This document shows, in pieces, positions 1-64,000 of a stretch of DNA of 64,000 nucleotides. Made by a program: the position numbers and the translations under genes. How positions within the stretch are numbered: position 1 is the first letter of the stretch; each line of letters starts with the position of its first letter. The DNA lies in contig CAKSCM010000009.1 in assembly GCA_934444365.1 (NCBI GenBank), positions 1-64,000 on the forward strand. Direction: 5' to 3'. Source of the DNA: an uncultured Eubacteriales bacterium. GTDB taxonomy: Bacteria > Bacillota > Clostridia > Oscillospirales > Acutalibacteraceae. The notes beneath the pieces are model-generated. The model was not told where the DNA came from, did no database searches, and was given only the letters and a program-made list of their open reading frames with translations.

Positions 1-270
1 TCCACCCGGATAACAGAATCATTTCCGGTCATTTTCAGCATGTATCCGTTGAGATCAAGAGTGACGGTACGGGTCACATTAAATGCCTCGTCGGTAACAA
101 TGTCTTTTGCCAGCCTGATGCTCGGTACGGCGTTGTCTGCCAGGGCATTTTTCAGTTCCGCCGCACTTGAGACATTCTTAAATGTCTCCCCCTCGGCAAA
201 TACGCCTGTCGGCACAATGCAGAACACCATACATAGGGCAAGCAGGATACTGATCAGTCGTTTCTTCATT
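1..270 (-). CDS. Secreted/lipoprotein-like hypothetical protein, 3' portion truncated by the window edge. N-terminal signal peptide MKKRLISILLALCMVFCIV.
   Basis: The reverse-strand ORF starts at ATG 268-270 and encodes a hydrophobic signal peptide followed by a polar domain. It runs off the window start. Confidence 0.5.
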
Positions 271-301
271 TCTTGCTACCTCCGTTTTCGTATATGTCGG
301 C

Positions 302-1693
302 TCAGTCAAGAGCGGTTATTGTAATGGTGCCGCTGAACCCCTCAAGAAGTGTATTGTATTCCGATTGCTCAAATAAAAATTTCAATGTTATATCTCTGGC
401 TGATGCGTCATACATTCTGTTGAAGTTAAAGAAATGATAGTCGTTACTATACGGAAGTTTTGTTCCATCTCTTTTTATGCGTGTAATATTCCTGCAAAAA
501 TCTGCATCCTCACTGCTGTCTGTCATTTGGATGCCATAAAAACCGCTGTTATCGGAAGCGTTTGAGCTGACTCCCAGAGAGCCGCTTATGGTGATATTGT
601 ATATATGTCCCTTTTTCAGTGTAATTTCATTTGCGGAAGCTGAAATCAAACCGCCTTTGTTTATTTTTGTGGTAAATTCAAATCTTGCGGCATGGTTTTG
701 AAGAAGAGCTGTCCCTATTGACGCTTTTGCATGAAAATACCCGGAGCTTCCGCCGTTCTGGCCGGTGTCGCCCTTGTCGCCTTTATCTCCTTTATCGCCT
801 TTGTCACCTTTTTCGCCGATGTCGCCTTTGTCACCTTTTTCGCCGATGTCGCCTTTGTCACCCTTTTCGCCGACTGTTCCGGCCGCCTTTACCCCGGTGT
901 CGATTTCTCCGATCCACCAGTTGCCGTTCTCACCGATGAAGGGGGTGTTTCCGTCTTTCCCGTCAGAGCCGTTTATGCCGTTTGCTCCGTCCTTACCGTT
1001 GGATCCGTCTTTACCGTCTATGCCGTCGGCACCTTTCAATGCGGTAAGGTCATACAGGTTCAGCCATATTTCATCGCCGACATAACGCCACTGCAGGGTG
1101 TTTTCGTTCACGCGGAACTCCGGCGTTTTTCCGTCAGAGCCGTCAGCGCCGTTCTGTCCGGCGGGGCCTGTGATATCGGCTATCGCAACAAGGTTCTGCC
1201 ACTCGCCGCCCTCGTAACGCCACTGTATGTGGGTTTCGGCTCGCTGCACCTCTATGTTTTTGGCGTTTATGCCGTCTTTACCGTCGATACCGTTTTTACC
1301 GTCAACGCCGTTTATGCCGTCTTTTCCGTTTGTGCCGGCAATTCCGTCCTTGCCGTCTTTTCCATCGGCTCCGTCTTTTCCGTTTGTACCGTTTGTACCG
1401 TTTATTCCGTTCTTGCCGTCGGTGCCGTTAGAGCCGTCTTTACCGTCTGTGCCGTTCTTTCCGTTTTCTCCGGCAGTACCCGTAAGCTCGGTAAGTGCCA
1501 CAAGGTCGCGCCAATCAGCTTCATCGCTGTATTTCCACTGGATTGCCGTGCCGCTGTTTCGCACCTCCGGCATTACGGCACTTCTATTTGCCGCCTTGCT
1601 CCATCCTGCGGCAAGCACGATGCAAAGTGACAAGAGCACGGCGCAAAGCGCCAAAAGCGTACCTGTGAAAAGTTTTTTCCCTGTTTTCATCAT
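302..1693 (-). CDS. Collagen-like triple-helix repeat protein. It has an N-terminal signal/TM segment, four short W-rich spacer modules, and a C-terminal C1q/BclA-like globular domain.
   Basis: The 463-aa ORF contains long Gly-X-Y runs (GKDGSNGTDGKNGINGTNG...; GEKGDKGDIGEKGDKGD...). These are interrupted by three repeated ~25-aa 'QW(K/R)Y..W..L..L.G' modules. The ~150-aa non-collagenous C-terminus resembles a BclA/C1q-type jelly-roll domain. Confidence 0.75.
   Translation of the reverse strand: MMKTGKKLFTGTLLALCAVLLSLCIVLAAGWSKAANRSAVMPEVRNSGTAIQWKYSDEADWRDLVALTELTGTAGENGKNGTDGKDGSNGTDGKNGINGTNGTNGKDGADGKDGKDGIAGTNGKDGINGVDGKNGIDGKDGINAKNIEVQRAETHIQWRYEGGEWQNLVAIADITGPAGQNGADGSDGKTPEFRVNENTLQWRYVGDEIWLNLYDLTALKGADGIDGKDGSNGKDGANGINGSDGKDGNTPFIGENGNWWIGEIDTGVKAAGTVGEKGDKGDIGEKGDKGDIGEKGDKGDKGDKGDKGDTGQNGGSSGYFHAKASIGTALLQNHAARFEFTTKINKGGLISASANEITLKKGHIYNITISGSLGVSSNASDNSGFYGIQMTDSSEDADFCRNITRIKRDGTKLPYSNDYHFFNFNRMYDASARDITLKFLFEQSEYNTLLEGFSGTITITALD
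768..874. repeat. 27-bp tandem repeat array (about 3 to 4 copies) encoding GEKGDKGDI collagen repeats.
   Basis: Units at 794-820, 821-847 and 848-874 are near-identical to gtcgcctttgtcacctttttcgccgat. A degenerate copy precedes them. Confidence 0.8.
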
Positions 1694-1769
1694 CTTTCCT
1701 CCGTTCGGAATTGTTTATCACGGCGGAGTTTTGCGCCGCTGCCCACGCCGTAAATGAGCGGCGGTCGGC

Positions 1770-2363
1770 TTATGCTTGGTTTGCTTTGTACTTATCCAGA
1801 AACAGGGCAACTCCCTGCCTTAAGACATCCATCTGGGTTTTCAGGTAATACTCGTCCTCAAACATGGCATAGTGTACACAGGCGCGGACGAATATAAAGA
1901 TAAGAGGCGTGATGACCGTATAGGGAATACCGATCTTCGGCTCCAGCCGCTTGGCATACTCGGTATAGCGCTCGTTGACGCCTTCGAAAAATTTCTTGCC
2001 GTGCTCGATATACTTCGGGTGCGTATAGATCTGATACATCAGCCGATATTTCTTGCCGTGCTTTTTGGCCGTCCAATAAGGTACTTCTTTTATGAATCGG
2101 ACAACATCCTTTGGGTCTGTGGGAGCCATCTCCATGAAATCGTCCTCGAGCTTTTCCATACAGTATGCCGTTGACTCGATAATCAGCTCGTCAAGGTTTT
2201 TGAAATACGAATACAGGTTTGCCTTTGTGCAGCCGCACGCATCGGCAAGCGCTTTGATTCCCGTACCCGTCAGACCGTTTTCGGCATAGCATTCAAAGCA
2301 TTCCTCCATCATTTCGCGCTTGCGCGCGTTGTGCCGCTCCTCTGTCGCTCTCATATACGCCAC
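1770..2363 (-). CDS. TetR/AcrR-family transcriptional regulator.
   Basis: N-terminal TetR HTH (ECFECYAENGLTGTGIKALADACGCTKANLYSYFKNLDEL). Size 197 aa. Confidence 0.85.
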   Translation of the reverse strand: MAYMRATEERHNARKREMMEECFECYAENGLTGTGIKALADACGCTKANLYSYFKNLDELIIESTAYCMEKLEDDFMEMAPTDPKDVVRFIKEVPYWTAKKHGKKYRLMYQIYTHPKYIEHGKKFFEGVNERYTEYAKRLEPKIGIPYTVITPLIFIFVRACVHYAMFEDEYYLKTQMDVLRQGVALFLDKYKANQA

Positions 2364-2376
2364 CTCCTTTTTGATA

Positions 2377-2392
2377 ACTAAACGTTCAGTTA
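2377..2392. promoter_or_regulatory. Imperfect 16-bp palindrome (aactaaacgttcagtt) immediately upstream of the TetR start. Putative autoregulatory operator.
   Basis: Palindrome seen in sequence, 14 bp upstream of the TetR start codon. Assignment as operator is inference. Confidence 0.35.
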
Positions 2393-2948
2393 ATTATAAT
2401 ATAGTATAGTGTAGCATAGAATTATGACAAATTCAAGAACCAACTGCAAAACGATGCAAAAAAAGCGGGACAGCCGCAATAAATCGACTTTCCCGCCGTC
2501 CGTTATTTTCGGAGCGCTAAAAATTTTTGTTTACAACCGTAGTGCCGGTAACGGCGCCAACATAATAAATGCACGACTCTTTTTGTCAGTAATCCCATTT
2601 AAGCCTGATTTTGCTATTCCTGCTCAGCTAAAATCTGTTGCGATGTCTTCCTTGTCAACCTTCGTGCAACCTGTGCAGAAACAAAAGCCGCCATTCGGTT
2701 TATCCTGATTTTTCGAATAACATTTTACAAGGGGCAGTCTGTCAATTTATAATTTTCGCTCGGAATATCGCCTCCAGTTTCGTTTTTCACTTAAAAGAAG
2801 TGCATCTTCTCTTACCTTTTTTAATCGGTAAGAAAAGACGCTTTCTTTACATTTCGAGACACGATTTTAAGCAATATCGTCGGTTTAAGTCCTGTTACAC
2901 CGATAAACCCGCGATTTTAGCCATGAAAGATGAATTCAGAATGATAAA

Positions 2949-2990
2949 CAAAAAAACGGTGACCCCCCTTGAAAATCAAGGGGGGTCACC
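2949..2990 (-). terminator. Rho-independent terminator for tRNA-Gly.
   Basis: Perfect 13-bp stem ggtgacccccctt / aaggggggtcacc with a 6-nt loop. On the minus strand it is followed by a U-run (A-run 2949-2956 on plus). Confidence 0.8.
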
Positions 2991-3016
2991 GTATGTTCCA
3001 CATCGTGGAGTAATGA

Positions 3017-3091
3017 TGGAGCGGGAAACGGGGATCGAACCCGCGACATCCGGCTTGGGAAGCCGACGTTCTACCGCTGAACTACTCCCGC
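3017..3091 (-). tRNA. tRNA-Gly (anticodon CCC).
   Basis: The reverse complement folds as a cloverleaf: acceptor GCGGGAG, D-arm GTTC/GAAC, anticodon loop UUCCCAA, T-loop GGGTTCGATCC, encoded CCA. Confidence 0.85.
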
Positions 3092-3106
3092 ATAAATTGC
3101 TTTGTG

Positions 3107-3135
3107 ATTATACCACAATTAATTTAAAAAATCAA
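3107..3135 (-). promoter_or_regulatory. Sigma-A-type promoter for tRNA-Gly.
   Basis: Read on the minus strand: TTGATT, 17-bp spacer, TATAAT. It lies ~10 to 35 nt upstream of the tRNA 5' end. Confidence 0.55.
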
Positions 3136-3710
3136 TACCTTGTTACGGGAATTGCTGTTATCAGGTGCAATTTGACCCTATGTTCGCTACCGGAAAGCCG
3201 ATAACTGTCACATATGTGATTTATTTGCCTTTTTACAAAATGTAAAGCTGATAATATACAAAAAAGGAATTATTTGGCTGGGGTTTTATTTACATAATTT
3301 AATCAGTATATTTTTTATACCGACCGTTATTCCACATTTTCCACAGAGTTTTCAACAGCCCTCAATCATGCATTATTACTATACTTTTGGCGTTTTTGTG
3401 ATTTTTGACCACGCTCCGCGATCGAATATTCGGTTAATTTCCGTAATTTAAAATGATTTACATAATCTGATTTTTTGTAATTTTCTTCTATGCAAATATT
3501 ACAAATAGTATTATTGGATTTCAGGTCAAAAAATACGGTTTTCAGGTCAAAAAAACAGTACAGTCGCCTGAAAAAATCAAGTGACCGTACTATTAAAATA
3601 TGACCTTGTATTTTTGGCCTTACAAAAGAGCCCTTAGTCGGCTCGGATTGGCAAAATCAGGTTAAATCGAGCGCGTTGAGTCGAGCCGTTCTGAGTTAAG
3701 CCGAACTGAC

Positions 3711-4673
3711 TCAACCTATCTTTCCCTGCATCATCGCCGCGCGTTTTGCTATTCTTATATCGTTGCCGCTAAAGCAGAACATATCGTAATAATACGCTAT
3801 ACGGGAAACAATCCGGTCGGTATACCGTGCGCGCAAGCCATCTGTAGTCAGATTTGTGCTGATAATGGTCGGCAAGGTATTCAGTATTCTGGTATTTATT
3901 ATGTCGTAAACGACCGATGTGTTAAACTGGCTTTGAAATTCCGTCCCCAAATCGTCGAGCACCAAAAGCTCGCATCTGTATATTTCGCCCAAGGTATCGG
4001 AATCCGACCGGCCGAAATGCTCATCCTCGATCTGCTTTATAAGACTTTGAGCCGAGGCATATATAACATAAAAGCCTTTTTTGGCGATCTCGGAGGCGAT
4101 GGCCACCGACAAATGCGTTTTGCCGAGTCCTGTGCTTCCGAGCATAAGCATGCTTCGCGAATTATGCGAAAAATCTCCGGCATATTCTCTGCAATGCTCA
4201 AGCAAAGCGCTCATTCGCGGCCTTTCGCTCTCGGGATAATATCCGACCGAAAAATTTTCAAAGCTGCAATCCTTATAAACGTCGGAAATTTTAAAGAGGT
4301 TACTTATTATTCTGTCGGTAAGCTTTTTAAGACATTCGCAATCCTCGCCCGCAAAAACGCCGGTATCGTTACATTTATCGCATGTATAGTGCGGCTTTGC
4401 TACATCGCTGCTGCCGTAATACGTTTTAAGCAGTTCGTTTATCTTTAACTGAATATCGTCAAGCTTGGCTTTAAGATCATCGCAATTACCGTCGGAAAGG
4501 GTGGCCTCAAGCAAACGTCCCCTTAGTTCATTCTTTTCTTTTTGGAGCTTTAAAAGGTCGGGATGCTCCAAATAAATTTCATCACAAATCGACAAAGCCT
4601 TACTTTCGGCGGCGCATTTGCGGTTAAATATAATCTGTTTTGCGCGCTGGCGCGCCTTTGTACGCACGTTCAA
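3711..4673 (-). CDS. dnaI: Primosomal helicase loader DnaI (IstB/DnaC-like AAA+ ATPase with an N-terminal Cys-rich zinc-binding domain).
   Basis: Walker A GSTGLGKTHL and Walker B LLVLDDLG. N-terminal CDKC..CEC zinc motif typical of Firmicute DnaI. Lies directly downstream of the DnaD-domain gene. Confidence 0.7.
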   Translation of the reverse strand: MNVRTKARQRAKQIIFNRKCAAESKALSICDEIYLEHPDLLKLQKEKNELRGRLLEATLSDGNCDDLKAKLDDIQLKINELLKTYYGSSDVAKPHYTCDKCNDTGVFAGEDCECLKKLTDRIISNLFKISDVYKDCSFENFSVGYYPESERPRMSALLEHCREYAGDFSHNSRSMLMLGSTGLGKTHLSVAIASEIAKKGFYVIYASAQSLIKQIEDEHFGRSDSDTLGEIYRCELLVLDDLGTEFQSQFNTSVVYDIINTRILNTLPTIISTNLTTDGLRARYTDRIVSRIAYYYDMFCFSGNDIRIAKRAAMMQGKIG

Positions 4674-4790
4674 AATTCAAGGCTCCTATCACTTTATATT
4701 AATCCACGTTGTAATCGGTATTTAAAATGACCTTTATACACCTTATAAAGGCAAAACAATCAAGCCGTTATTTTTATTTCCGGTACAAAA

Positions 4791-5915
4791 TTAAGCCTTG
4801 TCGGGCTGCCAGAAAAGACCGCTTATGTCACTGGTTTCGAATGACTCCTTGCGCATACCGTCCTCGGCCGTCTTTTTTGACTTTGACTGTCGCTTTTCGG
4901 CAGATACCCTATCTGCATCCTCCGGCGTTTTAACGCCCGCATCATGCCATGCCGAGAGCACCTTATCTATGTAGCTCATGTTCATTTTGCCGGTAGCGTC
5001 GATACAAACGTCGTACGCTTTTCTGAGCAGCTTTTGGGAGAAATGCCACTGCCCTATCCACCGTTCGGCATATATCTGCTCGCGGTTCGACGGACGTCTG
5101 AATTCCAGCGAAAAAGCCGACAGCACCTTCCGCCAATATCCGCCTAAAATCTCAACGCGCTTCAAATGCGCCTCGGCCTTTTCGACCGTGTCGATCTCAT
5201 CGCTCAGCCATTGCGCCGCAACCGACGAGATATATCGCATATTGCAGTGATCACTCGCTGAGGCATATTCTATTATCATGAGTATAACGGCGCACGGCAA
5301 ACCGTCGTTTATATGCAGCGCCACTAAATTTACCGTTTCTGAGGATGAAAGCGGACGTGCAAACCGCACCTGAGCCTCCTTTAAAAGCCAGGCCGTTTCG
5401 GGATCGTTCATAGCAAATTTTATTGCCTCTGCTCTGGTGAGGGTCCTTTTGGCATTTTCCGAAACCACCGCATTTATCGGTTTTTCAGCGCCTTCAGACC
5501 CTTCTTCCCCGTCATTTCGGTCGGACAGCGGCGATGTTTTTGCTTTTTTAAACTCATTGCCGCCGGCAGTACCGCCGTTATCATTCGCCTCGGCGGTATT
5601 CGGACTTATTTTCGCACTTGAAACGCCGTTTGTTTCCTGTATGCCTTCTTTTGCGGAAAAGACATCAGCCCTGTCTTCACAAGCGAAAACAAGGCCGTTA
5701 TCAATCCAATATTGCATGGCGTCGCACACGTCCCCCCGGGAAAGACCGAGAACGCGGGACAATTCCTCATCGTCACAGCTTTCTCCGGAATGGTAAAGGA
5801 GCCAAAGCAGCGCCTTTAGTTGCGCAGCTCCTGCCAGACGCAAATGCTTTTCAACCAGAACGCCGGGAACGGCAAAAACCTTGCCGTAAAGTGAAGAATT
5901 AAAACCGTAATTCAC
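4791..5915 (-). CDS. DnaD/DnaB-family replication initiation and membrane attachment protein.
   Basis: 374 aa. C-terminal DnaD-like DDBH2 region (SYIDKVLSAWHDAGVKTPEDADRV). Operonic with dnaI. Confidence 0.6.
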   Translation of the reverse strand: MNYGFNSSLYGKVFAVPGVLVEKHLRLAGAAQLKALLWLLYHSGESCDDEELSRVLGLSRGDVCDAMQYWIDNGLVFACEDRADVFSAKEGIQETNGVSSAKISPNTAEANDNGGTAGGNEFKKAKTSPLSDRNDGEEGSEGAEKPINAVVSENAKRTLTRAEAIKFAMNDPETAWLLKEAQVRFARPLSSSETVNLVALHINDGLPCAVILMIIEYASASDHCNMRYISSVAAQWLSDEIDTVEKAEAHLKRVEILGGYWRKVLSAFSLEFRRPSNREQIYAERWIGQWHFSQKLLRKAYDVCIDATGKMNMSYIDKVLSAWHDAGVKTPEDADRVSAEKRQSKSKKTAEDGMRKESFETSDISGLFWQPDKA

Positions 5916-5945
5916 TTTTTACTCCCCGCCCGTTCTGATATATAT

Positions 5946-6335
5946 TTATTCGTTTTCCTGTTCCTTTTGCTTGTCAAGCAGTTGTCTTGCGCGCTTTGAA
6001 AGCTCGCTTTGCGACGCGTCGTTTAGTTGACGGTAGATCATTATAAGATCCTGCTCGTCCCTGAAAAGACGGTTGACCGGCAAGGTCTGCTCAGACTTGG
6101 TATAGTAGCCTACCTCATCACCGTGCATTGATGAATCGGTATTATAATCAATAAGAGTATATAACTCAACACCGAACATGGCCGACAGCTTTACAAGTGT
6201 ATCTACGCTCGGAGTGGTTTTACCCGTCTCGTAGTAAGAATAAGTAGAACGGTCAATACCAAGCGCATTCGCAACCTGGTCCTGATGGAGCGAACACATC
6301 TTTCTGTAGGTCCTGAGATTGTTTGAAATCGACAT
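5946..6335 (-). CDS. XRE-family HTH transcriptional regulator.
   Basis: HTH QDQVANALGIDRSTYSYYETGKTTPSVDTLVKLSAMFGV. Start chosen at the ATG with AAGGAAGGG RBS (M13 of the tracked ORF). Confidence 0.7.
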   Translation of the reverse strand: MSISNNLRTYRKMCSLHQDQVANALGIDRSTYSYYETGKTTPSVDTLVKLSAMFGVELYTLIDYNTDSSMHGDEVGYYTKSEQTLPVNRLFRDEQDLIMIYRQLNDASQSELSKRARQLLDKQKEQENE

Positions 6336-6588
6336 TGGAATCCCTTCCTTCATTTTCTGTAAATACCGCATTGCGGATATCGTAACCCATGGTGATTATA
6401 ACTCAAACAAAAAAATCTGTCAACTGTTTTTTATTTTTTGTCGTATCACGGGAGTTATACCGTAAAAGCCTTGAATAACATAGAATTAAGCGGAGTTTTA
6501 TTCACCTGAAACATCTTTCTTAAACTGAAAAAAGCGCACCCGTCCACAAACATGACGGATGCGCTTTTACATTTTTAATGAGTAATCC

Positions 6589-7650
6589 TTACTTCGGATT
6601 AAAAATCTCCATTATGTCTATATCGTCTCCCAAATCGTCCGAAGACGTGTTGGAGAAGATATCGCTGTTTGCTGAAGATTTACGCGAAGCATCTTTATCA
6701 TTGGCACCCGTAGCTATAACGGTTACACGGATTTCATCCTCAAGGCTGTCGTCAATTGCAGCACCCCAGATTATGTTGGCATCCTCGTGAGCGGCCTTGG
6801 TAACAATTGCGGAAGCGCTCTCGACCTCTTCGAGTCCGATATCGGGCGAGCCGATAATGTTAACAATAACACCGTGGGCTCCGTCCATAGAGGTTTCGAT
6901 AAGCGGGCTTGTAATAGCCGCATTCGCCGCAATTTCAGCCTTATCCTTACCCTGCGCAACACCGACACCCATATGTGCATAACCTGCATCCTTCATGACC
7001 GACGTAACATCGGCGAAGTCAAGGTTAACAAGAGCCGGCATCTTAATAAGCTCGGATATGCTCTGAACGCCCTGACGGAGAACATCGTCCGCTATGTTAA
7101 AGGCATTGGTAAAGGTTATCTTCTGCTCGGAAACAAATTTTAGCTTTTCGTTCGGGATAACAACAAGGCTATCCACATGCTCTCTTAAAGCAGCTATTCC
7201 GATCTCGGCCTGCTCCATACGGCGCTTACCCTCAAAAGCAAAGGGCTTTGTAACAATACCTACGGTAAGTATGTTAAGACCCTTGGCAAGCTCGGCAACT
7301 ATGGGAGCTGCACCGGTTCCGGTACCGCCGCCCATACCGCTGGTTATAAACACCATATCGGCATCCTTTATGGCATTGACTATTTCATCCTTGGATTCCT
7401 CGGCAGCCTTTGCTCCGACATCGGGATTAGCGCCGGCACCCTGGCCTCTTGTGACCTTCTCGCCTATCTGAATCTTTACATCGGCATTCGAATTATAAAG
7501 GGCCATGCGGTCTGTGTTTATGGCTATAAATTCAACGCCCTTAACACCGGTAGAAACCATACGGTTAACGGCGTTGCCGCCGCCGCCGCCGACACCTATT
7601 ACCTTGATATTAACTACGTCGCCGATATCCTGCGATACATCAAACGGCAT
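6589..7650 (-). CDS. ftsZ: Cell division GTPase FtsZ.
   Basis: GGGTGTG tubulin signature ([12 protein letters not shown]). AGGAGG RBS 8 nt upstream of the second in-frame ATG. Confidence 0.95.
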
Positions 7651-7913
7651 TTGACATTCCTCCTGCATTTTATACTTCTATATACGCGGCCGTATATTAT
7701 GTCGTGATTAGCATTTCACATATATATTGTGATTTTACCACGTTTAAAAAATAAATTCAATATCTATATTCATTTTTTATTCTGATTTTTATCAGTTTTT
7801 TTAATTTTTTTCGCTTTTATCTGTATTTTTACCGTGTTTTTGTTGCAATACCGACACAAAAAGCCGATAATTGTCGATTTAAGCATTAAAGCTCATTATT
7901 AACCGTCGCGCGA

Positions 7914-8954
7914 TTAATCGGACGTACCGTCGGAATCATCCGATGACGAAGATGTATCCGATAAATCGCTTTGAGCATCATCGCCGTCATTATCACCGGA
8001 TTCACCTTCGCCGCCCTCCAAAACGGTTTGATCGGCCGATAAATCCGCCGAAGAATCGGCAGGCGGCTCAGCTACGGTATCGCTTGAGGGGAAGTATTTA
8101 TCCATATACGAATTTATCGAACGGTTACGCGAGCGTATGCTCGGGTCATCCTTGCTGTAATCGCTCAAATCAAGTGTCCCTATAAAATCGCCCGGCATAT
8201 TCTCCCCCGAGCTGCAAACCGTATACGCGAAGGCCAGCTTTTTTTCGGCGTCGGCAGTATCGCCTATCTTCCAGACTATGCGCGAATCGTATATAAGATT
8301 TATTCCGCCGTTTTCATCCTCAAAAATATGGGTTATCCCGCTTATTTTTGACGATGATACAAGTTCGTTTATAAGATCGAAGATTTCTTTTTGATCGCTG
8401 TCTGCAAAGGAAATATAGCTCCCCTGAACACTCTCGCCCTCAAGCGGAATGTTGACCATTATATAGCTTTGAGGATCTGGCGACTGCACCGCGTCGAAGA
8501 TTTTCAGTTGCTCCGACGCGACAAGATAAATCCCGTCTTTGTAAAAAGCGAAGTTATTCTGCACCGGCTCGACCTTTATAATAACCTTATTGGGTATTTT
8601 AATGGTAACGCTCGCCGAATCTATGTACATTAGCTTCTCGGTTATATCCGAAGCCGCTTTCTCTTTATCGATAGAAATAAGCTTATCCCCCGTCGATATT
8701 CCGGCAGCCGCAATTATCTCATCGCCCGAATAAACCGAATCGCCCGACACCTCTATATTGCTCACCCTGAACCATACGGTGCACACAAGGGTCGCCGCAA
8801 CCGATAGTATTACAACCAGAAGCACAAAGGTAAGAAGTATTTTCCTGCTTTTTTTAGCCCTCTCGCCGGACGAACGCTTTTTGGCTTTTTCGCGCTCGGC
8901 GGCACGCCGGGCAAGTATTTCCCTTTGTTTCGGTGTCAGATCATCCTGATACAT
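7914..8954 (-). CDS. ftsQ: Cell division protein FtsQ/DivIB (POTRA domain).
   Basis: N-terminal Lys-rich cytoplasmic tail, a single TM, then a POTRA-like region. Sits directly upstream of ftsZ. Confidence 0.7.
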   Translation of the reverse strand: MYQDDLTPKQREILARRAAEREKAKKRSSGERAKKSRKILLTFVLLVVILSVAATLVCTVWFRVSNIEVSGDSVYSGDEIIAAAGISTGDKLISIDKEKAASDITEKLMYIDSASVTIKIPNKVIIKVEPVQNNFAFYKDGIYLVASEQLKIFDAVQSPDPQSYIMVNIPLEGESVQGSYISFADSDQKEIFDLINELVSSSKISGITHIFEDENGGINLIYDSRIVWKIGDTADAEKKLAFAYTVCSSGENMPGDFIGTLDLSDYSKDDPSIRSRNRSINSYMDKYFPSSDTVAEPPADSSADLSADQTVLEGGEGESGDNDGDDAQSDLSDTSSSSDDSDGTSD

Positions 8955-9132
8955 AAGCTTAATTTCAGTTCCTTTATATTTTTACTTGAAGTTTTTCTAT
9001 TGACCTGCCGTTTTTGCAATGCTTAATGTAGAACCGGTTTTTTACCGGATTTTTATCCGGCGGCCAACCCGTGTGTTTTTTTAAAAGCCTTAGTATTATA
9101 CATCACGACTGTTAAAAGGCTGTTTTCTCTTC

Positions 9133-10380
9133 TCATCTGATATCGGCGCCAAGCGAATAGAGTGTTCCGGTTATATCCTCATATCCGCGCATTATATGCT
9201 TGGTTTCGCTTAAAACGGTCTCCCCTTCGGCGGCAAGAGCCGCTACGCAAAGAGCCGCACCGCCCCTTAAATCGGTAGCCTTGACAGCAGCTCCGGTCAG
9301 TCTATCCACACCTTCGACCACCGCAACCTTGCCCTCGACCTTTATTTTCGCCCCCAGGCGCATAAGCTCTCCGGCATGTTTAAAGCGGTTATCAAAGATA
9401 TTCTCCACAAAAACGCTGGTTCCGGGTGCCACCGTACACATCGCCATTACCGGCGGCTGAGCGTCGGTCGGAAATCCGGGATAAGCAAGGGTCCTGACCG
9501 TCTTTATCCTTTTAGGACCGTACACCGCCGTTAAGGAAAGCTCCCTGTCCTTAACCGATATTTCGCATCCGGCCTCTAAAAAGGCCGGTATTACCGGATA
9601 CACATGGGCAGGAATCATATTTTTAACGGTTACGTCTCCCCTTGTAATGGCTGCGGCCGCCATGTATGTCGCTGCCGCTATACGATCAGGTATGACCGTA
9701 TGCTCGGTGCCGTAAAGCTCGCTTACGCCGTCTATGACGATGGTGCTTTCTCCGGCGCCTCTTATTTTTGCGCCGGCCCGATTTAAAAAGTCCGCAAGAT
9801 CGCTTATTTCGGGCTCCCTTGCGGCATTTCTCAAAACAGTCCGTCCCTTTGCGGTCACGGCGGCGAGCATTATGTTCTCGGTAGCGCCGACGCTCGGCAA
9901 AATAAGGGTAATATCGGCGCCTTTCAGTCCGTCGGGAGCAAAGCATTCAAGAGTCCCGTGCTCTTCGTTTATAACCGCACCAAGGCTCCTCATTCCCGAA
10001 AGATGGAGATCGATAGGACGCGACCCCAGCTCACAGCCGCCCGGATATGATATCACCGCACTTAAGCATCTTGCAAGTATCGGCCCGAGAAAAACCACGG
10101 ATGATCTCATCTCGCGCATTAATTCGTCAGGTATGACCGTACAGTTTATGTTATCGGTATTGACCGTTACGGTATGCCCTTCGCGTAAAACGCTGCAGCC
10201 TATTGCCCGTAAAATGTCCACAGCCGCGTCGACGTCGCTTAAAACGGGGCAGTTATGTAACACGCTCGTTCCCTTACAAAGAAGGGTGGCCGCCATAAGC
10301 GGCAGCGCGCTGTTTTTAGAACCCTGTAAATATATTTCTCCCGAAAGGCGTTTTTGACCCCTTATTGTTATCGATGACAT
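9133..10380 (-). CDS. murA: UDP-N-acetylglucosamine 1-carboxyvinyltransferase MurA.
   Basis: EPSP-synthase-fold signature ...QGSKNSALP... 415 aa. RBS-supported start. Confidence 0.9.
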   Translation of the reverse strand: MSSITIRGQKRLSGEIYLQGSKNSALPLMAATLLCKGTSVLHNCPVLSDVDAAVDILRAIGCSVLREGHTVTVNTDNINCTVIPDELMREMRSSVVFLGPILARCLSAVISYPGGCELGSRPIDLHLSGMRSLGAVINEEHGTLECFAPDGLKGADITLILPSVGATENIMLAAVTAKGRTVLRNAAREPEISDLADFLNRAGAKIRGAGESTIVIDGVSELYGTEHTVIPDRIAAATYMAAAAITRGDVTVKNMIPAHVYPVIPAFLEAGCEISVKDRELSLTAVYGPKRIKTVRTLAYPGFPTDAQPPVMAMCTVAPGTSVFVENIFDNRFKHAGELMRLGAKIKVEGKVAVVEGVDRLTGAAVKATDLRGGAALCVAALAAEGETVLSETKHIMRGYEDITGTLYSLGADIR

Positions 10381-10578
10381 TGAGTGCACTCCTTACGAAT
10401 CGGTTTTCGGCCGCTTATAATTTCATAGTATGCCGAAATGATCCATTGAGTGCGAGGTCGCAATACGACCGTCTTATAACAAAAAGCCGTATCACATCAG
10501 TCACAAATAACAAAACAGCTTTTAAAGCCGGCACCGCATTTGCGGGACTTGCGACGGTTTTATTTTAATTATAATCTT

Positions 10579-11694
10579 TTATTTTTTTGCAAGCTGCTTT
10601 AAGGCGCGGAAAATCCGCTCATTGGAATTTATAACAGCCATTTTTTTTGCCGCAACGCTCATTTTTAAAAGCTCTTCCCCGTCCGACAGCAGTCGATCGA
10701 TCTCGCCTTTTAGCCTTTCGGGTGTCAGATCCTTTTCTTCAATTATTGCCGCTGCACCCCTTTCTACAAGGGTCATGGCGTTGTGGTACTGGTGATTTTC
10801 CGCAACGTTCGGCGACGGAATAAGTATCGACGGCTTACCCTGAACCTCAAGCTCGCTTAAGGTTATGGCCCCCGAACGGCAGATCACAAGATCGGCCGCC
10901 GACATCATGACGTCCATATTGTCTATATATTCGTACAGTCTTAAATTTTCGTCGGTTATATCCACGCCCTTACTTTCAAGCAGCTCGGGCATCCATTTCG
11001 CCCCATATGAGCCCATTGCATGAAAATGGCGGTATTTCCCATCTTTTAAATCCTCGGCTATAACGTCGGCCATAACCTCGTTTATGCGCCTTGCCCCGAG
11101 ACTGCCGCCGTATGAAAGTATCATTGGACGTTCGTCTAAACCGAGGGCCTTGCGGGAAGCTTCCCTTTTAGCCTTTATTACCGACAGTCTTACGGGATTG
11201 CCGGTATCTACATATATTCTCTCAGGCAGATATCTTTTCGCCTGTGGCATTGCCAGCATAACCGTATCGACGTATCTTGAAAGCATTTTTGTGGTTATTC
11301 CAGGATATGCGTTTTGTTCGTGCGTTGCAGTTTTATAGCCCATTTTATGAGCCTTTCTCAACACCGGACCGCTTACATATCCGCCTGTACCCATTACGAC
11401 ATCGGGTTTAAACTCGCCTAAAATTTTCTTTATATCCTTACCGGCCGAAACGGCAAGACCGACGGCCTTTACATCGTCCATCAGCTTTTTCGGGGTAAGT
11501 CCCCTTTGAAATCCTGCGACCTTTATAGGATAAAATTTATACCCGGCCTTTTTGACAAGGGTCGCCTCCATACCAGTCTTATTCCCCACAAAAGCGATCA
11601 CGCTTTCGGGATCTTTTTCTTTTATGTATCCTGCAACGGCAAGGGCCGGATTGATATGCCCGCCCGTACCGCCGCATGCAAACAACACCTTCAT
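10579..11694 (-). CDS. murG: Undecaprenyldiphospho-muramoylpentapeptide beta-N-acetylglucosaminyltransferase MurG.
   Basis: N-terminal MKVLFACGGTGGHINPALAV glycosyltransferase-28 motif. Dcw context. Confidence 0.9.
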   Translation of the reverse strand: MKVLFACGGTGGHINPALAVAGYIKEKDPESVIAFVGNKTGMEATLVKKAGYKFYPIKVAGFQRGLTPKKLMDDVKAVGLAVSAGKDIKKILGEFKPDVVMGTGGYVSGPVLRKAHKMGYKTATHEQNAYPGITTKMLSRYVDTVMLAMPQAKRYLPERIYVDTGNPVRLSVIKAKREASRKALGLDERPMILSYGGSLGARRINEVMADVIAEDLKDGKYRHFHAMGSYGAKWMPELLESKGVDITDENLRLYEYIDNMDVMMSAADLVICRSGAITLSELEVQGKPSILIPSPNVAENHQYHNAMTLVERGAAAIIEEKDLTPERLKGEIDRLLSDGEELLKMSVAAKKMAVINSNERIFRALKQLAKK

Positions 11695-11732
11695 GCCGCT
11701 TTACTCCTTATATTATTATAGCTGATTCTTTA

Positions 11733-12914
11733 CTACGACTTGCTTACACCGCTGCACCGCGACACCGAAAGCACAATCCCCATTTCACCCATTATCATGA
11801 GCAGCGCCGTACCGCCGTAGCTGAAAAACGGAAGGCTTATACCGGTATTCGGAATGGTGTTGGTAACAACGAGAATATTAAGAAGCATCTGCAGTCCGAC
11901 CTGGAACACAATTCCTATAACAAGCATTGAGCCGAACCTGTTCGGACAGCGAATCGCTATTAAGACACCGCGCCAAATAAGCACACCGAAGGCCGCGACT
12001 ATGCAAAGCGCTCCTACAAAGCCAAGCTCCTCGCACACTATACTGAAAATAAAGTCGTTTTGAGGCTCGGGCACCCAAAGATATTTCTGACGTGACATCC
12101 CGAGTCCTCTGCCCCAGAATCCGCCCGAGCCGATAGCGAGCAGCGACTGTATGGTCTGATACCCCTTGCCGGTTGCGTCGGCCCACGGATCGATCCAGTA
12201 TTTTATACGGTCGCTTCCGTATCCGACAACACCCGAAAGTATTGCTACGGCGCCTATAACCACCGTTCCTCCGCCGGCGAGAACGAGCCATCTGAGCTTT
12301 ATTCCGCCGACGATTAAAAGAACGATCGATATAAGAAGTATAAGTATTGTAGCCGAAAGATGCGGTTCCACAACCACAAGACCGCACGTCACGGCTAGTA
12401 TTCCCAAAAAGGGCAGTATACCGTACTTAAAGGTACCCATTTTTTTGACCCCGAACTTGGAGGCGAGGTAGGATATGATAAGTATTACGGCAAATTTCGC
12501 AATTTCGGAGGGCTGAAAGGTAAAGGAACCTATTTTGATCCATCGCTTATAATCGAACCCCTCACTCATGGGCGGCAATATAAGCACCACAGCCAAAAGC
12601 GCAAGCGAAAAAAAGAAGAGTATCCAGGGTAATTTGTACTTTGCATAAAAATTAAAATCGATATAAGAAATACCGACCATTGCAACAACGCCGATAACGG
12701 CATATTTTGCCTGATTAAGGATAAAAAGATAGCTGTTGCCGTAATTGTAATAGGCAAAGGCATAGCTTGCCGACGCCAGCATTATAAGTCCCGTTGTAAG
12801 CAACACAAGCACCATTATAAAGAAGACAAGATCCATGCGTCCGCGCCTTGTACGTTTTTCGGACGACACTCGCCTTTGCGCCTGTTCCATTAATTCATTT
12901 TCGGGCGAATACAT
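11733..12914 (-). CDS. SEDS-family peptidoglycan glycosyltransferase FtsW/SpoVE.
   Basis: Polytopic membrane protein, 393 aa, with SEDS-like conserved C-terminal region. Lies between mraY and murG. Confidence 0.85.
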   Translation of the reverse strand: MYSPENELMEQAQRRVSSEKRTRRGRMDLVFFIMVLVLLTTGLIMLASASYAFAYYNYGNSYLFILNQAKYAVIGVVAMVGISYIDFNFYAKYKLPWILFFFSLALLAVVLILPPMSEGFDYKRWIKIGSFTFQPSEIAKFAVILIISYLASKFGVKKMGTFKYGILPFLGILAVTCGLVVVEPHLSATILILLISIVLLIVGGIKLRWLVLAGGGTVVIGAVAILSGVVGYGSDRIKYWIDPWADATGKGYQTIQSLLAIGSGGFWGRGLGMSRQKYLWVPEPQNDFIFSIVCEELGFVGALCIVAAFGVLIWRGVLIAIRCPNRFGSMLVIGIVFQVGLQMLLNILVVTNTIPNTGISLPFFSYGGTALLMIMGEMGIVLSVSRCSGVSKS

Positions 12915-12989
12915 AAGACTGTCTCCTTTACGTTTTTATCGATTCGGCCCATCGGGCAATTATCCGGCAATTGTACGGCGCTTCGTTTT

Positions 12990-14048
12990 TTAAAGCGATG
13001 CGGCCGCCATAAGCAGCCCCCCGGCTATAACTCCGCCGATAAGGGTGATTGCCGAAAAAACAACGACGATTTTATTCTCACTCCAGCCGGACATTTCAAA
13101 ATGATGATGGATCGGCGACATTTTAAACAGACGCTTGCGGGTTTTTTTGTAGTAAATAACCTGCAAAATGACCGAAAACGCCTCCATAAGATATACGATT
13201 CCGACCAGCAGCAAAAGTATCGGATATCCGCTTGCAAAGGCCATTGCAACGACCGTTCCGCCGAGGAACAGCGACCCGGTATCGCCCATAAACACCTTTG
13301 CCGGTTTTAAATTCCAGACTAAAAATCCCGAGCAGCCTCCGGCCGAAGCACATGAGAAAATGTTAAGCGCAGTATATCCGTTGAGTGATGAAAAAATCAT
13401 ATAAAAGAAGGATACCGCCAGGGTTACCGAGGAGCAAAGCCCGTCAATTCCGTCGGTAAGATTTACCGAATTTACAAATCCGTATATAAACACAAGGGCA
13501 ATCGGCCAGAAAATAATTCCGGCGCCGCTTGTAACGTTTACCTGTCCTACAAAGGGGATAAATGTAAAGGTATATCCGCACATATAAAGGCTGAAAAGAT
13601 ACACCGCCGCAATTACAAGCTGCAAAAGGGTCTTTTGCCGGGCGGTAAGGCCGAGATTACGCTTTTTAACTACCTTTATGTAGTCGTCGGTAAAACCGAC
13701 AAAGCCGTTGGCAAGAGCCATCAAAAGACCCAAAAGAACGCTGGTTGTACGTATACCGTTCTGGGAGGCAGGATCGGTTACCATGCATGAAAGCTTTTGA
13801 AATTCGAGATCCGACAGCAAGAATTTAGAAAGTATAACCGTAAGTATGACCGATAAAAAAATGCCTATTATAAACATTATTCCGCCCATTACGGGGGTTC
13901 CTTTTTTATCGGCATGCCATTTGGGCCCTATTTCAAGTATAGTTTGCCCGAAATGCAGCCTTTTAAGCAGCGGTATAAAATAAAACCCCAAAACCGCCGT
14001 TATCAAAAAGGCAAGAATAAGCCCGAGTATCGGTATAAACGTCTCCAT
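12990..14048 (-). CDS. mraY: Phospho-N-acetylmuramoyl-pentapeptide transferase MraY.
   Basis: Polytopic membrane protein with MraY motifs (DDxxD-like TDDYIKV; HHHFE). Confidence 0.9.
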   Translation of the reverse strand: METFIPILGLILAFLITAVLGFYFIPLLKRLHFGQTILEIGPKWHADKKGTPVMGGIMFIIGIFLSVILTVILSKFLLSDLEFQKLSCMVTDPASQNGIRTTSVLLGLLMALANGFVGFTDDYIKVVKKRNLGLTARQKTLLQLVIAAVYLFSLYMCGYTFTFIPFVGQVNVTSGAGIIFWPIALVFIYGFVNSVNLTDGIDGLCSSVTLAVSFFYMIFSSLNGYTALNIFSCASAGGCSGFLVWNLKPAKVFMGDTGSLFLGGTVVAMAFASGYPILLLLVGIVYLMEAFSVILQVIYYKKTRKRLFKMSPIHHHFEMSGWSENKIVVVFSAITLIGGVIAGGLLMAAASL

Positions 14049-14051
14049 TTT

Positions 14052-15506
14052 TTACTTCCTTTCGCCGTGTTTTGCCTTAATTTCGGCCGCTACCCGCGCG
14101 ACTATCTCACGCTCGTCGAGATGAACGGCAGAGGTGCCGATTATCTGGTAGGTTTCATGACCCTTTCCGGCAAGCAGTACAATATCGTCGGTTCTTGCAT
14201 TTTTTATGGCATATTCTACTGCCTGCTCGCGGTTTTCAATAACCTTATAAGGCACCGAATGGCCCTTAACTCCGGCCATTATATCGCTTATTATCTCACC
14301 GGGATTTTCGGTACGGGGATTATCCGAGGTAACAATAACGTAATCGGAATTTTCGGCTGCAATTCTCCCCATTTCGGGGCGTTTGCCCTTGTCGCGGTCG
14401 CCTCCGCAGCCGAAAAGGGTTATAAGCCTGCCCTTTTTAAGTGCGTTTAAGGCGCTTATTATATTTTTAAGTCCGTCGGGAGTATGAGCATAATCGATAA
14501 TCACTGTAAAATCAAGACCGGTAGGAACCACCTCTGCTCTGCCCTTTACACCCGGAGCCTTGGCGAGCCCCTCAAGGCAGCCGTTAAAGCTAAATCCGAG
14601 GGCTATTACCGTAACGGCGGCCGCAAGGGCATTGTAGACCGAAAAGCTGCCCGGTGTATTTGCGTGAGCACGGCCTATCACCCCGTCACCCACCAGCTCA
14701 AAATCCACACCGTGGGGCAAATAACGTATATTTTTGGCCGAAAAACTGGAATTATCGCTCTTGGCCGAGTAGGTAAAAACCTCGCCGTCCGAAGCATTTA
14801 TAAATTCATCGGCATATTTATCGTCAAGATTTATAACCGATTTTTTGCAGCGATAGAATATCTTCTTCTTGGTTTCGAGGTAATTTTCCATGGTATGGTG
14901 ATAATCAAGGTGATCCTGGGTTAAATTTGTAAACACGCATACGGCGAATTCGAGACCGTACACCCTATCCTGATCTATCGCATGTGACGATACCTCCATA
15001 ACGACATAATCGCACCCCGCCTTAAGCATAAGGGCAAAAAGGGAATGAAGCTCAAAGGCGTCGGGCGTTGTGCTTTTGGCAGGCAGAACATCCTCGCCGA
15101 CCATATTCTGAACCGTACCTATAAGTCCTACCTTACAGCCCTGCGATTCCAAAATGCTTTTTATAAGGGTAGTAGTGGTTGTCTTTCCGTTGGTACCCGT
15201 AACCCCTATAATCTCCAGCTTTTCGGCAGGATGGCCGAAAAACGCAGCGCACATAAGGGCGTAGGTCTGGCGACAGTTTTCAACTATTATCTGATTTTCA
15301 AGTCCGGTGTCCTTTTCGGCAATTATTACCGACGCGCCGCTTTTTACGGCACTCGCCGCAAATTTATGTCCGTCGACCTTAACACCGTCAATGCAAACAA
15401 AGGCATAATCCTCACGTACCACCCTTGAGTCACAGGTAACGCCCTTTATATCAAGCTCACCTAACGGATGATTTTCCTCAAGCGATATAAGTTCCCTTAA
15501 TTTCAT
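14052..15506 (-). CDS. murE: UDP-N-acetylmuramoyl-L-alanyl-D-glutamate--2,6-diaminopimelate ligase MurE.
   Basis: Mur ligase P-loop GTNGKTTT and the MurE-specific DNPR motif (SDNPRTE). Confidence 0.85.
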   Translation of the reverse strand: MKLRELISLEENHPLGELDIKGVTCDSRVVREDYAFVCIDGVKVDGHKFAASAVKSGASVIIAEKDTGLENQIIVENCRQTYALMCAAFFGHPAEKLEIIGVTGTNGKTTTTTLIKSILESQGCKVGLIGTVQNMVGEDVLPAKSTTPDAFELHSLFALMLKAGCDYVVMEVSSHAIDQDRVYGLEFAVCVFTNLTQDHLDYHHTMENYLETKKKIFYRCKKSVINLDDKYADEFINASDGEVFTYSAKSDNSSFSAKNIRYLPHGVDFELVGDGVIGRAHANTPGSFSVYNALAAAVTVIALGFSFNGCLEGLAKAPGVKGRAEVVPTGLDFTVIIDYAHTPDGLKNIISALNALKKGRLITLFGCGGDRDKGKRPEMGRIAAENSDYVIVTSDNPRTENPGEIISDIMAGVKGHSVPYKVIENREQAVEYAIKNARTDDIVLLAGKGHETYQIIGTSAVHLDEREIVARVAAEIKAKHGERK

Positions 15507-15529
15507 ACTCTTCTCCTTCGCCTACTGTA

Positions 15530-17803
15530 TTATTCAACGCTGTCGCTGTATCTGAAATATACCGTAACCACTGTTCCGGCCTCAACCTCGGTGCCCGGTT
15601 CTACGCTTTGTTTGTACGACACCGAGCCGCTTTCTCCGCTTACCACACCGGACATTTCAAGGTTAACGCCGGCTGTTTTCGCAGCGGATTTAACCTCTGA
15701 AACGCTTAAATTCTTTAAATCCGGAACCGTAACGGTAGCCGCCGACTGCGACTCATCGGTGTATATTACAACGGTCGAGCCGGTCGGTGCGGTCTGGGAT
15801 GCAAGCGGCATTTGTCTTACAACCGCCGTTCCCTCTCCCACCGTCTTGACCTTAAAGCCGCTGCCTTCAAGCTGAGCCTTCGCCTCATCAATGCTGCTGC
15901 CTATAACCGACGGAACCTTAACGTTAAGGGCCGTATATTCGTCCTCGGTGTATATCGGCTCTATACCGAGATACGGCAACGCCTCCGACATTATAGACGC
16001 CGCAACCGGTGCCGAAACCTTACTTCCGTATATCGAATCGCCGTGCGGCTCATCGACCATTACAAATACGGCGATTTCCGGATCGTCGGCCGGAGCAAAT
16101 CCGCAGAATGAAGCGATATAAAGCATTTGTCCGGTCTCTTTTTTCTTATCGACCTTTTGGCTTGTTCCGGTTTTTCCGGCCATACGATATCCGGCAACAT
16201 ATCCGTTTTTACCGGTGCCGTTCGCAACGACCGATTCAAGCATACCGCATATTTTTTTAGAGGTCGATTCCGAAATAACCTGACGTTTTACATCGGTATC
16301 ATAGCTTTTTACAATATTACCGTCGGTATCGATTATCTGTTTTACCATGTGGGGCTTTACAAGATATCCGCCGTTAGCCGCCGCACATACCGCCGTTATC
16401 ATCTGTATGGGGGTTATTCTGAAGGTCTGGCCGAAGGACTCGGAGGCGAGCTCTACCGGGCCCATATTTTCCGAGGTATAGTAAATTCCGGTCGCCTCTC
16501 CGGGCAGATCTATATTTGTCATGGTTGTAAAGCCGAAGGACTTAAAATAGCTGTAAAAAAGGTCGACGCCGAGGCGCTGTCCTATTTCTATAAAGGCCGG
16601 GTTGCAGGAATTTTCAAATATCTGGGTCAAATTCTGAGTCCCGTGTCCCGACGTAACATGACAGTTATATTTTGTATCGTATATGCTTATATATCCCGGG
16701 CAATTAAAGGTCGAATCCATGCTGACCTTGCCCTCTTCAAGACCGGCCGAACCGGTGATTATCTTAAAAACCGATCCGGGCTCATAGGTGTCGGATATCG
16801 CCTTGTTACGCCACTGCTCCTGCAGCGCCGCACTGTATTTTTCGGTATATTCGTCGCCGCTGTAGTTTTTAAGTTCCTCGGCTACGGCAGAATCGGCTAT
16901 CGTAAAGGGTGAATTCGGATCGTAGTCGCCTTTGGTAGTCATGGCAAGTATCTCGCCGGTATTTACATTCATTACTATACAGCAGCCGCGATTGCTCGCC
17001 GAATTCGACTGCACCGCCTCTTCAAGATACTTTTCGGCATAGTGCTGTATATATTCGTCCAGGGTCGAAACAACCGAATATCCCGGCTGGGACTCGACCA
17101 TGGTCTCGTATTTAAAGGGCATGTCGCTGCCTCGGGCATTCTTTGAGGATACGGTCTTTCCGGGAATTCCGGTCAAATCGCTGTCGTACTGATATTCAAG
17201 TCCGGCAAGACCCTGGTTGTCGTCGCCGACAAATCCGAGCACCGTCGATCCGAGGGTTCCGTTCGGATAATAACGCTTGCTCGCCTTATCAAGACCTACC
17301 ACCGAACCGAGCTTATTATCGCTTATAAAGGCCCTTACCTCATCCGCCAAATTCTGCTCGACCCGTTGCTTTATCTTCTCATAGGCCGTATTTTTTTGTG
17401 TTTTTAAATAAACAGCCTCCTCGTCAAGCTCCAAAAGTTGGGACAGTCCCGAGGCAATAAGCCTTGCTTCCTCATCGTCTTCGATATTCTTAGGCGTAAC
17501 ATATACGGTATAAACGGTAGCGCTCGTCGCAAGAATGTTCATGTTCCGGTCGTAAATGTTTCCGCGCTGAGCGGCAACGGTGGTGGTCGTAAGCTGCTGT
17601 TCGGTGGCGATTTTCGAGTAATAACCGCCGTTTATCAGCATAATATCAGCAAGCCGTACCCCTATTGTGCCGAAACCGACAACGAGTACAGCCATCATTA
17701 ACCAGAACATTCTTTTCCACATTGATCTCGGAGTTACGCTTTTCAAAACCGCACCGACCCTTCTTCTCTCCAAAGCTCCGCCTTTGATACTATGAAAAAT
17801 CAA
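15530..17803 (-). CDS. Class B penicillin-binding protein (FtsI/PBP2B/SpoVD-type transpeptidase) with C-terminal PASTA domains.
   Basis: 757 aa. N-terminal TM, dimerisation and transpeptidase domains (SxxK, SxN, KTG motifs), and two C-terminal PASTA-like repeats. Confidence 0.85.
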   Translation of the reverse strand: MIFHSIKGGALERRRVGAVLKSVTPRSMWKRMFWLMMAVLVVGFGTIGVRLADIMLINGGYYSKIATEQQLTTTTVAAQRGNIYDRNMNILATSATVYTVYVTPKNIEDDEEARLIASGLSQLLELDEEAVYLKTQKNTAYEKIKQRVEQNLADEVRAFISDNKLGSVVGLDKASKRYYPNGTLGSTVLGFVGDDNQGLAGLEYQYDSDLTGIPGKTVSSKNARGSDMPFKYETMVESQPGYSVVSTLDEYIQHYAEKYLEEAVQSNSASNRGCCIVMNVNTGEILAMTTKGDYDPNSPFTIADSAVAEELKNYSGDEYTEKYSAALQEQWRNKAISDTYEPGSVFKIITGSAGLEEGKVSMDSTFNCPGYISIYDTKYNCHVTSGHGTQNLTQIFENSCNPAFIEIGQRLGVDLFYSYFKSFGFTTMTNIDLPGEATGIYYTSENMGPVELASESFGQTFRITPIQMITAVCAAANGGYLVKPHMVKQIIDTDGNIVKSYDTDVKRQVISESTSKKICGMLESVVANGTGKNGYVAGYRMAGKTGTSQKVDKKKETGQMLYIASFCGFAPADDPEIAVFVMVDEPHGDSIYGSKVSAPVAASIMSEALPYLGIEPIYTEDEYTALNVKVPSVIGSSIDEAKAQLEGSGFKVKTVGEGTAVVRQMPLASQTAPTGSTVVIYTDESQSAATVTVPDLKNLSVSEVKSAAKTAGVNLEMSGVVSGESGSVSYKQSVEPGTEVEAGTVVTVYFRYSDSVE

Positions 17804-17882
17804 AGCAGATTATTCTGCTTTCATTGCTGCGTCCGGGGGTTTTCCTTCCTCCGGACGCAACACTTTACTGTTTTTCAAATCC

Positions 17883-18371
17883 TTAAAACCAATCGGCAAA
17901 AACCGAGAAGATTCCGTCGCCGGAATTATCTATAACAACACCGGTATCATCCTCGCCGCCGTTTACATATACGGTCTGGGACACCTCGCGCTTTTGCATG
18001 CCGAGCTCCTTGGCGGCAGCCTCTATGTTATCGTACGCAACGAGGTTTTCAAGCTCCATCGAAAGCCTCGTCTCTTCGCTTTTAAGCTCGGTAAGCTGAT
18101 TTTTCGCCTTATCTATCTGGGCGGTCAGCTCGGTTCCGACCAGATTGCTGTAAAGCTGAAATCCTATAAAGGCCAGCACCATCGCCGTAACACATAAAAT
18201 GCTTATGACTTTCCTCAGCGGCATGGCCGATTTTTCTAAAGAAGCGGCCGAATCTTCGCGCATTACGTTTTTCCTCGTTTTAAGCTCGACCACCTCGCCC
18301 CTTTTTTCCTTGGGTGCGAAGAGGTCAAAATCATATGCAAGGTTATTGTTATAATTCTGCATTTTCGGCAC
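17883..18371 (-). CDS. ftsL: Cell division protein FtsL (septum formation initiator).
   Basis: Small bitopic protein with a TM segment and coiled coil. Lies between rsmH and the PBP gene. Confidence 0.65.
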   Translation of the reverse strand: MPKMQNYNNNLAYDFDLFAPKEKRGEVVELKTRKNVMREDSAASLEKSAMPLRKVISILCVTAMVLAFIGFQLYSNLVGTELTAQIDKAKNQLTELKSEETRLSMELENLVAYDNIEAAAKELGMQKREVSQTVYVNGGEDDTGVVIDNSGDGIFSVFADWF

Positions 18372-18476
18372 TTCCTTTGTTTTTTATGTCAGATATCGGC
18401 AATCAGCCGGTAAAATAATGTTTCCGGCCGGTTGGCCGACCTTGTTTTTCGTTATAAAAACTCTGCTTTCGGTTTT

Positions 18477-19487
18477 CTATTCCTTTATCCGCCGCACGGC
18501 CCTTAGCTTTGCGCTCCTGCTTCTCGGGTTTAATCCAAGCTCTTCATCCGTCGCCGTAACCGGTTTTTTTGTAACCTTTTCGGCAAAGGGCGTTTTGTGG
18601 CAAACACAAACGGGAAATTCCGGCGGACAGGTACATCCTTTGCAAAGTTCAATAAAGCACTGCTTTACTATTCTGTCCTCAAGCGAATGGAAGGTGATAA
18701 CCGCGAGCACACCGCCGACATTTAAAAGTCCGGCCGCCGCTTTAAGCCCTTCTTTCAAAGCGTCGAGCTCTCCGTTTACGGCTATTCTTATCGCCTGAAA
18801 GGTCTGTCTTGCGGGATGGCCGCCCTTTCGCGCCGCTGCCGGATAAGCCTCGGCTGCAATCATAGCCAGCCGGCCGGTTGTATCAATAGGCGATTTCTGT
18901 CGCTCGGCAACAATGCGCGCCGCTATTCTTCTTGCAAATTTCTCCTCCGAATACTCATAAAGTATTCTTGCAAGCTCGTCCTCATCGGCTGTGTTTACAA
19001 TATCGGCCGCCGTAGGGCCCTGCTTTGACATCCGCATATCAAGCGGAGCGTCGGCGTGAAAGGAAAATCCCCGCTCGGCGCAATCAAGCTGAAAGGACGA
19101 AACGCCGATGTCGAGAAGTATTCCGTCGGCACCGGTGATTCCGGCCGCATTTGCAAGTTCGGTCATCTCGGAAAAATTCCCTCTTGCAAATGTTACGTTT
19201 TTATATTTTTCGAGCCGATTTTTCGAAAACTCCAAGGCGTCGGGATCCCTGTCAATACACAAAAGACGGCCGCTTGCCGAAAGTCTTTCGGCAATAAGAC
19301 TGCTGTGTCCGCCAAAACCGACCGTACCGTCTATATAAGTCCCGTTTTCACGGATATTAAGCGCCGCTATCGTCTCTCTTGCCAAAACCGGAATGTGCGG
19401 CGTTTTCGCCTGCCAATCGGTTTCGCAATCGCTGATCTTCGCACCGTTTATATTTGTAACAATGTCCGAATTGTCAGTTTCCTTCAT
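18477..19487 (-). CDS. rsmH: 16S rRNA (cytosine1402-N4)-methyltransferase RsmH/MraW.
   Basis: HIPVLARE...DGTVGFGGHS SAM-MTase motif. Follows mraZ. Confidence 0.9.
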   Translation of the reverse strand: MKETDNSDIVTNINGAKISDCETDWQAKTPHIPVLARETIAALNIRENGTYIDGTVGFGGHSSLIAERLSASGRLLCIDRDPDALEFSKNRLEKYKNVTFARGNFSEMTELANAAGITGADGILLDIGVSSFQLDCAERGFSFHADAPLDMRMSKQGPTAADIVNTADEDELARILYEYSEEKFARRIAARIVAERQKSPIDTTGRLAMIAAEAYPAAARKGGHPARQTFQAIRIAVNGELDALKEGLKAAAGLLNVGGVLAVITFHSLEDRIVKQCFIELCKGCTCPPEFPVCVCHKTPFAEKVTKKPVTATDEELGLNPRSRSAKLRAVRRIKE

Positions 19488-19505
19488 AATATCCGACCCC
19501 CTTTA

Positions 19506-19934
19506 TCAAAAATGGAAATCGATATTCTCAAAGGCCTGTTCGATATTCTCGTTGTCAATGGCGTTATTGCTCTTCTCCCATTTTTCGGCGCTCCAGACCT
19601 CAGCGCGGTTGGAAACGCCCGTTATATACGACGCACCGGCAAGTCCGGCATAATCGCGCAAATGCTGAGGGATAACTATTCTGCCCTGCTTATCGGTTTC
19701 GGCAACGGCAGCTCCTGCCAAAAAGTATCTGGTGATGTCGCGGTTTTCCTTGGTCATCGGAAGGGCCTTAAGCGCCGTTACAAAGCGCTCCCATTCGTCA
19801 AGAGGAAAAAGGAACAAACAGCCGTCAAGTCCTTTGCACATACAAAAACGCTCTCCGAGGTCCGAGCGGAACTCCGAGGGGATTATAAGACGTCCCTTTG
19901 CATCGATATTATGTTGATGTGTACCGAGAAGCAC
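19506..19934 (-). CDS. mraZ: Transcriptional regulator MraZ.
   Basis: Duplicated MraZ/SpoVT-AbrB fold (LLGTHQHNIDAKGRLIIPSEFR). First gene of the dcw cluster. Confidence 0.9.
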   Translation of the reverse strand: MLLGTHQHNIDAKGRLIIPSEFRSDLGERFCMCKGLDGCLFLFPLDEWERFVTALKALPMTKENRDITRYFLAGAAVAETDKQGRIVIPQHLRDYAGLAGASYITGVSNRAEVWSAEKWEKSNNAIDNENIEQAFENIDFHF

Positions 19935-20087
19935 CGCTGTTCACCCCTTTCTCAAAAGCATTTATATAAAATCAACGGCAATCGCCCGGATTTAATCACA
20001 TGATTTAATACATGATCTGCCTTGCAACGCAAAAACAGAGCATAAAACCCGTAAAAACCTCCCGAAACCTCGCCACTTTATGATATT

Positions 20088-20120
20088 TTTGCTCCACTTT
20101 GTGGAACTACGCTCCAATTA
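20088..20120. promoter_or_regulatory. Putative MraZ operator. 10-bp-phased GTGGAGC/TTCCACA/TTGGAGC repeats ~150 bp upstream of mraZ.
   Basis: Repeats seen in sequence. MraZ is known to bind phased direct repeats upstream of its own operon. Assignment is inferential. Confidence 0.3.
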
Positions 20121-20616
20121 TAAATAATATTCAATTAAATTTCAATAGCAAAAATAAATTTTTTTACTTAAAATTAAAATTTTTTTGCCCTCTTGTGTAC
20201 CAAACCGCTTTCACCACCTATATATAGTATACGAACATTCGTTCTATTAAGATAAACAAAAACCCAGTCACACTGCCGGAAAACGGGCTCTATATCAGAA
20301 CGGTTGTTCCGTTTTAACCCCAAAAAACGAAAATCCGCAATAAAACAATTTTGCCGTAATTTTTTGTCACATCATGTTTTCTCATTCCGCTTAACTTTTA
20401 ATAGATTTCATATCACCGCTTTCAGGCGGTATTTGTTAAGCGGATAAAGAGAAATTATAAGCGGCACGCCATCGTCTCCGATCAAACCGGCAGTTTCCGT
20501 AGCAAATAAAAATGCGGCACACGATTTCTCGCATACCGCATTATAAGCTATTATTCTTTTGTCTTTATCAGCCGCATATAAAAGCCTTTTTCAAATTCAA
20601 AGCCTTTATGACAGCC

Positions 20617-22005
20617 TTATTCTCCGGTCTGTTCGTCTAAAAGCAGCAGTTTAACCTCGGTCACCTGTCGTCTTACCGACTCCGGTGCCGGTCCGCCGGG
20701 CACAACACGTCCGTTAACACAATATTCGGGTGATATCTTCTCATAAATATCCTCATCGAACAGGTCGCTTTTGAGTCTATACTCCTCTATCGGAAGATCG
20801 TCAAGACAGGTATCAAGCTCAATGCACCGCTTGACCAACTCGCCGGTTAAGCGATAGGCATCCCTAAACGGCAGTCCCTTAGCCACCAGATAATCGGCCA
20901 CATCGGTGGCATTTATAAAGCCGAACGAGGCGTTCCTTCGCATATTCTCCTTCCTTACGGTCATGGTATTAACCATCGGAGTAAAGGCGTCAAGACACAT
21001 TTTAACCGTATCAACGGCGTCGAAAACAGCCTCCTTATCCTCCTGCATATCCTTGTTGTAAGCAAGCGGCAACCCCTTCATAACGCAAAGCAGCGCATTA
21101 AGGTCACCGAACACCCTGCCAGATTTTCCCCTTACAAGCTCGGCTATATCGGGATTTTTCTTCTGAGGCATTATGCTCGAACCGGTAGAAAATGCGTCGT
21201 CCAGGGTAACATAAGAAAACTCGCCCGAGCACCAGAGTATTATCTCCTCCGAAAATCTCGAAAGATGTACCATTATAAGGGAAAGGGCACTAAGCAGCTC
21301 TATAACAAAATCCCTGTCGGAGACCCCGTCAAGGCTGTTTGCGGTTATCCCGTCCATACTTAACAGCTCGGCAACGCGTTCGCGGTTTATCGGGTAGGTC
21401 GTACCGGCAAGCGCGCCGCTGCCGAGCGGAGAAATATTCATCCGTTTTTTGCAGTCGTCGATACGTCCGGCGTCGCGAACAAGCATATATGCGTACGCCA
21501 TTAAATGATGACCGAAGGTAATGGGTTGAGCACGCTGCAGATGGGTGTATCCGCACATCACGGTATCGGCATATTTTTCGCTTAAATCACACAGCACCCC
21601 AATGAGCTTTACGACTCGTGATTTAATTTCGTCCGCCTCGCGCAACAGATAAAGCCGTAAATCGAGCGCCACCTGATCGTTCCGGCTTCTGGCGGTATGC
21701 AGGCGTTTTCCGGCGTCGCCTATGCGAGCGGTAAGCTCACCCTCAACAAAGGAATGTATATCCTCGCTGGTCATATCGATCTTAAGCTTTCCCTCTTCAA
21801 TCTCTTTTAGTATATTTTTAAGGGTAGCGACTATCAGTTCGGAATCCTTCTTCTCGATTATACCGCATTCGCCGAGCATTGTGGCGTGCGCCATGCTGCC
21901 GAGTATATCCTCCTTGTACATTCTGCAATCGAATGATATTGACGAATTAAAATGATCGGTCACCTCGTCGAGCTTACCGTGATAAGCTCCTGCCCAAAGC
22001 TTCAT
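20617..22005 (-). CDS. argH: Argininosuccinate lyase ArgH.
   Basis: Fumarate-lyase signature GSSIMPQKKNPD. Start set at the conserved MKLWAG. Confidence 0.9.
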   Translation of the reverse strand: MKLWAGAYHGKLDEVTDHFNSSISFDCRMYKEDILGSMAHATMLGECGIIEKKDSELIVATLKNILKEIEEGKLKIDMTSEDIHSFVEGELTARIGDAGKRLHTARSRNDQVALDLRLYLLREADEIKSRVVKLIGVLCDLSEKYADTVMCGYTHLQRAQPITFGHHLMAYAYMLVRDAGRIDDCKKRMNISPLGSGALAGTTYPINRERVAELLSMDGITANSLDGVSDRDFVIELLSALSLIMVHLSRFSEEIILWCSGEFSYVTLDDAFSTGSSIMPQKKNPDIAELVRGKSGRVFGDLNALLCVMKGLPLAYNKDMQEDKEAVFDAVDTVKMCLDAFTPMVNTMTVRKENMRRNASFGFINATDVADYLVAKGLPFRDAYRLTGELVKRCIELDTCLDDLPIEEYRLKSDLFDEDIYEKISPEYCVNGRVVPGGPAPESVRRQVTEVKLLLLDEQTGE

Positions 22006-22420
22006 GCTTAAAACCACCTTGTTTTTCTTAGACTTGGCCGCTATACGGCAGCGAACAAAAGGGGTTTTAAAAATCCCCATTAACATCGCACCTTAAACGT
22101 ATATATAATATACTCCAAAAAGCTCCTGAATGGAAGTGTTTTTTAATAGTCTATATTGTAAATTAAACTATTCGGCTTATCTTTCGGTCTTTTAAGCAGC
22201 TTAAATAAGCAAACGGGATACAGAATCCCTGCCAAAACCCACACCGTAAACAATAAAAGCGCACGGTATACCATTTAATAACAGGATATACAGTGCGCTT
22301 TTTGCTTTTCCTTAACAGTACCGAGCAGACAAAAGGCGTACCGAACGAAATTCTGACGGTATTTTCCCGATTTTGCCGCTTTCGTGGTGTATTTATCAAG
22401 CAATTACTATATCAAAAGGA

Positions 22421-23680
22421 TCAGAACTTTCCGCCGCCACCGCCGTGCGTTGTACCCGACGATGAGGTATGTGTGCTGCTTCCGCCGGAGCTTGAGGAAT
22501 CATTATCCTTCGGCTTAGCCGTACGGCTGACCGTAGAATAAAGGAACATATCACGGCTCTCGCGGACATTCATGCTGCCGGGCTTTACATAGCTGTCGGC
22601 CGCCGCCGCAAAGCTAACGCTCCTTAACTTGCTCTTCATACCGCCGACAACCGCCGACGCAATAAGAATCCCTACGACAAGGGAGATCGGTATCCATATG
22701 AGTGAGAGCGGATCATGCGGTAAGTTGCCGACATCGTACGGCTTTCCGGTTTCGACCGCATTTGTCACAAAACGATCTACCTCGTTTGCATATATCCTGA
22801 AGGCCTCGGCATAATCGCCGTCGGAAAGATAACCGGTAAATTTGTCGGCAATATACTCCCTTCCGGCATCGGTAATGGCGGCAATTCCGTAGCCGGTAGT
22901 GGTAATATACCAATCCCTGTCCTCCATGCTTATAAGAAAGAGCACACCGTCCTTGTTTTCGCCGAACCCGAATCCGCTGTAATCATAAAGATCGTCGGCA
23001 TACTCTCTGGGCGTTTTCCCCGAGAGGGAATTGACGGTGGCTATAACAACGTCGAACTTCTGGCGCTCGCTTATCTCGTCAAGCTTGGCCTTTATTTCGG
23101 CCGCTTCGTCACTGCTGAGCAAGCCTGCCTCGTCCATAAGTCTCGGATATGTGCTTTGCGACACCTTGCTTTGAGCACCCGAGGTTACACTGCCGGTTCC
23201 GGCTGCAGACGAACGGGAAATTATGCTTTTTGCCGAGTTCAGATACGCCGTAAATCCGTCGGCATAGCTCATCTCATAGTTATATGCATCCCAAAAGCCT
23301 TCACAGTCGGCATTTGTAAACATACCGTCGCATTTGCCGGTTTTCCGAACAACGTATTCACCCTCATCCTCGTTAAGGACAAGCATAACGGAGTCCTGTT
23401 TACTAATACCTATTCCGCCGTAATTTTCGGCATATTTTCCGAGGCTGTTCGCTCCCTGATGATAGTCGTCGGTTATGAGCATTAAAACCTCAATACCGTA
23501 CTCGTCATATATGTCGTCGGCAAGCTCGTTTGCAGCGTCAAGAGCGGCATCCGGCGCATTCATGGTCTCATCGATAAAATACTTTGCCCCGTCGGCGCCT
23601 GTCATCACCGAAAAAGACGCAAGCGAGACGAGCACCGCAACCAAAAGGATAAAAATTGATTTAAGCTTTTTACCGGTCAT
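22421..23680 (-). CDS. TPM-domain (DUF477) membrane protein, YdjH/YgcG-like, with tandem TPM regions and a Gly/Ser-rich C-terminal tail.
   Basis: Signal/TM N-terminus, two TPM-like blocks, a C-terminal TM, then a GGSSTHTSSSGTTHGGGGG tail. GGAGG RBS at the chosen start. Confidence 0.65.
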   Translation of the reverse strand: MTGKKLKSIFILLVAVLVSLASFSVMTGADGAKYFIDETMNAPDAALDAANELADDIYDEYGIEVLMLITDDYHQGANSLGKYAENYGGIGISKQDSVMLVLNEDEGEYVVRKTGKCDGMFTNADCEGFWDAYNYEMSYADGFTAYLNSAKSIISRSSAAGTGSVTSGAQSKVSQSTYPRLMDEAGLLSSDEAAEIKAKLDEISERQKFDVVIATVNSLSGKTPREYADDLYDYSGFGFGENKDGVLFLISMEDRDWYITTTGYGIAAITDAGREYIADKFTGYLSDGDYAEAFRIYANEVDRFVTNAVETGKPYDVGNLPHDPLSLIWIPISLVVGILIASAVVGGMKSKLRSVSFAAAADSYVKPGSMNVRESRDMFLYSTVSRTAKPKDNDSSSSGGSSTHTSSSGTTHGGGGGKF

Positions 23681-23694
23681 ATTTTCATCCTCCC

Positions 23695-24789
23695 TTAAAG
23701 TATTCCGGCAAGCCAGAGCAGCCATGCTATTAAATATGTAGCGCCGCCGGCGATAAGGGTTACAAGCCACCGCCATTTTCTTGCGGCCGCTTTATCCACC
23801 GGGAGGTTGCCAACAAATTTGCCGGTTTGACCGTTCATGGCGAAAATGTACCTTTCGCCCTTCCATGTGGTGTTAAGAATCCACACCGGATACAGCGCAT
23901 ATCGCGCGTGGCCGTTGCTCAGGGATATACCCGAGCTTTCCGGAACAACGCTCGAATACCCCTGCACCGTTTTTTGAAACGCCTGCTCGGTCGAGTGTTT
24001 TACACGCTCGTCGGCACGGGTTATGCTCTGCTCGGACGAAACGTCGTATTTATCCGCCATGTAACCGGCAAGATAGGCCGTCTGGAACTCCTTTACGTCG
24101 GCAAAATCATACGGCTCAACCGATTCCATAAGATCATCCGGCATTTTCGACGAGCCGTCAACCGGAACATGCTCAAAGCTGATACTACCGGCCCTATGCA
24201 CAAGAAAATAGCTGGTTTCGGTGTAATCGTAATCGCTGTCGCTCCAAAACCTAACCTTGGTCGCACGGTAGCGTATGGTCGCATCCGCATCGGTATCAAA
24301 AAGCCAGAACGGAACATATACACCCTTTATCTCGTCAATGTGGTTTTCATCCTTAAAGACCTTAGGCAAAAGCCTCTTGCCCTTAAGATGATTGGAAAAT
24401 CCAGCCTTGGCGGCATTTTTATCGAGTTTAAACGGAATTATAAAATCCGGTTTCAGCGCACCCGAAAGCTTACCGGTCATAACCACCGGATTCGAGCAAT
24501 ACGGGCAGGTTGACGCCGCCGTATTTTCGTCGCACACAATTTCGCCGCCGCATGAATTACAAACATAGGTACAAAGCCCGTCGGCCTCGCCCGAAGACCA
24601 CTGTGCGCCCGGGGTATTCTCCCAGTTCATGTTATCCGAGATATCGTTTTTCAACTCGGCATCGTAATTCTTAAGCGTTTCAAGCTCAAATTCGGTGTCG
24701 CAATAAGGACACTTCATTTTTTGCAGCGCACTGTCAAACGCAATCGCACCGCCGCAACACGGGCACTTGTACTCCAGTAAATCGGACAT
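23695..24789 (-). CDS. Double-zinc-ribbon membrane-anchored protein (YdjG-like).
   Basis: Two N-terminal CxxC...CxxC ribbons (CPCCGG..CPYCD; CNSCGG..CPYCS), a central globular region, and a C-terminal TM helix. 14-bp gap to the TPM gene. Confidence 0.6.
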   Translation of the reverse strand: MSDLLEYKCPCCGGAIAFDSALQKMKCPYCDTEFELETLKNYDAELKNDISDNMNWENTPGAQWSSGEADGLCTYVCNSCGGEIVCDENTAASTCPYCSNPVVMTGKLSGALKPDFIIPFKLDKNAAKAGFSNHLKGKRLLPKVFKDENHIDEIKGVYVPFWLFDTDADATIRYRATKVRFWSDSDYDYTETSYFLVHRAGSISFEHVPVDGSSKMPDDLMESVEPYDFADVKEFQTAYLAGYMADKYDVSSEQSITRADERVKHSTEQAFQKTVQGYSSVVPESSGISLSNGHARYALYPVWILNTTWKGERYIFAMNGQTGKFVGNLPVDKAAARKWRWLVTLIAGGATYLIAWLLWLAGIL

Positions 24790-25056
24790 CTGCATATCCC
24801 CTTTTCAAAAAAACTAAATGCTGCACCAACCATAAAAACGTCAAAAGCTCAGGTGTTTTCTGAACGCATGACGGTCCTTCTCCTTCACGATACAGCATAA
24901 TGACCGCAAATATAAACCATATAAATTATATTCGCGGCCATTTGATCTGATTAATGTAGTTAAGTATTGCACCCGAATTAAGTATATCGCCCAAAAAATA
25001 AGCTTTTTCGGATAAACGGTATTCTCCTTTTTCAGATGCAACAAAAATATTTTAAA

Positions 25057-26397
25057 TTACTGTTTGTCGTTATCGTCGAAAACGTCGCCGCACTCAGGGC
25101 AGAACTTCGGCGGATGGGTGGGATCCTCCGGCTGCCAGCCGCATTTATCGCAGCGGTAAAGCGGTGCGCCTTCAGGCTTTTTAGCTCCGCAATTCTGGCA
25201 GAACTTGCCTTTATTGACTGCTCCGCACGAGCAGGTCCATCCTTCTTCGGCCGGTTTTTTTGCTCCGCATTCGGTGCAGAAATTACCCGTCGCCACAGCG
25301 CCGCACGAGCATTTCCAGCCGCCCGGCTGATTAGCTGCCGGCGCGCTCTTTGCGGCCGATTGCTGTGCAGCCGCCTGCTGTGCCGCTTGCTGCTGGCTCA
25401 TAGCGTAAAGATCCTGTGCATTAACGCCGCCGGTATTCATGGCCATCCCCATGCCCATAAATCCGGTAAAAGCACCTGCTTCATTCGATGCTGCCGCCTT
25501 CATGGCGTCGGCCTGAGCGCCGACCAGGGTTGCAGCAGCCATGCCGGGATCGCGCATCATACCGGTGCGCTGCGCCTGCTTTATCATATCGGCGTCTTCC
25601 TGCGGCAAATCGACATTGCTCAGCGCAATGCTCACTATCTTAAGACCTCTGAGCTCGCCCCATTTGTTTGAGAGCGTCTCGTTCATCGCATCTTCCAGCT
25701 CGGCATTATGCGCGGCGATTTGATTCGGACGCATTTCAAGCTCCGACAGCTTTGCAAGAGCCGGACGCAAAGCGCTTATGAATTCTGATTTGAGCTGTTT
25801 ATCAAGCTCCTCGCGGCGGTATTCGTCGCTGACATTACCGCAGACGTTGGTGTAAAAGAGTATCGGGTCGGCAATACGGTAAGAATAAACACCCGAGCAG
25901 CGTACCGAAACATCGACATCGAGACCTATTTTCGAATCGACCACACGGAAAGGAACGGGACTCGGAGTGCCGAAAAGATTTTCAAGCAGCTCCTTGGTGT
26001 TGAAGTAATAAACCCTCTGATCCTTGGCGGTATCTCCTCCGTAGGTAAAGCGCTTACCGATGGTTTTAAAGGTGTTTATTATCCCCTGTCCGAGTTTGCC
26101 GGCAAAAAGGCTCGGCTCGGTAGAAGAATCATATGTATACTCACCCGGCTCGGCGCAAAACTCAACCACCTTACCCTGTTCGACTATTATCATACACTGG
26201 CCGTCGGCAACGGCAATGCCCGAACCTCTCGAAATTATGTTGTCGTTGCCCTTGGTATTGGACGAACGGCCGCTTATCTGTTTACGGCCCTTTACCATAA
26301 GCACTTCCTTGTCAAGCGCCTCACAATAGAAAAATTCCTTCCACTGGTCGGCAAGGGTACCGCCTAAGGCTCCGACTCCGGCTTTTATAAGACCCAT
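25057..26397 (-). CDS. SPFH/Band-7 domain protein (COG4260 'virion core protein'-like, YdjI-like). It has a Gln/Ala-rich linker and four C-terminal zinc ribbons.
   Basis: N-terminal SPFH-like region and a QQAAQQAAAQQ linker. Then CSCG..CTECG, CSCG..CQNCG and CDKCG..CPECG ribbons. Confidence 0.65.
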   Translation of the reverse strand: MGLIKAGVGALGGTLADQWKEFFYCEALDKEVLMVKGRKQISGRSSNTKGNDNIISRGSGIAVADGQCMIIVEQGKVVEFCAEPGEYTYDSSTEPSLFAGKLGQGIINTFKTIGKRFTYGGDTAKDQRVYYFNTKELLENLFGTPSPVPFRVVDSKIGLDVDVSVRCSGVYSYRIADPILFYTNVCGNVSDEYRREELDKQLKSEFISALRPALAKLSELEMRPNQIAAHNAELEDAMNETLSNKWGELRGLKIVSIALSNVDLPQEDADMIKQAQRTGMMRDPGMAAATLVGAQADAMKAAASNEAGAFTGFMGMGMAMNTGGVNAQDLYAMSQQQAAQQAAAQQSAAKSAPAANQPGGWKCSCGAVATGNFCTECGAKKPAEEGWTCSCGAVNKGKFCQNCGAKKPEGAPLYRCDKCGWQPEDPTHPPKFCPECGDVFDDNDKQ

Positions 26398-26567
26398 AAT
26401 AAATACTCCTTTCAGATAAAAAACCGCCGAAAAAAGTCAAAACGGTTCTATATATGGTAATTGTAACACATAAATCCGGTTTAGTACAGCAAAAATTTAT
26501 ATTTTTAAGTATATTCGCAAAACCCGGCATGTCATTCGCATTCAAAAGGATGTTTAAAAAAAATCAA

Positions 26568-26610
26568 AGCAAAAAAATTAAAACCGGAAAACCCGCAACG
26601 GGCTTCCCGG
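26568..26610 (-). terminator. Rho-independent terminator downstream of jag.
   Basis: Hairpin ccgggaagcccg-ttgc-gggttttccgg followed by a U-run on the minus strand. Confidence 0.5.
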
Positions 26611-26694
26611 TCATTAAATCAAATTAAATTAACTGTTATAATCCGCAACAAAAGCAGATTAAAAAGCTAAACAAACCCTCTGTTTTTGTTAAGC

Positions 26695-27753
26695 TTATGC
26701 TTTTTTATCGATCCGGCCGTACAGCGGCGCCGTATCCATGTCCTTTTTCTGCTCGCGGTCAGGAGCGGATGTGGTGACCGGTCTGTCATTGCGCGGCCTG
26801 CGCTGATAGGAACGTCCTCTTGAATAAGAGCCGCCCCTCGAATCGCGGCGTCCCGAATCACGTCGGTTGTTGTAGGTTATATGGCCGTCCTTCGATGTAC
26901 CGATTACAACACGGCGATAAGGCTCGCTGCCTATTGACCATGAGGTTATTCCCTCAATGTCATGCACCGTCATGTGTATTATGCGGCGCTCGTAGGGATT
27001 CATCGGCTCAAGTGCGATATTCTTGCCGCTTTTAAGAGCCTGTGAAGCAATCCTCGAGGCTAAGGTCTGCAACGCCTTCTGGCGCTTGTTACGGTAGTCG
27101 CCGGTATTAAGCAGAATTCTCTGATAAGCGGTCTCGGAACCGTTTGCGGCAAGCACAGTAAGGTACTGAAGCGCATCAAGGGTCTCGCCTCTTCTTCCGA
27201 CAACGGCGCCTATGTTATCACCCTCAAGGGTTATTTCTATTCCGCCGTCGTAATCGCTCATGGAAATCTCGGCTTCTATATCCATGCAGGACAAAACCTT
27301 GGTGAGATATTCCTCGGCGCGCCGTGCGGTTTTAAGCTTTTCCTCGTCGGTGATGGGCCGTTTTTCGAATATATCGGCCTTTTCGCCGTCGGTTGTATCC
27401 TGAGTCTGAGAATCAGCCGGCTTTTCATTTTCCTTTTTATCTGCTTTCTCAGCCTTTTCGGCACGGACGGGTCTCGAGCTTCTTTGTGGCTTAAGGTCCT
27501 TTTTTCTATCGCGCTCGGGCGCGGCGGCACCGACCGGCTTTGTACCTGCCGGGTCTGCCTTCACCTCGTCCTCAAGCTCAATATACGCCCTTACCTTAGC
27601 CGGGCAACCGCCGAAAAGACCAAGGGTCTTTTTCTGCGGCATGTCGATTATCTCATATTTTACATCATCATCAATACCGGCGCCGAGCAATAATGCGGCG
27701 GCCTCGCGGGCCTCATCGACGGTAGCGCCGGTGGCGATAGCTTCCTTTATCAA
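26695..27753 (-). CDS. khpB: RNA-binding protein Jag/KhpB (Jag-N, KH and R3H domains).
   Basis: Domain order and the conserved position downstream of yidC. Confidence 0.8.
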   Translation of the reverse strand: MIKEAIATGATVDEAREAAALLLGAGIDDDVKYEIIDMPQKKTLGLFGGCPAKVRAYIELEDEVKADPAGTKPVGAAAPERDRKKDLKPQRSSRPVRAEKAEKADKKENEKPADSQTQDTTDGEKADIFEKRPITDEEKLKTARRAEEYLTKVLSCMDIEAEISMSDYDGGIEITLEGDNIGAVVGRRGETLDALQYLTVLAANGSETAYQRILLNTGDYRNKRQKALQTLASRIASQALKSGKNIALEPMNPYERRIIHMTVHDIEGITSWSIGSEPYRRVVIGTSKDGHITYNNRRDSGRRDSRGGSYSRGRSYQRRPRNDRPVTTSAPDREQKKDMDTAPLYGRIDKKA

Positions 27754-27787
27754 GGTTACACCTCCGAATATTTGAGCGAGACGAAAA

Positions 27788-28729
27788 CTACGCCTCGGTA
27801 CTTTCGATTATTTTCTTTTCTCTTTCCCTACGTAAATTCACGGTTTTCACTTCGCCGCGGGCTATTATCTTATAGGGCGACATATGCTTGTTGAGCAGCA
27901 CCTGAATGAGCATTCCGAGAAGATTCGAGCACATCCAGTAAAATCCTACCGCACCCGGTACTATAAAGGAAATGTAAAGCGACATAAAGGGCATAAGGAA
28001 CATCATGCAGCCCATATTTGCCGCTGCTTCGGGATTGGTCTTTTTCTGCATTCTCGTGGTTATCCACGACGAAAGGAAGGCCGAAGCAAAGGATGCCAGC
28101 GGAATAAGCCACAACAGCAGATCCGCTCCGGTAAGCTCCGAAAAACGCAAGGTAAACTTCGGCGTCTGGGTAAGATCGATACCGAAAAGGTTAAAGTCCA
28201 TTCCCCTTACACCGTCTACAATAGGCGCATATTCTGGATCGGTAAGTCCGGAAACGTTATGAATTACATCAAGCTCGGTTATCTGAGCGACCGTTTTGCC
28301 GAGGGTGTTCGCCACGGACTCCATAGCCTTGGAAATAAGCTCGGAATTTATATGCAGAATGTAAGAAAGCGGACTTCTTATAGCCATCCACACACCCCAC
28401 AAAAACGGAAGGGTTATCAGCTGAGGCAAACAACCGCCCATAAGCTTTACACCCTCACGGCGGTAAAGCTCCTGCATTTCCATATTATATTTCTGCTTGT
28501 CGTCGCCGCATCTTTCCTTAAGAGCATCAAGCTTGGGCCTTACGGCGGTCTGCTTGGCCGTGGCCTTTTGCTGATTTATGTTAACCGGTAAAAAAACCAG
28601 TTTTACAAGCAATGTAAATACTATTATCGCAACGGCGTAATTTCCGAGTGGGCTCCATATCGAACCGAGCAGATTATAAAGCTGCTCGAGCACCCAACCC
28701 ATGGCGCTGTAAATATACTTCAAAATCAA
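27788..28729 (-). CDS. yidC: Membrane protein insertase YidC/SpoIIIJ.
   Basis: Polytopic 60-kDa-IMP family protein in the rnpA-yidC-jag context. Confidence 0.9.
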   Translation of the reverse strand: MILKYIYSAMGWVLEQLYNLLGSIWSPLGNYAVAIIVFTLLVKLVFLPVNINQQKATAKQTAVRPKLDALKERCGDDKQKYNMEMQELYRREGVKLMGGCLPQLITLPFLWGVWMAIRSPLSYILHINSELISKAMESVANTLGKTVAQITELDVIHNVSGLTDPEYAPIVDGVRGMDFNLFGIDLTQTPKFTLRFSELTGADLLLWLIPLASFASAFLSSWITTRMQKKTNPEAAANMGCMMFLMPFMSLYISFIVPGAVGFYWMCSNLLGMLIQVLLNKHMSPYKIIARGEVKTVNLRREREKKIIESTEA

Positions 28730-28818
28730 TTCCTCCGGCCGTAATCGCGGCCATCATCAAAAAAATCCTTGGTTTAAGGCTCTGATGCCTTTTGTTTTGG
28801 GTTATTTTGGTATTGGGA

Positions 28819-29076
28819 TTATTCCGGCTTTTCAGGTTTTCCCGGCTGCTTTTTTTCCGCCGTTTTTTCGGGCACCGGATCATATCCGCCTGCATGGAAC
28901 GGATGACATTTCAGTATCCGTCTTAAAGCAAGCCAACCGCCCTTAATTGCCCCAAAACGCTCAATTGCAGTGAGCGCATACTCCGAGCATGTCGGCGTAA
29001 AACGGCAACACGGCGGTTTTAAAGGGGATATTCCCTTTCTGTAGGCGGTTATGAGAAAAATAAGTAGCTTTTTCAT
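28819..29076 (-). CDS. yidD: Membrane protein insertion efficiency factor YidD.
   Basis: 85 aa with the conserved [10 protein letters not shown] and HPxxxGGYDPVP motifs. Confidence 0.85.
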
Positions 29077-29128
29077 TTTTTACTGCCGGTTTCATGCTTT
29101 TTGTCCGGCCGTTTACGGCGCTTAACCG

Positions 29129-29491
29129 CTATTCACATATGACATTAAGCTTTAAAAGCTGCCGCCGCATCTCCCGTGCGACATCGTTCATATTAACCGA
29201 TGCCGTCCTCGTTCGCGCGACAAAAACAAGGTCATAGCTACCCGTTATTTCGGGATACAGCGCTCTGAAGGCTTCCCTTATAACCCTTTTGGAGCGGTTG
29301 CGCTCGACGGCGCCGCCGACCTTTTTGCCGGCGGTAATTCCGTAACGAACGGCATTGCCTTTGCCTTTTGTACAATAGGTTACAAGCGTAGATCCGACAA
29401 TATACTTTCCACGTGAATATAACCGGCGAAAATCATGGTTTTCCTTTAATACAACAGGCTTCAAAGGTAATCCCCCGTTCAGGTAAAACAA
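29129..29491 (-). CDS. rnpA: Ribonuclease P protein component RnpA.
   Basis: Basic 120-aa protein with an RNR-like motif (KRVIRE). Sits between rpmH and yidD. Confidence 0.85.
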   Translation of the reverse strand: MFYLNGGLPLKPVVLKENHDFRRLYSRGKYIVGSTLVTYCTKGKGNAVRYGITAGKKVGGAVERNRSKRVIREAFRALYPEITGSYDLVFVARTRTASVNMNDVAREMRRQLLKLNVICE

Positions 29492-29505
29492 GATACTCAG
29501 CGCTT

Positions 29506-29640
29506 TTACGCGCTAAGTACCTTGCGGCCCCTTGCTCTGCGACGAGCCAAAACCTTGCGGCCGTCTGCGGTGGACATTCTTTTACGGAAACCGTGCACCT
29601 TGCTGCGATGACGCTTTTTAGGCTGATAAGTTCTGATCAC
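29506..29640 (-). CDS. rpmH: 50S ribosomal protein L34 (GTG start).
   Basis: My own translation gives [52 protein letters not shown]. It was not in the ORF track because it is under 60 aa. Confidence 0.9.
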
Positions 29641-29949
29641 ATCAATACACTCCTTTCAAAACGCAGGGCTAAATATAATAAAATACATAACACAAATTGC
29701 TGTCCAACACAAAAAGGACGCGACCCTGCGAATTTAAATTTTACTATAAATCCAACGCAATGTCAACACAAAATTTCTCATTCTTTCAATTAAAGAGCTT
29801 AGAATCCATCCGCACTGTTTATAGTTATGATATTCTCCGAAAACCGCCTGAACCAAACAGGCCCTGCGACTTAAAATCAAGAAGCAGAGCCCGTTCGGTA
29901 TTGGAAGGAGATACAGTTACAAAACTGTGGAAATGTCGTAATTTTTATA

Positions 29950-31521
29950 TCAGCTGTTGGCCGTTCCGAGGGTTATTTTTACGGTGTAAAGCTTATTCTG
30001 CCTGTAAACCGTGAGGGATATCGTCTCACCCGGAGCATATTTCGCCTTTTCGCTGTTGTACATGGTAAGGCTGGTAATATCGGTGTTATTGAACTGGGTT
30101 ATTATGTCGCCGCGCTGTAATCCCGCCGACTCGGCCGGACTTCCTTCGCTTACCCTTTCGACTACAACACCCGACGGATATCCCATCATATTGAGACGTT
30201 CGGAGGTATAATAGCTGCTTATATCAAGTCCCAAATATGCCTGCGGCTCGTCGACGTTTTCGATTATTCTCTTGCAGATCGAAACAACGGTGTTTGACGG
30301 AATGGCAAAGCCCATTCCCTCGTATTCGGTAGAGGCAAGCTTTGCACTGTTAAGGCCGATAAGAAAACCGTTAGAGTTAACAAGCGCACCGCCCGAGTTG
30401 CCGGGGTTTATGGCTGCGTCGGTCTGAATAAGGTTTACATATTCGCCGGTGTTTTCCATCTGAATGGTACGGTTAAGGCCGCTTATTATTCCGGCGCTCA
30501 CCGAGCCCATAAACTGCAATCCGCCGGGATTTCCGACCGCGACGGCGGTGTTGCCGACCTTGACCTCGTCCGAGTCGCCGATCTCTATTGCGGTAAGACC
30601 GGTTTTTTCGATTTTTACCACGGCCAGATCGGCACTGACATCGTATCCTATAACCTTGGCATCAATAGCCGTTTGTGGATCGCTCGGCAAAAAGACCGAT
30701 ATGCTTCCGTTGTTTTCGACCGCTTCGGATATAACATGATAATTGGTCACTATATATCCGTCGGAGGAATATATGACCCCCGAGCCTTCGCCGCTTTTAT
30801 CGGTGGATCCGTAAAAGAAATAATTGACCGAGAAGGTGGTCCTTATCCCGACGACCGAAGGCGATACCTTTTCGGCAATGGCCTCAACGAGCGAATCCGA
30901 GCTGCTCTCGACTATATTTATCTGTTTTATTGCACTGTCCTCGGAGTCATATGACTCGGTCACCGATGTGTCGTTCCCGTCGCCGGTGACTATTCCGGTT
31001 TTTCCGGCCAGCATAAAGGCCATGGAGGTGCAAACACTCGATATTATAGCGCACACAAGTGCGATTGACACTATCATTCCCACCGTAACGTTGGTGGTTT
31101 TTTGGGTGTGCTTATGACCCTTGGGATTTTTACCGTCATGCAGCGAAACCGGAACCACCGGCTGATTGTCCTGATGAGAACCGTACCCCGGCATAAAGGT
31201 TATTTCCTTTTGAGGGGTAAAACTGTTGACCGTCGGCCCGGGATTCGGAGCGTTTTCAAAGCCGCTTTCGGCCGCCGTATTTGATGTAAAGCCGCCTGCC
31301 GGAGTATCGCTTGCTCCGTTTACCGCCGGATCGCTGCTGTCCCGGTATAAAAAACCTCCGTCGGCCGGATTAATATTATGATCGTTTTCCGATGATTCGG
31401 ACTGAATACCCGCAAATCCGGCGGATTCCTCCCGGCCGTCCGTTTTTTCCGAAAAGCCTTCTTTGCCGCCCATGATACCGTTTTCATTATTGATATTGTT
31501 TTTGTTATCAAAGCTATCCAT
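29950..31521 (-). CDS. HtrA/DegP-family trypsin-like serine protease with PDZ domain, an N-terminal disordered region and a TM anchor.
   Basis: Catalytic GNSGGAL motif, a C-terminal PDZ, and a TM helix (VGMIVSIALVCAIISSV). Start set at the RBS-supported second ATG. Confidence 0.85.
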   Translation of the reverse strand: MDSFDNKNNINNENGIMGGKEGFSEKTDGREESAGFAGIQSESSENDHNINPADGGFLYRDSSDPAVNGASDTPAGGFTSNTAAESGFENAPNPGPTVNSFTPQKEITFMPGYGSHQDNQPVVPVSLHDGKNPKGHKHTQKTTNVTVGMIVSIALVCAIISSVCTSMAFMLAGKTGIVTGDGNDTSVTESYDSEDSAIKQINIVESSSDSLVEAIAEKVSPSVVGIRTTFSVNYFFYGSTDKSGEGSGVIYSSDGYIVTNYHVISEAVENNGSISVFLPSDPQTAIDAKVIGYDVSADLAVVKIEKTGLTAIEIGDSDEVKVGNTAVAVGNPGGLQFMGSVSAGIISGLNRTIQMENTGEYVNLIQTDAAINPGNSGGALVNSNGFLIGLNSAKLASTEYEGMGFAIPSNTVVSICKRIIENVDEPQAYLGLDISSYYTSERLNMMGYPSGVVVERVSEGSPAESAGLQRGDIITQFNNTDITSLTMYNSEKAKYAPGETISLTVYRQNKLYTVKITLGTANS

Positions 31522-31653
31522 ATATGTCAACTCCCGTAGGGTTTTGTAAGACATTATTACGACATCTAAAACAAACGCTGTCTTTGTTTTTCTGATTGTA
31601 TTGTATTCCTATTATGTGAATAATTAATTAAGAAGGTTTGCATATTTCGTAAA

Positions 31654-32313
31654 TTACAAACGGCCGTTTTTTATTTCATATTGCACCGAAGCACAGGCTA
31701 TAAGCTCCGGATCATGTGTCGCCGCTATTACGGTTGTGCCATCTTTCCGCATTTTTTTCAAAAAGCCCGTAACAGCACCCGTGCTTTCTTTATCGAGGCT
31801 GGCGGTAGGCTCATCGGCAATAAGCAGCTCGGGCGCGTAAACTGCGGCACGCGCGAGTCCCACTCTTCTGAGCTGTCCGCCCGAAAGCTCAAACGGATAG
31901 CAGTTTTCTTTTCCGATAAGTCCGACGCCGCACAGAGCCTCAAGGGCTGCACTTTGTCTTTTTTTCGATGTTACTCCGCGGTATTTAAGCGGCATACAGA
32001 CATTTTCCAAAACGGTTATATTGCTTATAAGGGCATCCTCCTGCATTACAAAGCCTATTTGCCTTTTAAGATAAGTAGGCATACAACGCCCCTTTTTGAT
32101 CCTTCTGCCCTTGTAGGTGTAATCTCCGCTGTCTACTGTATCGATTCCGCCGATTATATTAAGCAGGGTGCTTTTCCCGATTCCCGATCTTCCCGAAAAA
32201 ACCGCAAATTCGCCCGTCCGAACCTTGAGCGAAAGGTTTTTCAGCACCTCGATTGTTTCGCCGTTTGCGCAGATGTATTTTTTGTTAATTTTTTCAAGCT
32301 TTACTATTTCCAT
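31654..32313 (-). CDS. ABC transporter ATP-binding protein (FtsE/LolD/MacB-like). No adjacent permease.
   Basis: Walker A GRSGIGKST, signature LSGGQ, Walker B LLIADEPT. Confidence 0.85.
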   Translation of the reverse strand: MEIVKLEKINKKYICANGETIEVLKNLSLKVRTGEFAVFSGRSGIGKSTLLNIIGGIDTVDSGDYTYKGRRIKKGRCMPTYLKRQIGFVMQEDALISNITVLENVCMPLKYRGVTSKKRQSAALEALCGVGLIGKENCYPFELSGGQLRRVGLARAAVYAPELLIADEPTASLDKESTGAVTGFLKKMRKDGTTVIAATHDPELIACASVQYEIKNGRL

Positions 32314-32569
32314 AATATCCGGCCGCTCCGAAAGTCATCCTGATTTTTATTAGTATTGTCAGCTTTTCGGTATAAAAACGTATTCGCTGCAGAAAATATT
32401 AAAAAGAAAAAGCAATAATTTTTCCGCAAATCGGCGTTTTAAGATAAAAACCATAATCAATGACAACGGCAAAACAAAAAGGCCGGCGGTCCTGGTTTTT
32501 ATCACACAGACACACCGTCTTAAAAGCCGTCCTTTACGGAAAGCTTATATTTAAAGGAGTAAGCCATTT

Positions 32570-33013
32570 ATGAGTTTTACAAATAAACAGTATTCCGAAA
32601 TGATCGACAAGGCCTCTCCCCCGTCGAGTGTTTTAAAGGACTGCATATGCGCCTTTCTTGTGGGCGGAGCCATCTGCCTGCTCGGGCAGGTACTTACCAA
32701 TCTTTTTGTATCGGCCGGAATAGAAGCCGAAACGGCAAAAACGGTCTCTACAATATCCCTCGTTTTTCTTTCGGCCCTTTCTACCGCCTGCCGTTTTTAC
32801 GATAATATTGCACGCCATGCCGGCGCCGGAACCCTCGTCCCCATTACCGGCTTTGCCAACGCCATAGTCTCCCCTGCCATGGAGTTCAAAAGCGAAGGAC
32901 TTGTAATAGGCACGGGTGTAAAGATGTTTAATATAGCAGGCCCCGTAATAGTTTACGGTACCACCGCAAGCGTAATTTACGGAATAATCCTCTGGATCAT
33001 CGGTATGTTTTAA
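32570..33013 (+). CDS. spoVAC: Stage V sporulation protein AC.
   Basis: SpoVAC/SpoVAEB-family membrane protein, 147 aa. Precedes spoVAD. Confidence 0.85.
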   Translation: MSFTNKQYSEMIDKASPPSSVLKDCICAFLVGGAICLLGQVLTNLFVSAGIEAETAKTVSTISLVFLSALSTACRFYDNIARHAGAGTLVPITGFANAIVSPAMEFKSEGLVIGTGVKMFNIAGPVIVYGTTASVIYGIILWIIGMF

Positions 33014-33065
33014 AAATAAAAGCAACGTAAATCTGTCGGGATACATCACAAAAGGAGAAAATGCA

Positions 33066-34085
33066 ATGCCCTCACGCATAGGTAATTACACATTAAAGCT
33101 TGAAAAAGCCCCCTACATTTCGGGATACGGCTCGTGCGCCGGAGAAAAGGAGGCGGCAGGCCCCATAGGCAAGGAATTCGACCTTACCTTTGACGACCCC
33201 TATTTAGGACAAGCCACCTGGGAAAAGGCCGAAAGCGAAATGCTCCGCATAGCAATACAGTATGCCCTTGACAAAAGCGGACTTAAAAGCAGCGATATAA
33301 ACTATCTTTTTGCCGGCGATCTGCTTAATCAGTGCACCGGCTCGACCTTCGGCGCAATCGGATTTAACATTCCTCATATCGGACTTTTCGGCGCATGCTC
33401 TACAATGGCACTTTCCTTAGGTCTTGCTGCCTGCTTTACCGACGCCGGACTCGCAAAAAATGCGCTTGCCGCCACCTCGTCGCATTTTTGCACGGCCGAA
33501 AGACAGTTTCGCTATCCGCTCGAATACGGCGGACAGCGCACCCCGACCGCCCAGTGGACCGCAACGGCGGCCGGCGCCATGACGGTATCGGCCGAAAAAA
33601 CCGGAATTTCAAAGGTCCGCATAAGCGATGTTACCTTCGGCAGAATAACCGACAAGGATGTAAAGGACCCTAACAACATGGGCGCCGCCATGGCCCCGGC
33701 CGCATGCGACACAATATGCAATTTCCTGCGGGACACGGGTACCGCTCCCGATGATTACGACGTTATAATAACCGGCGACCTCGGACGGGTAGGCTCAAAT
33801 CTGCTTTACGAGCTTTTGGCCGCCGACGGTTACGATATAACCGAAAATCACGCCGATTGCGGATTGCTGATATTCTCACCGCAAACTCAGGACGTTCACT
33901 CCGGAGGCTCGGGGTGCGGCTGCTCGGCTAGCGTTTTGTGCTCAAGGATAATGCACAATATGGAAATGCAAAAGCTTAAAAACGTCCTTTTCTGTGCGAC
34001 CGGAGCGCTCATGTCGCCGACCTCCCAGCAGCAAAAAAACAGCATTCCGGGTATTGCCCATTTAATACACATGACCACGATCTGA
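33066..34085 (+). CDS. spoVAD: Stage V sporulation protein AD (thiolase-like fold).
   Basis: 339 aa with a thiolase-like Cys region (FGACSTMAL). Follows spoVAC. Confidence 0.85.
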   Translation: MPSRIGNYTLKLEKAPYISGYGSCAGEKEAAGPIGKEFDLTFDDPYLGQATWEKAESEMLRIAIQYALDKSGLKSSDINYLFAGDLLNQCTGSTFGAIGFNIPHIGLFGACSTMALSLGLAACFTDAGLAKNALAATSSHFCTAERQFRYPLEYGGQRTPTAQWTATAAGAMTVSAEKTGISKVRISDVTFGRITDKDVKDPNNMGAAMAPAACDTICNFLRDTGTAPDDYDVIITGDLGRVGSNLLYELLAADGYDITENHADCGLLIFSPQTQDVHSGGSGCGCSASVLCSRIMHNMEMQKLKNVLFCATGALMSPTSQQQKNSIPGIAHLIHMTTI

Positions 34086-34115
34086 CATCTGTCCCCCGGC
34101 AAAAAAGGAGAAAAA

Positions 34116-34280
34116 ATGGATAAAATAGTACACTATTCAAGAACCGGCCGCAAGACCAGGCGCACATTGCACATTATATTAAAAGCATTACTGCTTACCC
34201 TTTGCGCGGCAGGTCTCGTAATTATAGGTTATCTTTTAGCCTTTATTGTAAGCACCTCGGCCGCTCTTGTGTTTATGTAA
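34116..34280 (+). CDS. Small hydrophobic ORF (54 aa). Possibly a truncated SpoVAEb-like remnant.
   Basis: AAAGGAG RBS 6 nt upstream. The segment ILKALLLTLCAAGLVIIGYLL resembles the SpoVAEb N-terminal helix (FLKAFLVGG.ICV.GQ.L). A full SpoVAEb is ~116 aa. Confidence 0.35.
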   Translation: MDKIVHYSRTGRKTRRTLHIILKALLLTLCAAGLVIIGYLLAFIVSTSAALVFM

Positions 34281-34883
34281 CCTTGAAAAACATCCCAAAC
34301 ACCGCCGACAACAAGCGGAATAACCGCTCCGTTATCCCGCCGCCAAACGCACCGATCCGTCGCCGCCTCATTTGTCGGGCGCGTATTCTTCCGGGCGGCA
34401 ATAAGACTGTCGGCAATCCGATCCGCCTCATTGTTATTCCCGTCAAAGTAGTACAAAAAAGTAAAAAACCGGCGGACAGCAACGCGTGTGCTGCACCGTC
34501 GGTTTTTCATTGTTGTTTCGGAAACCACCGGCTATGCCGGTGGAGGCATCCCGTAAAAAAAGCTTTAGCTTCAAGCATCGAGCGAAGCGAGTCGAGAATA
34601 ACAATCCAAAAAATTCGTATGCACTCGATAAAAACGCCTGATGCCCGTTTACGGGCGGCGGGGCATTTGATGCAAGTGAAAAATCATTCAGTGCATCTTT
34701 AGATGCCAGCCGGTAAAAAGCCATTCTAGGGCTTAATCAAGCCGCCGGCTTAGCCGGCGGTCATGACTTTATTATATTTTATTACGGCGCTTTTCGACAG
34801 CGGCTAAACCCGATTACGGGCAATGGCTCCGTACCCGGTTTCAGACGACAAAGCTTTGCCGTCAACAACCAGTATAATGCGTA

Positions 34884-35669
34884 TTACTCGCCGTCCCTTG
34901 CGTCGACAATAACTCCGCTGTCGCCCATTACGTTGGGCAGCTTTCCGTCCCATTTGTTCCATTTTACATACTCGACGTAATCCGGCGAGGCTGACAATGC
35001 GTCCTGAATGAGCTTTATGCTCTCGGCCTCGGCCTGAGCCTGGGTAACCTGCTGTTTGGCCTCAACCTCAATACGGGCTAAATCCTGCTCGGCCTTAAGA
35101 GCATTTTGCTGGGCAGTCTGCTTGGCCTCTACCGCGGCGTTGAATTCGTCGGAAAAATCGAAATTCACGATATTGAATATCTCTACGACAATTCCGTATT
35201 CGCCAATCTTTTCCGAAAGGGCGGATTTTATCTGATCACCCACGCTTTGCCGCTCGGTTATAAGCTCCTCGGCCGTATACTGAGCCGCGACCGCCTTAAT
35301 GCTTTCCTGTATGGCCGGCGAAATAATAACGTTGCTGTAATCGCCGCCGACATTTTTGTAAACCGAGGCCGAAGCGGTTGTATTAACGCGGTAGTTTACC
35401 GCGACAACATACGACACTATCTGCAAATCCTTCGAGGAGGCAGTGCCGTCGGTCTCGATCTTTTGGGTGCGGTTGTTAACCTGTATTACCTTCTGGACAA
35501 AGGGCGTTTTAAAATGAAGTCCCTCCGCAAGCACATTATCGGACACCGCTCCGAAGGTGGTAACAACGCCGGTATGACCCGACTCGACCACCGTAAAGCA
35601 GGACGATATAACAGCAATGACTATTACGGCCAACACCGCCCATAAGCCTATTTTTACCGGTTTTTTCAT
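34884..35669 (-). CDS. SPFH/Band-7 (prohibitin/stomatin-like) membrane protein.
   Basis: N-terminal TM, SPFH core, and a C-terminal coiled coil (EAKQTAQQNALKAEQDLARIEVEAKQQ). GGAGG RBS at the chosen start. Confidence 0.8.
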   Translation of the reverse strand: MKKPVKIGLWAVLAVIVIAVISSCFTVVESGHTGVVTTFGAVSDNVLAEGLHFKTPFVQKVIQVNNRTQKIETDGTASSKDLQIVSYVVAVNYRVNTTASASVYKNVGGDYSNVIISPAIQESIKAVAAQYTAEELITERQSVGDQIKSALSEKIGEYGIVVEIFNIVNFDFSDEFNAAVEAKQTAQQNALKAEQDLARIEVEAKQQVTQAQAEAESIKLIQDALSASPDYVEYVKWNKWDGKLPNVMGDSGVIVDARDGE

Positions 35670-36168
35670 AACTTCCTCCGAAAATATATTTTTCTGAAAC
35701 ATGTCAAGTATCGCACCCGATAGGTAAAAAACGATTCTTACCCTTTGTCGGTGCAGCACAAGGCGTAATTTCCGAAATACCGCTTTATTCAAAAAGACCC
35801 ATACACAAATCCGGAATTTGCGTATGAGTCTTATTCTTTAAGGACGGACCGAGGAGATTTATCAGTTCTCCCGTGATGACGATCCCATCCCGCGTATTCC
35901 GCGGAACTACTCCCTCATATTTCATTATTTACATATTACCACCTTTATTTTCTTTTGTCAAGATTTTTGTGTTGCCCGACCGATCTATAAGCACTCTTAT
36001 TTTGTCGTTTCTAAAAACAATTTCCGTTATTAAAGCACTTTTCTTTGCGTTTTTTGCACAAAAAAGTATTGTAATTACTCCCCCGCTGTGATACAACATA
36101 CCCGTCGATAATCCTATAAGCCGTTCACTCACCACAGACGTGACGGCTTCGACATTAAGGAGGGACAA

Positions 36169-37575
36169 TTGATGAAAGAAATAACCTATCCCATTCGCTC
36201 GCGCACATTAAAGGATATAGCGACCCAGGAGACCCTTGACAATCTTATAGCCCAGATTGAAAACTGGCAGCAGGGCGTCGGCAACTACGGACTTTTAAAT
36301 CTTCATTCCTGCTGGGGAAAAACGTCGGTCCTTGATAAACGTTATCAGGGCCAGACCGTAAGCAATTATCAAGGTCTCGCCGCCGTTTTTAAAAGACTTT
36401 ACGAAACCACAAAGAACCCTAAATGGTGGCATAAAACCAACGACGTAATAAGGAACGTACTTTATCTTCAGCAGCCCGACGGAGGATTCCGCCATGCAAG
36501 CTCCGAATTCGAGCCGACCTTCGACTCGCACGCTACCTGCCCTATCCACCAGGGGAAAGCAGCACTGACCCTGCTCGAATACTACGACTGGGAATATGCC
36601 GACAGTAAAATCAAGGAGCTTATAAAACCGGCAATAGACCGCCACTGGGAATATTTCAACGATTATTTCTGGTGCCTCGGCAACGCCGGAAGACGTCCTC
36701 ACCCTTACAAGGCCGGCTGGTGCGGCGTCACGAATCAGGATCTTGTAGCGGTGGCAATGCTGGCATATTATTATAAATGCTTCGGGGATAAAAGCAGGTA
36801 TGACGAATTCGGAAAGCCGACCCTCGACCTCATTCTCTCGGATGAATACTACTACAAGGATATGGGACTTTTCGAACGCGGCGACGGCGAGAATTTCACC
36901 GAACGCACCCCGTATTATGTTATAATAATACATATGCTCGAAACGATTTACTCGATAATGCACGACGAGCGCATCCCCGATGTAATCGACAATGTCGTCT
37001 GTCATTTATTCGACGCCGCTTACACCGGAGAGGACGGGCTTATTCACCTTGCCTGGGGAGCCAAAACCGACGAAAAGGACAAAAGCCATGTTACCGGCTG
37101 GATACAGACCCCAACGGTATTTGATTCATACATAGATATAATTAAGCTTATGGACAAATATCTTAAGAAACACCCCGACGAAGAAAAACAGAGAATTCTC
37201 GACTCCCTTACCGAGACATTTTGCGCTTACTTCTATTGCGACGGCACTATTCCGGCTGCTCTTTGGGGGAAAAATCCGATATTCGAAATTTTCGTAAGAC
37301 CCGGCCGCGACGGACTGATAATGCTTATCATGGACCTCCTCGGCGACAATGTACAGGATCCGAAACCGGCAGAACCGCTTTGCATTCACCGTAAATACGG
37401 CGAATATACCTTCAAGCAAAAGGATAAATACTGGGCTATCGAGGAAAACGGCAAGCGTCTTTACGGAGGATACACCCCCTGCGCTTTCGGAATCACCCAC
37501 GGAGACGAGGCTCCTGTTTTCGGGAACTTTGACCTGCTCGACACCCCCGATATCGTAGAAATTATAAAAGACTGA
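36169..37575 (+). CDS. Hypothetical alpha-helical (alpha/alpha-toroid-like) enzyme, Trp/Tyr-rich. It shares a P[NK]WWH N-terminal motif with the lyase-like protein at 61735..63540.
   Basis: 468-aa ORF with a strong terminator downstream. Rich in aromatic residues, as in carbohydrate-active alpha-toroid enzymes. No confident family assignment. Confidence 0.5.
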   Translation: MMKEITYPIRSRTLKDIATQETLDNLIAQIENWQQGVGNYGLLNLHSCWGKTSVLDKRYQGQTVSNYQGLAAVFKRLYETTKNPKWWHKTNDVIRNVLYLQQPDGGFRHASSEFEPTFDSHATCPIHQGKAALTLLEYYDWEYADSKIKELIKPAIDRHWEYFNDYFWCLGNAGRRPHPYKAGWCGVTNQDLVAVAMLAYYYKCFGDKSRYDEFGKPTLDLILSDEYYYKDMGLFERGDGENFTERTPYYVIIIHMLETIYSIMHDERIPDVIDNVVCHLFDAAYTGEDGLIHLAWGAKTDEKDKSHVTGWIQTPTVFDSYIDIIKLMDKYLKKHPDEEKQRILDSLTETFCAYFYCDGTIPAALWGKNPIFEIFVRPGRDGLIMLIMDLLGDNVQDPKPAEPLCIHRKYGEYTFKQKDKYWAIEENGKRLYGGYTPCAFGITHGDEAPVFGNFDLLDTPDIVEIIKD

Positions 37576-37607
37576 TTTTTCAAAACAAAACAAAACAAAC
37601 GACAAAA

Positions 37608-37652
37608 GACCTCCGGGACCGACTTTAACGTCAATCACGGAGGTTTTTTAAT
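37608..37652 (+). terminator. Rho-independent terminator after the gene at 36169..37575.
   Basis: Stem acctccg...cggaggt followed by TTTTTT. Preceded by an (AAAAC)n microsatellite. Confidence 0.6.
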
Positions 37653-37765
37653 TCAGTTTTAATATTATATTTTTTAAAAACTATATTCCCGATACGATAA
37701 AAACCGATACGGCATTTAAATAATATTCTTCTTATATGATGTTATCTATTTATCAAATAAATATA

Positions 37766-38947
37766 CTAATCCTTCTCCGTGTAAAGCTTTACGTATTTTT
37801 GAACGATGTCTGACATTACGGGCAGCTTTTTCTCTACATCTTCAACCAGTTTAAGCTGGGTTCTGGCCCTGTCGAGATTGTGGTTTTCACGGTGGACCTT
37901 AAAGTATACGTCGCCGTTTAAATAATCGGCAAGAAAACGCGTTCCGCACTCGTATGTAAGTATAAGCACCGACATCGGCAAAAGCTCAATTTCCGTTTCG
38001 GTCAGGCAATGTGCCGTCTGCTGCAAAAAGCCCTTGGTAAACTGCTCAAACTTTTCAAGATCAAACCAGATCTTATCGAGATCGGTCTCATCCTCCGCTC
38101 CGCTTGAAGCACCGAAACGAAGCGCATCACCGAAATCGAACAGCGCCGATCCCGGCATAACGGTATCGAGGTCTATTACGCAGGATTTTTCATTGTCGTC
38201 CTTATCAAACAGAATGTTGTTGAGCTTGGTGTCGTTGTGGGTTACCCTAAGCGGAACCGAGCCGTCGGCCATTCTATCGGTAATGCAGGAGGCATACTTG
38301 CTGAATTTCAAAGCCGCCTCTATTTCTTTTTTTGCATATTCGGCCCGGTTTGCCGCATTGTTTTCTATTGCGCATTCGAGCTGTTTAACCCTTTCGGGGG
38401 TGTTATGAAAATCCTTTATGGTTTCATGAAGAGTTTCGGCCGAAAAATCGCTTAGCATTGCCTGGAATTTACCGAACGCACGGCCGGCATAGTAAAGCTG
38501 TATAGGATTTTCAACCAGATCGTAGCTTACGGAATTTTCTATAAAATGATACATTCTGAAAACGTTTCCGTCATCAGCCTTATAACAGTTCTTTTTGTCC
38601 TTGGTATAAATAACCGTAAGGGTTTCGTTTTTCGGGTCACCGCCGTTTTTTGTGATTTTTTCAGAGAGAAAACGGGTCACATTTACGATGTTTTCCATCA
38701 CATTCTCCGGCTCTTTAAAGACATTCGTGTTTATCCGCTGAAGAATAAACTTCGGGTCGGTCTCACACAAATATGTATCGTTTATGTGGCCGTTTCCGTA
38801 GGACTGAATGTCTGTTTCTATATCAAACTGCGAACAAATTCCCCTTAAATCGAAGCTGTCGGTTGCCACTGTAATGACCCCTTCCGTTTTCTTTCGTTTT
38901 TTCTTACTAATACATATTATATCGGAAAAATTGAAATTCTCCATCAT
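37766..38947 (-). CDS. Phosphotransferase-family kinase (APH/choline-kinase fold). Resembles N-acetylhexosamine 1-kinase (NahK)-type sugar kinases.
   Basis: Brenner motif HNDTKLNNILFD and an IDLD metal-binding motif. 393 aa. Confidence 0.6.
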   Translation of the reverse strand: MMENFNFSDIICISKKKRKKTEGVITVATDSFDLRGICSQFDIETDIQSYGNGHINDTYLCETDPKFILQRINTNVFKEPENVMENIVNVTRFLSEKITKNGGDPKNETLTVIYTKDKKNCYKADDGNVFRMYHFIENSVSYDLVENPIQLYYAGRAFGKFQAMLSDFSAETLHETIKDFHNTPERVKQLECAIENNAANRAEYAKKEIEAALKFSKYASCITDRMADGSVPLRVTHNDTKLNNILFDKDDNEKSCVIDLDTVMPGSALFDFGDALRFGASSGAEDETDLDKIWFDLEKFEQFTKGFLQQTAHCLTETEIELLPMSVLILTYECGTRFLADYLNGDVYFKVHRENHNLDRARTQLKLVEDVEKKLPVMSDIVQKYVKLYTEKD

Positions 38948-39184
38948 TGCAGCAAATTAATCTTTTTTCGGATCAATCTTGCGAACATCATTTAATCTTT
39001 AATTAACAAATGCTCAAAAGGTTTGCAACAAGAACAAAATCCAAACATTTCACCGCTCGGTAAAAGGTTCGGATTCGCCATGACTGATACGAATAGCTGA
39101 TAGGGACCTGAAGGCTGAAAACGCGAGCATAAAGAAAACAATTTACTTTTATTTTCACACGCGAACCGCCTTAAGGTGCTTACC

Positions 39185-39271
39185 TGGTGCCGCTGACCGG
39201 ACTTGAACCGGTACGATATCGCTATCGAGGGATTTTAAGTCCCTTGTGTCTGCCTATTCCACCACAGCGGC
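39185..39271 (-). tRNA. tRNA-Leu (anticodon UAA).
   Basis: 87-nt cloverleaf. Anticodon stem AGGGA/TCCCT with loop CUUAAAA, a long variable arm, T-loop GGTTCAAGTCC, encoded CCA. Confidence 0.85.
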
Positions 39272-39323
39272 GAATTTTTGTTTCTGCTTAAAATCGGGAA
39301 AATTCTGACCCGTCAGCCTAACG

Positions 39324-39352
39324 ATTATAACCCATAAGACATCCCGTGTCAA
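39324..39352 (-). promoter_or_regulatory. Consensus sigma-A promoter for tRNA-Leu.
   Basis: Read on the minus strand: TTGACA, 17-bp spacer, TATAAT. It lies ~45 nt upstream of the tRNA 5' end. Confidence 0.6.
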
Positions 39353-39498
39353 TAATTAAGTTTTGCTCCTTTAAAGTTTTTTCTGCTTATATTCCGCACA
39401 TACTGTACCGGACAAAGACTCTTTTCCGGTAAATCACATGGCAAAATACAGATACTTTAAAGGAGCAAACACGATAAACAATTTAAGTGATTTTTTAC

Positions 39499-40683
39499 TT
39501 ACTCGGCCTTTTTGCGAACCCTTTTTATTATTATAAAGGCGGTCGCCGCAACAAGGGCCAAAGCGACTATCGCATAAACGAATGAGCTGATTTCGGTGCG
39601 CTTGACCTGACTCCAGCCGTCGTCCATTATTTTCTGGGTGTCGGCGTCAAGATATAAAAATTCCTCACCGCGCGAGAGAATTTCGGCCGACGGATAAACC
39701 ACCTCATCGTTGTAATAAGAGTACTCGGGATCCTGCTCAACCGAGGTTATCGGGCTTGAATAGCCTATCGTCTCGGCGTTTGCAAGGGCAATCTCATGCG
39801 AGCACATAAAATTGATATACTCCTCGGCCGCCGCCTTGTTTTTGGCCCCTTTGGGAATGCACATGGCATCCACAAAAACGTTGAAGCCTTCCTTCGGGAA
39901 AACAAATTCGAGGTCGGGATTATTGGCCTGCATGGTTTTAAAATCTCCGGCATAATACGGGGCGATCGCCGCCTCGCCGCTTTCCATTTTATTAAAGACC
40001 TCATCGGCAACATAGGCCTGTACAAGGGGCTTTTGCTCCTTTAACTTCTCGGTGGCAGCATCCCACTGAGCCTTATCGGTGGTGTTGTAGCTGTAACCGA
40101 GCAGAGAAAGCGCCACGGCATATGCGTCGCGCGGGTTGTTGAACATAAGTATTTTACCGGCATACTGTTCGTCCCACATATCGGCCCATCCCTCAAGAGG
40201 CGCCGAAACCATTGTTTTATTGTAAATAATGCCGGCGGTTCCCCATGTATAAGGCACCGAATATTCGCTGTTCGGATCGTACGAAAGCGAGGTTTTTATC
40301 ACCTTTTCGTCTACGCTCTTATAATTCGGAATGTTTGAAAAATCGAGCTTTTCAAGCATATCCTCCTTTATAAGACGGGAAATCATGTAATCCGACGGGG
40401 TTATAACGTCGTAATTGGCTCCGCCTGCTTTAAGCTTTGCATACATGGTCTCATTGGTGTCGTAATTTGAGTAATTTACGGTCATTTTAACGCCGTATTT
40501 CTGCTCGTAATACTTTTCAAATTCGGCGTTGACGTCGAGCGAATCCTCAGATCCGTCCGAGATATACTCGCCCCAGTTGAACACGTTGAGTGTAACCGGG
40601 TCGTTGTTGTCGGCACTTACCGCAACGCAAAGCGACGACAAAACCACAACAAGTACAGATAAAAATGACAAAAACCTTTTCAA
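39499..40683 (-). CDS. potD: Spermidine/putrescine-type ABC transporter substrate-binding protein (PotD-like). It has an N-terminal signal peptide and an unusual C-terminal TM anchor.
   Basis: SBP_bac_8-like (PotD/PotF) sequence features. The C-terminal helix is FVYAIVALALVAATAFIII followed by basic residues. Confidence 0.65.
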   Translation of the reverse strand: MKRFLSFLSVLVVVLSSLCVAVSADNNDPVTLNVFNWGEYISDGSEDSLDVNAEFEKYYEQKYGVKMTVNYSNYDTNETMYAKLKAGGANYDVITPSDYMISRLIKEDMLEKLDFSNIPNYKSVDEKVIKTSLSYDPNSEYSVPYTWGTAGIIYNKTMVSAPLEGWADMWDEQYAGKILMFNNPRDAYAVALSLLGYSYNTTDKAQWDAATEKLKEQKPLVQAYVADEVFNKMESGEAAIAPYYAGDFKTMQANNPDLEFVFPKEGFNVFVDAMCIPKGAKNKAAAEEYINFMCSHEIALANAETIGYSSPITSVEQDPEYSYYNDEVVYPSAEILSRGEEFLYLDADTQKIMDDGWSQVKRTEISSFVYAIVALALVAATAFIIIKRVRKKAE

Positions 40684-40717
40684 TTCCTTCGTTTCTCCTT
40701 AAATAAAGATTTTTTTA

Positions 40718-41575
40718 TCACATTGAAAACCTTTTAAGGTTTTCAAGTCCTACCCTTATGCTCTCGTCCACCGGCTCCATCCCCTCGAATTCGAGAGAAA
40801 TATATCCGTCGTATCCGGCGGCCTTTAAAATGTTTATACACTGCTTTACCGGAACGCAGCCGTGGCCCAAAACCGTACCGCGAAGGTAGTTTTGTCCCCG
40901 GGTTTTAAAAAAGCAAGCCCCGGGGTCCTCGCCCGATCCAGACTTATAAAGAAAATCCTTGGCATGGATATAAAAGGCATGAGGAGCAAGCCTTGATACC
41001 GCCTTTGACGGCTCCTCATCGACGCAAAGGAAATTGCCGATATCCACAAGCAGGCCGAAATTCTCATATCCGACGGCGTTAAAAAGCGCCTCTACGCGGT
41101 CGGAATCCTGGCATATAAACCCGTGGTTCTCGGTCATTGTGCGAACACCGCTGCCCTGTGCGTATTCGGCCACTCCGCGCACGCAATCGGCGACGGATTT
41201 AAGGCCTTGATCAAAGGAAGCGAAAAATCCCCCTGCCCCGAAAACGTCATGCCGCATGAGCTTCGAGCCCATCAAGGCGGCCGCATCGACGTAACGCTTT
41301 AACCGTTCAACCTCGTTGTGCCTGCCCTTTTCATCCTTGTTAAAATCGGCAGCTATTGCAAGGTTTGTAACCTCAAGGCCGAAGCTCCTTGCCCTTTTGC
41401 CGAATTCCTCCGCAAAACCAAGAATTTCCTTATCATCAATATATCCCGAAGGACTCAGTTCAATGCCGTCAAACCCGATATCCGCCGCTTTTTTCACACA
41501 ATCGGCAAGGGTCATCTCCCCATTTGCAATGCTCCTTGCAAAGCTGTAGGTCGTAACGGAATACTTCATCTGCAA
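40718..41575 (-). CDS. Xylose-isomerase-like TIM-barrel protein (sugar phosphate isomerase/epimerase family).
   Basis: 285 aa. AP-endonuclease-2/XI-like TIM-barrel features with metal-ligand His/Glu/Asp positions. Embedded between potC and potD. Confidence 0.7.
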   Translation of the reverse strand: MQMKYSVTTYSFARSIANGEMTLADCVKKAADIGFDGIELSPSGYIDDKEILGFAEEFGKRARSFGLEVTNLAIAADFNKDEKGRHNEVERLKRYVDAAALMGSKLMRHDVFGAGGFFASFDQGLKSVADCVRGVAEYAQGSGVRTMTENHGFICQDSDRVEALFNAVGYENFGLLVDIGNFLCVDEEPSKAVSRLAPHAFYIHAKDFLYKSGSGEDPGACFFKTRGQNYLRGTVLGHGCVPVKQCINILKAAGYDGYISLEFEGMEPVDESIRVGLENLKRFSM

Positions 41576-41619
41576 GTCCTCCTACCGCTGCACTGATACA
41601 GCCGGTTTGTTATCGGCCG

Positions 41620-42435
41620 TTATTTCCCGGATGCGGAATTTGTCTTTAGCTTTTTCTCGTTGCGATTCTGCCGGACATTTATCAGTATAAGCAGCACGAG
41701 CACCACGACAAAAAGTATTGTCGAAAGGGCGTTTATGTCCGGACGAACACGTTTTTTGGTCATGGAATAAATCCTAAGCGGAAGGGTCTGAAAGCCCGGA
41801 CCGCTGACAAAATAGCTTATTACAAAATCATCGATCGAAAGGGTAAACGACATTATAAATCCGGTGATTATTCCCGGTACGACCGACGGCAAAACCGCCT
41901 TAAAAAAGGCCTTTATAGGGGTGCAGCCGAGGTCCTGAGCCGCCTCGGACAAATACCTGTCGGAGGCCTTAAGCATCGGCAGCACCGAAAAAATAACGTA
42001 GGGTAAATTAAAGGTTATATGAGCTATAAGCACGGTTACAAATCCGAGGGTCGAGGTGTTTTTAAACAGCACACCCACAAAAACAAACAGCAGCATAAGC
42101 GAAACGCCGGTTACTATGTCGGGGTTCATAAGCGGTATATTGGTAACCGCACTGACCGCTTTTTTCTGCCAGCGGTGCATATAGGATATTCCGACCGCCG
42201 CCGCCGTGCCGAGCACCGTTGCGATAACGGCCGACAAAACGGCCACTATAAGGGTGTTGTACAGCGAGCCGATGGTCTGCCTGTCGCGAAAAAGCTCGGC
42301 ATACCATTTAAACGAAAATCCCGTAAAAACTCCGGTGGAATCGCCTTTGTTAAATGAAAAGAAAATCATGACAAGGATAGGAGCATACATCAGGAAAAAA
42401 ATTATGAAAAGATATATCTTAGAGGCTTTTTTCAT
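41620..42435 (-). CDS. potC: ABC transporter permease (PotC-like).
   Basis: Six-TM BPD-transport permease. Its start overlaps the potB stop by 4 bp. Confidence 0.75.
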   Translation of the reverse strand: MKKASKIYLFIIFFLMYAPILVMIFFSFNKGDSTGVFTGFSFKWYAELFRDRQTIGSLYNTLIVAVLSAVIATVLGTAAAVGISYMHRWQKKAVSAVTNIPLMNPDIVTGVSLMLLFVFVGVLFKNTSTLGFVTVLIAHITFNLPYVIFSVLPMLKASDRYLSEAAQDLGCTPIKAFFKAVLPSVVPGIITGFIMSFTLSIDDFVISYFVSGPGFQTLPLRIYSMTKKRVRPDINALSTILFVVVLVLLILINVRQNRNEKKLKTNSASGK

Positions 42436-43256
42436 ACGACCATCGTCTCCCCTTCCCCGTCGGTATACTGGTTCATTATGGCTATGCATATAAAGATCAT
42501 GACCATAAGCACCAGCGACAGCGCCGCGCCGACATTGTAGTTATACTCCCAGTTGAACTTTGTGTCGATAACATCGCCTATAAGCATGAGGTTTCCGCCG
42601 AGCTTCTGGGAAATATAAAAGGTACTTACCGACGGAACAAACACCATGGTAACGCCCGAGGCGATTCCCGGAACACTAAGCGGCAGCACCACTCTTTTAA
42701 AAACCGACATGGCCGAGCCGCCCAGATCCTGAGCCGCCTCGATAAGGTTTTTGTCGATCTTGGTCATGACGGTATAAAGCGGCAGTATCATATACGGAAT
42801 AAAGTTGTAAACCATACCTATAACGACGGCCGCACGGGTGTTTATAACGTGTATAGGACCTATACCGATATACGAAAGCAGGCTGTTTATTATACCGGTA
42901 TCCTCCAGAATGGTCATAAGCGCATAGGTCCTCAGTATAAGATTCATCCACATCGGCAGCATGACAAGCACTATCATTATACGCTGCTTCGATTGCGGCA
43001 TTCGCGATATCATATAGGCTATCGGATATGCGATAACAAGGCTTATAACGGTAGCTACCGCACCCAGCCACACCGACAGCAAAAGGGTGTCGCCGTAATC
43101 CGCAATGGCCGAAATGTTGTTAAGCGTGAAGGCCCCATCGCTGTCGGTAAAGGCATAATAAGCCACCACGCCTAAAGGCACGACTATAAATATTACCGAC
43201 CACAAAAGGTAGGGCGCCGCGCATAGGCGCTGAGCCAAAGTGCGTTTAGCCTTCAA
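42432..43256 (-). CDS. potB: ABC transporter permease (PotB-like).
   Basis: Six-TM BPD-transport permease. Its start overlaps the potA stop. Confidence 0.75.
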
Positions 43257-44431
43257 TTCTTGTCATCCCCTTCGCTTTCTTCGCCCTCTTCGAAAATCTC
43301 GCTCGCTTCCTCCTCGGGAACGTAATCCGGATCGGAAAGATGATCCATTTCCTCGCTGAAGGTGCTGTAATCGCCGAACATTCCGGAATACTCCGATTTT
43401 TTCATAACATGTATATCCTCGGGATTAAGCACAATGCCTATATCATCCCCGACGTTTATACAGTCGGTGGTCTGTATCATCCATTTAAAGCCCTTTATAT
43501 CCACTATTACCTCATAATGGACACCCTTGAAGGTCGATCCGGTAACAATACCCGACAGATGTCCCTTTTCCGGAACGGTAACGTCTATATCCTCGGGACG
43601 TATTACTATGTCGACCGGCTCGTCCTTATCAAAGCCCTTATCGACGCAATCGAAGACCTTGCCGGCAAATTCGCACTTATAATCCTCGCGCATAATGCCG
43701 TCTAAAATATTGCTGTCCCCTATAAAATCGGCGACAAAGGCATTCTCCGGCTCGTTGTAAATATCCTGAGGGGTTCCTATCTGCTGAATTAACCCCTTAT
43801 CCATAACCACAACGCGATCGGACATGGAAAGCGCCTCTTCCTGATCGTGGGTTACGAAAATAAAGGTTATTTTAAGCCGCTGCTGTATTTTTTTAAGCTC
43901 AACCTGCATATCCTTGCGAAGCTTTAAATCAAGGGCTGCAAGCGGCTCGTCAAGAAGCAGTACCTTGGGACTTGTAACCAAAGCGCGGGCTATTGCAACA
44001 CGCTGCTGCTGACCTCCCGAAAGGGTGGCGATCCGCCGCTTTTCAAAGCCCTTTAAGCCGACAAGCTCTATCATCTCGCCGACCTTGCTTTTTATCTCCT
44101 TTTCGGGGAGCTTGCGCACCCTCAGTCCGAAGGCGACGTTCTCGAAAACGTTAAGATGCTCAAACAGCGCATAACGCTGAAATATCGTACATACCTCGCG
44201 CTTATACGGAGGAAGATCGTTGATATTCCGTCCGTCAAAAAAAACATCGCCGCTGTTCTGACTTACAAAACCCGCAATTATCCGAAGGGTAGTGGTTTTG
44301 CCGCAGCCGGAGGGGCCGAGCAATGTAACAAATTCCCCGTCTTTTATTGAAAGACTGATATCGCGAAGAATGGGTTCCGAGTCGAATTCGACGACAATAT
44401 TTTTAAGCTCTATTAAATTTTTGTCGGACAT
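43253..44431 (-). CDS. potA: ABC transporter ATP-binding protein (PotA-like) with an acidic C-terminal tail.
   Basis: Walker [18 protein letters not shown], Walker B LLLDEP. It has a C-terminal TOBE-like domain followed by an [18 protein letters not shown] tail. Confidence 0.8.
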
Positions 44432-44911
44432 TTATGCACCCACCTTTTTTATATCGGCGCGGTGCAAAAACGCACAAAACGCCACAATATTTTTTATTTC
44501 ATATCAATGATACAAATAATATATATTTTCGAGCAAAAAGTCAATAGCAATGCGAAAAAATCGGCATTTTTTTAATCTGCCGACGAATATTTTACATTTT
44601 TCCCGATAACTTGAATAATAAGTGAGGTCTTTTGCTATAATTTACATAATTGAGCCATCCAATCAAAGCCCGTTTCAAGCGGATGCGCTCGCATTCCGCA
44701 AGGGCGAAAACACTGCTTTCCATAAGCATATTTGCTTTAAGCTTTGCGGTATTGCATATAATGATATTATATGTTATTATCATTAAGATATTTTATACTT
44801 ATGCTGCACCGGACATCGCCTTTCAACCCTAATCGGAACATGACAGCGCCTTTTTCGAGGTCGATCATCCGTTATGCGGTGCAGCGCCAAAGGGAGAAAA
44901 TGTAATCCGCT

Positions 44912-46192
44912 ATGAATATACTTATAAAAGATGCCGACCGGCTGCTTTTTGAAAACGGGGCCTTTACCGTGTCACGTGGTGATATCTGCATATCAAACGG
45001 TAAAATAACGTCGCTCGATTCGGAATCGGATAATTTTAGGGCCGACAAAATCCTCTCCGGCGACGACCGATTGGTCATTCCCGGTCTTATAAACGCTCAC
45101 ACCCATTCGTATATGGATCTTTTCCGCAACTGTGCCGACGACCTTACCTTTTCCGACTGGCTGTTCGGCAGGGTTATGCCCCTTGAGGACAAGCTGACCT
45201 TTGACGACTGCTATACCGGCGCGCTTCTTGCCTGCGCCGAGATGATAAAAAGCGGTACAACCTGTTTTCTCGATATGCATCCCTTTAAAAACCAGACCGC
45301 AAAGGCAGCGAGGGACACGGGACTGAGAGCGGTAATATCAAGAGGGCTTACCGATTCGCTCGGCGAACAGGCCGGTCTTGACCGTCTTGCCCAGGCCAAA
45401 GAGGAAATGGAAAACTTCAAGGATGAGGAGCTCATAACCTTCATGGCCGCTCCCCACGCCGTTTATACCTGCAGTAAGGAATATCTTATAAAAATACGCG
45501 ATTTTGCCCTTTATGAGAATCTGCCCATAAACATGCATTTAAGCGAGACCGTCGACGAGGTAAAAGGTATCGCTGAGCAGTACGGCTGCTCGCCGGTGGA
45601 ATATGTCGAAAGTCTCGGTCTTTTTGACATTCACACGGTCGCTGCCCATTGCGTTCAGCTGAGCGACCGGGATATATCAATACTGGCCGAAAAAGGCGTT
45701 TATGTCGCCACCAACCCAAAAAGCAATTTAAAGCTTGCCAACGGAATAGCCCCTGTCGACGCACTGCTCAAAAAGGGCGCAAAGGTATGTATAGGAACCG
45801 ATTCGGCGGCCAGCAACAACACCCTTGATATGTTTGAAGAAATGCGATTTGCCGCCCTTTTGCAAAAGGGGGTCACGCACGATCCGACCTCGGCCGACGC
45901 ACAAAGCATTCTAAAAGCCGCAACAATAACCGGCGCCGAGGCGCTCGGCGTAAATTCGGGCGAAATCGCCGTCGGCAAAAACGCCGATTTGGTTATGCTT
46001 GATACATCCGCAATCCCGTTTTGTCCTAAGAGCAATCCCGTATCGGCTCTTGTCTATTCGGTCTCAAAGAGCGAGGTAAAAACGGTCATTGTAAACGGAA
46101 ATATCCTCATGCTCGACGGAGTGCTTACCACAATAGACGAGGCCGCCGTCAAGGAAAAATGCAACAGAATATACGAAAGGATAAACGGTTAA
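44912..46192 (+). CDS. mtaD: 5-methylthioadenosine/S-adenosylhomocysteine deaminase (amidohydrolase) MtaD.
   Basis: Metal-binding INAHTHSYMD motif. 426 aa. Adjacent to ahcY. Confidence 0.8.
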   Translation: MNILIKDADRLLFENGAFTVSRGDICISNGKITSLDSESDNFRADKILSGDDRLVIPGLINAHTHSYMDLFRNCADDLTFSDWLFGRVMPLEDKLTFDDCYTGALLACAEMIKSGTTCFLDMHPFKNQTAKAARDTGLRAVISRGLTDSLGEQAGLDRLAQAKEEMENFKDEELITFMAAPHAVYTCSKEYLIKIRDFALYENLPINMHLSETVDEVKGIAEQYGCSPVEYVESLGLFDIHTVAAHCVQLSDRDISILAEKGVYVATNPKSNLKLANGIAPVDALLKKGAKVCIGTDSAASNNTLDMFEEMRFAALLQKGVTHDPTSADAQSILKAATITGAEALGVNSGEIAVGKNADLVMLDTSAIPFCPKSNPVSALVYSVSKSEVKTVIVNGNILMLDGVLTTIDEAAVKEKCNRIYERING

Positions 46193-46196
46193 ATAA

Positions 46197-47435
46197 ATGA
46201 AAAGCGAAATAAAAGACAAAGGACTTTTCGAAAGCGGAGAGCTTAAAATAAAATGGGCATACGATCATATGCCGCTGCTTAAAAGCATTGAAAAGGATTT
46301 TGCGAAAGACAAGCCCTTTGACGGCAAAAAAATCGCCCTTTCGGTACATCTTGAAGCTAAAACGGCCGTTTTGTGCCGGGTGCTCGCCACAGGCGGCGCC
46401 GAGATGTACGTCACGGGCAGCAACCCCCTTTCAACCCAGGATGATATTGCGGCCGCTCTCGTAAAGGGCGGAATGAATGTGTTTGCACTCCACGGTGCAA
46501 CCGATGAGCAATATGAGCGCCATATGAGGGAGGTTTTATCGGTCGGCCCCGACATAATAATCGATGACGGCGGCGACCTCGTCCATTTAATGCATACACG
46601 GTTCAGGGAGCTGTTGCCCAAGGTTTTGGGCGGATGCGAGGAGACGACCACCGGAATAACAAGGCTTAAAAAAATGCAGAAAAACGGCGAGCTTGAGTTC
46701 CCGATGATGAACGTAAACGACGCCGACTGCAAGCATCTTTTCGACAACCGATACGGAACCGGCCAGTCGGTCTTTGACGGAATCGACAGAACCACCAACC
46801 TCATAATAGCCGGAAAAACCGTTGTTGTCGCCGGATACGGATGGTGCGGCAAAGGCGTCGCCATGAGGGCAAAGGGACTGGGCGCCTCGGTAGTAGTCAC
46901 CGAAATCGACCCGATAAAGGCAATCGAAGCGGTTATGGACGGCTTTAAGGTAATGTCGATGGATGACGCCGCCGTAATAGGCGATCTTTTTATAACGGTC
47001 ACCGGCTGCTGCTCGGTAATAACAAGCCGGCATTTTGAAAAAATGAAGGATTCGGCAATACTCTGCAACGCCGGCCATTTTGACGTTGAGGTCGATGCGG
47101 CCGCTTTAAGAAAAGCGGCGAAGGACCGCTACGAGGCAAGACAGAATATCGAATGCTTTGTAATGCCAAACGGCAACAAGCTTTATCTTCTGGCCGGAGG
47201 ACGGCTCGTAAACCTTGCCGCCGGCGACGGCCATCCGGCCGAAATAATGGATATGAGCTTTGCCATACAGGCCCTTTGCGCCGAATACATAGCAAAGAGC
47301 AAGGCCGGCGGACGTCCGGGCGTTCACAGCGTTCCGCATGAAATCGACCAAAAGGTCGCCTCATTAAAGCTCGGCTTTCTCGGGGCAAAAACCGATATAT
47401 TAACGCCCGAGCAAGCCGAATATCTCGGTCTTTAA
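46197..47435 (+). CDS. ahcY: Adenosylhomocysteinase.
   Basis: SAH hydrolase NAD-binding region (GYGWCGKG). 412 aa. Confidence 0.9.
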   Translation: MKSEIKDKGLFESGELKIKWAYDHMPLLKSIEKDFAKDKPFDGKKIALSVHLEAKTAVLCRVLATGGAEMYVTGSNPLSTQDDIAAALVKGGMNVFALHGATDEQYERHMREVLSVGPDIIIDDGGDLVHLMHTRFRELLPKVLGGCEETTTGITRLKKMQKNGELEFPMMNVNDADCKHLFDNRYGTGQSVFDGIDRTTNLIIAGKTVVVAGYGWCGKGVAMRAKGLGASVVVTEIDPIKAIEAVMDGFKVMSMDDAAVIGDLFITVTGCCSVITSRHFEKMKDSAILCNAGHFDVEVDAAALRKAAKDRYEARQNIECFVMPNGNKLYLLAGGRLVNLAAGDGHPAEIMDMSFAIQALCAEYIAKSKAGGRPGVHSVPHEIDQKVASLKLGFLGAKTDILTPEQAEYLGL

Positions 47436-47711
47436 TCCGTTTTTCGGATAATGGTTTTATAACAAAAATACCGGTACTCACCGTCGGCCGACATAAGGTT
47501 TCAACACCTTACGACCGGCGGTAAATACAGCAAAAACCGCTCTTCGCGTTTTTTCGTCAGGATATCCGTTTAAAGGACAAATTACGGATAATTGCTCCCC
47601 CGTAAAAACGACAGAAACATCCGTTTTTAAAGCTCTCGAAAAACGGCTTTAAAAACCTGGTAAAGACCGGGTGATTTTTGCGGCACCGTAAAAAAATAAA
47701 AGAGGTAGAAA

Positions 47712-48650
47712 ATGAATAAAAAGAGCTTTGTAAGCAGTATGCTGCTGTTACTGGCGGCGCTGATATGGGGCTTTGCTTTTACAGCCCAAAGTCTTTGTAC
47801 AGATTATATAGGACCCTTTACATACGGCACCGTACGTTTTTTCATCGGCGGAACGGTGCTTTTGCCGATGATACCGATTTACGCAAAAATCGAAAAAAAA
47901 CAGGCAGATGCCTCGGACAAAAATCCGTCCGATCGGCCGAAAAGCCTTAAAAAGCTGTTTATCGGCGGTATACTTTGCGGAGTTTTTCTTTGTGCGGCTT
48001 CGGTCCTGCAGCAAGCCGGAATTGAAACCACGACCCCCGGAAAAGCCGGATTTATAACCGCACTGTACGTCGTCTTAGTCCCCGTATTCGGCATTTTTTT
48101 ACGCAGAAAAACTCCGCTGATAGTATGGATATCGGTCTGCCTTGCCGTTCCCGGACTCTATCTTTTGTGTGTGAGCAGCGGATTTTCCATTGCAAAAGGC
48201 GATCTTCTTATACTGGGATCAGCGCTGCTTTTTGCTTTTCACATACTTATTATCGATCATTTTTCGCCGCTTGTTAACAGCGTCGCACTCTCCTGCATCC
48301 AGTTTTATACCGGCGCCGTATTTTCGGGCGTTCTGATGCTTATATACGAACAGCCCTCGATAAACGCGATAATGCAGTGTCTGGCGCCTATTTTATATAT
48401 AGGTGTTTTTTCGACCGGTGTTGCCTATACCCTGCAGGTAATAATGCAGAAAAACACAAACCCGACCGTCGCCTCGCTGCTTTTGAGCTTTGAGTCGGTC
48501 TTTTCGGTAATAGGCGGCTGGCTTATTCTGGGACAAACCCTCACCGCGCGAGAGCTGTGCGGATGTATTTTAATGTTTGCCGCCGTAATACTTTCCCAGC
48601 TTCCGCCCGATATTTTCCGTGTTTTCCGAAAAAAACGTGATAAAATATAA
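47712..48650 (+). CDS. DMT-superfamily (EamA) transporter.
   Basis: Ten predicted TM helices with duplicated EamA halves. Confidence 0.75.
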   Translation: MNKKSFVSSMLLLLAALIWGFAFTAQSLCTDYIGPFTYGTVRFFIGGTVLLPMIPIYAKIEKKQADASDKNPSDRPKSLKKLFIGGILCGVFLCAASVLQQAGIETTTPGKAGFITALYVVLVPVFGIFLRRKTPLIVWISVCLAVPGLYLLCVSSGFSIAKGDLLILGSALLFAFHILIIDHFSPLVNSVALSCIQFYTGAVFSGVLMLIYEQPSINAIMQCLAPILYIGVFSTGVAYTLQVIMQKNTNPTVASLLLSFESVFSVIGGWLILGQTLTARELCGCILMFAAVILSQLPPDIFRVFRKKRDKI

Positions 48651-48913
48651 GGAGTATTTGTAATTCCTTTTATATTTTTCGTCAAATAAGAACCTCTTCT
48701 TACGATTTATTGCATATTTCATCTTGAAAAAAAGCGTTTTTCGATATATAATGTTTGGTGTTGCCTGAATTTCCGAAAGAATACATAAAGGCGGCATAAA
48801 ATTCCTGCCGGTAACCGCCGATTCGGAGCCGACCGGCAGCGTATGCAATATACAGTGAAAAATACAATATGTTATTCATAATTCATAAAAACTGAAAGGT
48901 TTGTAATTACAGT

Positions 48914-50356
48914 ATGGCCGAACAAAAGAAAATGGTTGAAGACATAACCTCGATGGATGTCGACTTTACAAAATGGTATACCGACGTTGTGCGCAAGGCT
49001 GAGCTTGCGGATTACTCGAACGTCAGGGGATGTATGGTTGTACGTCCGTACGGATGCGCAATATGGGAGAACATTCACGACGAGCTTGACCGCCGTTTCA
49101 AGGAGACCGGTCACGAAAACGTCATGATGCCGATGTTTATTCCCGAAAGCCTGCTCCAAAAGGAAAAGGATCATGTTGAGGGCTTTGCTCCGGAGGTTGC
49201 ATGGGTAACCCACGGAGGCGATGAGGAATTAACCGAGCGTCTTTGCGTAAGACCCACCTCCGAAACCCTTTTCTGCGACCATTATAAGGACATAATCCAC
49301 TCCTGGCGCGATCTTCCCAAGCTCTACAATCAGTGGTGCTCGGTTGTCCGCTGGGAGAAAACCACCCGTCCGTTTTTGCGTACGATGGAATTCTGGTGGC
49401 AGGAAGGTCACACCATGCACGCCACCGCCGACGAGGCGAAGGAAGAAACCGAGCGCATGCTCGGAGTTTATGCCGATTTGTGCGAGAATGTTCTTGCTAT
49501 TCCCGTAGTAAAGGGCAAAAAGACCGATAAAGAAAAATTCGCCGGTGCCGAGGCCACCTATACGATAGAGGCCATGATGCATGACGGCAAGGCCCTTCAA
49601 AGCGGTACAAGCCATTATTTCGGCGACGGCTTTGCCCGTGCCTTCGGCATACAGTATACCGATAAAAACAACAAGCCCCGGTATCCGCATCAGACCTCCT
49701 GGGGAATGAGCACAAGAATTATAGGCGCCGTTATAATGACCCACGGCGACAATAACGGTCTGGTCCTCCCCCCGAGGATAGCCCCCGTTCAGGTGGTTAT
49801 AATTCCCGTCGCCGCACACAAACCCGGCGTTACCGAAAAGGCCGATGAAATTGCGGCGCGTTTAAAGAAGGTCTGCCGTGTAAGCGTTGATAAAACCGAG
49901 CAGTCGCCGGGCTGGAAATTTGCACAGCACGAAATGCGCGGTGTGCCTTTAAGGCTTGAAATAGGCCCGAAGGATATAGAAAAGAACCAGTGCGTTATCG
50001 CGCGGCGTGATACCGGCGAAAAGATCTTTGTATCGCTCGACGAGATTGAAGGAAAGATCCCCGAGCTGCTCGACGATGTCCACAATTCACTTTACAACCG
50101 CGCCCTTGCCCGCCGCGAAAGCATGACCTACGAAGCCAAGGACATGGATGAGCTTTGCCGTCTGGCCGACGAAAAGCCCGGATTTATAAAGGCTCTTTGG
50201 TGCGGCAAGCTTGAGTGTGAAGAAAAAATAAAGAACGACGCGGGACTAACCTCGCGCTGTATGCCCTTTGATGAACAAAACGGCGCCGAGGACGGAGTAT
50301 GTGCCTGCTGCGGCAAAAAATCCAAGGCTCTTGTCTACTGGGGTAAGGCATATTAA
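48914..50356 (+). CDS. proS: Proline--tRNA ligase (archaeal/eukaryotic-type class II ProRS).
   Basis: Class II aaRS motifs. 480 aa with a C-terminal zinc-binding domain (CACCGKK). Confidence 0.9.
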
Positions 50357-50496
50357 AAGAATTACACCGGGAACTGTACCGGGCAAAATCAATCCGCTTA
50401 ATAAAGCGTCTGACAAGCGCCCTTTCCCCTCTATATTCAGCCGGAAATCCCGAAATTCCGGTGCGAAGTAAGCCGAAAATAAAGTTTTAAAAAAGG

Positions 50497-51363
50497 ATGT
50501 TTTCACTTATGCGTAAAAGTGTATCCGTATTAACCGCCGCGCTTATAATAATATCCCTGCTTGTGTCAGGGGCAATTTATTCGCTTGCAACCGAAAGCTC
50601 AGTCTCGTCCGAGACCGAGCCGAGCGAAACCTCGAGCGAGATTTCCGACGTAAGCTCGGATGATAACGGTTCCGACACAAGCTCCGATGACAATAATTCA
50701 AGTGATACCGACCCGTCCGACACATCATCCGACAACACTTCGGATGATGAATCCTCGCACACCTCAAGCGAGAGCAGTTCGAGAACATCCTCACGCGAAG
50801 AGCCGTCCGAGACCTCCTCGCGCCACTCATCGAGCAATCAAAGCTCATCGTCTTCAAGGAGCAACAGCAGCACCACATCCTCAAGGAGCGATTCGGGACG
50901 CACCGAAACCTCCTCTGATGACGACGATGACGAGTATTCGAGAAACACCTCCTCGCGCACCTCGTCAAAAAAGAATAAATCCTCCAAAACGCCATCCTCT
51001 GCCCCCGAGGAATCCTCGGCAGTTGAGAGCAACGTCAAGAATATATCCGACTACGGAAAAACCGGCAAAACAATGCTTCTGATATCGGCCATTGTTGCGG
51101 TAGCCGCAGCGGCCGCGCTTATTTACATCAACCTCACGGCGCACAAAAGAATAGTTGAGGCACGCAATCGTGCACAAAGAAAGGCGAAAATCGCCGCATA
51201 TAACGCCCGCGCCCAGAAGGAAACAAAGCAGAAAAAGTCCGACGATTATGATTTCGACGGTTATAATACCGACAATTCCTCCGATGATGGACGTTTCAGC
51301 ATGAATCAGAATGACTTTGACTTCGGCGACGATTTCCTTATAAATAAGGATAAGAAAAAATAA
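50497..51363 (+). CDS. Ser/Asp-rich low-complexity membrane-anchored protein (hypothetical).
   Basis: Signal/TM N-terminus and ~150 aa of S/D/T/E repeats. Then a second TM and a basic/acidic C-terminal tail. An alternative start lies at 50509. Confidence 0.5.
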   Translation: MFSLMRKSVSVLTAALIIISLLVSGAIYSLATESSVSSETEPSETSSEISDVSSDDNGSDTSSDDNNSSDTDPSDTSSDNTSDDESSHTSSESSSRTSSREEPSETSSRHSSSNQSSSSSRSNSSTTSSRSDSGRTETSSDDDDDEYSRNTSSRTSSKKNKSSKTPSSAPEESSAVESNVKNISDYGKTGKTMLLISAIVAVAAAAALIYINLTAHKRIVEARNRAQRKAKIAAYNARAQKETKQKKSDDYDFDGYNTDNSSDDGRFSMNQNDFDFGDDFLINKDKKK

Positions 51364-51496
51364 AAACGATTACCGGGACAGGTACTAAAAACACGAAAAG
51401 AACTTAACGCTTTTGTACCGACCCCGGTATTTCCATGTACGCATACGATAATCGATCGTCCTTGCGCATTCGACATGAAAGGTATGATGTAAAAAA

Positions 51497-52552
51497 ATGA
51501 GTTTTGTTGAATTTATCAATATGTGCATAAGCCAACCGGCATTGCTTATAACCGTGCTGCTTACCTTGGGCGTGGTTTTTGTAAACGGCTGGACCGATGC
51601 TCCGAACGCCATTGCAACCTGCGTTTCGACGCGCTCAATGGGCGCTCGTGCGGCGGTGCTTATGGCGGCAGCATTCAACTTTTTGGGTGTTCTTGTCTTT
51701 TCGATGTTCAGCAAGAGCGTTGCCGAAACCATTTATAACATGGTGGACTTCAGCAAGGTGACCATAACCTCAAACGAAAACCCGGCCCTCATTGCCCTGT
51801 GTGCGGCCATGTTCGCAATTGTCGTATGGGCGGTTGTCGCCTGGTGGTTCGGCATTCCCACAAGCGAGAGCCATGCGCTCATAGCCGGTATCTCCGGTGC
51901 GGCGATAGTGATGGGCGGCTTCGGCGGAATCCACTGGGGCGAATGGATAAAGGTAATTTACGGACTTGTCCTTTCGACCGTTTTAGGCTTTGTTTTGGGA
52001 TACATAACCGTAAAACTCGTCGAGCTGATCTTCAAAGGCGTAACCAGAAGAAAGGCCAACAGCTTTTTCAGGGGAGCACAAATTGCCGGCGGTGCCGCAA
52101 TGGCATTCATGCACGGCGCTCAGGACGGTCTTAAATTTATAGGCGTGTTCCTGCTTGGAATAAATCTCTCAACCGGAACCACAACCGGCAATACCGATAT
52201 TTCGCTGTGGCTGATGCTGCTTATCTCCCTTACAATGGGTATAGGCACCTCGATAGGTGGCTACCGCATAATAAAGGCGGTCGGAATGGATATGGTAAAG
52301 CTTGAAAAATACCAGGGCTTCTCGGCCGACGTAGCAGGCGCTATTTGCCTGTTGCTCGCATCTGTAACAAGTATTCCGGTAAGTACGACCCATACCAAAA
52401 CCACCGCTATAATGGGCGTCGGCGCCGCAAAGCGCTTGTCGTCGGTAAACTGGAACGTAGTTAAAGAAATGATGTATGCCTGGATATTCACCTTCCCCGG
52501 ATGTGCTCTTATAAGCGCACTTATGACATTTTTGTTCTTACTTATATTCTGA
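51497..52552 (+). CDS. Inorganic phosphate transporter, PiT family.
   Basis: PHO4 signature GWTDAPNAIAT... and an internal repeat. Confidence 0.85.
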   Translation: MSFVEFINMCISQPALLITVLLTLGVVFVNGWTDAPNAIATCVSTRSMGARAAVLMAAAFNFLGVLVFSMFSKSVAETIYNMVDFSKVTITSNENPALIALCAAMFAIVVWAVVAWWFGIPTSESHALIAGISGAAIVMGGFGGIHWGEWIKVIYGLVLSTVLGFVLGYITVKLVELIFKGVTRRKANSFFRGAQIAGGAAMAFMHGAQDGLKFIGVFLLGINLSTGTTTGNTDISLWLMLLISLTMGIGTSIGGYRIIKAVGMDMVKLEKYQGFSADVAGAICLLLASVTSIPVSTTHTKTTAIMGVGAAKRLSSVNWNVVKEMMYAWIFTFPGCALISALMTFLFLLIF

Positions 52553-52648
52553 TTTAAGGCTTCAAAAACGCATTAATCCGGCAGGTATTATTAATACATA
52601 GCAGTAAAATTTAAAAGAAAACCTTGAAATTTTTCGGAGGAGTTTAAT

Positions 52649-53269
52649 ATGGCTAAGAAAAAGGAAGTTAATTATTTCGATTTATTTGTTGACGCTATAG
52701 ACTGTTCACAGCGTGCGGCCGTTATGCTAAGGGATATGCTCAGGGAAAATAACATAAAAATCGACGACATAATGAAGCTGCACGGGATTGAGCACGAGGG
52801 CGACCTTATACGCCATCAGATAGTTTCCGAGTTATCCCGCGCGTTTATAACCCCCATCGAGCGCGAGGATATACTTGAGCTCTCCCGCTGTATCGATGAT
52901 CTTACCGATTCCATAGAGGACATAGCGACCCGTATAGACATGTTCAACATAACCTCTATCCGTCCCGAGGCGATCGAGTTCATAAACCTTATAGTCGACG
53001 CTGCCGACGCCACGAAGGAAGCCCTTGTTGAGTTTAAAAACTTCAAAAAATCAAAGACCATAAACTCCATGATAATCAATATAAACAAGCTCGAGGAGGA
53101 CGGCGACAAGCTCTATCACGATTCGGTCCGCCGGCTGTTTGTTGAGGAAGAGGGCAATATCCTCGAAATAATCCGTTGGCGCGAGGCCTTTGAGATAATG
53201 GAGCATTGCTGCGATGCATTTGAGGATGTCGCCGACATTATCGAAGGCATAATAATGAAGAATTCCTGA
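52649..53269 (+). CDS. DUF47-family phosphate-transport regulator (PiT accessory, PhoU-like).
   Basis: 206-aa helical protein adjacent to the PiT gene. Confidence 0.75.
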   Translation: MAKKKEVNYFDLFVDAIDCSQRAAVMLRDMLRENNIKIDDIMKLHGIEHEGDLIRHQIVSELSRAFITPIEREDILELSRCIDDLTDSIEDIATRIDMFNITSIRPEAIEFINLIVDAADATKEALVEFKNFKKSKTINSMIININKLEEDGDKLYHDSVRRLFVEEEGNILEIIRWREAFEIMEHCCDAFEDVADIIEGIIMKNS

Positions 53270-53303
53270 GTTTTCACACCGAAAATATCAGCGAAAAAAT
53301 ATT

Positions 53304-53340
53304 AACGGGTCCGTTTATTTTAAAAACGGGCCCGTTTTTG
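53304..53340. terminator. Bidirectional terminator region with two near-palindromic hairpins (acgggtccgt; acgggcccgt followed by TTTTT).
   Basis: Seen in sequence between the convergent DUF47 and TIM-barrel genes. Confidence 0.55.
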
Positions 53341-53405
53341 TTATATAACCATGACTTTCTCATCCGAACACTTGTCGGTTTTTAAGGCAATGCGAAAAAA
53401 TTCAA

Positions 53406-54149
53406 TTATTCAACCAACTGCTTTATGCAATCGATATCCTTTATAAAATTATCGTCCTCGTCGTCCTTTACAAACTCGAGAATAAAATTGCACTCATCAT
53501 GCGCTGCCTTTACTCGGCTTATGAATTTCTGCCATTTTTCGGTTCCCTCGCTCATGAGAAAACGCTGTCCCCTATCGTCCCAGTTAAAAACGTGCACCGT
53601 TACGATATAGTCGAGGACCTTCGATAAATTCTTGTCGTCGGTCCCGTCGGAAAAAGGCTGCCAGTAGGTCTTAACATTCGGTTTATTAACCTTGTTTATA
53701 AGACGGACGGTGTTCTCTCCGCAATCGTTAAAGGTAACGTGGTGGAACTCAAAGCCGATAGTTACAGAATACTTTTGCGCAATATCGGCCATTCGCGAGA
53801 CCTCATCGCACAGCGCGAGAAATTCTTCCTCGCTTGTTTCGGCAGAGGCTTTAAGCCCGAGCCAGACGCGAACGATTCTCGCTCCCAGTATATCGGCCGT
53901 TTTGCAAACCCTTTCAAAGGCGGCCATGTCGTTAAAGCCTACCCTGTAGTAGCTGCCATAGGAAACGCTCTTTATGCCGGCCGCATCGCAAAGTGCGCGT
54001 ACGCGCTTCGCGTTTTCCTCGTTATCGGGCGGAACATGAACGTCTCCTCCCCATTCAATGCAGTTTATTCCGGCTTTTTTTGCAATATCAATTATTTCCT
54101 CAACGCTTTTTTTTCTGAAGGTAACGGTCGTAAAGCCTATGTTGTACAT
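53406..54149 (-). CDS. Xylose-isomerase-like TIM-barrel protein (sugar phosphate isomerase/epimerase).
   Basis: 247 aa with XI/AP-endonuclease-2-like TIM-barrel features. Confidence 0.7.
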   Translation of the reverse strand: MYNIGFTTVTFRKKSVEEIIDIAKKAGINCIEWGGDVHVPPDNEENAKRVRALCDAAGIKSVSYGSYYRVGFNDMAAFERVCKTADILGARIVRVWLGLKASAETSEEEFLALCDEVSRMADIAQKYSVTIGFEFHHVTFNDCGENTVRLINKVNKPNVKTYWQPFSDGTDDKNLSKVLDYIVTVHVFNWDDRGQRFLMSEGTEKWQKFISRVKAAHDECNFILEFVKDDEDDNFIKDIDCIKQLVE

Positions 54150-54185
54150 ATTTTTCTCCTCCTTGATTGAGCCTTTGCGGTTTTG

Positions 54186-55181
54186 TCAGGCCATGGTTTT
54201 AAGCATGTCTAAAGTAACCGAATATTTAGGCTCTCCCCCAGATGTTATGCGCAAAAACTCATCGATCATCCAGTCGGCCAGACGGTTGCGCTCGTTACCG
54301 ATGCTGCCGGCTATATGTGGCGTGATTATAACGTTCGGGCATTCGCAAAGCGGGCTGTCTTTTTTAACGGGCTCGGGCCATGTAACGTCAAGAAGGGCTG
54401 TCAGCGACGGGTTTTTCTTCATAGCCTCAGCTAAATCCGCCTCGTTCACCTGAGCGCCCCGACCAGTGTTTATAAAGGTCGAGCAGGGCTTCATTCTTGA
54501 AAAAAGCGACAGATTATATATGCCGTTTAGTTCCTGCTTGTTGGCGAGATGGTTGGTTATGACGTCGCAGCTTTCGAATATTTCCTCAAGGCTTACAAGG
54601 GTGATGCCAAGTTCATCGGCGCGCTCCTTCGGTAAGAATTTATCAAAGGCATACACCTCACACTCGGTGCTCTTAAGCCGCTCGCACACCATTGAGCCTA
54701 TGGCGCCGACTCCGCATACGCCGACTTTGGCCTTGTATGATCCCTTTAAATCGTAATCGAAGCCGGCGGGAAATACGTTGTGCTTCGGGTAGTTCTGGGT
54801 GCTGAAAAAGCCTTTTAGCGCCAGCATTATCTGAGCAAAGGTATATTCGGCTACCGGTATTCCGTTTGCAACCCATGCGCTCGACACGAAAATTCCGTTT
54901 TCCAAAAACTCCTTTGCAAAGCCCTGAACACTGCCGGCGGCATAAAGCACCGCTTTAAGGTTCGGGAAGCATTTTTTTATTTCCTCGTCCGAAAAACGCG
55001 GCATACCCCAGGTTGAAAACAGATACTCGGTATCGGCCGATATCGACGGATCGTGCATGAGCTCGCTCTTTGTGTAAACGCCGTCGCAAAGCTCGCTGTT
55101 CGCCTGCAGCCTGCCTACCTGAGCCTTTGCGTAAACGGCTTTTGCCGCGTCCTTATTATCGGAAAAAATCATGGTTTTCAT
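54186..55181 (-). CDS. D-isomer-specific 2-hydroxyacid dehydrogenase family (NAD-dependent).
   Basis: Rossmann segment GVCGVGAIGSMV and the catalytic TPHIAGS region. Confidence 0.8.
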   Translation of the reverse strand: MKTMIFSDNKDAAKAVYAKAQVGRLQANSELCDGVYTKSELMHDPSISADTEYLFSTWGMPRFSDEEIKKCFPNLKAVLYAAGSVQGFAKEFLENGIFVSSAWVANGIPVAEYTFAQIMLALKGFFSTQNYPKHNVFPAGFDYDLKGSYKAKVGVCGVGAIGSMVCERLKSTECEVYAFDKFLPKERADELGITLVSLEEIFESCDVITNHLANKQELNGIYNLSLFSRMKPCSTFINTGRGAQVNEADLAEAMKKNPSLTALLDVTWPEPVKKDSPLCECPNVIITPHIAGSIGNERNRLADWMIDEFLRITSGGEPKYSVTLDMLKTMA

Positions 55182-55386
55182 TTTTTATTCCTCTTTTCCC
55201 AAAATAAAAAGCTCAAAGTATTGTACCGGCAAAACCGCTGTTCTCCTGAAAAAATATTGTTTTTAGTCAGACGTGCCGAAAAAACAGATATGCTGCCGCA
55301 TTTCAAAGTTTTTTAGGGGCGTATGACGGAAAAAGAACGATTCTTGAGAGGTTTATCCCTACGCGGTACAACACAAGACTTAAAAC

Positions 55387-57351
55387 TCAATAAACGTTTC
55401 GGTTTTCGCGGTAGCCGCGCCAGACATTCTCAAAAAAGCCTCCGCCGTCGGGAAGGGCTCTTACATCCCGCCATCCGACAAATGCCTTAAGGTTTCCCTC
55501 TAAAGCCACCTGTTCCACCATTTTGTCAAGCGCGCCGTCGTCGGGGATGAATCTGAATATATCCTCAAGTCCGTCCGGCTTTACGCCGTTTTCGTTTGTG
55601 TAAAGGGCCGAGCCGCGCGACTTTCCGCCCTTTTCGGAATATCCGGCAAAGGCCGTAAGATAAACATACTGAGCCGCCAGCGTGTCACGCAAACGATAAA
55701 GCATTCTGAGTGCTTCGGGCGAGCTTACTCCGGCGTTATCAAGTAAAACGAGCTCCTCTTTTACCTTAACGGCATATTCGCCGATGGCTTTGGGCGAACG
55801 TATGGCCCCGGCACATTCGCTCATTGATTTGCGTGCCTTTTTAAGCTTCATTACGGCGCTGTCGCCGCCGTTTTCAAGCACCCTTTCGCAAAGCGCAATA
55901 TGAAATCTTAACTTTTTATCGGCGGCGGCGAAAAATTCATCGTCGCGCGACGGCTCATTGGGCCTTGCGGCGATGTATGAGGCCGCTCTTAATGATCCGA
56001 CCTGACCGGCGTTAAGAGCGCTTCCGCCCGGACGGTATACACCGTGTGTTCCGGCACATTCTCCGGCCGCAAAAAGCCCCTTTATATCGGTCTGCCACCA
56101 CATATCAACCGCTATTCCGCCGTTATTATGCTGTGCGCAAAGCGAAATTTCAAGCGGCTGCCTCGTTATATCGACTCCCTTCGATCTGTAAAGCTCGACC
56201 GCCGGCATATTCATATGCGAAAGTCGCTCAATCGGAGTGCCGAAATCGGCTCCGGCATTTTTGAGATAATCCCTTGCCTCATCGCTTAAATCGCCAAAAG
56301 GAATCTCTTTGAGTCCGAACGGATTACGGGTGAAATCAAGAAATACCCTCCTGCCACGCATGAACACCTCGCGGTAAACAAGCAGATCTATAACCGACGA
56401 GCCGTTTTGCGCCTTTCGGCTGTCAAAGGGCCATTCATAGCCCTTTTTAAACACCATGGAAAGGGCCTTGGCGTCATCGGAATAGTATTCGCTTAAAAAC
56501 TCATATTCATTGCCCTGCTCGTCACGGGAGAAAAATCTCGGCAGTACCTGCATATAGGTTCCCGAAACATTCCAGCGCGGGGCGATTGATGCGAGTCCGT
56601 ACTGCCATTCGGTAAGATTCTGTCCCTTTGCTCCGGCCAAAAACGCCACTCCCGAGGCACCGGCATGTCCCACCGGATAAACGGTATCGCTGTAAATTCC
56701 GGCCGGTCCTCCGGTTGCATAGATTATATCATGCGCTTTAAAAAGGGTAAAGCGCGTGTTTTTATCGTCTGCCCCGTCCAAATTGAGACAAAGCACACCG
56801 AGCGCTTTGTTATTATCGGTTATAATCTCGATTACCTGCTGCTTGTCAAAAACGGTGACATCGCGGCGCAAGGCCTCCTTTTGCAGACATTCGGTCATCA
56901 TTTTAGAGGTAAGCGGACCCACCGACGTGGCTCTGGCCCGTGTATCGTGGTCGGTTTTATAGCCGACGTATTCGCCGAAGTTATTCACCGGGAAATCCAC
57001 CCCGAGCTCGCAAAGCGACAAAAAGCAGCGCACCGAATTGGCCGCTTCTGCAAGAGCATTGTCGCCGTCAACGCATTTGCCGGCAAAAAGCTCCGATGCC
57101 ATTGAGTGGGGAGAATCGTCGTCCGCCGCGCAAAGGTTCATTTTGTAGTAGGTCTGCTTGTCCGAACCGGTATTGCGCGAGGTTCCCATGTCGACCCCCT
57201 CGGTGATTATTGCAATATCGTCCACCCCGAGCTTTTTAAGCTGAACGGCCGCATTGTAGCCGGCGGCTCCCGTTCCGATTATTGCCGCGTCAAGGGTAAC
57301 GGTTTTTATGTTTATTCCGTCAAAGCTGTGTATTTCGGTCTTCATGTACAT
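55387..57351 (-). CDS. FAD-dependent oxidoreductase of the fumarate-reductase/succinate-dehydrogenase flavoprotein family, with a ~200-aa C-terminal extension.
   Basis: N-terminal dinucleotide fold IIGTGAAG. SdhA-like RPGGSALNAG motif. 654 aa. Confidence 0.7.
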   Translation of the reverse strand: MYMKTEIHSFDGINIKTVTLDAAIIGTGAAGYNAAVQLKKLGVDDIAIITEGVDMGTSRNTGSDKQTYYKMNLCAADDDSPHSMASELFAGKCVDGDNALAEAANSVRCFLSLCELGVDFPVNNFGEYVGYKTDHDTRARATSVGPLTSKMMTECLQKEALRRDVTVFDKQQVIEIITDNNKALGVLCLNLDGADDKNTRFTLFKAHDIIYATGGPAGIYSDTVYPVGHAGASGVAFLAGAKGQNLTEWQYGLASIAPRWNVSGTYMQVLPRFFSRDEQGNEYEFLSEYYSDDAKALSMVFKKGYEWPFDSRKAQNGSSVIDLLVYREVFMRGRRVFLDFTRNPFGLKEIPFGDLSDEARDYLKNAGADFGTPIERLSHMNMPAVELYRSKGVDITRQPLEISLCAQHNNGGIAVDMWWQTDIKGLFAAGECAGTHGVYRPGGSALNAGQVGSLRAASYIAARPNEPSRDDEFFAAADKKLRFHIALCERVLENGGDSAVMKLKKARKSMSECAGAIRSPKAIGEYAVKVKEELVLLDNAGVSSPEALRMLYRLRDTLAAQYVYLTAFAGYSEKGGKSRGSALYTNENGVKPDGLEDIFRFIPDDGALDKMVEQVALEGNLKAFVGWRDVRALPDGGGFFENVWRGYRENRNVY

Positions 57352-57359
57352 TCCCCTTT

Positions 57360-58127
57360 TTACAGCCGCTGAATATGGAAACCGCCGTCAACGTCTATCG
57401 ACTGGCCGGTAGTATATCCGAAACGATCCGAACAGAGGGCTCCTATAACCTTGGCAACGTCCTCGGGATATCCCCAGCGTTTTATCGGAAGGAGTCCGCC
57501 GTCAATAAGATCGTCATACTTTTTCTTTACGGTCGAGGTCATGCCGGTTGCGATTATGCCCGGTCTTATCTCGTTTACGATTATTCCCTCGCTTGCAAGA
57601 CGGTCGGCAAAAAGGGTGGTTATCATGGAAACGCCGGCTTTTGAGATGCAGTATTCTCCGCGGCTTACCGAGCTTGTATATGCCGACATGGACGATATGT
57701 TAACAATATATCCGTGAATATCTTCGGTTCGGGGTCTTTCAAGCATTTTCTTTGCGACCGCCTGGGTTAAAAACATGGTCGCCTTGGTGTTTACGCCCAT
57801 TACCCTGTCGTAGCTTTCCTCGGTCATTTCGAGGATATCGGCGCGCACCTTTGGCGCTATGCCGGCGACGTTTACAAGAGCGTCAATACGGCCGAATTTT
57901 TCCAAAGTACGGTCGATAAAGCGCTGTCTGTCGTCGGATTTTGAAAGATCGCCGACGGTATAAAGCACCCGGTCCTTCATTTCGCCTAAACGGTCGTTTG
58001 CCGTATTTTCGTCAAGCATATCAAAGGCCGATACGTCGTATCCGTCCGATATAAGCTGCTTTACGGCAGCAAATCCGATACCGCCCATAGCCCCCGTTAT
58101 CATTGCGCATTTTTTCATTTTTATCAT
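57360..58127 (-). CDS. Short-chain dehydrogenase/reductase (SDR).
   Basis: TGAMGGIG cofactor motif and the catalytic YxxxK (YCISK). Confidence 0.85.
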   Translation of the reverse strand: MIKMKKCAMITGAMGGIGFAAVKQLISDGYDVSAFDMLDENTANDRLGEMKDRVLYTVGDLSKSDDRQRFIDRTLEKFGRIDALVNVAGIAPKVRADILEMTEESYDRVMGVNTKATMFLTQAVAKKMLERPRTEDIHGYIVNISSMSAYTSSVSRGEYCISKAGVSMITTLFADRLASEGIIVNEIRPGIIATGMTSTVKKKYDDLIDGGLLPIKRWGYPEDVAKVIGALCSDRFGYTTGQSIDVDGGFHIQRL

Positions 58128-58194
58128 CCCTTTAAAAGAATTATGTAATCGTAAAATCTACAGTTAAACATTGTTCCTTTTGTATTGCAACAAA

Positions 58195-59511
58195 TTATTT
58201 TTTGCAGTACTGCTTGTAATAAGGCAAATACACCTCAGAATCGCGCACGACGCACCCGGCGACCGTACCGGCGCGCATGAGCTCGGTGCATTTACTGCAC
58301 GCGATGCAGCATTTTTTCTCATCGAAGCAGCCGTTTAAAATGTCGTTCGCGAACTGCTCGTAAGCAAAGGCCTCCCTGCCGAATCCCGCTATATCGGCTA
58401 TTCCCCGCTCTATTACAGCGGCGGCAAGATTGGGAGCGAATTTTCTAAGATAAGAATGTCCGGAGCTTATAACGGTTAAATCCGGATAGGCCTTTTTAAG
58501 GGCTTTAATGCAGTCGAACATCCTGGCAACTCCCTCAAGCGGATGCTCGGGCGGAACATATCCCCCCATATCAAACGGGCGGTTCACATGCGGATTAAAA
58601 TACGGATTTCCGATGGTGAAATCGAGCATTTTAATTCCGAGGTCGTTATGTATTATCCCCACAAGCTTAATCGGCTCGTCAAGATCGGGGGTAATGCTGC
58701 CGTCGTTTTTAACCCCGAATCCGTTCGGATAGGCGAATCCGTCGTAAAGATTAAGCCGCGATGTAATCTTAAAGCTATCATCCTGCTCGCTCAGTGCGTT
58801 TTTAAGGGCGGTAAGGTAAAGCCTTGTACGGTTTTCGAACGATCCGCCGTATTTTCCCGGCCTCTCGTAAGCGGAGCAAAGCTCGCTGAATAAATACCTG
58901 TGACAGCATTTTACATCGGCCGCATCGAAGCCGGCTTCCTTAGCCATGGCGGCCGCCGGACCGAAATGATCGGCCACCGAATCAAGATAATCGTCGCTGA
59001 CAATGGCGCTGTCATCAATAGGATTATTCTTTTCGAATACCGAATTGTGATAGGCTATAAGCGGCTGAGGATAGCCGTTCGGCTTGGCATACCGTCCCGA
59101 ATGGGTCAGCTGACATACAAGATACGGCTCAAAGCCGTTATGCCGCATACATTCCTCTTTAGTATCGTTTACAAGCTTTTTAAATGCGTCTAAATTATCC
59201 TTGTTGATATAAAGCTGGCGCGGATTGGCTCTGCCCTCCTTCATGACGGCGGTTGCCTCTCCCCATATAAGACCGGCGCCGCTTCTCGCAAAGCGCATAT
59301 AGCGCCTGAAGGTTAGCTCATCGGGTTTGCCGTCCGGCGTGCCGTCGCACCCTTCCATCGGCTGTATGGCTATGCGGTTTTTAATGTGCGGTTCGGGGAG
59401 TTCGTTTTTTAAAATGCCGGTATTCTCCGAAAGGGGAATATCCACCGACAGCCTTTGTATTTCGCTTTTTAATTCCTCGTATGTTTTGTAATGATACCGT
59501 TCAAAATTCAT
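58195..59511 (-). CDS. Old-Yellow-Enzyme-like FMN oxidoreductase carrying a FadH-type [4Fe-4S] Cys motif but no C-terminal reductase domain.
   Basis: OYE TIM-barrel motif QLTHSGR. CxxCxxC-x11-C motif (CIACSKCTELMRAGTVAGC). 438 aa. Confidence 0.75.
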   Translation of the reverse strand: MNFERYHYKTYEELKSEIQRLSVDIPLSENTGILKNELPEPHIKNRIAIQPMEGCDGTPDGKPDELTFRRYMRFARSGAGLIWGEATAVMKEGRANPRQLYINKDNLDAFKKLVNDTKEECMRHNGFEPYLVCQLTHSGRYAKPNGYPQPLIAYHNSVFEKNNPIDDSAIVSDDYLDSVADHFGPAAAMAKEAGFDAADVKCCHRYLFSELCSAYERPGKYGGSFENRTRLYLTALKNALSEQDDSFKITSRLNLYDGFAYPNGFGVKNDGSITPDLDEPIKLVGIIHNDLGIKMLDFTIGNPYFNPHVNRPFDMGGYVPPEHPLEGVARMFDCIKALKKAYPDLTVISSGHSYLRKFAPNLAAAVIERGIADIAGFGREAFAYEQFANDILNGCFDEKKCCIACSKCTELMRAGTVAGCVVRDSEVYLPYYKQYCKK

Positions 59512-60355
59512 TTAATCCATTGTTCTCCTTACTGTGTGCATTCCTGTATTCACGCGGGGTCAGCCCGGTGTCGTTCTTTAAATAACGCGAAAAATTCCCT
59601 CCGGTCGAAAAGCCGGTCTCCTCGGCGATCTTGGAGGCGCTGAGACTGGTCGAACAAAGCATATCCTTCGCAATCGACAGCCTGTGCTCCGATAAATATT
59701 CCATCACCCCGTAGCCCGTTATCTCCTTAAACAGATGGGAAAGATAGCTTTTTGAAACATGGTGTTTTTTTGCCAGAATGTCAAGGGAATAAAAGGCCGA
59801 ATAGTTATTTTCGAATTCCTTTTGTATATCCTCCACTATTGTGTTTTTTACCGTCGCCTTCATCGGAAAGCTCTCGGGCGAAAAACGGTAAAGGCGGATA
59901 AGCAGAATTCTAAGCAACGATTTTTGCATTTCGTCGACAAAAAGCCCCGACTCCGAATACTCCCTTGCAAGACATTTGAATACCCATTCGATGTCCTCCG
60001 CTATATCCGACACGTCAATAAGGTGATTAAAGAATTCCGGACGGTTCGAAAAAATTGAGCAGATCGTGCTGTTTTTTATCGCATACCGCACCGAAACCGG
60101 TGAAACCTGTATGCAATAGCGCTCGTAATCGTCGGTAAGCGGTTCGACCGAATGCTGTTCGAGATTGCTTATAAAAAATACGCTCTTTTCGCCGACGAAA
60201 TAATCCTTTCCCGAACAGCGGATATGGGCCTTCCCCCGGCGGATATAAAGAATTTCGTGACAATTATGATAATGCACGGCAAAACCGTTGCTTCCCGAAG
60301 CAAAATATGCGGTCTGTATAAGAGAGTTATCCATAACGTATTCCACCTTTTCCAT
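59501..60355 (-). CDS. AraC-family transcriptional regulator (N-terminal cupin sensor plus C-terminal HTH).
   Basis: C-terminal AraC HTH (…HHVSKSYLSHLFKEITG…LSASKIAEETGFSTGGNFSRYLK). Confidence 0.85.
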   Translation of the reverse strand: MEKVEYVMDNSLIQTAYFASGSNGFAVHYHNCHEILYIRRGKAHIRCSGKDYFVGEKSVFFISNLEQHSVEPLTDDYERYCIQVSPVSVRYAIKNSTICSIFSNRPEFFNHLIDVSDIAEDIEWVFKCLAREYSESGLFVDEMQKSLLRILLIRLYRFSPESFPMKATVKNTIVEDIQKEFENNYSAFYSLDILAKKHHVSKSYLSHLFKEITGYGVMEYLSEHRLSIAKDMLCSTSLSASKIAEETGFSTGGNFSRYLKNDTGLTPREYRNAHSKENNGLNEF

Positions 60356-60701
60356 AAAACGGGATCGTTTAACATACTCCTATGCCCATCCATCGTTTAC
60401 AGCATATCACTCGCCGCAACACAAATCAACAAAAAGATGTTTTGATAACAAAAATAGGCACTTTCAGGGCGGTATTGAGCAGTATTGATAATTTTTTTGG
60501 GTGTTTACGTCTTTAAAACCCAACGGGCTCCAAGCGGCCGATTTTGCCCTATAATAACCCGATATTGACATATTGCAAAACGGCAATTGACACACCGATC
60601 TTTATTTATTATATTACATTTAGCGTCATATCAAGCATGCTTTGATACCGGCATAAACAGCAACTAAATTCAATCTCTTTTTTAACGGAGGTAATTTAAA
60701 A

Positions 60702-61556
60702 ATGAGCAATTTTTCAATCGGCGTTTTACTCGATTCCTTCAGATGCGATTTCCCCTCGGCCATGAAAAAGGCCGCTTCGATGGGCATTACCGGTCTTCAG
60801 GTGTATGCCACCGGCGGCGATATGGCGCCCGAAAACATGACCGACGCCAAAATCAGGGACTTTTTGTCCGAGTGCAATGATAACGGACTGACCGTCTCGG
60901 CGCTGTGCGGAGACCTCGGCCAGGGCTTTTCCGACAAGGAGAAAAATCCGGCCCTTATAGCCCGTTCCAAGCTGATACTTGATCTGGCTAAAAAAATGGG
61001 CACCGATATAGTCACGACCCACATAGGCGTAGTGCCCGAGGACGAGCATTGCGACACCTACAAAATAATGCAAGAGGCCTGCTTTGAACTTAGCAGCTAT
61101 GCCGACAGCATCGGCTCGCATTTTGCGGTTGAGACCGGTCCCGAGCCGGCCGAGCGTCTTTGCAGATTTCTCGATACCCTCTCCTCCACCGGCGTTGCGG
61201 TAAATCTCGATCCTGCAAACCTTGTAATGGTAACCGGCGACGATCCCGTAAAGGCGGTATACACCCTTAAAAAATACATCGTTCACACCCACGCCAAGGA
61301 CGGCAAAATGTTAAAACGCACAAATGCAAACGAGATATACTCCGGCGACGCCCAAAGCGATCTCGAAGCACAGGGAGCGGCCTTTATAGAGCTGCCGCTC
61401 GGTCAGGGCGACGTCGATTATCCGGCCTATCTTGCCGCTCTTAAAAGCATAGGCTACAACGGATTTTTGACCATTGAGCGCGAGGTCGGCGAAAATCCCG
61501 ACGCCGACATACGTCTTGCCGCCGACTTCTTACGCGAAAAAATAAGCGAGATGTAA
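60702..61556 (+). CDS. Xylose-isomerase-like TIM-barrel protein (sugar phosphate isomerase/epimerase).
   Basis: 284 aa with XI-like TIM-barrel features. Divergent from the AraC gene. Confidence 0.7.
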   Translation: MSNFSIGVLLDSFRCDFPSAMKKAASMGITGLQVYATGGDMAPENMTDAKIRDFLSECNDNGLTVSALCGDLGQGFSDKEKNPALIARSKLILDLAKKMGTDIVTTHIGVVPEDEHCDTYKIMQEACFELSSYADSIGSHFAVETGPEPAERLCRFLDTLSSTGVAVNLDPANLVMVTGDDPVKAVYTLKKYIVHTHAKDGKMLKRTNANEIYSGDAQSDLEAQGAAFIELPLGQGDVDYPAYLAALKSIGYNGFLTIEREVGENPDADIRLAADFLREKISEM

Positions 61557-61734
61557 GGGTTAACTGCTTCCTGTTTTCCCGCAAAAGCAGTAATAAGTGC
61601 ACGATATGCAGTATATCGTGCACTTTTTTTGTGTTGTTTTCAAAAGGGCTTTGTGGTATTTTTAAATGGTATGAGTGTTGCGCCCGATAAATAAGAAGCA
61701 ATCATCCGGCGCAATACCAAGGAGGGTAAAATTA

Positions 61735-63540
61735 ATGACCGATCTCGAAAAAATAAAACTAAAATATACCGACTGTCTGTTTATATCCCAAAAGGGCACT
61801 TGCGACATTTTGCCGATAAAGGCGGAGGGCTCGCTTAAATTCGCCGATGTCGACTACGAGGACAAGACCCTTTCGGAATGGAAAACGCCCGAGCATTTGC
61901 GCCGCGCCTGCAAAATTGCGGCCTCAGGCGGAAAAGAAAAGCTTAAAAACGATAAGGAATTCCGGGATACAGTACTTTCCCTTTTTAATTTCTGGCTTAA
62001 AAACGATTTTACAAATCCCAACTGGTGGCATAATCAGATAGGAGTTCCCCGTCTTGTATCATATCTCTGCCTGTTTTTAAGGGATTATCTGAGTGACGAG
62101 CAAAAGGAAATGTGCGAAAAAATACTGCTTCGCGGCTCGCTCGGAGGAAACGCTGCAATAAACTCCTGGACCGGGGCCAACCTTATGTGGGGAATATTCG
62201 GGACGGTAAACCATGCGCTTATAAGTGATAACAGCGAGCTTTTAAAAACGGCCGTTGACCGCGCCATGCGCGAGGTTGATATAATGGATGGATTAAAAGA
62301 GGGAATAAAGCCCGATATGTCCTTTTATCAGCACGGACCGATGATATACACCTACGGATACGGACGGGATTTTACGCACGACTGCGCTCTGCTTTTTTAC
62401 ATTCTCTCCGGAACCGAATTCATGCCGTCACAGGAAAAGACCGGCCTGTTCGAGGATTTTATTCTCGACGGCAGCAGATGGTTCGCCTGCCATAGCTTCG
62501 CCGATTACATGACCGTAGGACGTGAGATATCAAGAAAAAATGCCCTGTCGCTTGAAAAAATCGCATTTGCCTTAAAGCTGATGACCGAAACCGCCGAATA
62601 TAAAAGGAAGGACGAGATTTCCTCCTTTTACCGGTCGCTTACCGATAAATCCGCCCCTCAGATAACCGGACTTCGCGAGTTTAAAAACTCATATATGATA
62701 GTTTCGAGAACGAATAACACCTACATGTCGGCCAAAGGGGCGCACAAGGACTATCTTTGCTGTGAAGCCGGCAACTACGAAAACTATCTTTCGGCAAACT
62801 ATTTTTCGGGACAAACCGTTTGCTTTATGTCAAAGGGCGACGAATACTTCAATTTATCGCCGGTATACGATTACTCGGTCATTCCCGGAGTAACCGCATT
62901 TTTGCAAAACGACGAAAAGCTGCTTGAGCGCATGGGTAATTACGCCCACTGGATCAACGAAAAAGGGAAAACCGACTGTTTCGGATTAAAATGCAAAAAC
63001 GGTATCGGCGTAATGGCAATGGAAATTGTAAACGACGGCATAACCGGTTATTGCTCGAGAATTACCAAAAACGGGAACATGCTTTTGCTCACAAGCTCAA
63101 TAAACGCCGGAAACGACTGCTGCCAGAATGTAGTAACGGCGGTCGATCAGTGCCGTCTGCGGGAAAACTGCACCGTAAAAACCGGCGAAAAACAGCTGAT
63201 TTTAAAGGGATCAAGCGTTACAAACGGAGCCTTTACCTATACAAATCTTTCGGATACGCCCCTTTTCGCCGAGGCAATAAATGCAAAGGGCAACTGGAAG
63301 CGCAACAATCTTGACATGACGACCGATCCGGTCGAAACCGGCGTTTTCAAGCTGTATTTCGAACACAAAAAGGCCCCGTCGAACGCCTCGTGTGCGGTTC
63401 TGGTAAGCGAAAACGGCAGTGAGATGCCGTTTGATGTATCGGATGTAACCCTCCTTCAAAACTGTCACTCGGTAAAAATTTCTCCCGATGTAAAAATCGA
63501 CATCGCTTTCGAAGGCGAGCAGTGTGAGATCAATTTTTAA
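61735..63540 (+). CDS. Polysaccharide-lyase-like protein (heparinase II/III or PL8-like). It has an N-terminal alpha-toroid with an NWWH motif and a C-terminal beta-sandwich region.
   Basis: Start set at the ATG with AAGGAGGG RBS. N-terminal helical region with PNWWHNQ. C-terminal beta-rich ~250 aa. Family assignment is tentative. Confidence 0.45.
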   Translation: MTDLEKIKLKYTDCLFISQKGTCDILPIKAEGSLKFADVDYEDKTLSEWKTPEHLRRACKIAASGGKEKLKNDKEFRDTVLSLFNFWLKNDFTNPNWWHNQIGVPRLVSYLCLFLRDYLSDEQKEMCEKILLRGSLGGNAAINSWTGANLMWGIFGTVNHALISDNSELLKTAVDRAMREVDIMDGLKEGIKPDMSFYQHGPMIYTYGYGRDFTHDCALLFYILSGTEFMPSQEKTGLFEDFILDGSRWFACHSFADYMTVGREISRKNALSLEKIAFALKLMTETAEYKRKDEISSFYRSLTDKSAPQITGLREFKNSYMIVSRTNNTYMSAKGAHKDYLCCEAGNYENYLSANYFSGQTVCFMSKGDEYFNLSPVYDYSVIPGVTAFLQNDEKLLERMGNYAHWINEKGKTDCFGLKCKNGIGVMAMEIVNDGITGYCSRITKNGNMLLLTSSINAGNDCCQNVVTAVDQCRLRENCTVKTGEKQLILKGSSVTNGAFTYTNLSDTPLFAEAINAKGNWKRNNLDMTTDPVETGVFKLYFEHKKAPSNASCAVLVSENGSEMPFDVSDVTLLQNCHSVKISPDVKIDIAFEGEQCEINF

Positions 63541-63676
63541 TCCTCGCTTTTTAATTTTGTAAAGCTCTTTAAATACACAAAAAATCCGGACGGCGTTTTT
63601 ATATCATGCCGTCCGGAGCTTTTATTTTTAGTTTTCATTTCGCATTGCGTTTTTGCTTTTCGTAGTAAAAAGGCAA

Positions 63677-64000
63677 TCAGACCTGCTCTTCTTGCCCTAT
63701 GTGCGGCAAATTGATCTTAAATACGGCCGCCACCATTCTTATCGCGAAAATCAGGGCGATACCGCTGATTATAACTATATCGTTATCAATTACGTTATAA
63801 AGATAGGCCACAAAAATCGCACCAGCAAGGGAAGCGCACGCATATATATGTTTTTTAAATATATAGGGCTTTTCTCCGGCTAAAAGGTCCCTCAGCACCC
63901 CGCCGCCGACGCCGGTTAATACGCTTACGAAGATTATAAGGAATCTATTGTTAAAACCGCACTGATAGGTATAAACGGCACCGGCCACCGTAAAGGAGGC
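63677..64000 (-). CDS. UPF0126/TRIC-type (YadS/YicG-like) membrane protein, N-terminal part beyond the window.
   Basis: Conserved GGG..RD motif (TGVGGGVLRDLLAG) of the glycine-transporter/TRIC family. The ORF remains open to the window edge. Confidence 0.6.
   Translation of the reverse strand, partial: ASFTVAGAVYTYQCGFNNRFLIIFVSVLTGVGGGVLRDLLAGEKPYIFKKHIYACASLAGAIFVAYLYNVIDNDIVIISGIALIFAIRMVAAVFKINLPHIGQEEQV

Follow-up and report, generated by a model that had tools for sequence, protein, structure and literature searches.

A conserved OYE-SDR-FAD module of gut Clostridia with a possible role in the catabolism of acidic oligosaccharides

The operon araC-OYE-SDR-FAD-HADH-TIM247, located within positions 53406-63540 of the 64,000 nucleotides analysed here (the window), is one copy of an uncharacterised module that is present in hundreds of species of gut Clostridia. 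No characterised pathway accounts for this module, and orthology of all members to one known pathway was looked for and not found. The operon probably processes acidic sugars which are released by a neighbouring polysaccharide lyase. Our preferred explanation, which is a tentative one, is that the module serves the cytoplasmic catabolism of uronate-containing (acidic) oligosaccharides and includes a new flavin/iron-sulfur reduction step.

An earlier note on this DNA had listed eight genes in the region, and all of them were confirmed. The genes and the elements associated with them are the following:

53304..53336, no strand given: terminator-like hairpin with a 13-bp stem, 7 GC pairs and T-runs on either side
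53406-54149, minus strand: TIM247, AP_endonuc_2 TIM barrel, 247 aa (PF01261, E 1.5e-21)
54186-55181, minus strand: HADH, 2-Hacid_dh_C, D-2-hydroxyacid dehydrogenase family, 331 aa (PF02826, E 6.5e-43)
55387-57351, minus strand: FAD protein, FAD_binding_2, FrdA/SdhA-like, 654 aa (PF00890)
57360-58127, minus strand: SDR, 255 aa (adh_short_C2, E 1.6e-49)
58195-59511, minus strand: OYE, Oxidored_FMN, 438 aa (PF00724)
59501-60355, minus strand: AraC regulator with cupin sensor and HTH_18, 284 aa (PF12833 + PF02311)
60356..60701, no strand given: divergent control region araC/TIM284 with promoter-like sites
60702-61556, plus strand: TIM284, AP_endonuc_2, 284 aa (PF01261, E 7.4e-33)
61592-61628, plus strand: strong hairpin and T-run between TIM284 and the lyase gene, with 16-nt arms that are 94% complementary
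61675-63540, plus strand: open reading frame of the PL8-like lyase, likely gene 61735-63540 (Lyase_8_N E 1.2e-22, Lyase_8 E 1.5e-22)

The operon extends from 60355 to 53406 on the minus strand, with araC as the first gene, overlapping the start of OYE by 11 nt, and TIM247 as the last. Its 3' end is marked by the hairpin at 53304..53336, between TIM247 and a convergent PhoU-like gene. The regulator had been described as divergent, which is correct with respect to TIM284 and PL8 but not with respect to the redox genes, with which it shares the strand. In the araC/TIM284 control region, the promoter-like sequences TTGACA-17-TATATT (60587-60615, plus strand) and TTGCAA-16-TATTAT (60578-60551, minus strand) were identified. 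The terminator-like hairpin at 61592..61628, directly followed by TTTTTTGTGTT, separates TIM284 from PL8, and no operator repeat common to the control region and the PL8 upstream region was found; both observations speak against the uronate reading. The region is flanked by Pit/PhoU genes and by a gene for a UPF0126-type membrane protein. As noted earlier, no transporter, kinase or glycoside hydrolase is present within 53406-63540, so that by its gene content this is not a classical sugar operon, and a third TIM barrel (40718-41575) lies within the ABC-transporter (pot) operon.

The conservation of the module was analysed across a collection in which each species is represented by a single genome. 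Relatives of the FAD protein, 50-66% identical, were found there at 596 or more genomic places; at E<=1e-30 the family comprises 508 clusters (50% identity). Adjacency was counted in 46 loci with full flanks, and orthology and gene order were determined in 80 related loci. The SDR gene adjoins the FAD gene in 43 of the 46 full loci (93%), almost always between or beside the OYE and FAD genes, and OYE does so in 41 (89%), with the same-strand order OYE-SDR-FAD in nearly all of the 80 loci. Co-conservation is moderate for HADH (co-located with the FAD gene in 21/46), TIM247 (an ortholog adjoins it in 19/46) and AraC (a homolog adjoins the module in 18/46, there usually in divergent orientation). 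It fails for TIM284 and PL8, for which orthologs accompany the module in 0/80 loci, a result that also counts against the uronate reading. The claim of one AraC-controlled island of 10 kb was therefore not upheld: only the minus-strand operon is co-conserved, and PL8 homologs elsewhere occupy other, unrelated gene contexts. OYE is missing from 5 of the 46 full loci, another observation against the uronate reading, and this implies that the FAD protein can work with another partner.

The FAD protein is the signature protein of the module. Its AF2 model (pTM 0.85) has FrdA, SdhA and AprA as best fold matches (TM about 0.6-0.73) at a sequence identity of 14-19%, and all three operate with Fe-S partners. 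In this predicted FrdA-like fold, H408 and R440 align with H369 and R404 of Wolinella succinogenes FrdA. The capping domain does not align with that of fumarate reductases, which points to a substrate other than fumarate. The histidine for covalent FAD binding is absent, the motif at this position being TSRNTGSDKQ, and the NCBIfam scores of 40-105 bits are below cut-offs of 450-1100. OYE is short and ends directly after the motif C402-x2-C405-x2-C408-x11-C420, without an NAD(P)H/FAD domain. The four cysteines are invariant among 26 OYE homologs, and the CxxCxxC...C motif, a predicted [4Fe-4S] motif, is kept in all 68 of the 68 OYEs from related loci. In one organism, a natural OYE-FAD fusion of 1084 aa (P0407) was identified, with residues 1-426 being 40% identical to OYE, including the Cys motif, and residues 440-1082 being 42% identical to the FAD protein. 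Its operon (L092) also contains an SDR 47% identical to that of the window and, before the fusion gene, a TIM barrel which is a distant relative of TIM284 (25% identity). From the Cys motif, the FrdA/SdhA-type model and the fusion, we read OYE and the FAD protein as the parts of a putative single FMN-[4Fe-4S]-FAD enzyme.

For the remaining enzymes of the operon, the assignments are broader. The SDR scores 307 bits against NF009386 (cut-off 250) and 149 bits against the KduD models, under their cut-off of 339 and no better than against many other SDR families, which counts against the uronate reading. HADH reached no cut-off of the NCBIfam models; its nearest solved relatives are PGDH and McyI, and it may interconvert a 2-keto and a 2-hydroxy sugar acid. 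TIM247 weakly matches AsbF and IolI and could be a sugar-acid isomerase, epimerase or eliminase. The TIM barrels had been called paralogs; they are not close, since TIM247 and TIM284 share 30% identity over only 81 aa (E 0.005), and TIM284 and the pot-operon barrel share 24% over 276 aa. The best solved relative of TIM284 is 3TVA, the function of which is not assigned, and it has a weak best match to IolE.

The start of the lyase gene is most likely ATG 61735, which is preceded by AAGGAGG at 61719-61725 and would yield a product of 601 aa. The protein aligns with chondroitinase AC (1HM2, E 4.6e-33) and retains N175, H225, Y234, R288, R292 and E371, that is, all catalytic residues of chondroitinase AC, at a score of 150 bits against the chondroitinase-AC model (cut-off 1000). 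Neither an N-terminal hydrophobic segment or signal peptide nor a Lyase_8_C domain was found, and on these sequence features the protein is classified as a predicted cytoplasmic PL8-family lyase-like protein. A 97%-identical relative has the same gene arrangement, and the nearest homolog outside the species is 39% identical. PL8 and TIM284 may be functionally linked to the module.

The earlier note had proposed unsaturated uronates among several possible substrates, and the comparative evidence fits this proposal. In addition to the PL8 neighbour with its intact catalytic residues, operons of relatives repeatedly contain further lyases that are predicted to be cytoplasmic, namely PL33 and other heparinase II/III-like proteins, and sugar-acid transporters occur there as well. 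Of 132 same-operon neighbours, 12 belong to Hepar_II_III_C, which ranks first, and 6 to the next family, and no signal peptide was found in the lyase-like proteins of these operons. Two lyase clusters (c7 and c27) match solved PL33 lyases with E 1e-120 to 1e-125 (PMC11848413). In 5-7 loci, the FAD gene is followed by genes for a KDG-type kinase and a KDPG aldolase, the latter scoring above its cut-off, and other loci contain IolB, TRAP and GPH transporters, GH4, GH30 and GH78. The accessory genes are overwhelmingly related to carbohydrates and sugar acids and are not random.

In the proposed mechanism, OYE, with FMN and [4Fe-4S], would dock with the FAD protein, which would provide FAD and a carboxylate-binding His/Arg pair, resulting in an FMN-[4Fe-4S]-FAD electron wire. 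Electrons taken from NAD(P)H at the flavin of OYE would pass along this wire to the FAD site, where they would reduce an alpha,beta-unsaturated carboxylate. The most likely substrate would be a 4,5-unsaturated uronate, or a keto-deoxy product of it, generated through beta-elimination by the PL8-like lyase. The SDR, the 2-hydroxyacid dehydrogenase and the TIM barrel would then adjust the keto, hydroxyl and aldose-ketose positions, and the end product would be a KDG-type 2-keto-3-deoxy acid, to be cleaved via a KDG kinase and a KDPG aldolase encoded elsewhere in the genome. AraC would sense the sugar and switch the operon on. Against the uronate reading, the window contains no KDG kinase, aldolase, KduI or sugar-acid transporter. 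Further, unsaturated uronate in its free form undergoes spontaneous opening to the keto-acid DHU; an ene-reductase would then find little substrate, unless it acted on the glycoside. In the canonical catabolism of unsaturated uronates, an isomerase and an SDR suffice (PMC12838403), which leaves the need for two flavoproteins unexplained.

A reductive degradation of carbocyclic polyol acids or cyclitols (inositols, quinate, shikimate) by the module, with the PL8 lyase as an unrelated neighbour, was considered but is unlikely. Here, the ketone formed by a dehydrogenase would be converted by a TIM-barrel dehydratase into an enone or enoate, which the OYE/FAD enzyme would then saturate. Shikimate is a ring alpha,beta-unsaturated carboxylate and thereby much like an unsaturated uronate, and the weak best matches of TIM247 (AsbF, IolI) and TIM284 (IolE) point in this direction, as do GFO_IDH_MocA dehydrogenases in 8 loci. 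In one locus (L029), SDR-FAD directly follows IolB (TIGR04378, 216.9 bits, cut-off 205), together with a CoA-transferase, an enoyl-CoA hydratase, a MaoC protein, a TIM barrel and a TRAP transporter; in two others (L061, L072), SDR-FAD is accompanied by genes for a shikimate-dehydrogenase-like protein, a cupin, a TRAP transporter and a glycyl-radical enzyme. However, such contexts make up about 4 of the 80 loci, mostly without OYE, while lyases are the commonest accessory family and KDG-type kinase and KDPG aldolase genes follow the module in the loci mentioned above. In addition, no iol or shikimate gene is present in the window, and no flavoprotein is mentioned in the published Oscillospiraceae inositol pathway.

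Equally improbable is a stand-alone electron-sink reductase, in which OYE and the FAD protein would reduce a small unsaturated acid (fumarate-, acrylate-, cinnamate- or aconitate-like) for redox balance, the carbohydrate neighbours being coincidental. Many copies of the module have housekeeping genes as neighbours and lack any carbohydrate gene in their vicinity, which at the same time tells against the uronate reading; several have only AraC beside them, and the neighbouring gene sets differ widely between genomes. Known enzymes with OYE-like and FAD_binding_2 parts serve NADH regeneration by reducing fumarate or acrylate. However, a simple enoate reductase needs no SDR, which is adjacent in 93% of the loci, HADH and TIM247 co-occur in about 40%, the accessory genes are those of carbohydrate and sugar-acid metabolism, and the fumarate-binding residues of the capping domain do not align.

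We also consider it unlikely that the module cleaves glycosides via oxidation and elimination. An SDR or GFO-type enzyme would convert a hydroxyl group of the sugar into a ketone, a TIM barrel would eliminate the aglycone to give a keto-glycal enone, and the OYE/FAD enzyme would reduce this enone instead of its being hydrated. TIM-barrel keto-glycoside lyases occur in C-glycoside, levoglucosan and Bacteroides pathways. Consistent with this, AP_endonuc_2 barrels of three subfamilies (TIM247, a 278-aa form and a 329-aa form) accompany the module, GFO_IDH_MocA is second among the accessory families, three or four loci are flanked by GH4, a family with the same oxidise-then-eliminate chemistry, and the classical unsaturated-uronyl hydrolase is not among the 25 commonest families of same-operon neighbours. 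However, a TIM barrel occurs in only about 40% of the loci, compared to the near-universal OYE-SDR-FAD, for none of the barrels here could a relationship to a characterised keto-glycoside lyase be demonstrated, and the need for a FrdA-like protein with a carboxylate-binding pair is left unexplained.

The reductive metabolism of steroids, bile acids, bilins, flavonoids or cardiac glycosides, partly suggested by the earlier note, with an equol-like trio acting on a lipophilic enone, is very improbable and was rejected: the equol cluster is built from the same three superfamilies (PMC4965515), and partial matches to bilirubin-reductase, BaiCD and 7alpha-HSDH models exist, but these remain far below the cut-offs (70 bits versus 425 for the BilR N-domain model, the best alignment of the OYE C-terminal half, 67 versus 825 for BaiCD, and 129 versus 350 for the SDR against 7alpha-HSDH), the NAD(P)H/FAD domain that DZNR, BaiCD and FadH possess is absent from OYE, the window contains no CoA ligase, CoA transferase, racemase or other bai, cgr or equol partner, the contexts in about 85 related loci are carbohydrate-related with none of this kind, and an occurrence in at least 596 species with tight conservation fits a common nutrient better than a niche xenobiotic.

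By description, the equol cluster is a comparable gut-bacterial trio for daidzein, dihydrodaidzein and tetrahydrodaidzein reduction, with DZNR as the OYE, DHDR as the SDR and THDR resembling fumarate reductase (PMC4965515). However, DZNR, a long OYE, has an NAD(P)H domain of its own, the cluster belongs to isoflavone and not to carbohydrate metabolism, and the hosts are Coriobacteriia or Lactococcus. The lyase of the window is comparable to the PL8 chondroitinase AC, hyaluronate and xanthan lyases: it contains the two PL8 domains, and no catalytic residue of the Pedobacter chondroitinase AC is missing, but it lacks a signal peptide and Lyase_8_C. True PL33 homologs are present in operons of relatives; PL8 and PL33 have a common fold class, with undetectable sequence similarity. 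In the DHU pathway (KduI/DhuI, KduD/DhuD, KDG kinase, KDPG aldolase), lyases likewise act upstream (PMC12838403), an SDR is found beside an isomerase-type protein (the TIM barrel here, IolB in L029), and the kinase and aldolase lie downstream in several relatives of the module. In contrast, the module lacks KduI/DhuI, its SDR is under the KduD cut-offs, and the two flavoproteins and the 2-hydroxyacid dehydrogenase have no counterpart there.

With FrdA, SdhA and AprA, the flavoprotein subunits of fumarate reductase, complex II and APS reductase, the FAD protein shares the fold, the His and Arg in the active site of the FAD domain and the predicted dependence on an Fe-S partner. It differs in the capping domain and the missing covalent-FAD histidine, and no FrdB/SdhB-type subunit is present, OYE being the only Fe-S protein of the operon. 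FadH, clostridial 2-enoate reductases, BaiCD/BaiH and BilR have the same OYE TIM barrel followed by a [4Fe-4S]-ligating Cys motif, but the OYE of the module is far under every family cut-off, and its partner is FrdA-like instead of a pyridine-nucleotide-disulfide-type domain or a flavodoxin. For Klebsiella pneumoniae FRD (cytoplasmic NADH:fumarate) and Vibrio harveyi ARD (NADH:acrylate), an OYE-like domain that oxidises NADH, a domain for electron relay and a FAD_binding_2 domain that reduces enoates were described (bioRxiv 10.1101/2022.01.20.477176). Their relay is an FMN_bind domain with covalent FMN, while that of the module would be the [4Fe-4S] cluster at the OYE C-terminus; its two halves are normally separate proteins, almost always with an SDR, and its FAD protein, with 654 aa and four domains, corresponds to a full FrdA/SdhA-type subunit whose capping domain does not align. 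Common to both is the combination of an OYE-family FMN module and a FAD_binding_2 module with a redox relay in between, and, as in FRD and ARD, an OYE-FAD fusion also occurs within the family described here.

All eight genes that the earlier note had listed between positions 53406 and 63540 were confirmed by ORF listing and profile searches. Together with the hairpins of the region, they are arranged as follows:

53304-53336: hairpin ending the minus-strand operon
53406-54149, minus strand: TIM247, a xylose-isomerase-like TIM barrel of 247 aa
54186-55181, minus strand: HADH, a D-2-hydroxyacid dehydrogenase
55387-57351, minus strand: FAD protein, a FAD_binding_2 protein of 654 aa
57360-58127, minus strand: SDR
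58195-59511, minus strand: OYE-family protein (OYE) of 438 aa, its start overlapping the araC stop by 11 nt
59501-60355, minus strand: AraC regulator
60702-61556, plus strand: TIM284, a TIM barrel of 284 aa, divergent from araC
61592-61628: strong hairpin followed by a T-run, between TIM284 and the PL8-like lyase gene
61675-63540, plus strand: ORF of the PL8-like lyase, with both PL8 domains, divergent from araC

The six minus-strand genes from araC to TIM247 are tightly packed, and araC heads the redox operon, instead of being divergent from it as previously read. The 346-bp divergent region between araC and TIM284 contains promoter-like hexamers in both directions; no AraC operator shared with the region upstream of the PL8-like lyase gene was identified, and the two regions have only short, chance-level repeats in common. 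The probable start codon of the lyase is ATG 61735, with AAGGAGG upstream. Phosphate-transport genes and a UPF0126-type membrane protein flank the eight genes, and the presence of SpoVAD at 33066 identifies the host as a spore-forming Firmicute. Genes for a KDG kinase, an aldolase, IolB/KduI, a TRAP transporter or a GH4 enzyme were not found elsewhere in the window, and the window as a whole contains no IolB or PfkB homologue.

Further genes of the window include a pot-like ABC importer (37766-44431), consisting of an ATPase with a TOBE domain, two permeases and a family-8 binding protein. A 285-aa xylose-isomerase-like TIM barrel (40718-41575) is embedded in it, and an APH-family kinase is encoded at 37766-38947, just past tRNA-Leu; the combination suggests both uptake and modification of a sugar-like compound, not polyamine uptake. 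The three TIM barrels, which had been taken for paralogues, are only remote relatives of each other. At 44912-47435, an amidohydrolase (426 aa) adjoins a protein of the S-adenosylhomocysteine-hydrolase family (412 aa), and the pair is likely a nucleoside or SAH salvage unit. Two ORFs, 36169-37575 (468 aa) and 50497-51363 (288 aa), have no Pfam match at E<=1e-5.

The conserved core of the region is the trio OYE-SDR-FAD. When the eight proteins were compared with all ORFs of 86 loci, this one-strand order was nearly universal. In the 46 full loci, defined by at least 4.5 kb on both sides, adjacency was observed for SDR in 43, for OYE in 41 (in 89%, OYE adjoins the FAD gene), for HADH in 21, for TIM247 in 19 and for AraC in 18; OYE is absent from five. 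Orthologues of TIM284 and the PL8-like lyase were identified in 0 of 80 related loci, and co-conservation of the 10 kb as a single unit was rejected. A relative of 97-99% identity has the full arrangement of the window, and in the next one (65% identity), araC-OYE-SDR-FAD-HADH-TIM is accompanied by a GH4 enzyme and an ABC system for oligosaccharides, without PL8. Some copies of the module sit among housekeeping genes.

Homologues of OYE and the FAD protein with about 60% identity are very numerous in metagenome-assembled genomes of Clostridia, and the three proteins of the trio, conserved at this level over hundreds of species, are named only 'FAD-binding protein', 'flavin oxidoreductase' and the like. 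In a collection with one genome per species, the FAD family is encoded at no fewer than 596 places; among the matches listed, the carriers are mostly Oscillospiraceae, Eubacteriales or Clostridia of animal or human gut origin, with Ruthenibacterium lactatiformans, Faecalispora jeddahensis and Anaerocolumna among the cultured ones. An exhaustive HMMER search (E<=1e-30) gave 508 clusters of this family at 50% identity.

OYE matches PF00724 with 68.1 bits (Pfam gathering score 27), with only residues 42-257 aligned, and its resemblance to known OYEs is confined to about residues 40-257. At the C-terminal end, after the barrel, a CxxCxxC-x11-C motif of the [4Fe-4S] type was identified, whose cysteines C402, C405, C408 and C420 are invariant in 26 homologues; all 68 OYEs of related loci carry the motif. 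The last Cys is followed by 18 residues, the chain ending at residue 438. The FadH-type Fe-S motif noted earlier was thus borne out as a four-Cys motif, and the C-terminal FAD/NAD(P)H-binding domain, found in FadH, BaiCD and enoate reductases, is missing. Among NCBIfam models, BaiCD gave 66.6 bits (cut-off 825), mycofactocin OYE 56.5 (793), and bilirubin reductase BilR 70.1 for bili_reduct_N (425) and 71.7 for the long form (750). With the BilR, BaiCD and NamA models all at about 70 bits against cut-offs of 425-825, membership of OYE in the bai and BilR groups was rejected.

For the FAD protein, the NadB, Sdh, Frd and Apr models of NCBIfam gave 40-105 bits against cut-offs of 450-1100 (nadB, 104.7 against 452.75; sdhA_frdA, 84.9 against 567; TfrA, 92.4 against 718), and membership in NadB and Sdh/Frd was rejected on these scores. 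An AlphaFold model built from 39 homologues (pLDDT 78.6, pTM 0.85) predicts the four-domain overall fold of the FrdA/SdhA type, and in Foldseek its best superpositions were with FrdA, SdhA and AprA (E 1e-27 to 1e-20, TM 0.6-0.73), which are flavoprotein subunits working with iron-sulfur partners. In the profile alignment, H408 and R440 align with H369 and R404 of W. succinogenes FrdA, and only this His and Arg of the FAD domain are kept. Residues from about 250 to 390, the capping domain, align with no solved FrdA, SdhA or NadB. The covalent-FAD histidine is absent, and the SdhA 'SH' position reads TSRN.

One natural fusion of the Fe-S OYE with the FrdA-like FAD protein was identified by exhaustive HMMER search, the 1084-aa protein P0407 (L092:8001-11255). 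Residues 1-426 correspond to OYE (40% identity, Cys motif intact) and residues 440-1082 to the FAD protein (42% identity), with a linker of about 14 residues in between. The operon of P0407 also codes for a 329-aa TIM barrel, distantly like TIM284, and for an SDR with 47% identity to the one in the window. Other members are a sodium:solute symporter, a DegT-type aminotransferase and two proteins of 527 and 770 aa without Pfam match. A precedent for one enzyme of this kind is provided by K. pneumoniae NADH:fumarate reductase (FRD) and V. harveyi NADH:acrylate reductase (ARD), in which an OYE-like, an FMN_bind and a FAD_binding_2 domain are joined; the OYE-like domain oxidises NADH, FMN_bind serves as relay, and FAD_binding_2 reduces the enoate, whose carboxylate it needs (bioRxiv 10.1101/2022.01.20.477176). 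None of the eight window proteins matched FMN_bind (PF04205), and OYE is the sole Fe-S protein of the minus-strand operon. The invariant cysteines, the fold that docks Fe-S partners, the P0407 fusion and the FRD/ARD precedent together led us to propose an FMN-[4Fe-4S]-FAD wire, in which an iron-sulfur cluster would take the place of the FMN_bind relay. OYE and the FAD protein probably form one redox enzyme. Both its substrate and the way electrons run through it are inferred; in the alternative with reversed flow, electrons would be taken from a donor at the FAD site and passed to an enone at the OYE site.

For SDR, the sole model passed was NF009386 (307 bits, cut-off 250), which is uninformative. 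The KduD models gave 148.8 bits (TIGR01832, cut-off 338.85) and 143.9 bits (NF005390, cut-off 369), and membership in both KduD and 7alpha-HSDH was rejected, since the scores lie below cut-off. HADH, TIM247 and TIM284 have no close characterised relative; TIM284 reached 32.8 bits with the IolE model (cut-off 290), and no orthologues of the myo-inositol (iol) pathway proteins IolE, IolB, IolC and IolG were identified in the window. In line with the earlier note, which saw no obvious pathway assignment, no known pathway accounts for the module.

The co-directional neighbours of the module in relatives (132 proteins) were clustered and profiled. The commonest Pfam family was Hepar_II_III_C (12), followed by GFO_IDH_MocA (6). 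Two clusters of accessory lyases, c7 and c27 (11 loci), which belong to relatives and not to the window, are homologous to solved PL33 lyases, with profile A5 matching the sequences of 8R73, 8R75, 8R6Z and 8R70 over the whole length at E 1e-120 to 1e-125. PL33 enzymes act on hyaluronan, heparosan, chondroitin sulfate or gellan, and subfamily PL33_2 is mainly from Bacillota (PMC11848413). A third cluster, c49 (3 loci), combines DUF4962 with Hepar_II_III_C, and no signal peptide was found in any of the three. In 5-7 loci, a KDPG/KHG aldolase (above the NCBIfam cut-off) and a KDG-type PfkB kinase are located directly downstream of the FAD gene. Other recurrent partners are TRAP, GPH and ABC transporters, LacI or AraC regulators, and the glycosidases GH4, GH30, GH78, GH106-like enzymes and GH3. 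The overall picture is that of a cytoplasmic sugar-acid context, most often uronate-related. A trio with generic names beside cytoplasmic uronate lyases and KDG-pathway genes therefore indicates an unrecognised step of acidic-sugar catabolism, and we consider it fairly likely that the module is part of sugar-acid or uronate catabolism.

A conserved 554-aa family, c8, directly follows the module in 8 loci (L047:8700-10364, L034:6637-8313, L054:4107-5771, L067:12907-14571 and L075:9030-10679; partial in L073 and L080). Searches of Pfam, NCBIfam and PDB gave no match for this family, and profile comparison showed no similarity to the heparinase-like proteins; it is a candidate enzyme of the same pathway. 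At L007:4752-6662, minus strand, a protein of 636 aa containing DUF4964, DUF5127 and GtaA six-hairpin domains is encoded together with HADH, divergent from an OYE-SDR-FAD-TIM-PL33 operon; equivalents exist in L008, L009, L011, L013 and L074. This protein is a possible member of the 'GH154' group, whose activity was recently re-assigned to that of glucuronate dehydratases.

In the window, the place of the PL33-type lyases is occupied by the PL8-like lyase. Its matches to PF08124 (80.9 bits against 24) and PF02278 (80.8 against 27) correspond to an N-terminal alpha-toroid and a central beta-sandwich. It resembles Pedobacter chondroitinase AC (E 4.6e-33), and the catalytic residues N175, H225, Y234, R288, R292 and E371 of 1HM2 are identical in the alignment; the chondroitinase-AC equivalog gave 149.7 bits against a cut-off of 1000. 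Characterised PL8 members in CAZy typically have Lyase_8_C (PF02884) and a secretion signal, whereas the window protein has no PF02884 match, which its longer homologues do have, and neither an N-terminal hydrophobic segment nor a signal peptide. Its homologues, of 39% identity at most, occur in other contexts, and the three contexts examined all lack the trio. In two genomes, a 483-487-aa protein without Pfam hit directly precedes the PL8-like homologue (L087:8509-9972, L088:8529-9980), and both encode a 278-aa AP_endonuc_2 TIM barrel a few kb downstream. No sequence link of the PL8-like lyase to the heparinase-like or c8 proteins was found; the resemblance is at the level of fold class and function only.

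From this context we infer a pathway of three steps. The PL8-like lyase would act in the cytoplasm on imported uronate oligosaccharides and release 4,5-unsaturated uronates, which are ring alpha,beta-unsaturated carboxylates. The OYE/FAD enzyme would then reduce the double bond of the uronate, or an enone derived from it, and SDR, HADH and TIM247 would perform aldehyde/keto reduction, 2-hydroxy-acid oxidation and isomerisation to KDG. In its most specific form, OYE(FMN,[4Fe-4S]) and the FrdA-like FAD protein would be a previously unknown two-component, iron-sulfur-bridged enoate reductase saturating C4=C5 of lyase-made 4,5-unsaturated uronates, which with SDR, HADH and a TIM barrel would constitute a reductive route to KDG in hundreds of gut Clostridia species, in place of the hydrolase, KduI and KduD steps. 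This specific form is unlikely to hold in full, and an unsaturated uronate as the substrate of the OYE/FAD enzyme is doubtful, if slightly less so; the explanation as a whole is tentative. Against the pathway, the free unsaturated sugar ring-opens spontaneously. It is further weakened because five of the 46 full loci lack OYE, because no KDG kinase, aldolase or transporter is present in the window, and because the PL8 link is not conserved by orthology. In addition, the known unsaturated-uronate route requires only an isomerase and an SDR (PMC12838403).

In the minority of loci without OYE, SDR-FAD is accompanied by one of two gene sets. The first, in a Tepidanaerobacteraceae genome (L029:3898-12333), contains in order a TIM barrel, a CoA-transferase, an enoyl-CoA hydratase, a MaoC protein, IolB, SDR, the FAD protein and a cupin, in a context with a TRAP transporter and enoyl-CoA hydratases. 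A Pfam reading of KduI beside this SDR was rejected, as NCBIfam identified the protein as IolB, which occurs in this relative only; the locus looks like a cluster of the inositol-to-propionate type with the SDR-FAD pair inserted. In the second set (L061:146-10287 and L072), SDR-FAD has a shikimate-dehydrogenase-like gene upstream. Downstream come genes for a small cupin, a TRAP transporter and a glycyl-radical enzyme of 800 aa, which belongs to the dehydratase-type subfamily PFL2-3. That the module generally serves to break down cyclitols, quinate or shikimate reductively is improbable; the paper on inositol-to-butyrate conversion by Dysosmobacter does not mention any flavoprotein. A stand-alone enoate reductase serving as electron sink is given the same low standing, and glycoside cleavage by oxidation and elimination, with subsequent reduction of the enone, ranks a little lower still. 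An equol- or bai-like conversion of steroids, bilins or flavonoids is very improbable: three superfamilies are common to the equol cluster (DZNR, DHDR, THDR) and the module, a likeness to the trio at the domain level only, taken from the description (PMC4965515), but all the relevant models score far below their cut-offs and none of the gene contexts speaks for it. Of the substrates considered earlier, the xenobiotics (steroids, flavonoids, cardiac glycosides) were therefore dropped and the unsaturated uronates kept.

Oscillospiraceae-type Clostridia, most of them uncultured, abound in the guts of humans and animals, and to our knowledge their use of host glycosaminoglycans and other acidic glycans is poorly known. 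The literature searched contained no description of the module and no paper linking OYE with heparinase-like lyases or unsaturated uronates. The module is of note as a widespread system that is now testable, the natural fusion and the short list of candidate substrates making the hypothesis directly so. If confirmed, it would improve the annotation of thousands of metagenomic genes, and consumers of glycosaminoglycans, gellan-type gums or related glycans could be better predicted among gut bacteria.

The module is akin to two known kinds of system, the enoate reductases built from OYE and FAD_binding_2 and the uronate catabolic operons. Enzymes of the FadH, enoate-reductase and BaiCD type are one polypeptide of about 640-670 aa that includes the C-terminal FAD/NAD(P)H-binding domain, whereas the OYE of the window is shorter and lacks it. 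In FRD and ARD, the relay is FMN_bind with covalently bound FMN, in contrast to the module proteins, which are devoid of this domain. To judge from the work cited here, an OYE connected to a fumarate-reductase-type flavoprotein via an iron-sulfur cluster would be a new wiring.

Follow-up and report, generated by a model that had tools for sequence, protein, structure and literature searches.

A stand-alone OYE-type protein with a predicted [4Fe-4S] site and a complex-II-like flavoprotein as its candidate redox partner

The locus and its gene products

The stretch of DNA analyzed (the window; 64,000 nucleotides from an uncultured Eubacteriales bacterium, contig CAKSCM010000009.1) carries towards its right end a minus-strand gene for an old yellow enzyme (OYE)-type protein, designated OYE in the following, which is followed by the genes of an SDR and of a flavoprotein designated FRD. 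The features of this region are as follows.

53304..53336, no strand assigned: hairpin with a 13-bp stem, between a convergent PhoU-like gene and the TIM-barrel gene
53406..54149, minus strand: xylose-isomerase-like TIM barrel (AP_endonuc_2), recurs in the cassette (17 of 33 wide-flank loci) and is fused to an OYE in P0123
54186..55181, minus strand: D-2-hydroxyacid dehydrogenase family protein, recurs in the cassette (15 of 33 wide-flank loci) and is fused to an OYE in P0204
55387..57351, minus strand: FRD, 654-aa FAD protein with complex-II flavoprotein fold, candidate redox partner, devoid of the FrdA/NadB catalytic residues and of conserved Cys
57360..58127, minus strand: classical SDR, 255 aa, 67 nt downstream of OYE
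58195..59511, minus strand: OYE-type FMN TIM-barrel protein with a predicted C-terminal [4Fe-4S] site and no reductase module, 438 aa, ATG start
58252..58308, minus strand: putative cluster motif C402-x2-C405-x2-C408-x11-C420, CIACSKCTELMRAGTVAGC, residues 402-420, equivalent to FadH C334/C337/C341/C353
58576..58608, minus strand: NPYFNPHVNRP, residues 302-312, family-specific invariant loop, of low confidence in the AF2 model
58894..58911, minus strand: K201-C-C-H204-R-Y206, positions of the substrate-binding pair and the proton-donor Tyr (YqjM H164/H167/Y169; FadH Y166)
59092..59112, minus strand: QLTHSGR, residues 134-140, FMN-contacting beta-3 motif of OYEs
59501..60355, minus strand: AraC-family regulator, whose gene shares 11 nt with the start of OYE
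60702..63540, plus strand: divergent pair of genes, 60702-61556 for a second xylose-isomerase-like TIM barrel and 61675-63540 for a PL8 polysaccharide lyase

The OYE protein matches Pfam model PF00724 (Oxidored_FMN) over residues 42-257, with a score of 68.1 bits (gathering cut-off, 27). Its AF2 model (pLDDT 86.5, pTM 0.89) has the (beta/alpha)8 barrel of the old yellow enzyme family. Among the top 50 PDB matches of this model, the best query-normalized TM values are those of 2-naphthoyl-CoA reductase (NCR; 6qkg, 0.67) and FadH (1ps9, 0.66), while Foldseek gives E-values down to 1e-21 against TsER, TOYE, and YqjM, with target-normalized TM values of approximately 0.75-0.81. Binding of FMN is predicted from the intact beta-1, beta-3, beta-5, and beta-8 motifs; the residues Q50-P51-M52, Q134, R252, and G376-F-G-R379 are invariant among the homologues aligned and coincide with those of YqjM and FadH. 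The motif QLTHSGR, which the initial annotation had named as the active-site motif, is indeed present, but its alignment to QLAHAGR of YqjM identifies it as the FMN-contacting beta-3 motif and not as the OYE catalytic motif. The substrate-binding pair is K201/H204, where the OYE family usually has H/H or H/N; Y206 is present, and all three residues fall within an invariant D-x-K-x-C-H-R-Y. The NPYFNPHVNRP loop could possibly act as a lid or an interface.

The initial annotation had taken CxxCxxC-x11-C for a FadH-type cluster motif and had named non-equivalence of the cysteines to the FadH ligands as the finding that would speak against it. HMMER places C402, C405, C408, and C420 on C334, C337, C341, and C353 of E. 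coli FadH, OYE being one residue shorter between Cys two and Cys three, and the same columns coincide in a MAFFT alignment of E. coli FadH with 18 family members including fusions, so that the motif assignment holds. All four cysteines are retained without exception by 22 homologues of 56-65% identity and by every type of OYE fusion aligned. In a comparison of the C-terminal 179 residues with the PDB, only five sequences matched; four of them are FadH, trimethylamine dehydrogenase (wild type and a variant), and histamine dehydrogenase, and the fifth is 6l6j, a 672-aa Oxidored_FMN protein in which CIGCNAC aligns with the motif. Judged from these alignments, the match to the FadH cysteines is not due to chance, and the site is predicted to hold a [4Fe-4S] cluster with the FadH-type ligand set.

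Past C420, OYE has only VVRDSEVYLPYYKQYCKK before the stop, that is, 18 residues, and PF07992 (Pyr_redox_2, FAD + NAD(P)H domains) has no match in the protein. When the 64-kb window was searched by tblastn, full-length FadH aligned only with its residues 17-356, to the OYE gene, while the FadH C-terminal domain, a GltD/PreT-like module, and a PreA-like Fe-S barrel gave no match. It is thus confirmed that OYE ends right after the cluster site and that the window encodes no such module elsewhere. The protein is not truncated, because its length of ~440 aa is conserved in more than 100 listed homologues, all containing PF00724 only. It belongs to a real family of stand-alone Fe-S OYEs, which comprises 376 representative clusters at E<=1e-30, mostly of ~440 aa. 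The genomes of at least 597 species encode such a protein, and gut Oscillospirales, including the cultured Butyricicoccus pullicaecorum (DSM 23266), account for many of these; Anaerocolumna sp. MB42-C2 and Bianquea renquensis are further cultured carriers.

The FRD protein matches PF00890 with 84 bits and has the family motifs GSDKQTYYK and KGYxWPFD. The FRD domain in the model of a natural OYE::FRD fusion (P0165) superimposes on E. coli FrdA with target-normalized TM values of 0.79-0.82, SdhA, AprA, and NadB being matched as well; by this model, FRD has the four-domain flavoprotein fold of fumarate reductase, succinate dehydrogenase, and L-aspartate oxidase. His232, Arg287, and His355 of E. 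coli FrdA correspond to G252, S318, and Q407 (adjoined by H408) of FRD, the covalent-FAD His44 corresponds to Q66, and Arg390 alone is kept, as R440. These replacements are alike in 29 members of the FRD family, in whose alignment neither a conserved Cys nor the covalent-FAD His was found. All NCBIfam equivalogs score far below their cut-offs for FRD, and its identification as a fumarate reductase, an L-aspartate oxidase, or an APS reductase was ruled out by the catalytic residues. Flavoproteins of the FrdA/SdhA/AprA type dock an Fe-S subunit, and to our knowledge an NAD(P)H site is not to be expected in this complex-II-like superfamily. From the fold of such Fe-S-docking flavoproteins, together with the missing conserved Cys and covalent-FAD His, it can be argued that FRD needs an external electron carrier.

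For the SDR, the designation "3-ketoacyl-ACP reductase" (PRK12745, 307 versus 250 bits) was not adopted, since its nearest structures in the PDB are unannotated structural-genomics SDRs and the context is not that of fatty-acid synthesis. It had also been put forward as an electron partner of OYE; it is one of the ordinary NAD(P)-dependent enzymes of ketoreductase type and more likely catalyzes a step of the pathway.

Gene order, fusions, and sugar context

The order OYE, SDR, FRD is found in 48 of 55 species loci. The SDR gene adjoins OYE in 53 of these 55 loci and FRD in 27 of 31 metagenome loci, whereas OYE lies near FRD in 20 of the 31 metagenome FRD loci, the other 11 having no OYE within reach; FRD is not near OYE in six of the 55 species loci (L026, L043, L044, L047, L065, and L076). 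The order is TIM-OYE-FRD-SDR in an Acidobacteriia locus, OYE-FRD-SDR in an Aminicenantes locus, and OYE::FRD-SDR in a Bacteroidales locus. Seven natural OYE::FRD fusions from independent sources are mutually 51-58% identical; their FRD part shares 41% identity with the window FRD across all 654 aa and is, by this comparison, orthologous to it. One fusion of the reverse order, FRD::OYE, is represented by P0145. Gene order and fusions make FRD by far the best candidate for the partner that had been suspected in the FrdA-like neighbour; by its complex-II fold, it is nevertheless not a like-for-like replacement of the FadH module. In the AF2 model of fusion P0165, calculated from a 59-row alignment, the domains are well folded (pLDDT 87.4; Cys loop 38-64), and confident inter-domain packing is not seen, pTM being only 0.64. 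Coupling of OYE and FRD is not obligate.

Other combinations occur as well. Paralogues of OYE with 46-50% identity are fused to an NAD(P)H module of the PreT/GltD type (Fer4_20 + Pyr_redox_2); they keep K201, H204, and Y206 and the NPxxNPH loop, and no FRD is found nearby. Conversely, a PreA/DHODH-like FMN barrel with 2x[4Fe-4S] is encoded near SDR-FRD in four fetched metagenome loci (L164, L109, L112, and L107). In L164 it lies directly upstream of SDR, in the usual place of OYE, while in L107 both barrels are present. Further fusion partners of OYE are AP_endonuc_2, Gfo/Idh/MocA, 2-Hacid_dh, and HAD enzymes. Neither the proteins of the window nor the natural OYE::FRD fusions are matched by FMN_bind, and a ferredoxin or flavodoxin gene was not found as a conserved neighbour of the cassette across the loci surveyed.

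The minus-strand operon would likely end at the hairpin at 53304..53336. An AraC gene adjoins OYE in 21 of the 33 wide-flank loci, mostly in divergent orientation, and the divergent TIM barrel and PL8 lyase of the window possibly serve as a feeder for the cassette. The TIM barrel at 53406-54149 has no relative in the PDB by sequence and only sub-threshold NCBIfam matches. Recurrent neighbours across the loci are xylose-isomerase-like TIM barrels, Gfo/Idh/MocA, 2-hydroxyacid dehydrogenase, TRAP transporters, KDG kinase/KDPG aldolase, and polysaccharide lyases, and the sugar-acid surroundings also include PfkB, TRAP DctPQM, ILVD/EDD dehydratase, LacI, and glycosidases; these sugar and sugar-acid genes place the cassette in sugar/sugar-acid catabolism. 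Since the flanking genes are very heterogeneous, each neighbour outside the core genes being present in at most ~20% of loci, the inference of a substrate is weak. A bile-acid, steroid, or CoA-ester chemistry is not borne out, the context being one of carbohydrate and sugar-acid genes and the BaiCD and BilR models scoring far below their cut-offs. Nothing more could be learned from the genes between 36 and 50 kb of the window, whose products are an ABC transporter, an amidohydrolase, an AdoHcy hydrolase, EamA, ProRS, and a third TIM barrel.

Possible roles of OYE and FRD

Taken together, the data point to OYE and FRD as an undescribed two-protein redox system in the breakdown of sugar-derived acids. 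That OYE is the FMN/[4Fe-4S] catalytic subunit of such a split flavoenzyme system is our preferred reading, to which we assign a probability of about one half. The cluster would serve as a one-electron port joining the FMN of OYE to the FAD of FRD (FMN <-> [4Fe-4S] <-> FAD). The wiring would resemble that of FadH but involve a non-homologous FAD protein, in which a substrate-type active site replaces the NAD(P)H site. OYE would most likely reduce an activated C=C bond, an enone or enoate held by K201/H204/R205, of a compound that the TIM-barrel and dehydrogenase enzymes of the cassette would make from a keto-sugar or a sugar acid; a carbonyl would then be reduced by SDR, and the route would feed 2-keto-3-deoxy-sugar-acid (KDG-type) metabolism. 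FRD would either donate electrons, by oxidizing another pathway intermediate, or accept them. Counting against this reading are the coupling that is not obligate, the fusion model in which the domains do not pack confidently, and the electron balance: with no NAD(P)H site expected in FRD, a model with OYE as the reductase needs some oxidative half-reaction. The paralogues fused to PreT/GltD-like modules, with the same active-site residues, count in favour of OYE itself being a substrate-reducing site fed through Fe-S. The preferred reading is further supported by the PreA-like barrel near SDR-FRD, taken as an analogous replacement of OYE. In its most extended form, the proposal would be that of a nicotinamide-independent FMN-[4Fe-4S]-FAD complex, in which oxidation of one intermediate is coupled to C=C reduction of another, within an unrecognized anaerobic route that is spread widely over the phylogeny (Clostridia, Bacteroidales, Acidobacteriota, Aminicenantes, and others) and leads to 2-keto-3-deoxy-sugar acids, starting from keto-sugars or from unsaturated uronates released by lyases; this form is speculative and rather unlikely to hold in full.

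With a lesser, though not negligible, probability the roles would be reversed; OYE would then oxidize NAD(P)H, the electrons would exit via the cluster, and FRD would stand at the end of the chain, reducing an unsaturated acid derived from a sugar. Oxidation of NAD(P)H at FMN is established for classical OYEs, and in trimethylamine dehydrogenase, which is homologous at the OYE C-terminus, electrons leave FMN through the cluster. The reversed scheme would mirror the NADH:acrylate and NADH:cinnamate reductases ARD and Crd, with the cluster in place of their covalently bound FMN relay; these enzymes pair an OYE-like NADH dehydrogenase with an FAD_binding_2 reductase (bioRxiv 10.1101/2022.01.20.477176, 10.1101/2023.03.04.531086). 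This assignment, being opposite to that of OYE as reductase, counts against the preferred reading (bioRxiv 10.1101/2022.01.20.477176). Fumarate-reductase-like domains are, moreover, fused to ~20% of one OYE cluster, and seen from FRD the pairing with SDR (27/31 loci) is tighter than that with OYE (20/31). On the other hand, a separate NAD(P)H/FAD/2x[4Fe-4S] module, as fused to close paralogues with the same active-site residues, would be hard to explain for an NAD(P)H oxidizer, and the OYE active site has many invariant charged residues besides the family-specific loop. Fusions of OYE with TIM-barrel, Gfo/Idh/MocA, 2-hydroxyacid dehydrogenase, and HAD enzymes argue for a metabolite substrate of its own, and the FrdA/NadB residues that bind and protonate enoates are lost in FRD.

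A comparably low probability is given to OYE, SDR, and FRD being independent enzymes of successive pathway steps, with a general ferredoxin or flavodoxin, and not FRD, serving the OYE cluster. This would account for the loci in which FRD (6/55) or OYE (11/31) is missing near the other and for the fusion model that lacks confident inter-domain packing. Consecutive pathway enzymes often fuse, and OYE is also fused to TIM-barrel and dehydrogenase enzymes; short BilR, in addition, works with the separately encoded, flavodoxin-like BilS (PMC10769871). Against independence, OYE/FRD fusions exist in both orders and are kept across 51-58% divergence, and a non-homologous FMN/Fe-S barrel is found near SDR-FRD in four loci, in one of them (L164) in the place of OYE. 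Although FRD has no cluster and is not expected to have an NAD(P)H site, its fold is that of flavoproteins exchanging electrons via an Fe-S subunit, and the cassette is without a conserved ferredoxin or flavodoxin neighbour.

That the cluster is merely structural or vestigial and OYE an ordinary NAD(P)H-dependent ene-reductase is very improbable. Such a case is suggested by Nox of Rhodococcus erythropolis MI2, which has a putative cluster and oxidizes NADH (bioRxiv 10.1101/2023.07.10.548207); it is hard to reconcile with four cysteines invariant family-wide and in every fusion type, with electron-input modules of the PreT/GltD type fused to OYE paralogues, and with the near-universal association with a cofactor-compatible partner. 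Finally, a known Fe-S OYE (short BilR, or a steroid/bile-acid reductase of the BaiCD/BaiH/5-beta-reductase type) or a truncated pseudogene of one is hardly conceivable, because the weak NCBIfam matches (bili_reduct_N, a model that like OYE ends just past the Cys motif, 70.1 bits against a cut-off of 425; BilR long form, 71.7 against 750; BaiCD equivalog, 66.6 against 825) stand against these cut-offs, against the absence from the 438-aa sequence of HGDR, the BilR filter of PMC10769871, against a carbohydrate context with AraC, SDR, and FRD as neighbours in place of bilS/bilQ (bilQRS) or bai genes, and against the conserved length. Identities as BilR, BaiCD, NamA, or mycofactocin-OYE were ruled out by the NCBIfam cut-offs.

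In gut anaerobes, many reductions of bile acids, sterols, bilirubin, and polyphenols are the work of Fe-S flavoenzymes of the FadH/BaiCD/BilR type, of which the well-understood members are all powered by a built-in NAD(P)H/FAD domain. In the OYE family, one FMN-cluster core is seen with apparently interchangeable partners, either the complex-II-like FAD protein or the module of the PreT/GltD type, and at some loci with none close by. Attention is also drawn to two large uncharacterized enzyme families, those of OYE-FeS and of FRD, which appear to belong to some step of sugar/sugar-acid catabolism in anaerobes. If the nicotinamide-free two-flavin couple proved true, it would represent a new wiring scheme of ene-reductases, of interest for biocatalysis.

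Comparison with known systems

OYE resembles the Fe-S flavoenzymes of the FadH/2-enoate reductase type (BaiCD, BaiH, DZNR, NCR, IsmB) in its barrel, its FMN motifs, the Tyr position (Y206 = FadH Y166), and four Cys aligned with those of FadH. It differs in lacking the C-terminal FAD/NAD(P)H (Pyr_redox_2) domain, both within the protein and in the window, in the Cys spacing, which is CxxCxxC as in trimethylamine dehydrogenase and not CxxCxxxC as in FadH, in the K/H pair replacing the usual substrate-binding pair, and in a carbohydrate context instead of one of CoA esters or steroids. IsmB, the coprostanol 5-beta-reductase of Oscillospirales-like gut bacteria, was weighed for its logic of SDR plus Fe-S OYE and set aside, being of full-length BaiCD type and not clustered with its own SDR.

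The stand-alone Fe-S OYE architecture is not unprecedented (PMC10769871; bioRxiv 10.1101/2023.07.10.548207), and in the literature searched for the cassette such precedents were found, but no description of the OYE family or of the FRD pairing. Short BilR is a stand-alone TIM-barrel Fe-S OYE with the separately encoded BilS next door, the extra domains being carried by the long form (Hall et al. 2024, PMC10769871). OYE shares with it the stand-alone form and a candidate electron partner encoded separately nearby; unlike BilS, this partner is a 650-aa complex-II-like FAD protein and not a flavodoxin, and the operon adds SDR and sugar enzymes. In a network survey of OYEs, a C-terminal CxxCxxCxnC was noted in stand-alone members of cluster 7 "Nox" (R. 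erythropolis) and of clusters 10, 14, 18, and 20, Nox of strain MI2 being the only characterized one, and the question was raised if the cluster has a structural purpose or is there for an auxiliary binding partner (bioRxiv 10.1101/2023.07.10.548207). The same architecture is seen here; while the survey names no partner, pairing with FRD would be a concrete and testable answer to the question of the cluster's purpose.

In ARD and Crd of Vibrio, too, an OYE-type FMN domain is connected by a one-electron relay to an FAD domain of the fumarate-reductase superfamily, the former, class-III-like, acting as NADH dehydrogenase and the latter as reductase (bioRxiv 10.1101/2022.01.20.477176). Their relay is a covalently bound FMN (FMN_bind), which is absent here and whose role the [4Fe-4S] cluster would take; and while their FAD domain is described to reduce acrylate or cinnamate, FRD is without the FrdA/NadB catalytic residues.

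The equol trio of daidzein, dihydrodaidzein, and tetrahydrodaidzein reductases offers a likeness at the level of superfamilies, with the same three clustered in gut anaerobes, which we take to be OYE-FeS-FAD, SDR, and FAD_binding_2, respectively. DZNR has its own FAD/NAD(P)H domain, in contrast to OYE, which lies in a sugar-catabolism context. Dihydropyrimidine dehydrogenase PreA/PreT, eventually, has an FMN TIM-barrel ene-reductase fed via [4Fe-4S] from a separate or fused FAD module, and exactly this PreT/glutamate synthase small-subunit-like module, Fer4_20 + Pyr_redox_2, is fused to some members of the OYE family; here, however, the barrel is an OYE and not DHODH-like, and the partner in the window is FRD and not PreT.

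A putative iron-sulfur old yellow enzyme that ends after its cluster motif

The old yellow enzyme-type protein (OYE) encoded at 58195-59511 on the minus strand comprises 438 residues, and Oxidored_FMN is its sole Pfam domain (68 bits, residues 42-257). Its AlphaFold2 model, computed from an alignment of 22 homologues, is confident (pLDDT 86.5, pTM 0.89) except for two loops, one at 303-315 and that of the cysteines at 406-420. All matches in a Foldseek search of the PDB are OYE barrels; among the best 50, the top query-normalised TM-scores belong to 2-naphthoyl-CoA reductase (6qkg, 0.67) and FadH (1ps9, 0.66), the two Fe-S OYEs whose structures have been solved. The QLTHSGR sequence, which the initial annotation took for the active-site motif, is present at residues 134-140, but it pairs with QLAHAGR of YqjM and is, according to that alignment, the FMN-contacting beta-3 motif. 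The equivalents of YqjM His164, His167, and Tyr169 are K201, H204, and Y206, located inside the invariant stretch D199-x-K-x-C-H-R-Y206; Y206 is also the equivalent of FadH Tyr166. The remaining FMN motifs (QPM, R252, and GFGR) are invariant in the 22 homologues. Identity as BilR, BaiCD, NamA, or another NCBIfam equivalog is ruled out by the NCBIfam models.

The annotated pattern CxxCxxC-x11-C is found at residues 402-420 (CIACSKCTELMRAGTVAGC). When the C-terminal 179 residues were used alone as query against all PDB sequences, only five matches were obtained. Two are trimethylamine dehydrogenase, as wild type and as variant, and two are FadH and histamine dehydrogenase; in the fifth, the 672-aa Oxidored_FMN protein 6l6j, CIGCNAC pairs with the Cys motif. 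C402, C405, C408, and C420 fall on FadH C334, C337, C341, and C353 in the printed alignment, the second-to-third gap being one residue shorter than in FadH, which is the spacing of trimethylamine dehydrogenase. The N-terminal 375 residues of E. coli FadH were aligned with OYE and 18 members representing all architectures of the family, and every sequence has Cys in the four ligand columns. The four cysteines are also invariant in the 22 homologues (56-65% identity), while the additional C401 is not. The positional equivalence with the FadH cluster ligands, which had been put up for refutation by alignment, is thus borne out.

The stop codon follows 18 residues past the last motif Cys, and full-length FadH aligns to the gene in tblastn only as far as FadH residue 356. 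Three other tblastn queries, namely the C-terminal domain of FadH, a module like PreT/GltD, and an Fe-S barrel like PreA, had no match in the 64-kb window; the protein does, as claimed, end just after the cluster motif with no flavin/NAD(P)H domain. A truncated gene is ruled out by the conserved length of the family: among the matches listed, more than 100 homologues have 432-458 aa and PF00724 only, and when 1.8 billion representatives were searched exhaustively with HMMER, 376 clusters were obtained at E<=1e-30, mostly of ~440 aa. Relatives are encoded in at least 597 GTDB species genomes, including Butyricicoccus pullicaecorum DSM 23266 and Bianquea renquensis; many carriers among the matches listed are Oscillospiraceae, Acutalibacteraceae, and Faecousia MAGs, and Anaerocolumna sp. 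MB42-C2 carries a relative as well (P0092). Established for the window protein are the OYE fold, intact FMN motifs, an FadH-equivalent four-Cys site, and the lack of a reductase domain; this reductase-less form is conserved as such.

Gene order in the window and in other loci

Six genes on one strand form the run with OYE in the window; they are given here with the adjoining hairpin and a lyase gene.

59501-60355, minus strand: AraC regulator, 11-nt overlap with OYE
58195-59511, minus strand: OYE, 67-nt gap to SDR
57360-58127, minus strand: short-chain dehydrogenase (SDR), 8 nt to FRD
55387-57351, minus strand: FRD, a 654-aa FAD_binding_2 protein, 205 nt to the next gene
54186-55181, minus strand: 2-hydroxyacid dehydrogenase-family protein, 36 nt to the TIM-barrel gene
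53406-54149, minus strand: xylose-isomerase-like TIM barrel, then the strong hairpin
53304-53336: hairpin, a near-perfect 13-bp-stem palindrome between convergent PhoU-like and TIM-barrel genes
61675-63540, plus strand: PL8 family lyase, 150 bits with the chondroitinase-AC model (cut-off 1000)

On the plus strand a T-run comes after the hairpin, which is probably the terminator for both the PhoU-like and the TIM-barrel gene. A second TIM barrel and the PL8 lyase are encoded divergently upstream of the AraC gene. No signal peptide is evident at the lyase start, pointing to degradation of imported oligosaccharides in the cytoplasm; the part of the window examined for it, 36-64 kb, showed no unsaturated uronyl hydrolase of GH88/GH105. 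Both the window and a metagenome twin that is 99% identical to it (L001) have the AraC gene in the same direction as OYE, with an 11-nt overlap; in most other species it is divergent. A third xylose-isomerase-like TIM-barrel gene (40718-41575, minus strand) lies within an ABC sugar-transporter operon (39499-44431), and a 288-aa protein encoded at 50497-51363 (plus strand) is largely Ser/Asp/Thr/Glu low-complexity, with N-terminal and C-proximal hydrophobic segments.

Eighty species loci were compared by tblastn with the window proteins. Among the 55 with at least 4.5 kb downstream of OYE, SDR is present in 53, FRD in 49, and the order OYE, SDR, FRD in 48. The 33 wide-flank loci contain an adjacent AraC gene (21/33), a TIM barrel (17/33), or a 2-hydroxyacid dehydrogenase (15/33); the flanks outside these genes are highly variable. 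Recurrent carbohydrate genes near OYE are GH28, TRAP transporter, and Gfo/Idh/MocA, further ones GH3 with an ABC sugar transporter and GH2 with GH78. A heparinase II/III-like lyase gene is inserted between OYE and SDR in a few loci, the ORF cluster occurring in five (the gene at L079:8047-9849; the same cluster in L051, L058, and L077), and PL8-like genes follow FRD in L046 and L050. Together with the window PL8 lyase, these genes hint that unsaturated uronates released by lyases feed the cassette. In a sub-lineage (L043, L044, L047) that lacks FRD within reach, OYE and SDR have as neighbours an ABC-F protein and a divergently transcribed GH2 glycosidase; in Bianquea renquensis (L026), both SDR and FRD are missing, and the order is 2-hydroxyacid dehydrogenase, TIM, OYE.

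The cassette is arranged TIM-OYE-FRD-SDR in an Acidobacteriia locus (OYE-FRD gap 10 nt), OYE-FRD-SDR in an Aminicenantes locus (OYE-FRD gap 2 nt), where a fused KDPG-aldolase/PfkB gene follows, and OYE::FRD-SDR in the Bacteroidales and P0165 loci, P0165 being an OYE-FRD fusion. GH38, Gfo/Idh/MocA, SSF transporters, or DegT-type aminotransferases are encoded near these cassettes. Three non-Clostridial loci (L179:1-7986, L091:823-7573, L092:2564-7640) share part of the gene set preceding the cassette: an unannotated ~530-570-aa protein and a TIM barrel in all three, an SSF transporter in L179 and L092, and a DegT/DnrJ/EryC1-type aminotransferase with an unannotated ~760-aa protein in L179 and L091.

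A metagenome scan with FRD motifs returned 80 loci, 31 of them with adequate flanks; SDR adjoins FRD in 27/31 and OYE is nearby in 20/31. Neighbours that recur in this broader set are Gfo/Idh/MocA (15 loci), LacI regulators (11), PfkB kinase (10), Zn-ADH (9), TRAP DctM (9), KDPG aldolase (8), and ILVD/EDD-type sugar-acid dehydratase (5). If SDR-FRD needs an FMN and Fe-S partner, a non-homologous FMN/Fe-S barrel beside the pair would be expected. Near SDR-FRD in four loci, a 409-426-aa protein is encoded in which an FMN barrel of DHODH/PreA type is combined with a C-terminal ferredoxin domain (2x[4Fe-4S]); it seems to stand in for the FMN/Fe-S partner, to which it is not homologous. It takes the usual OYE place directly upstream of SDR in L164 (7814-9064), lies on the opposite strand several genes away in L109, and occurs together with OYE in L107; the fourth of these loci is L112.

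The FRD flavoprotein and natural fusions

By sequence, FRD belongs to the SdhA/FrdA/NadB/AprA superfamily as a distant member. The structural match of its domain in a fusion model to E. coli FrdA reaches a target-normalised TM-score of ~0.8; SdhA, NadB, and the alpha subunits of APS/PAPS reductase are matched too. Alignment with E. coli FrdA and NadB places Q66 at FrdA His44 (covalent FAD), G252 and A254 at catalytic His232 and Thr234, S318 at the proton donor Arg287, and Q407, followed by H408, at catalytic His355; only catalytic Arg390 is kept, as R440. The same replacements occur in 29 family members from several phyla, which have invariant motifs of their own (GTSxNxGSDKQTYYK, TDHD, RWNxSGxYxQ, KGYxWPFD, AQHxNGG, and RPGGxALN), so that a fumarate reductase or aspartate oxidase is excluded. 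This comparison revealed no conserved Cys, and FRD is without a cluster of its own; judging by its superfamily, an NAD(P)H site is not expected in it. The flavoproteins of FrdAB, SdhAB, and AprAB, whose fold FRD shares, trade electrons with a docked Fe-S subunit. Stand-alone FRD (~670 aa) was found by the P0165 search to be widespread in Acidobacteriota, Aminicenantes, Calditrichota, and KSB1.

OYE and FRD are joined in P0165 (1084 aa), whose FRD half is 41% identical to the window FRD across all 654 residues, and in reverse order in P0145 (1060 aa, FRD-like). With P0165 as query, six more full-length OYE::FRD fusions (P0271-P0276) were retrieved from NCBI, JGI, ENA, and Logan records, including a Bacteroidales MAG; the five further fusions in alignment A3 are 55-58% identical to P0165. 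Several diverged fusions from separate records indicate that the fusion is real and maintained. The AF2 model of an OYE::FRD fusion has a pTM of 0.64 and a disordered Cys loop. The P0145 gene (L089:6001-9183) directly follows a Zn-ADH gene, itself preceded by a corrinoid-protein, methyltransferase, and pterin-binding cluster resembling an O-demethylase system, a context unlike that of the sugar cassettes. Four proteins (P0124, P0133, P0170, P0201) combine OYE with Fer4_20 and Pyr_redox_2, a PreT/GltD-type NAD(P)H-FAD-2x[4Fe-4S] module; neither FRD nor SDR is nearby, and one is surrounded by TIM-barrel genes. Other fusions link OYE to Gfo/Idh/MocA (P0122), a xylose-isomerase-like TIM barrel (P0123), 2-hydroxyacid dehydrogenase (P0204), and HAD (P0161). 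Order, spacing, and fusion in both orientations establish that OYE is genetically coupled to a re-tooled complex-II-like flavoprotein and SDR.

Proposed electron route and known systems

The OYE cluster would serve as electron port between the FMN of OYE and the FAD of FRD, whereby the FMN-[4Fe-4S]-FAD chain of FadH would be rebuilt with a non-homologous FAD protein. OYE is favoured as the substrate-reducing site because of close paralogues that share K201/H204/Y206 and NPxxNPH and are fused to a complete NAD(P)H-to-Fe-S input module, its fusions to sugar-pathway enzymes, and the invariant charged residues lining its pocket. In the main rival these roles are exchanged: OYE would be the NAD(P)H dehydrogenase, and FRD would carry out the reduction. 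A real precedent exists in the NADH:acrylate (ARD) and NADH:cinnamate (Crd) reductases of Vibrio, and set beside the features of OYE just named this rival appears improbable. It is likewise unlikely that OYE, SDR, and FRD are consecutive, electronically independent enzymes and that the cluster is served by a ferredoxin or flavodoxin, a reading that is supported by loci with OYE or FRD but not the other, takes short BilR/BilS as its model, and has to be weighed against the fusions in both orders. With OYE as the reducing site, the substrate would be an enone or enoate that the TIM-barrel and dehydrogenase partners make from a keto-sugar or sugar acid; SDR would act as ketoreductase after the OYE step, and the route may end in KDG-type metabolism.

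The bare architecture of a stand-alone Fe-S OYE is already known. [quoted passage not shown] An OYE family survey described several single-domain clusters with a C-terminal CxxCxxCxnC, aligned it to 2-enoate reductase ligands, and raised the question of the cluster serving an auxiliary partner (bioRxiv 10.1101/2023.07.10.548207). In the literature searched, no description was found of a systematic pairing of Fe-S OYEs with this FrdA-fold family, of OYE/FRD fusions in both orders, of interchangeable PreT-like or PreA-like modules of the system, or of a link of the cassette to sugar-acid genes. Anaerobes of the gut and of the environment carry the OYE-FRD system very widely, and the pairing, its function deduced from genomics alone, gives a testable answer as to what the cluster of a stand-alone Fe-S OYE serves. 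Compared with the known Fe-S flavoenzymes, the window OYE would have a FAD partner that is different and separately encoded.
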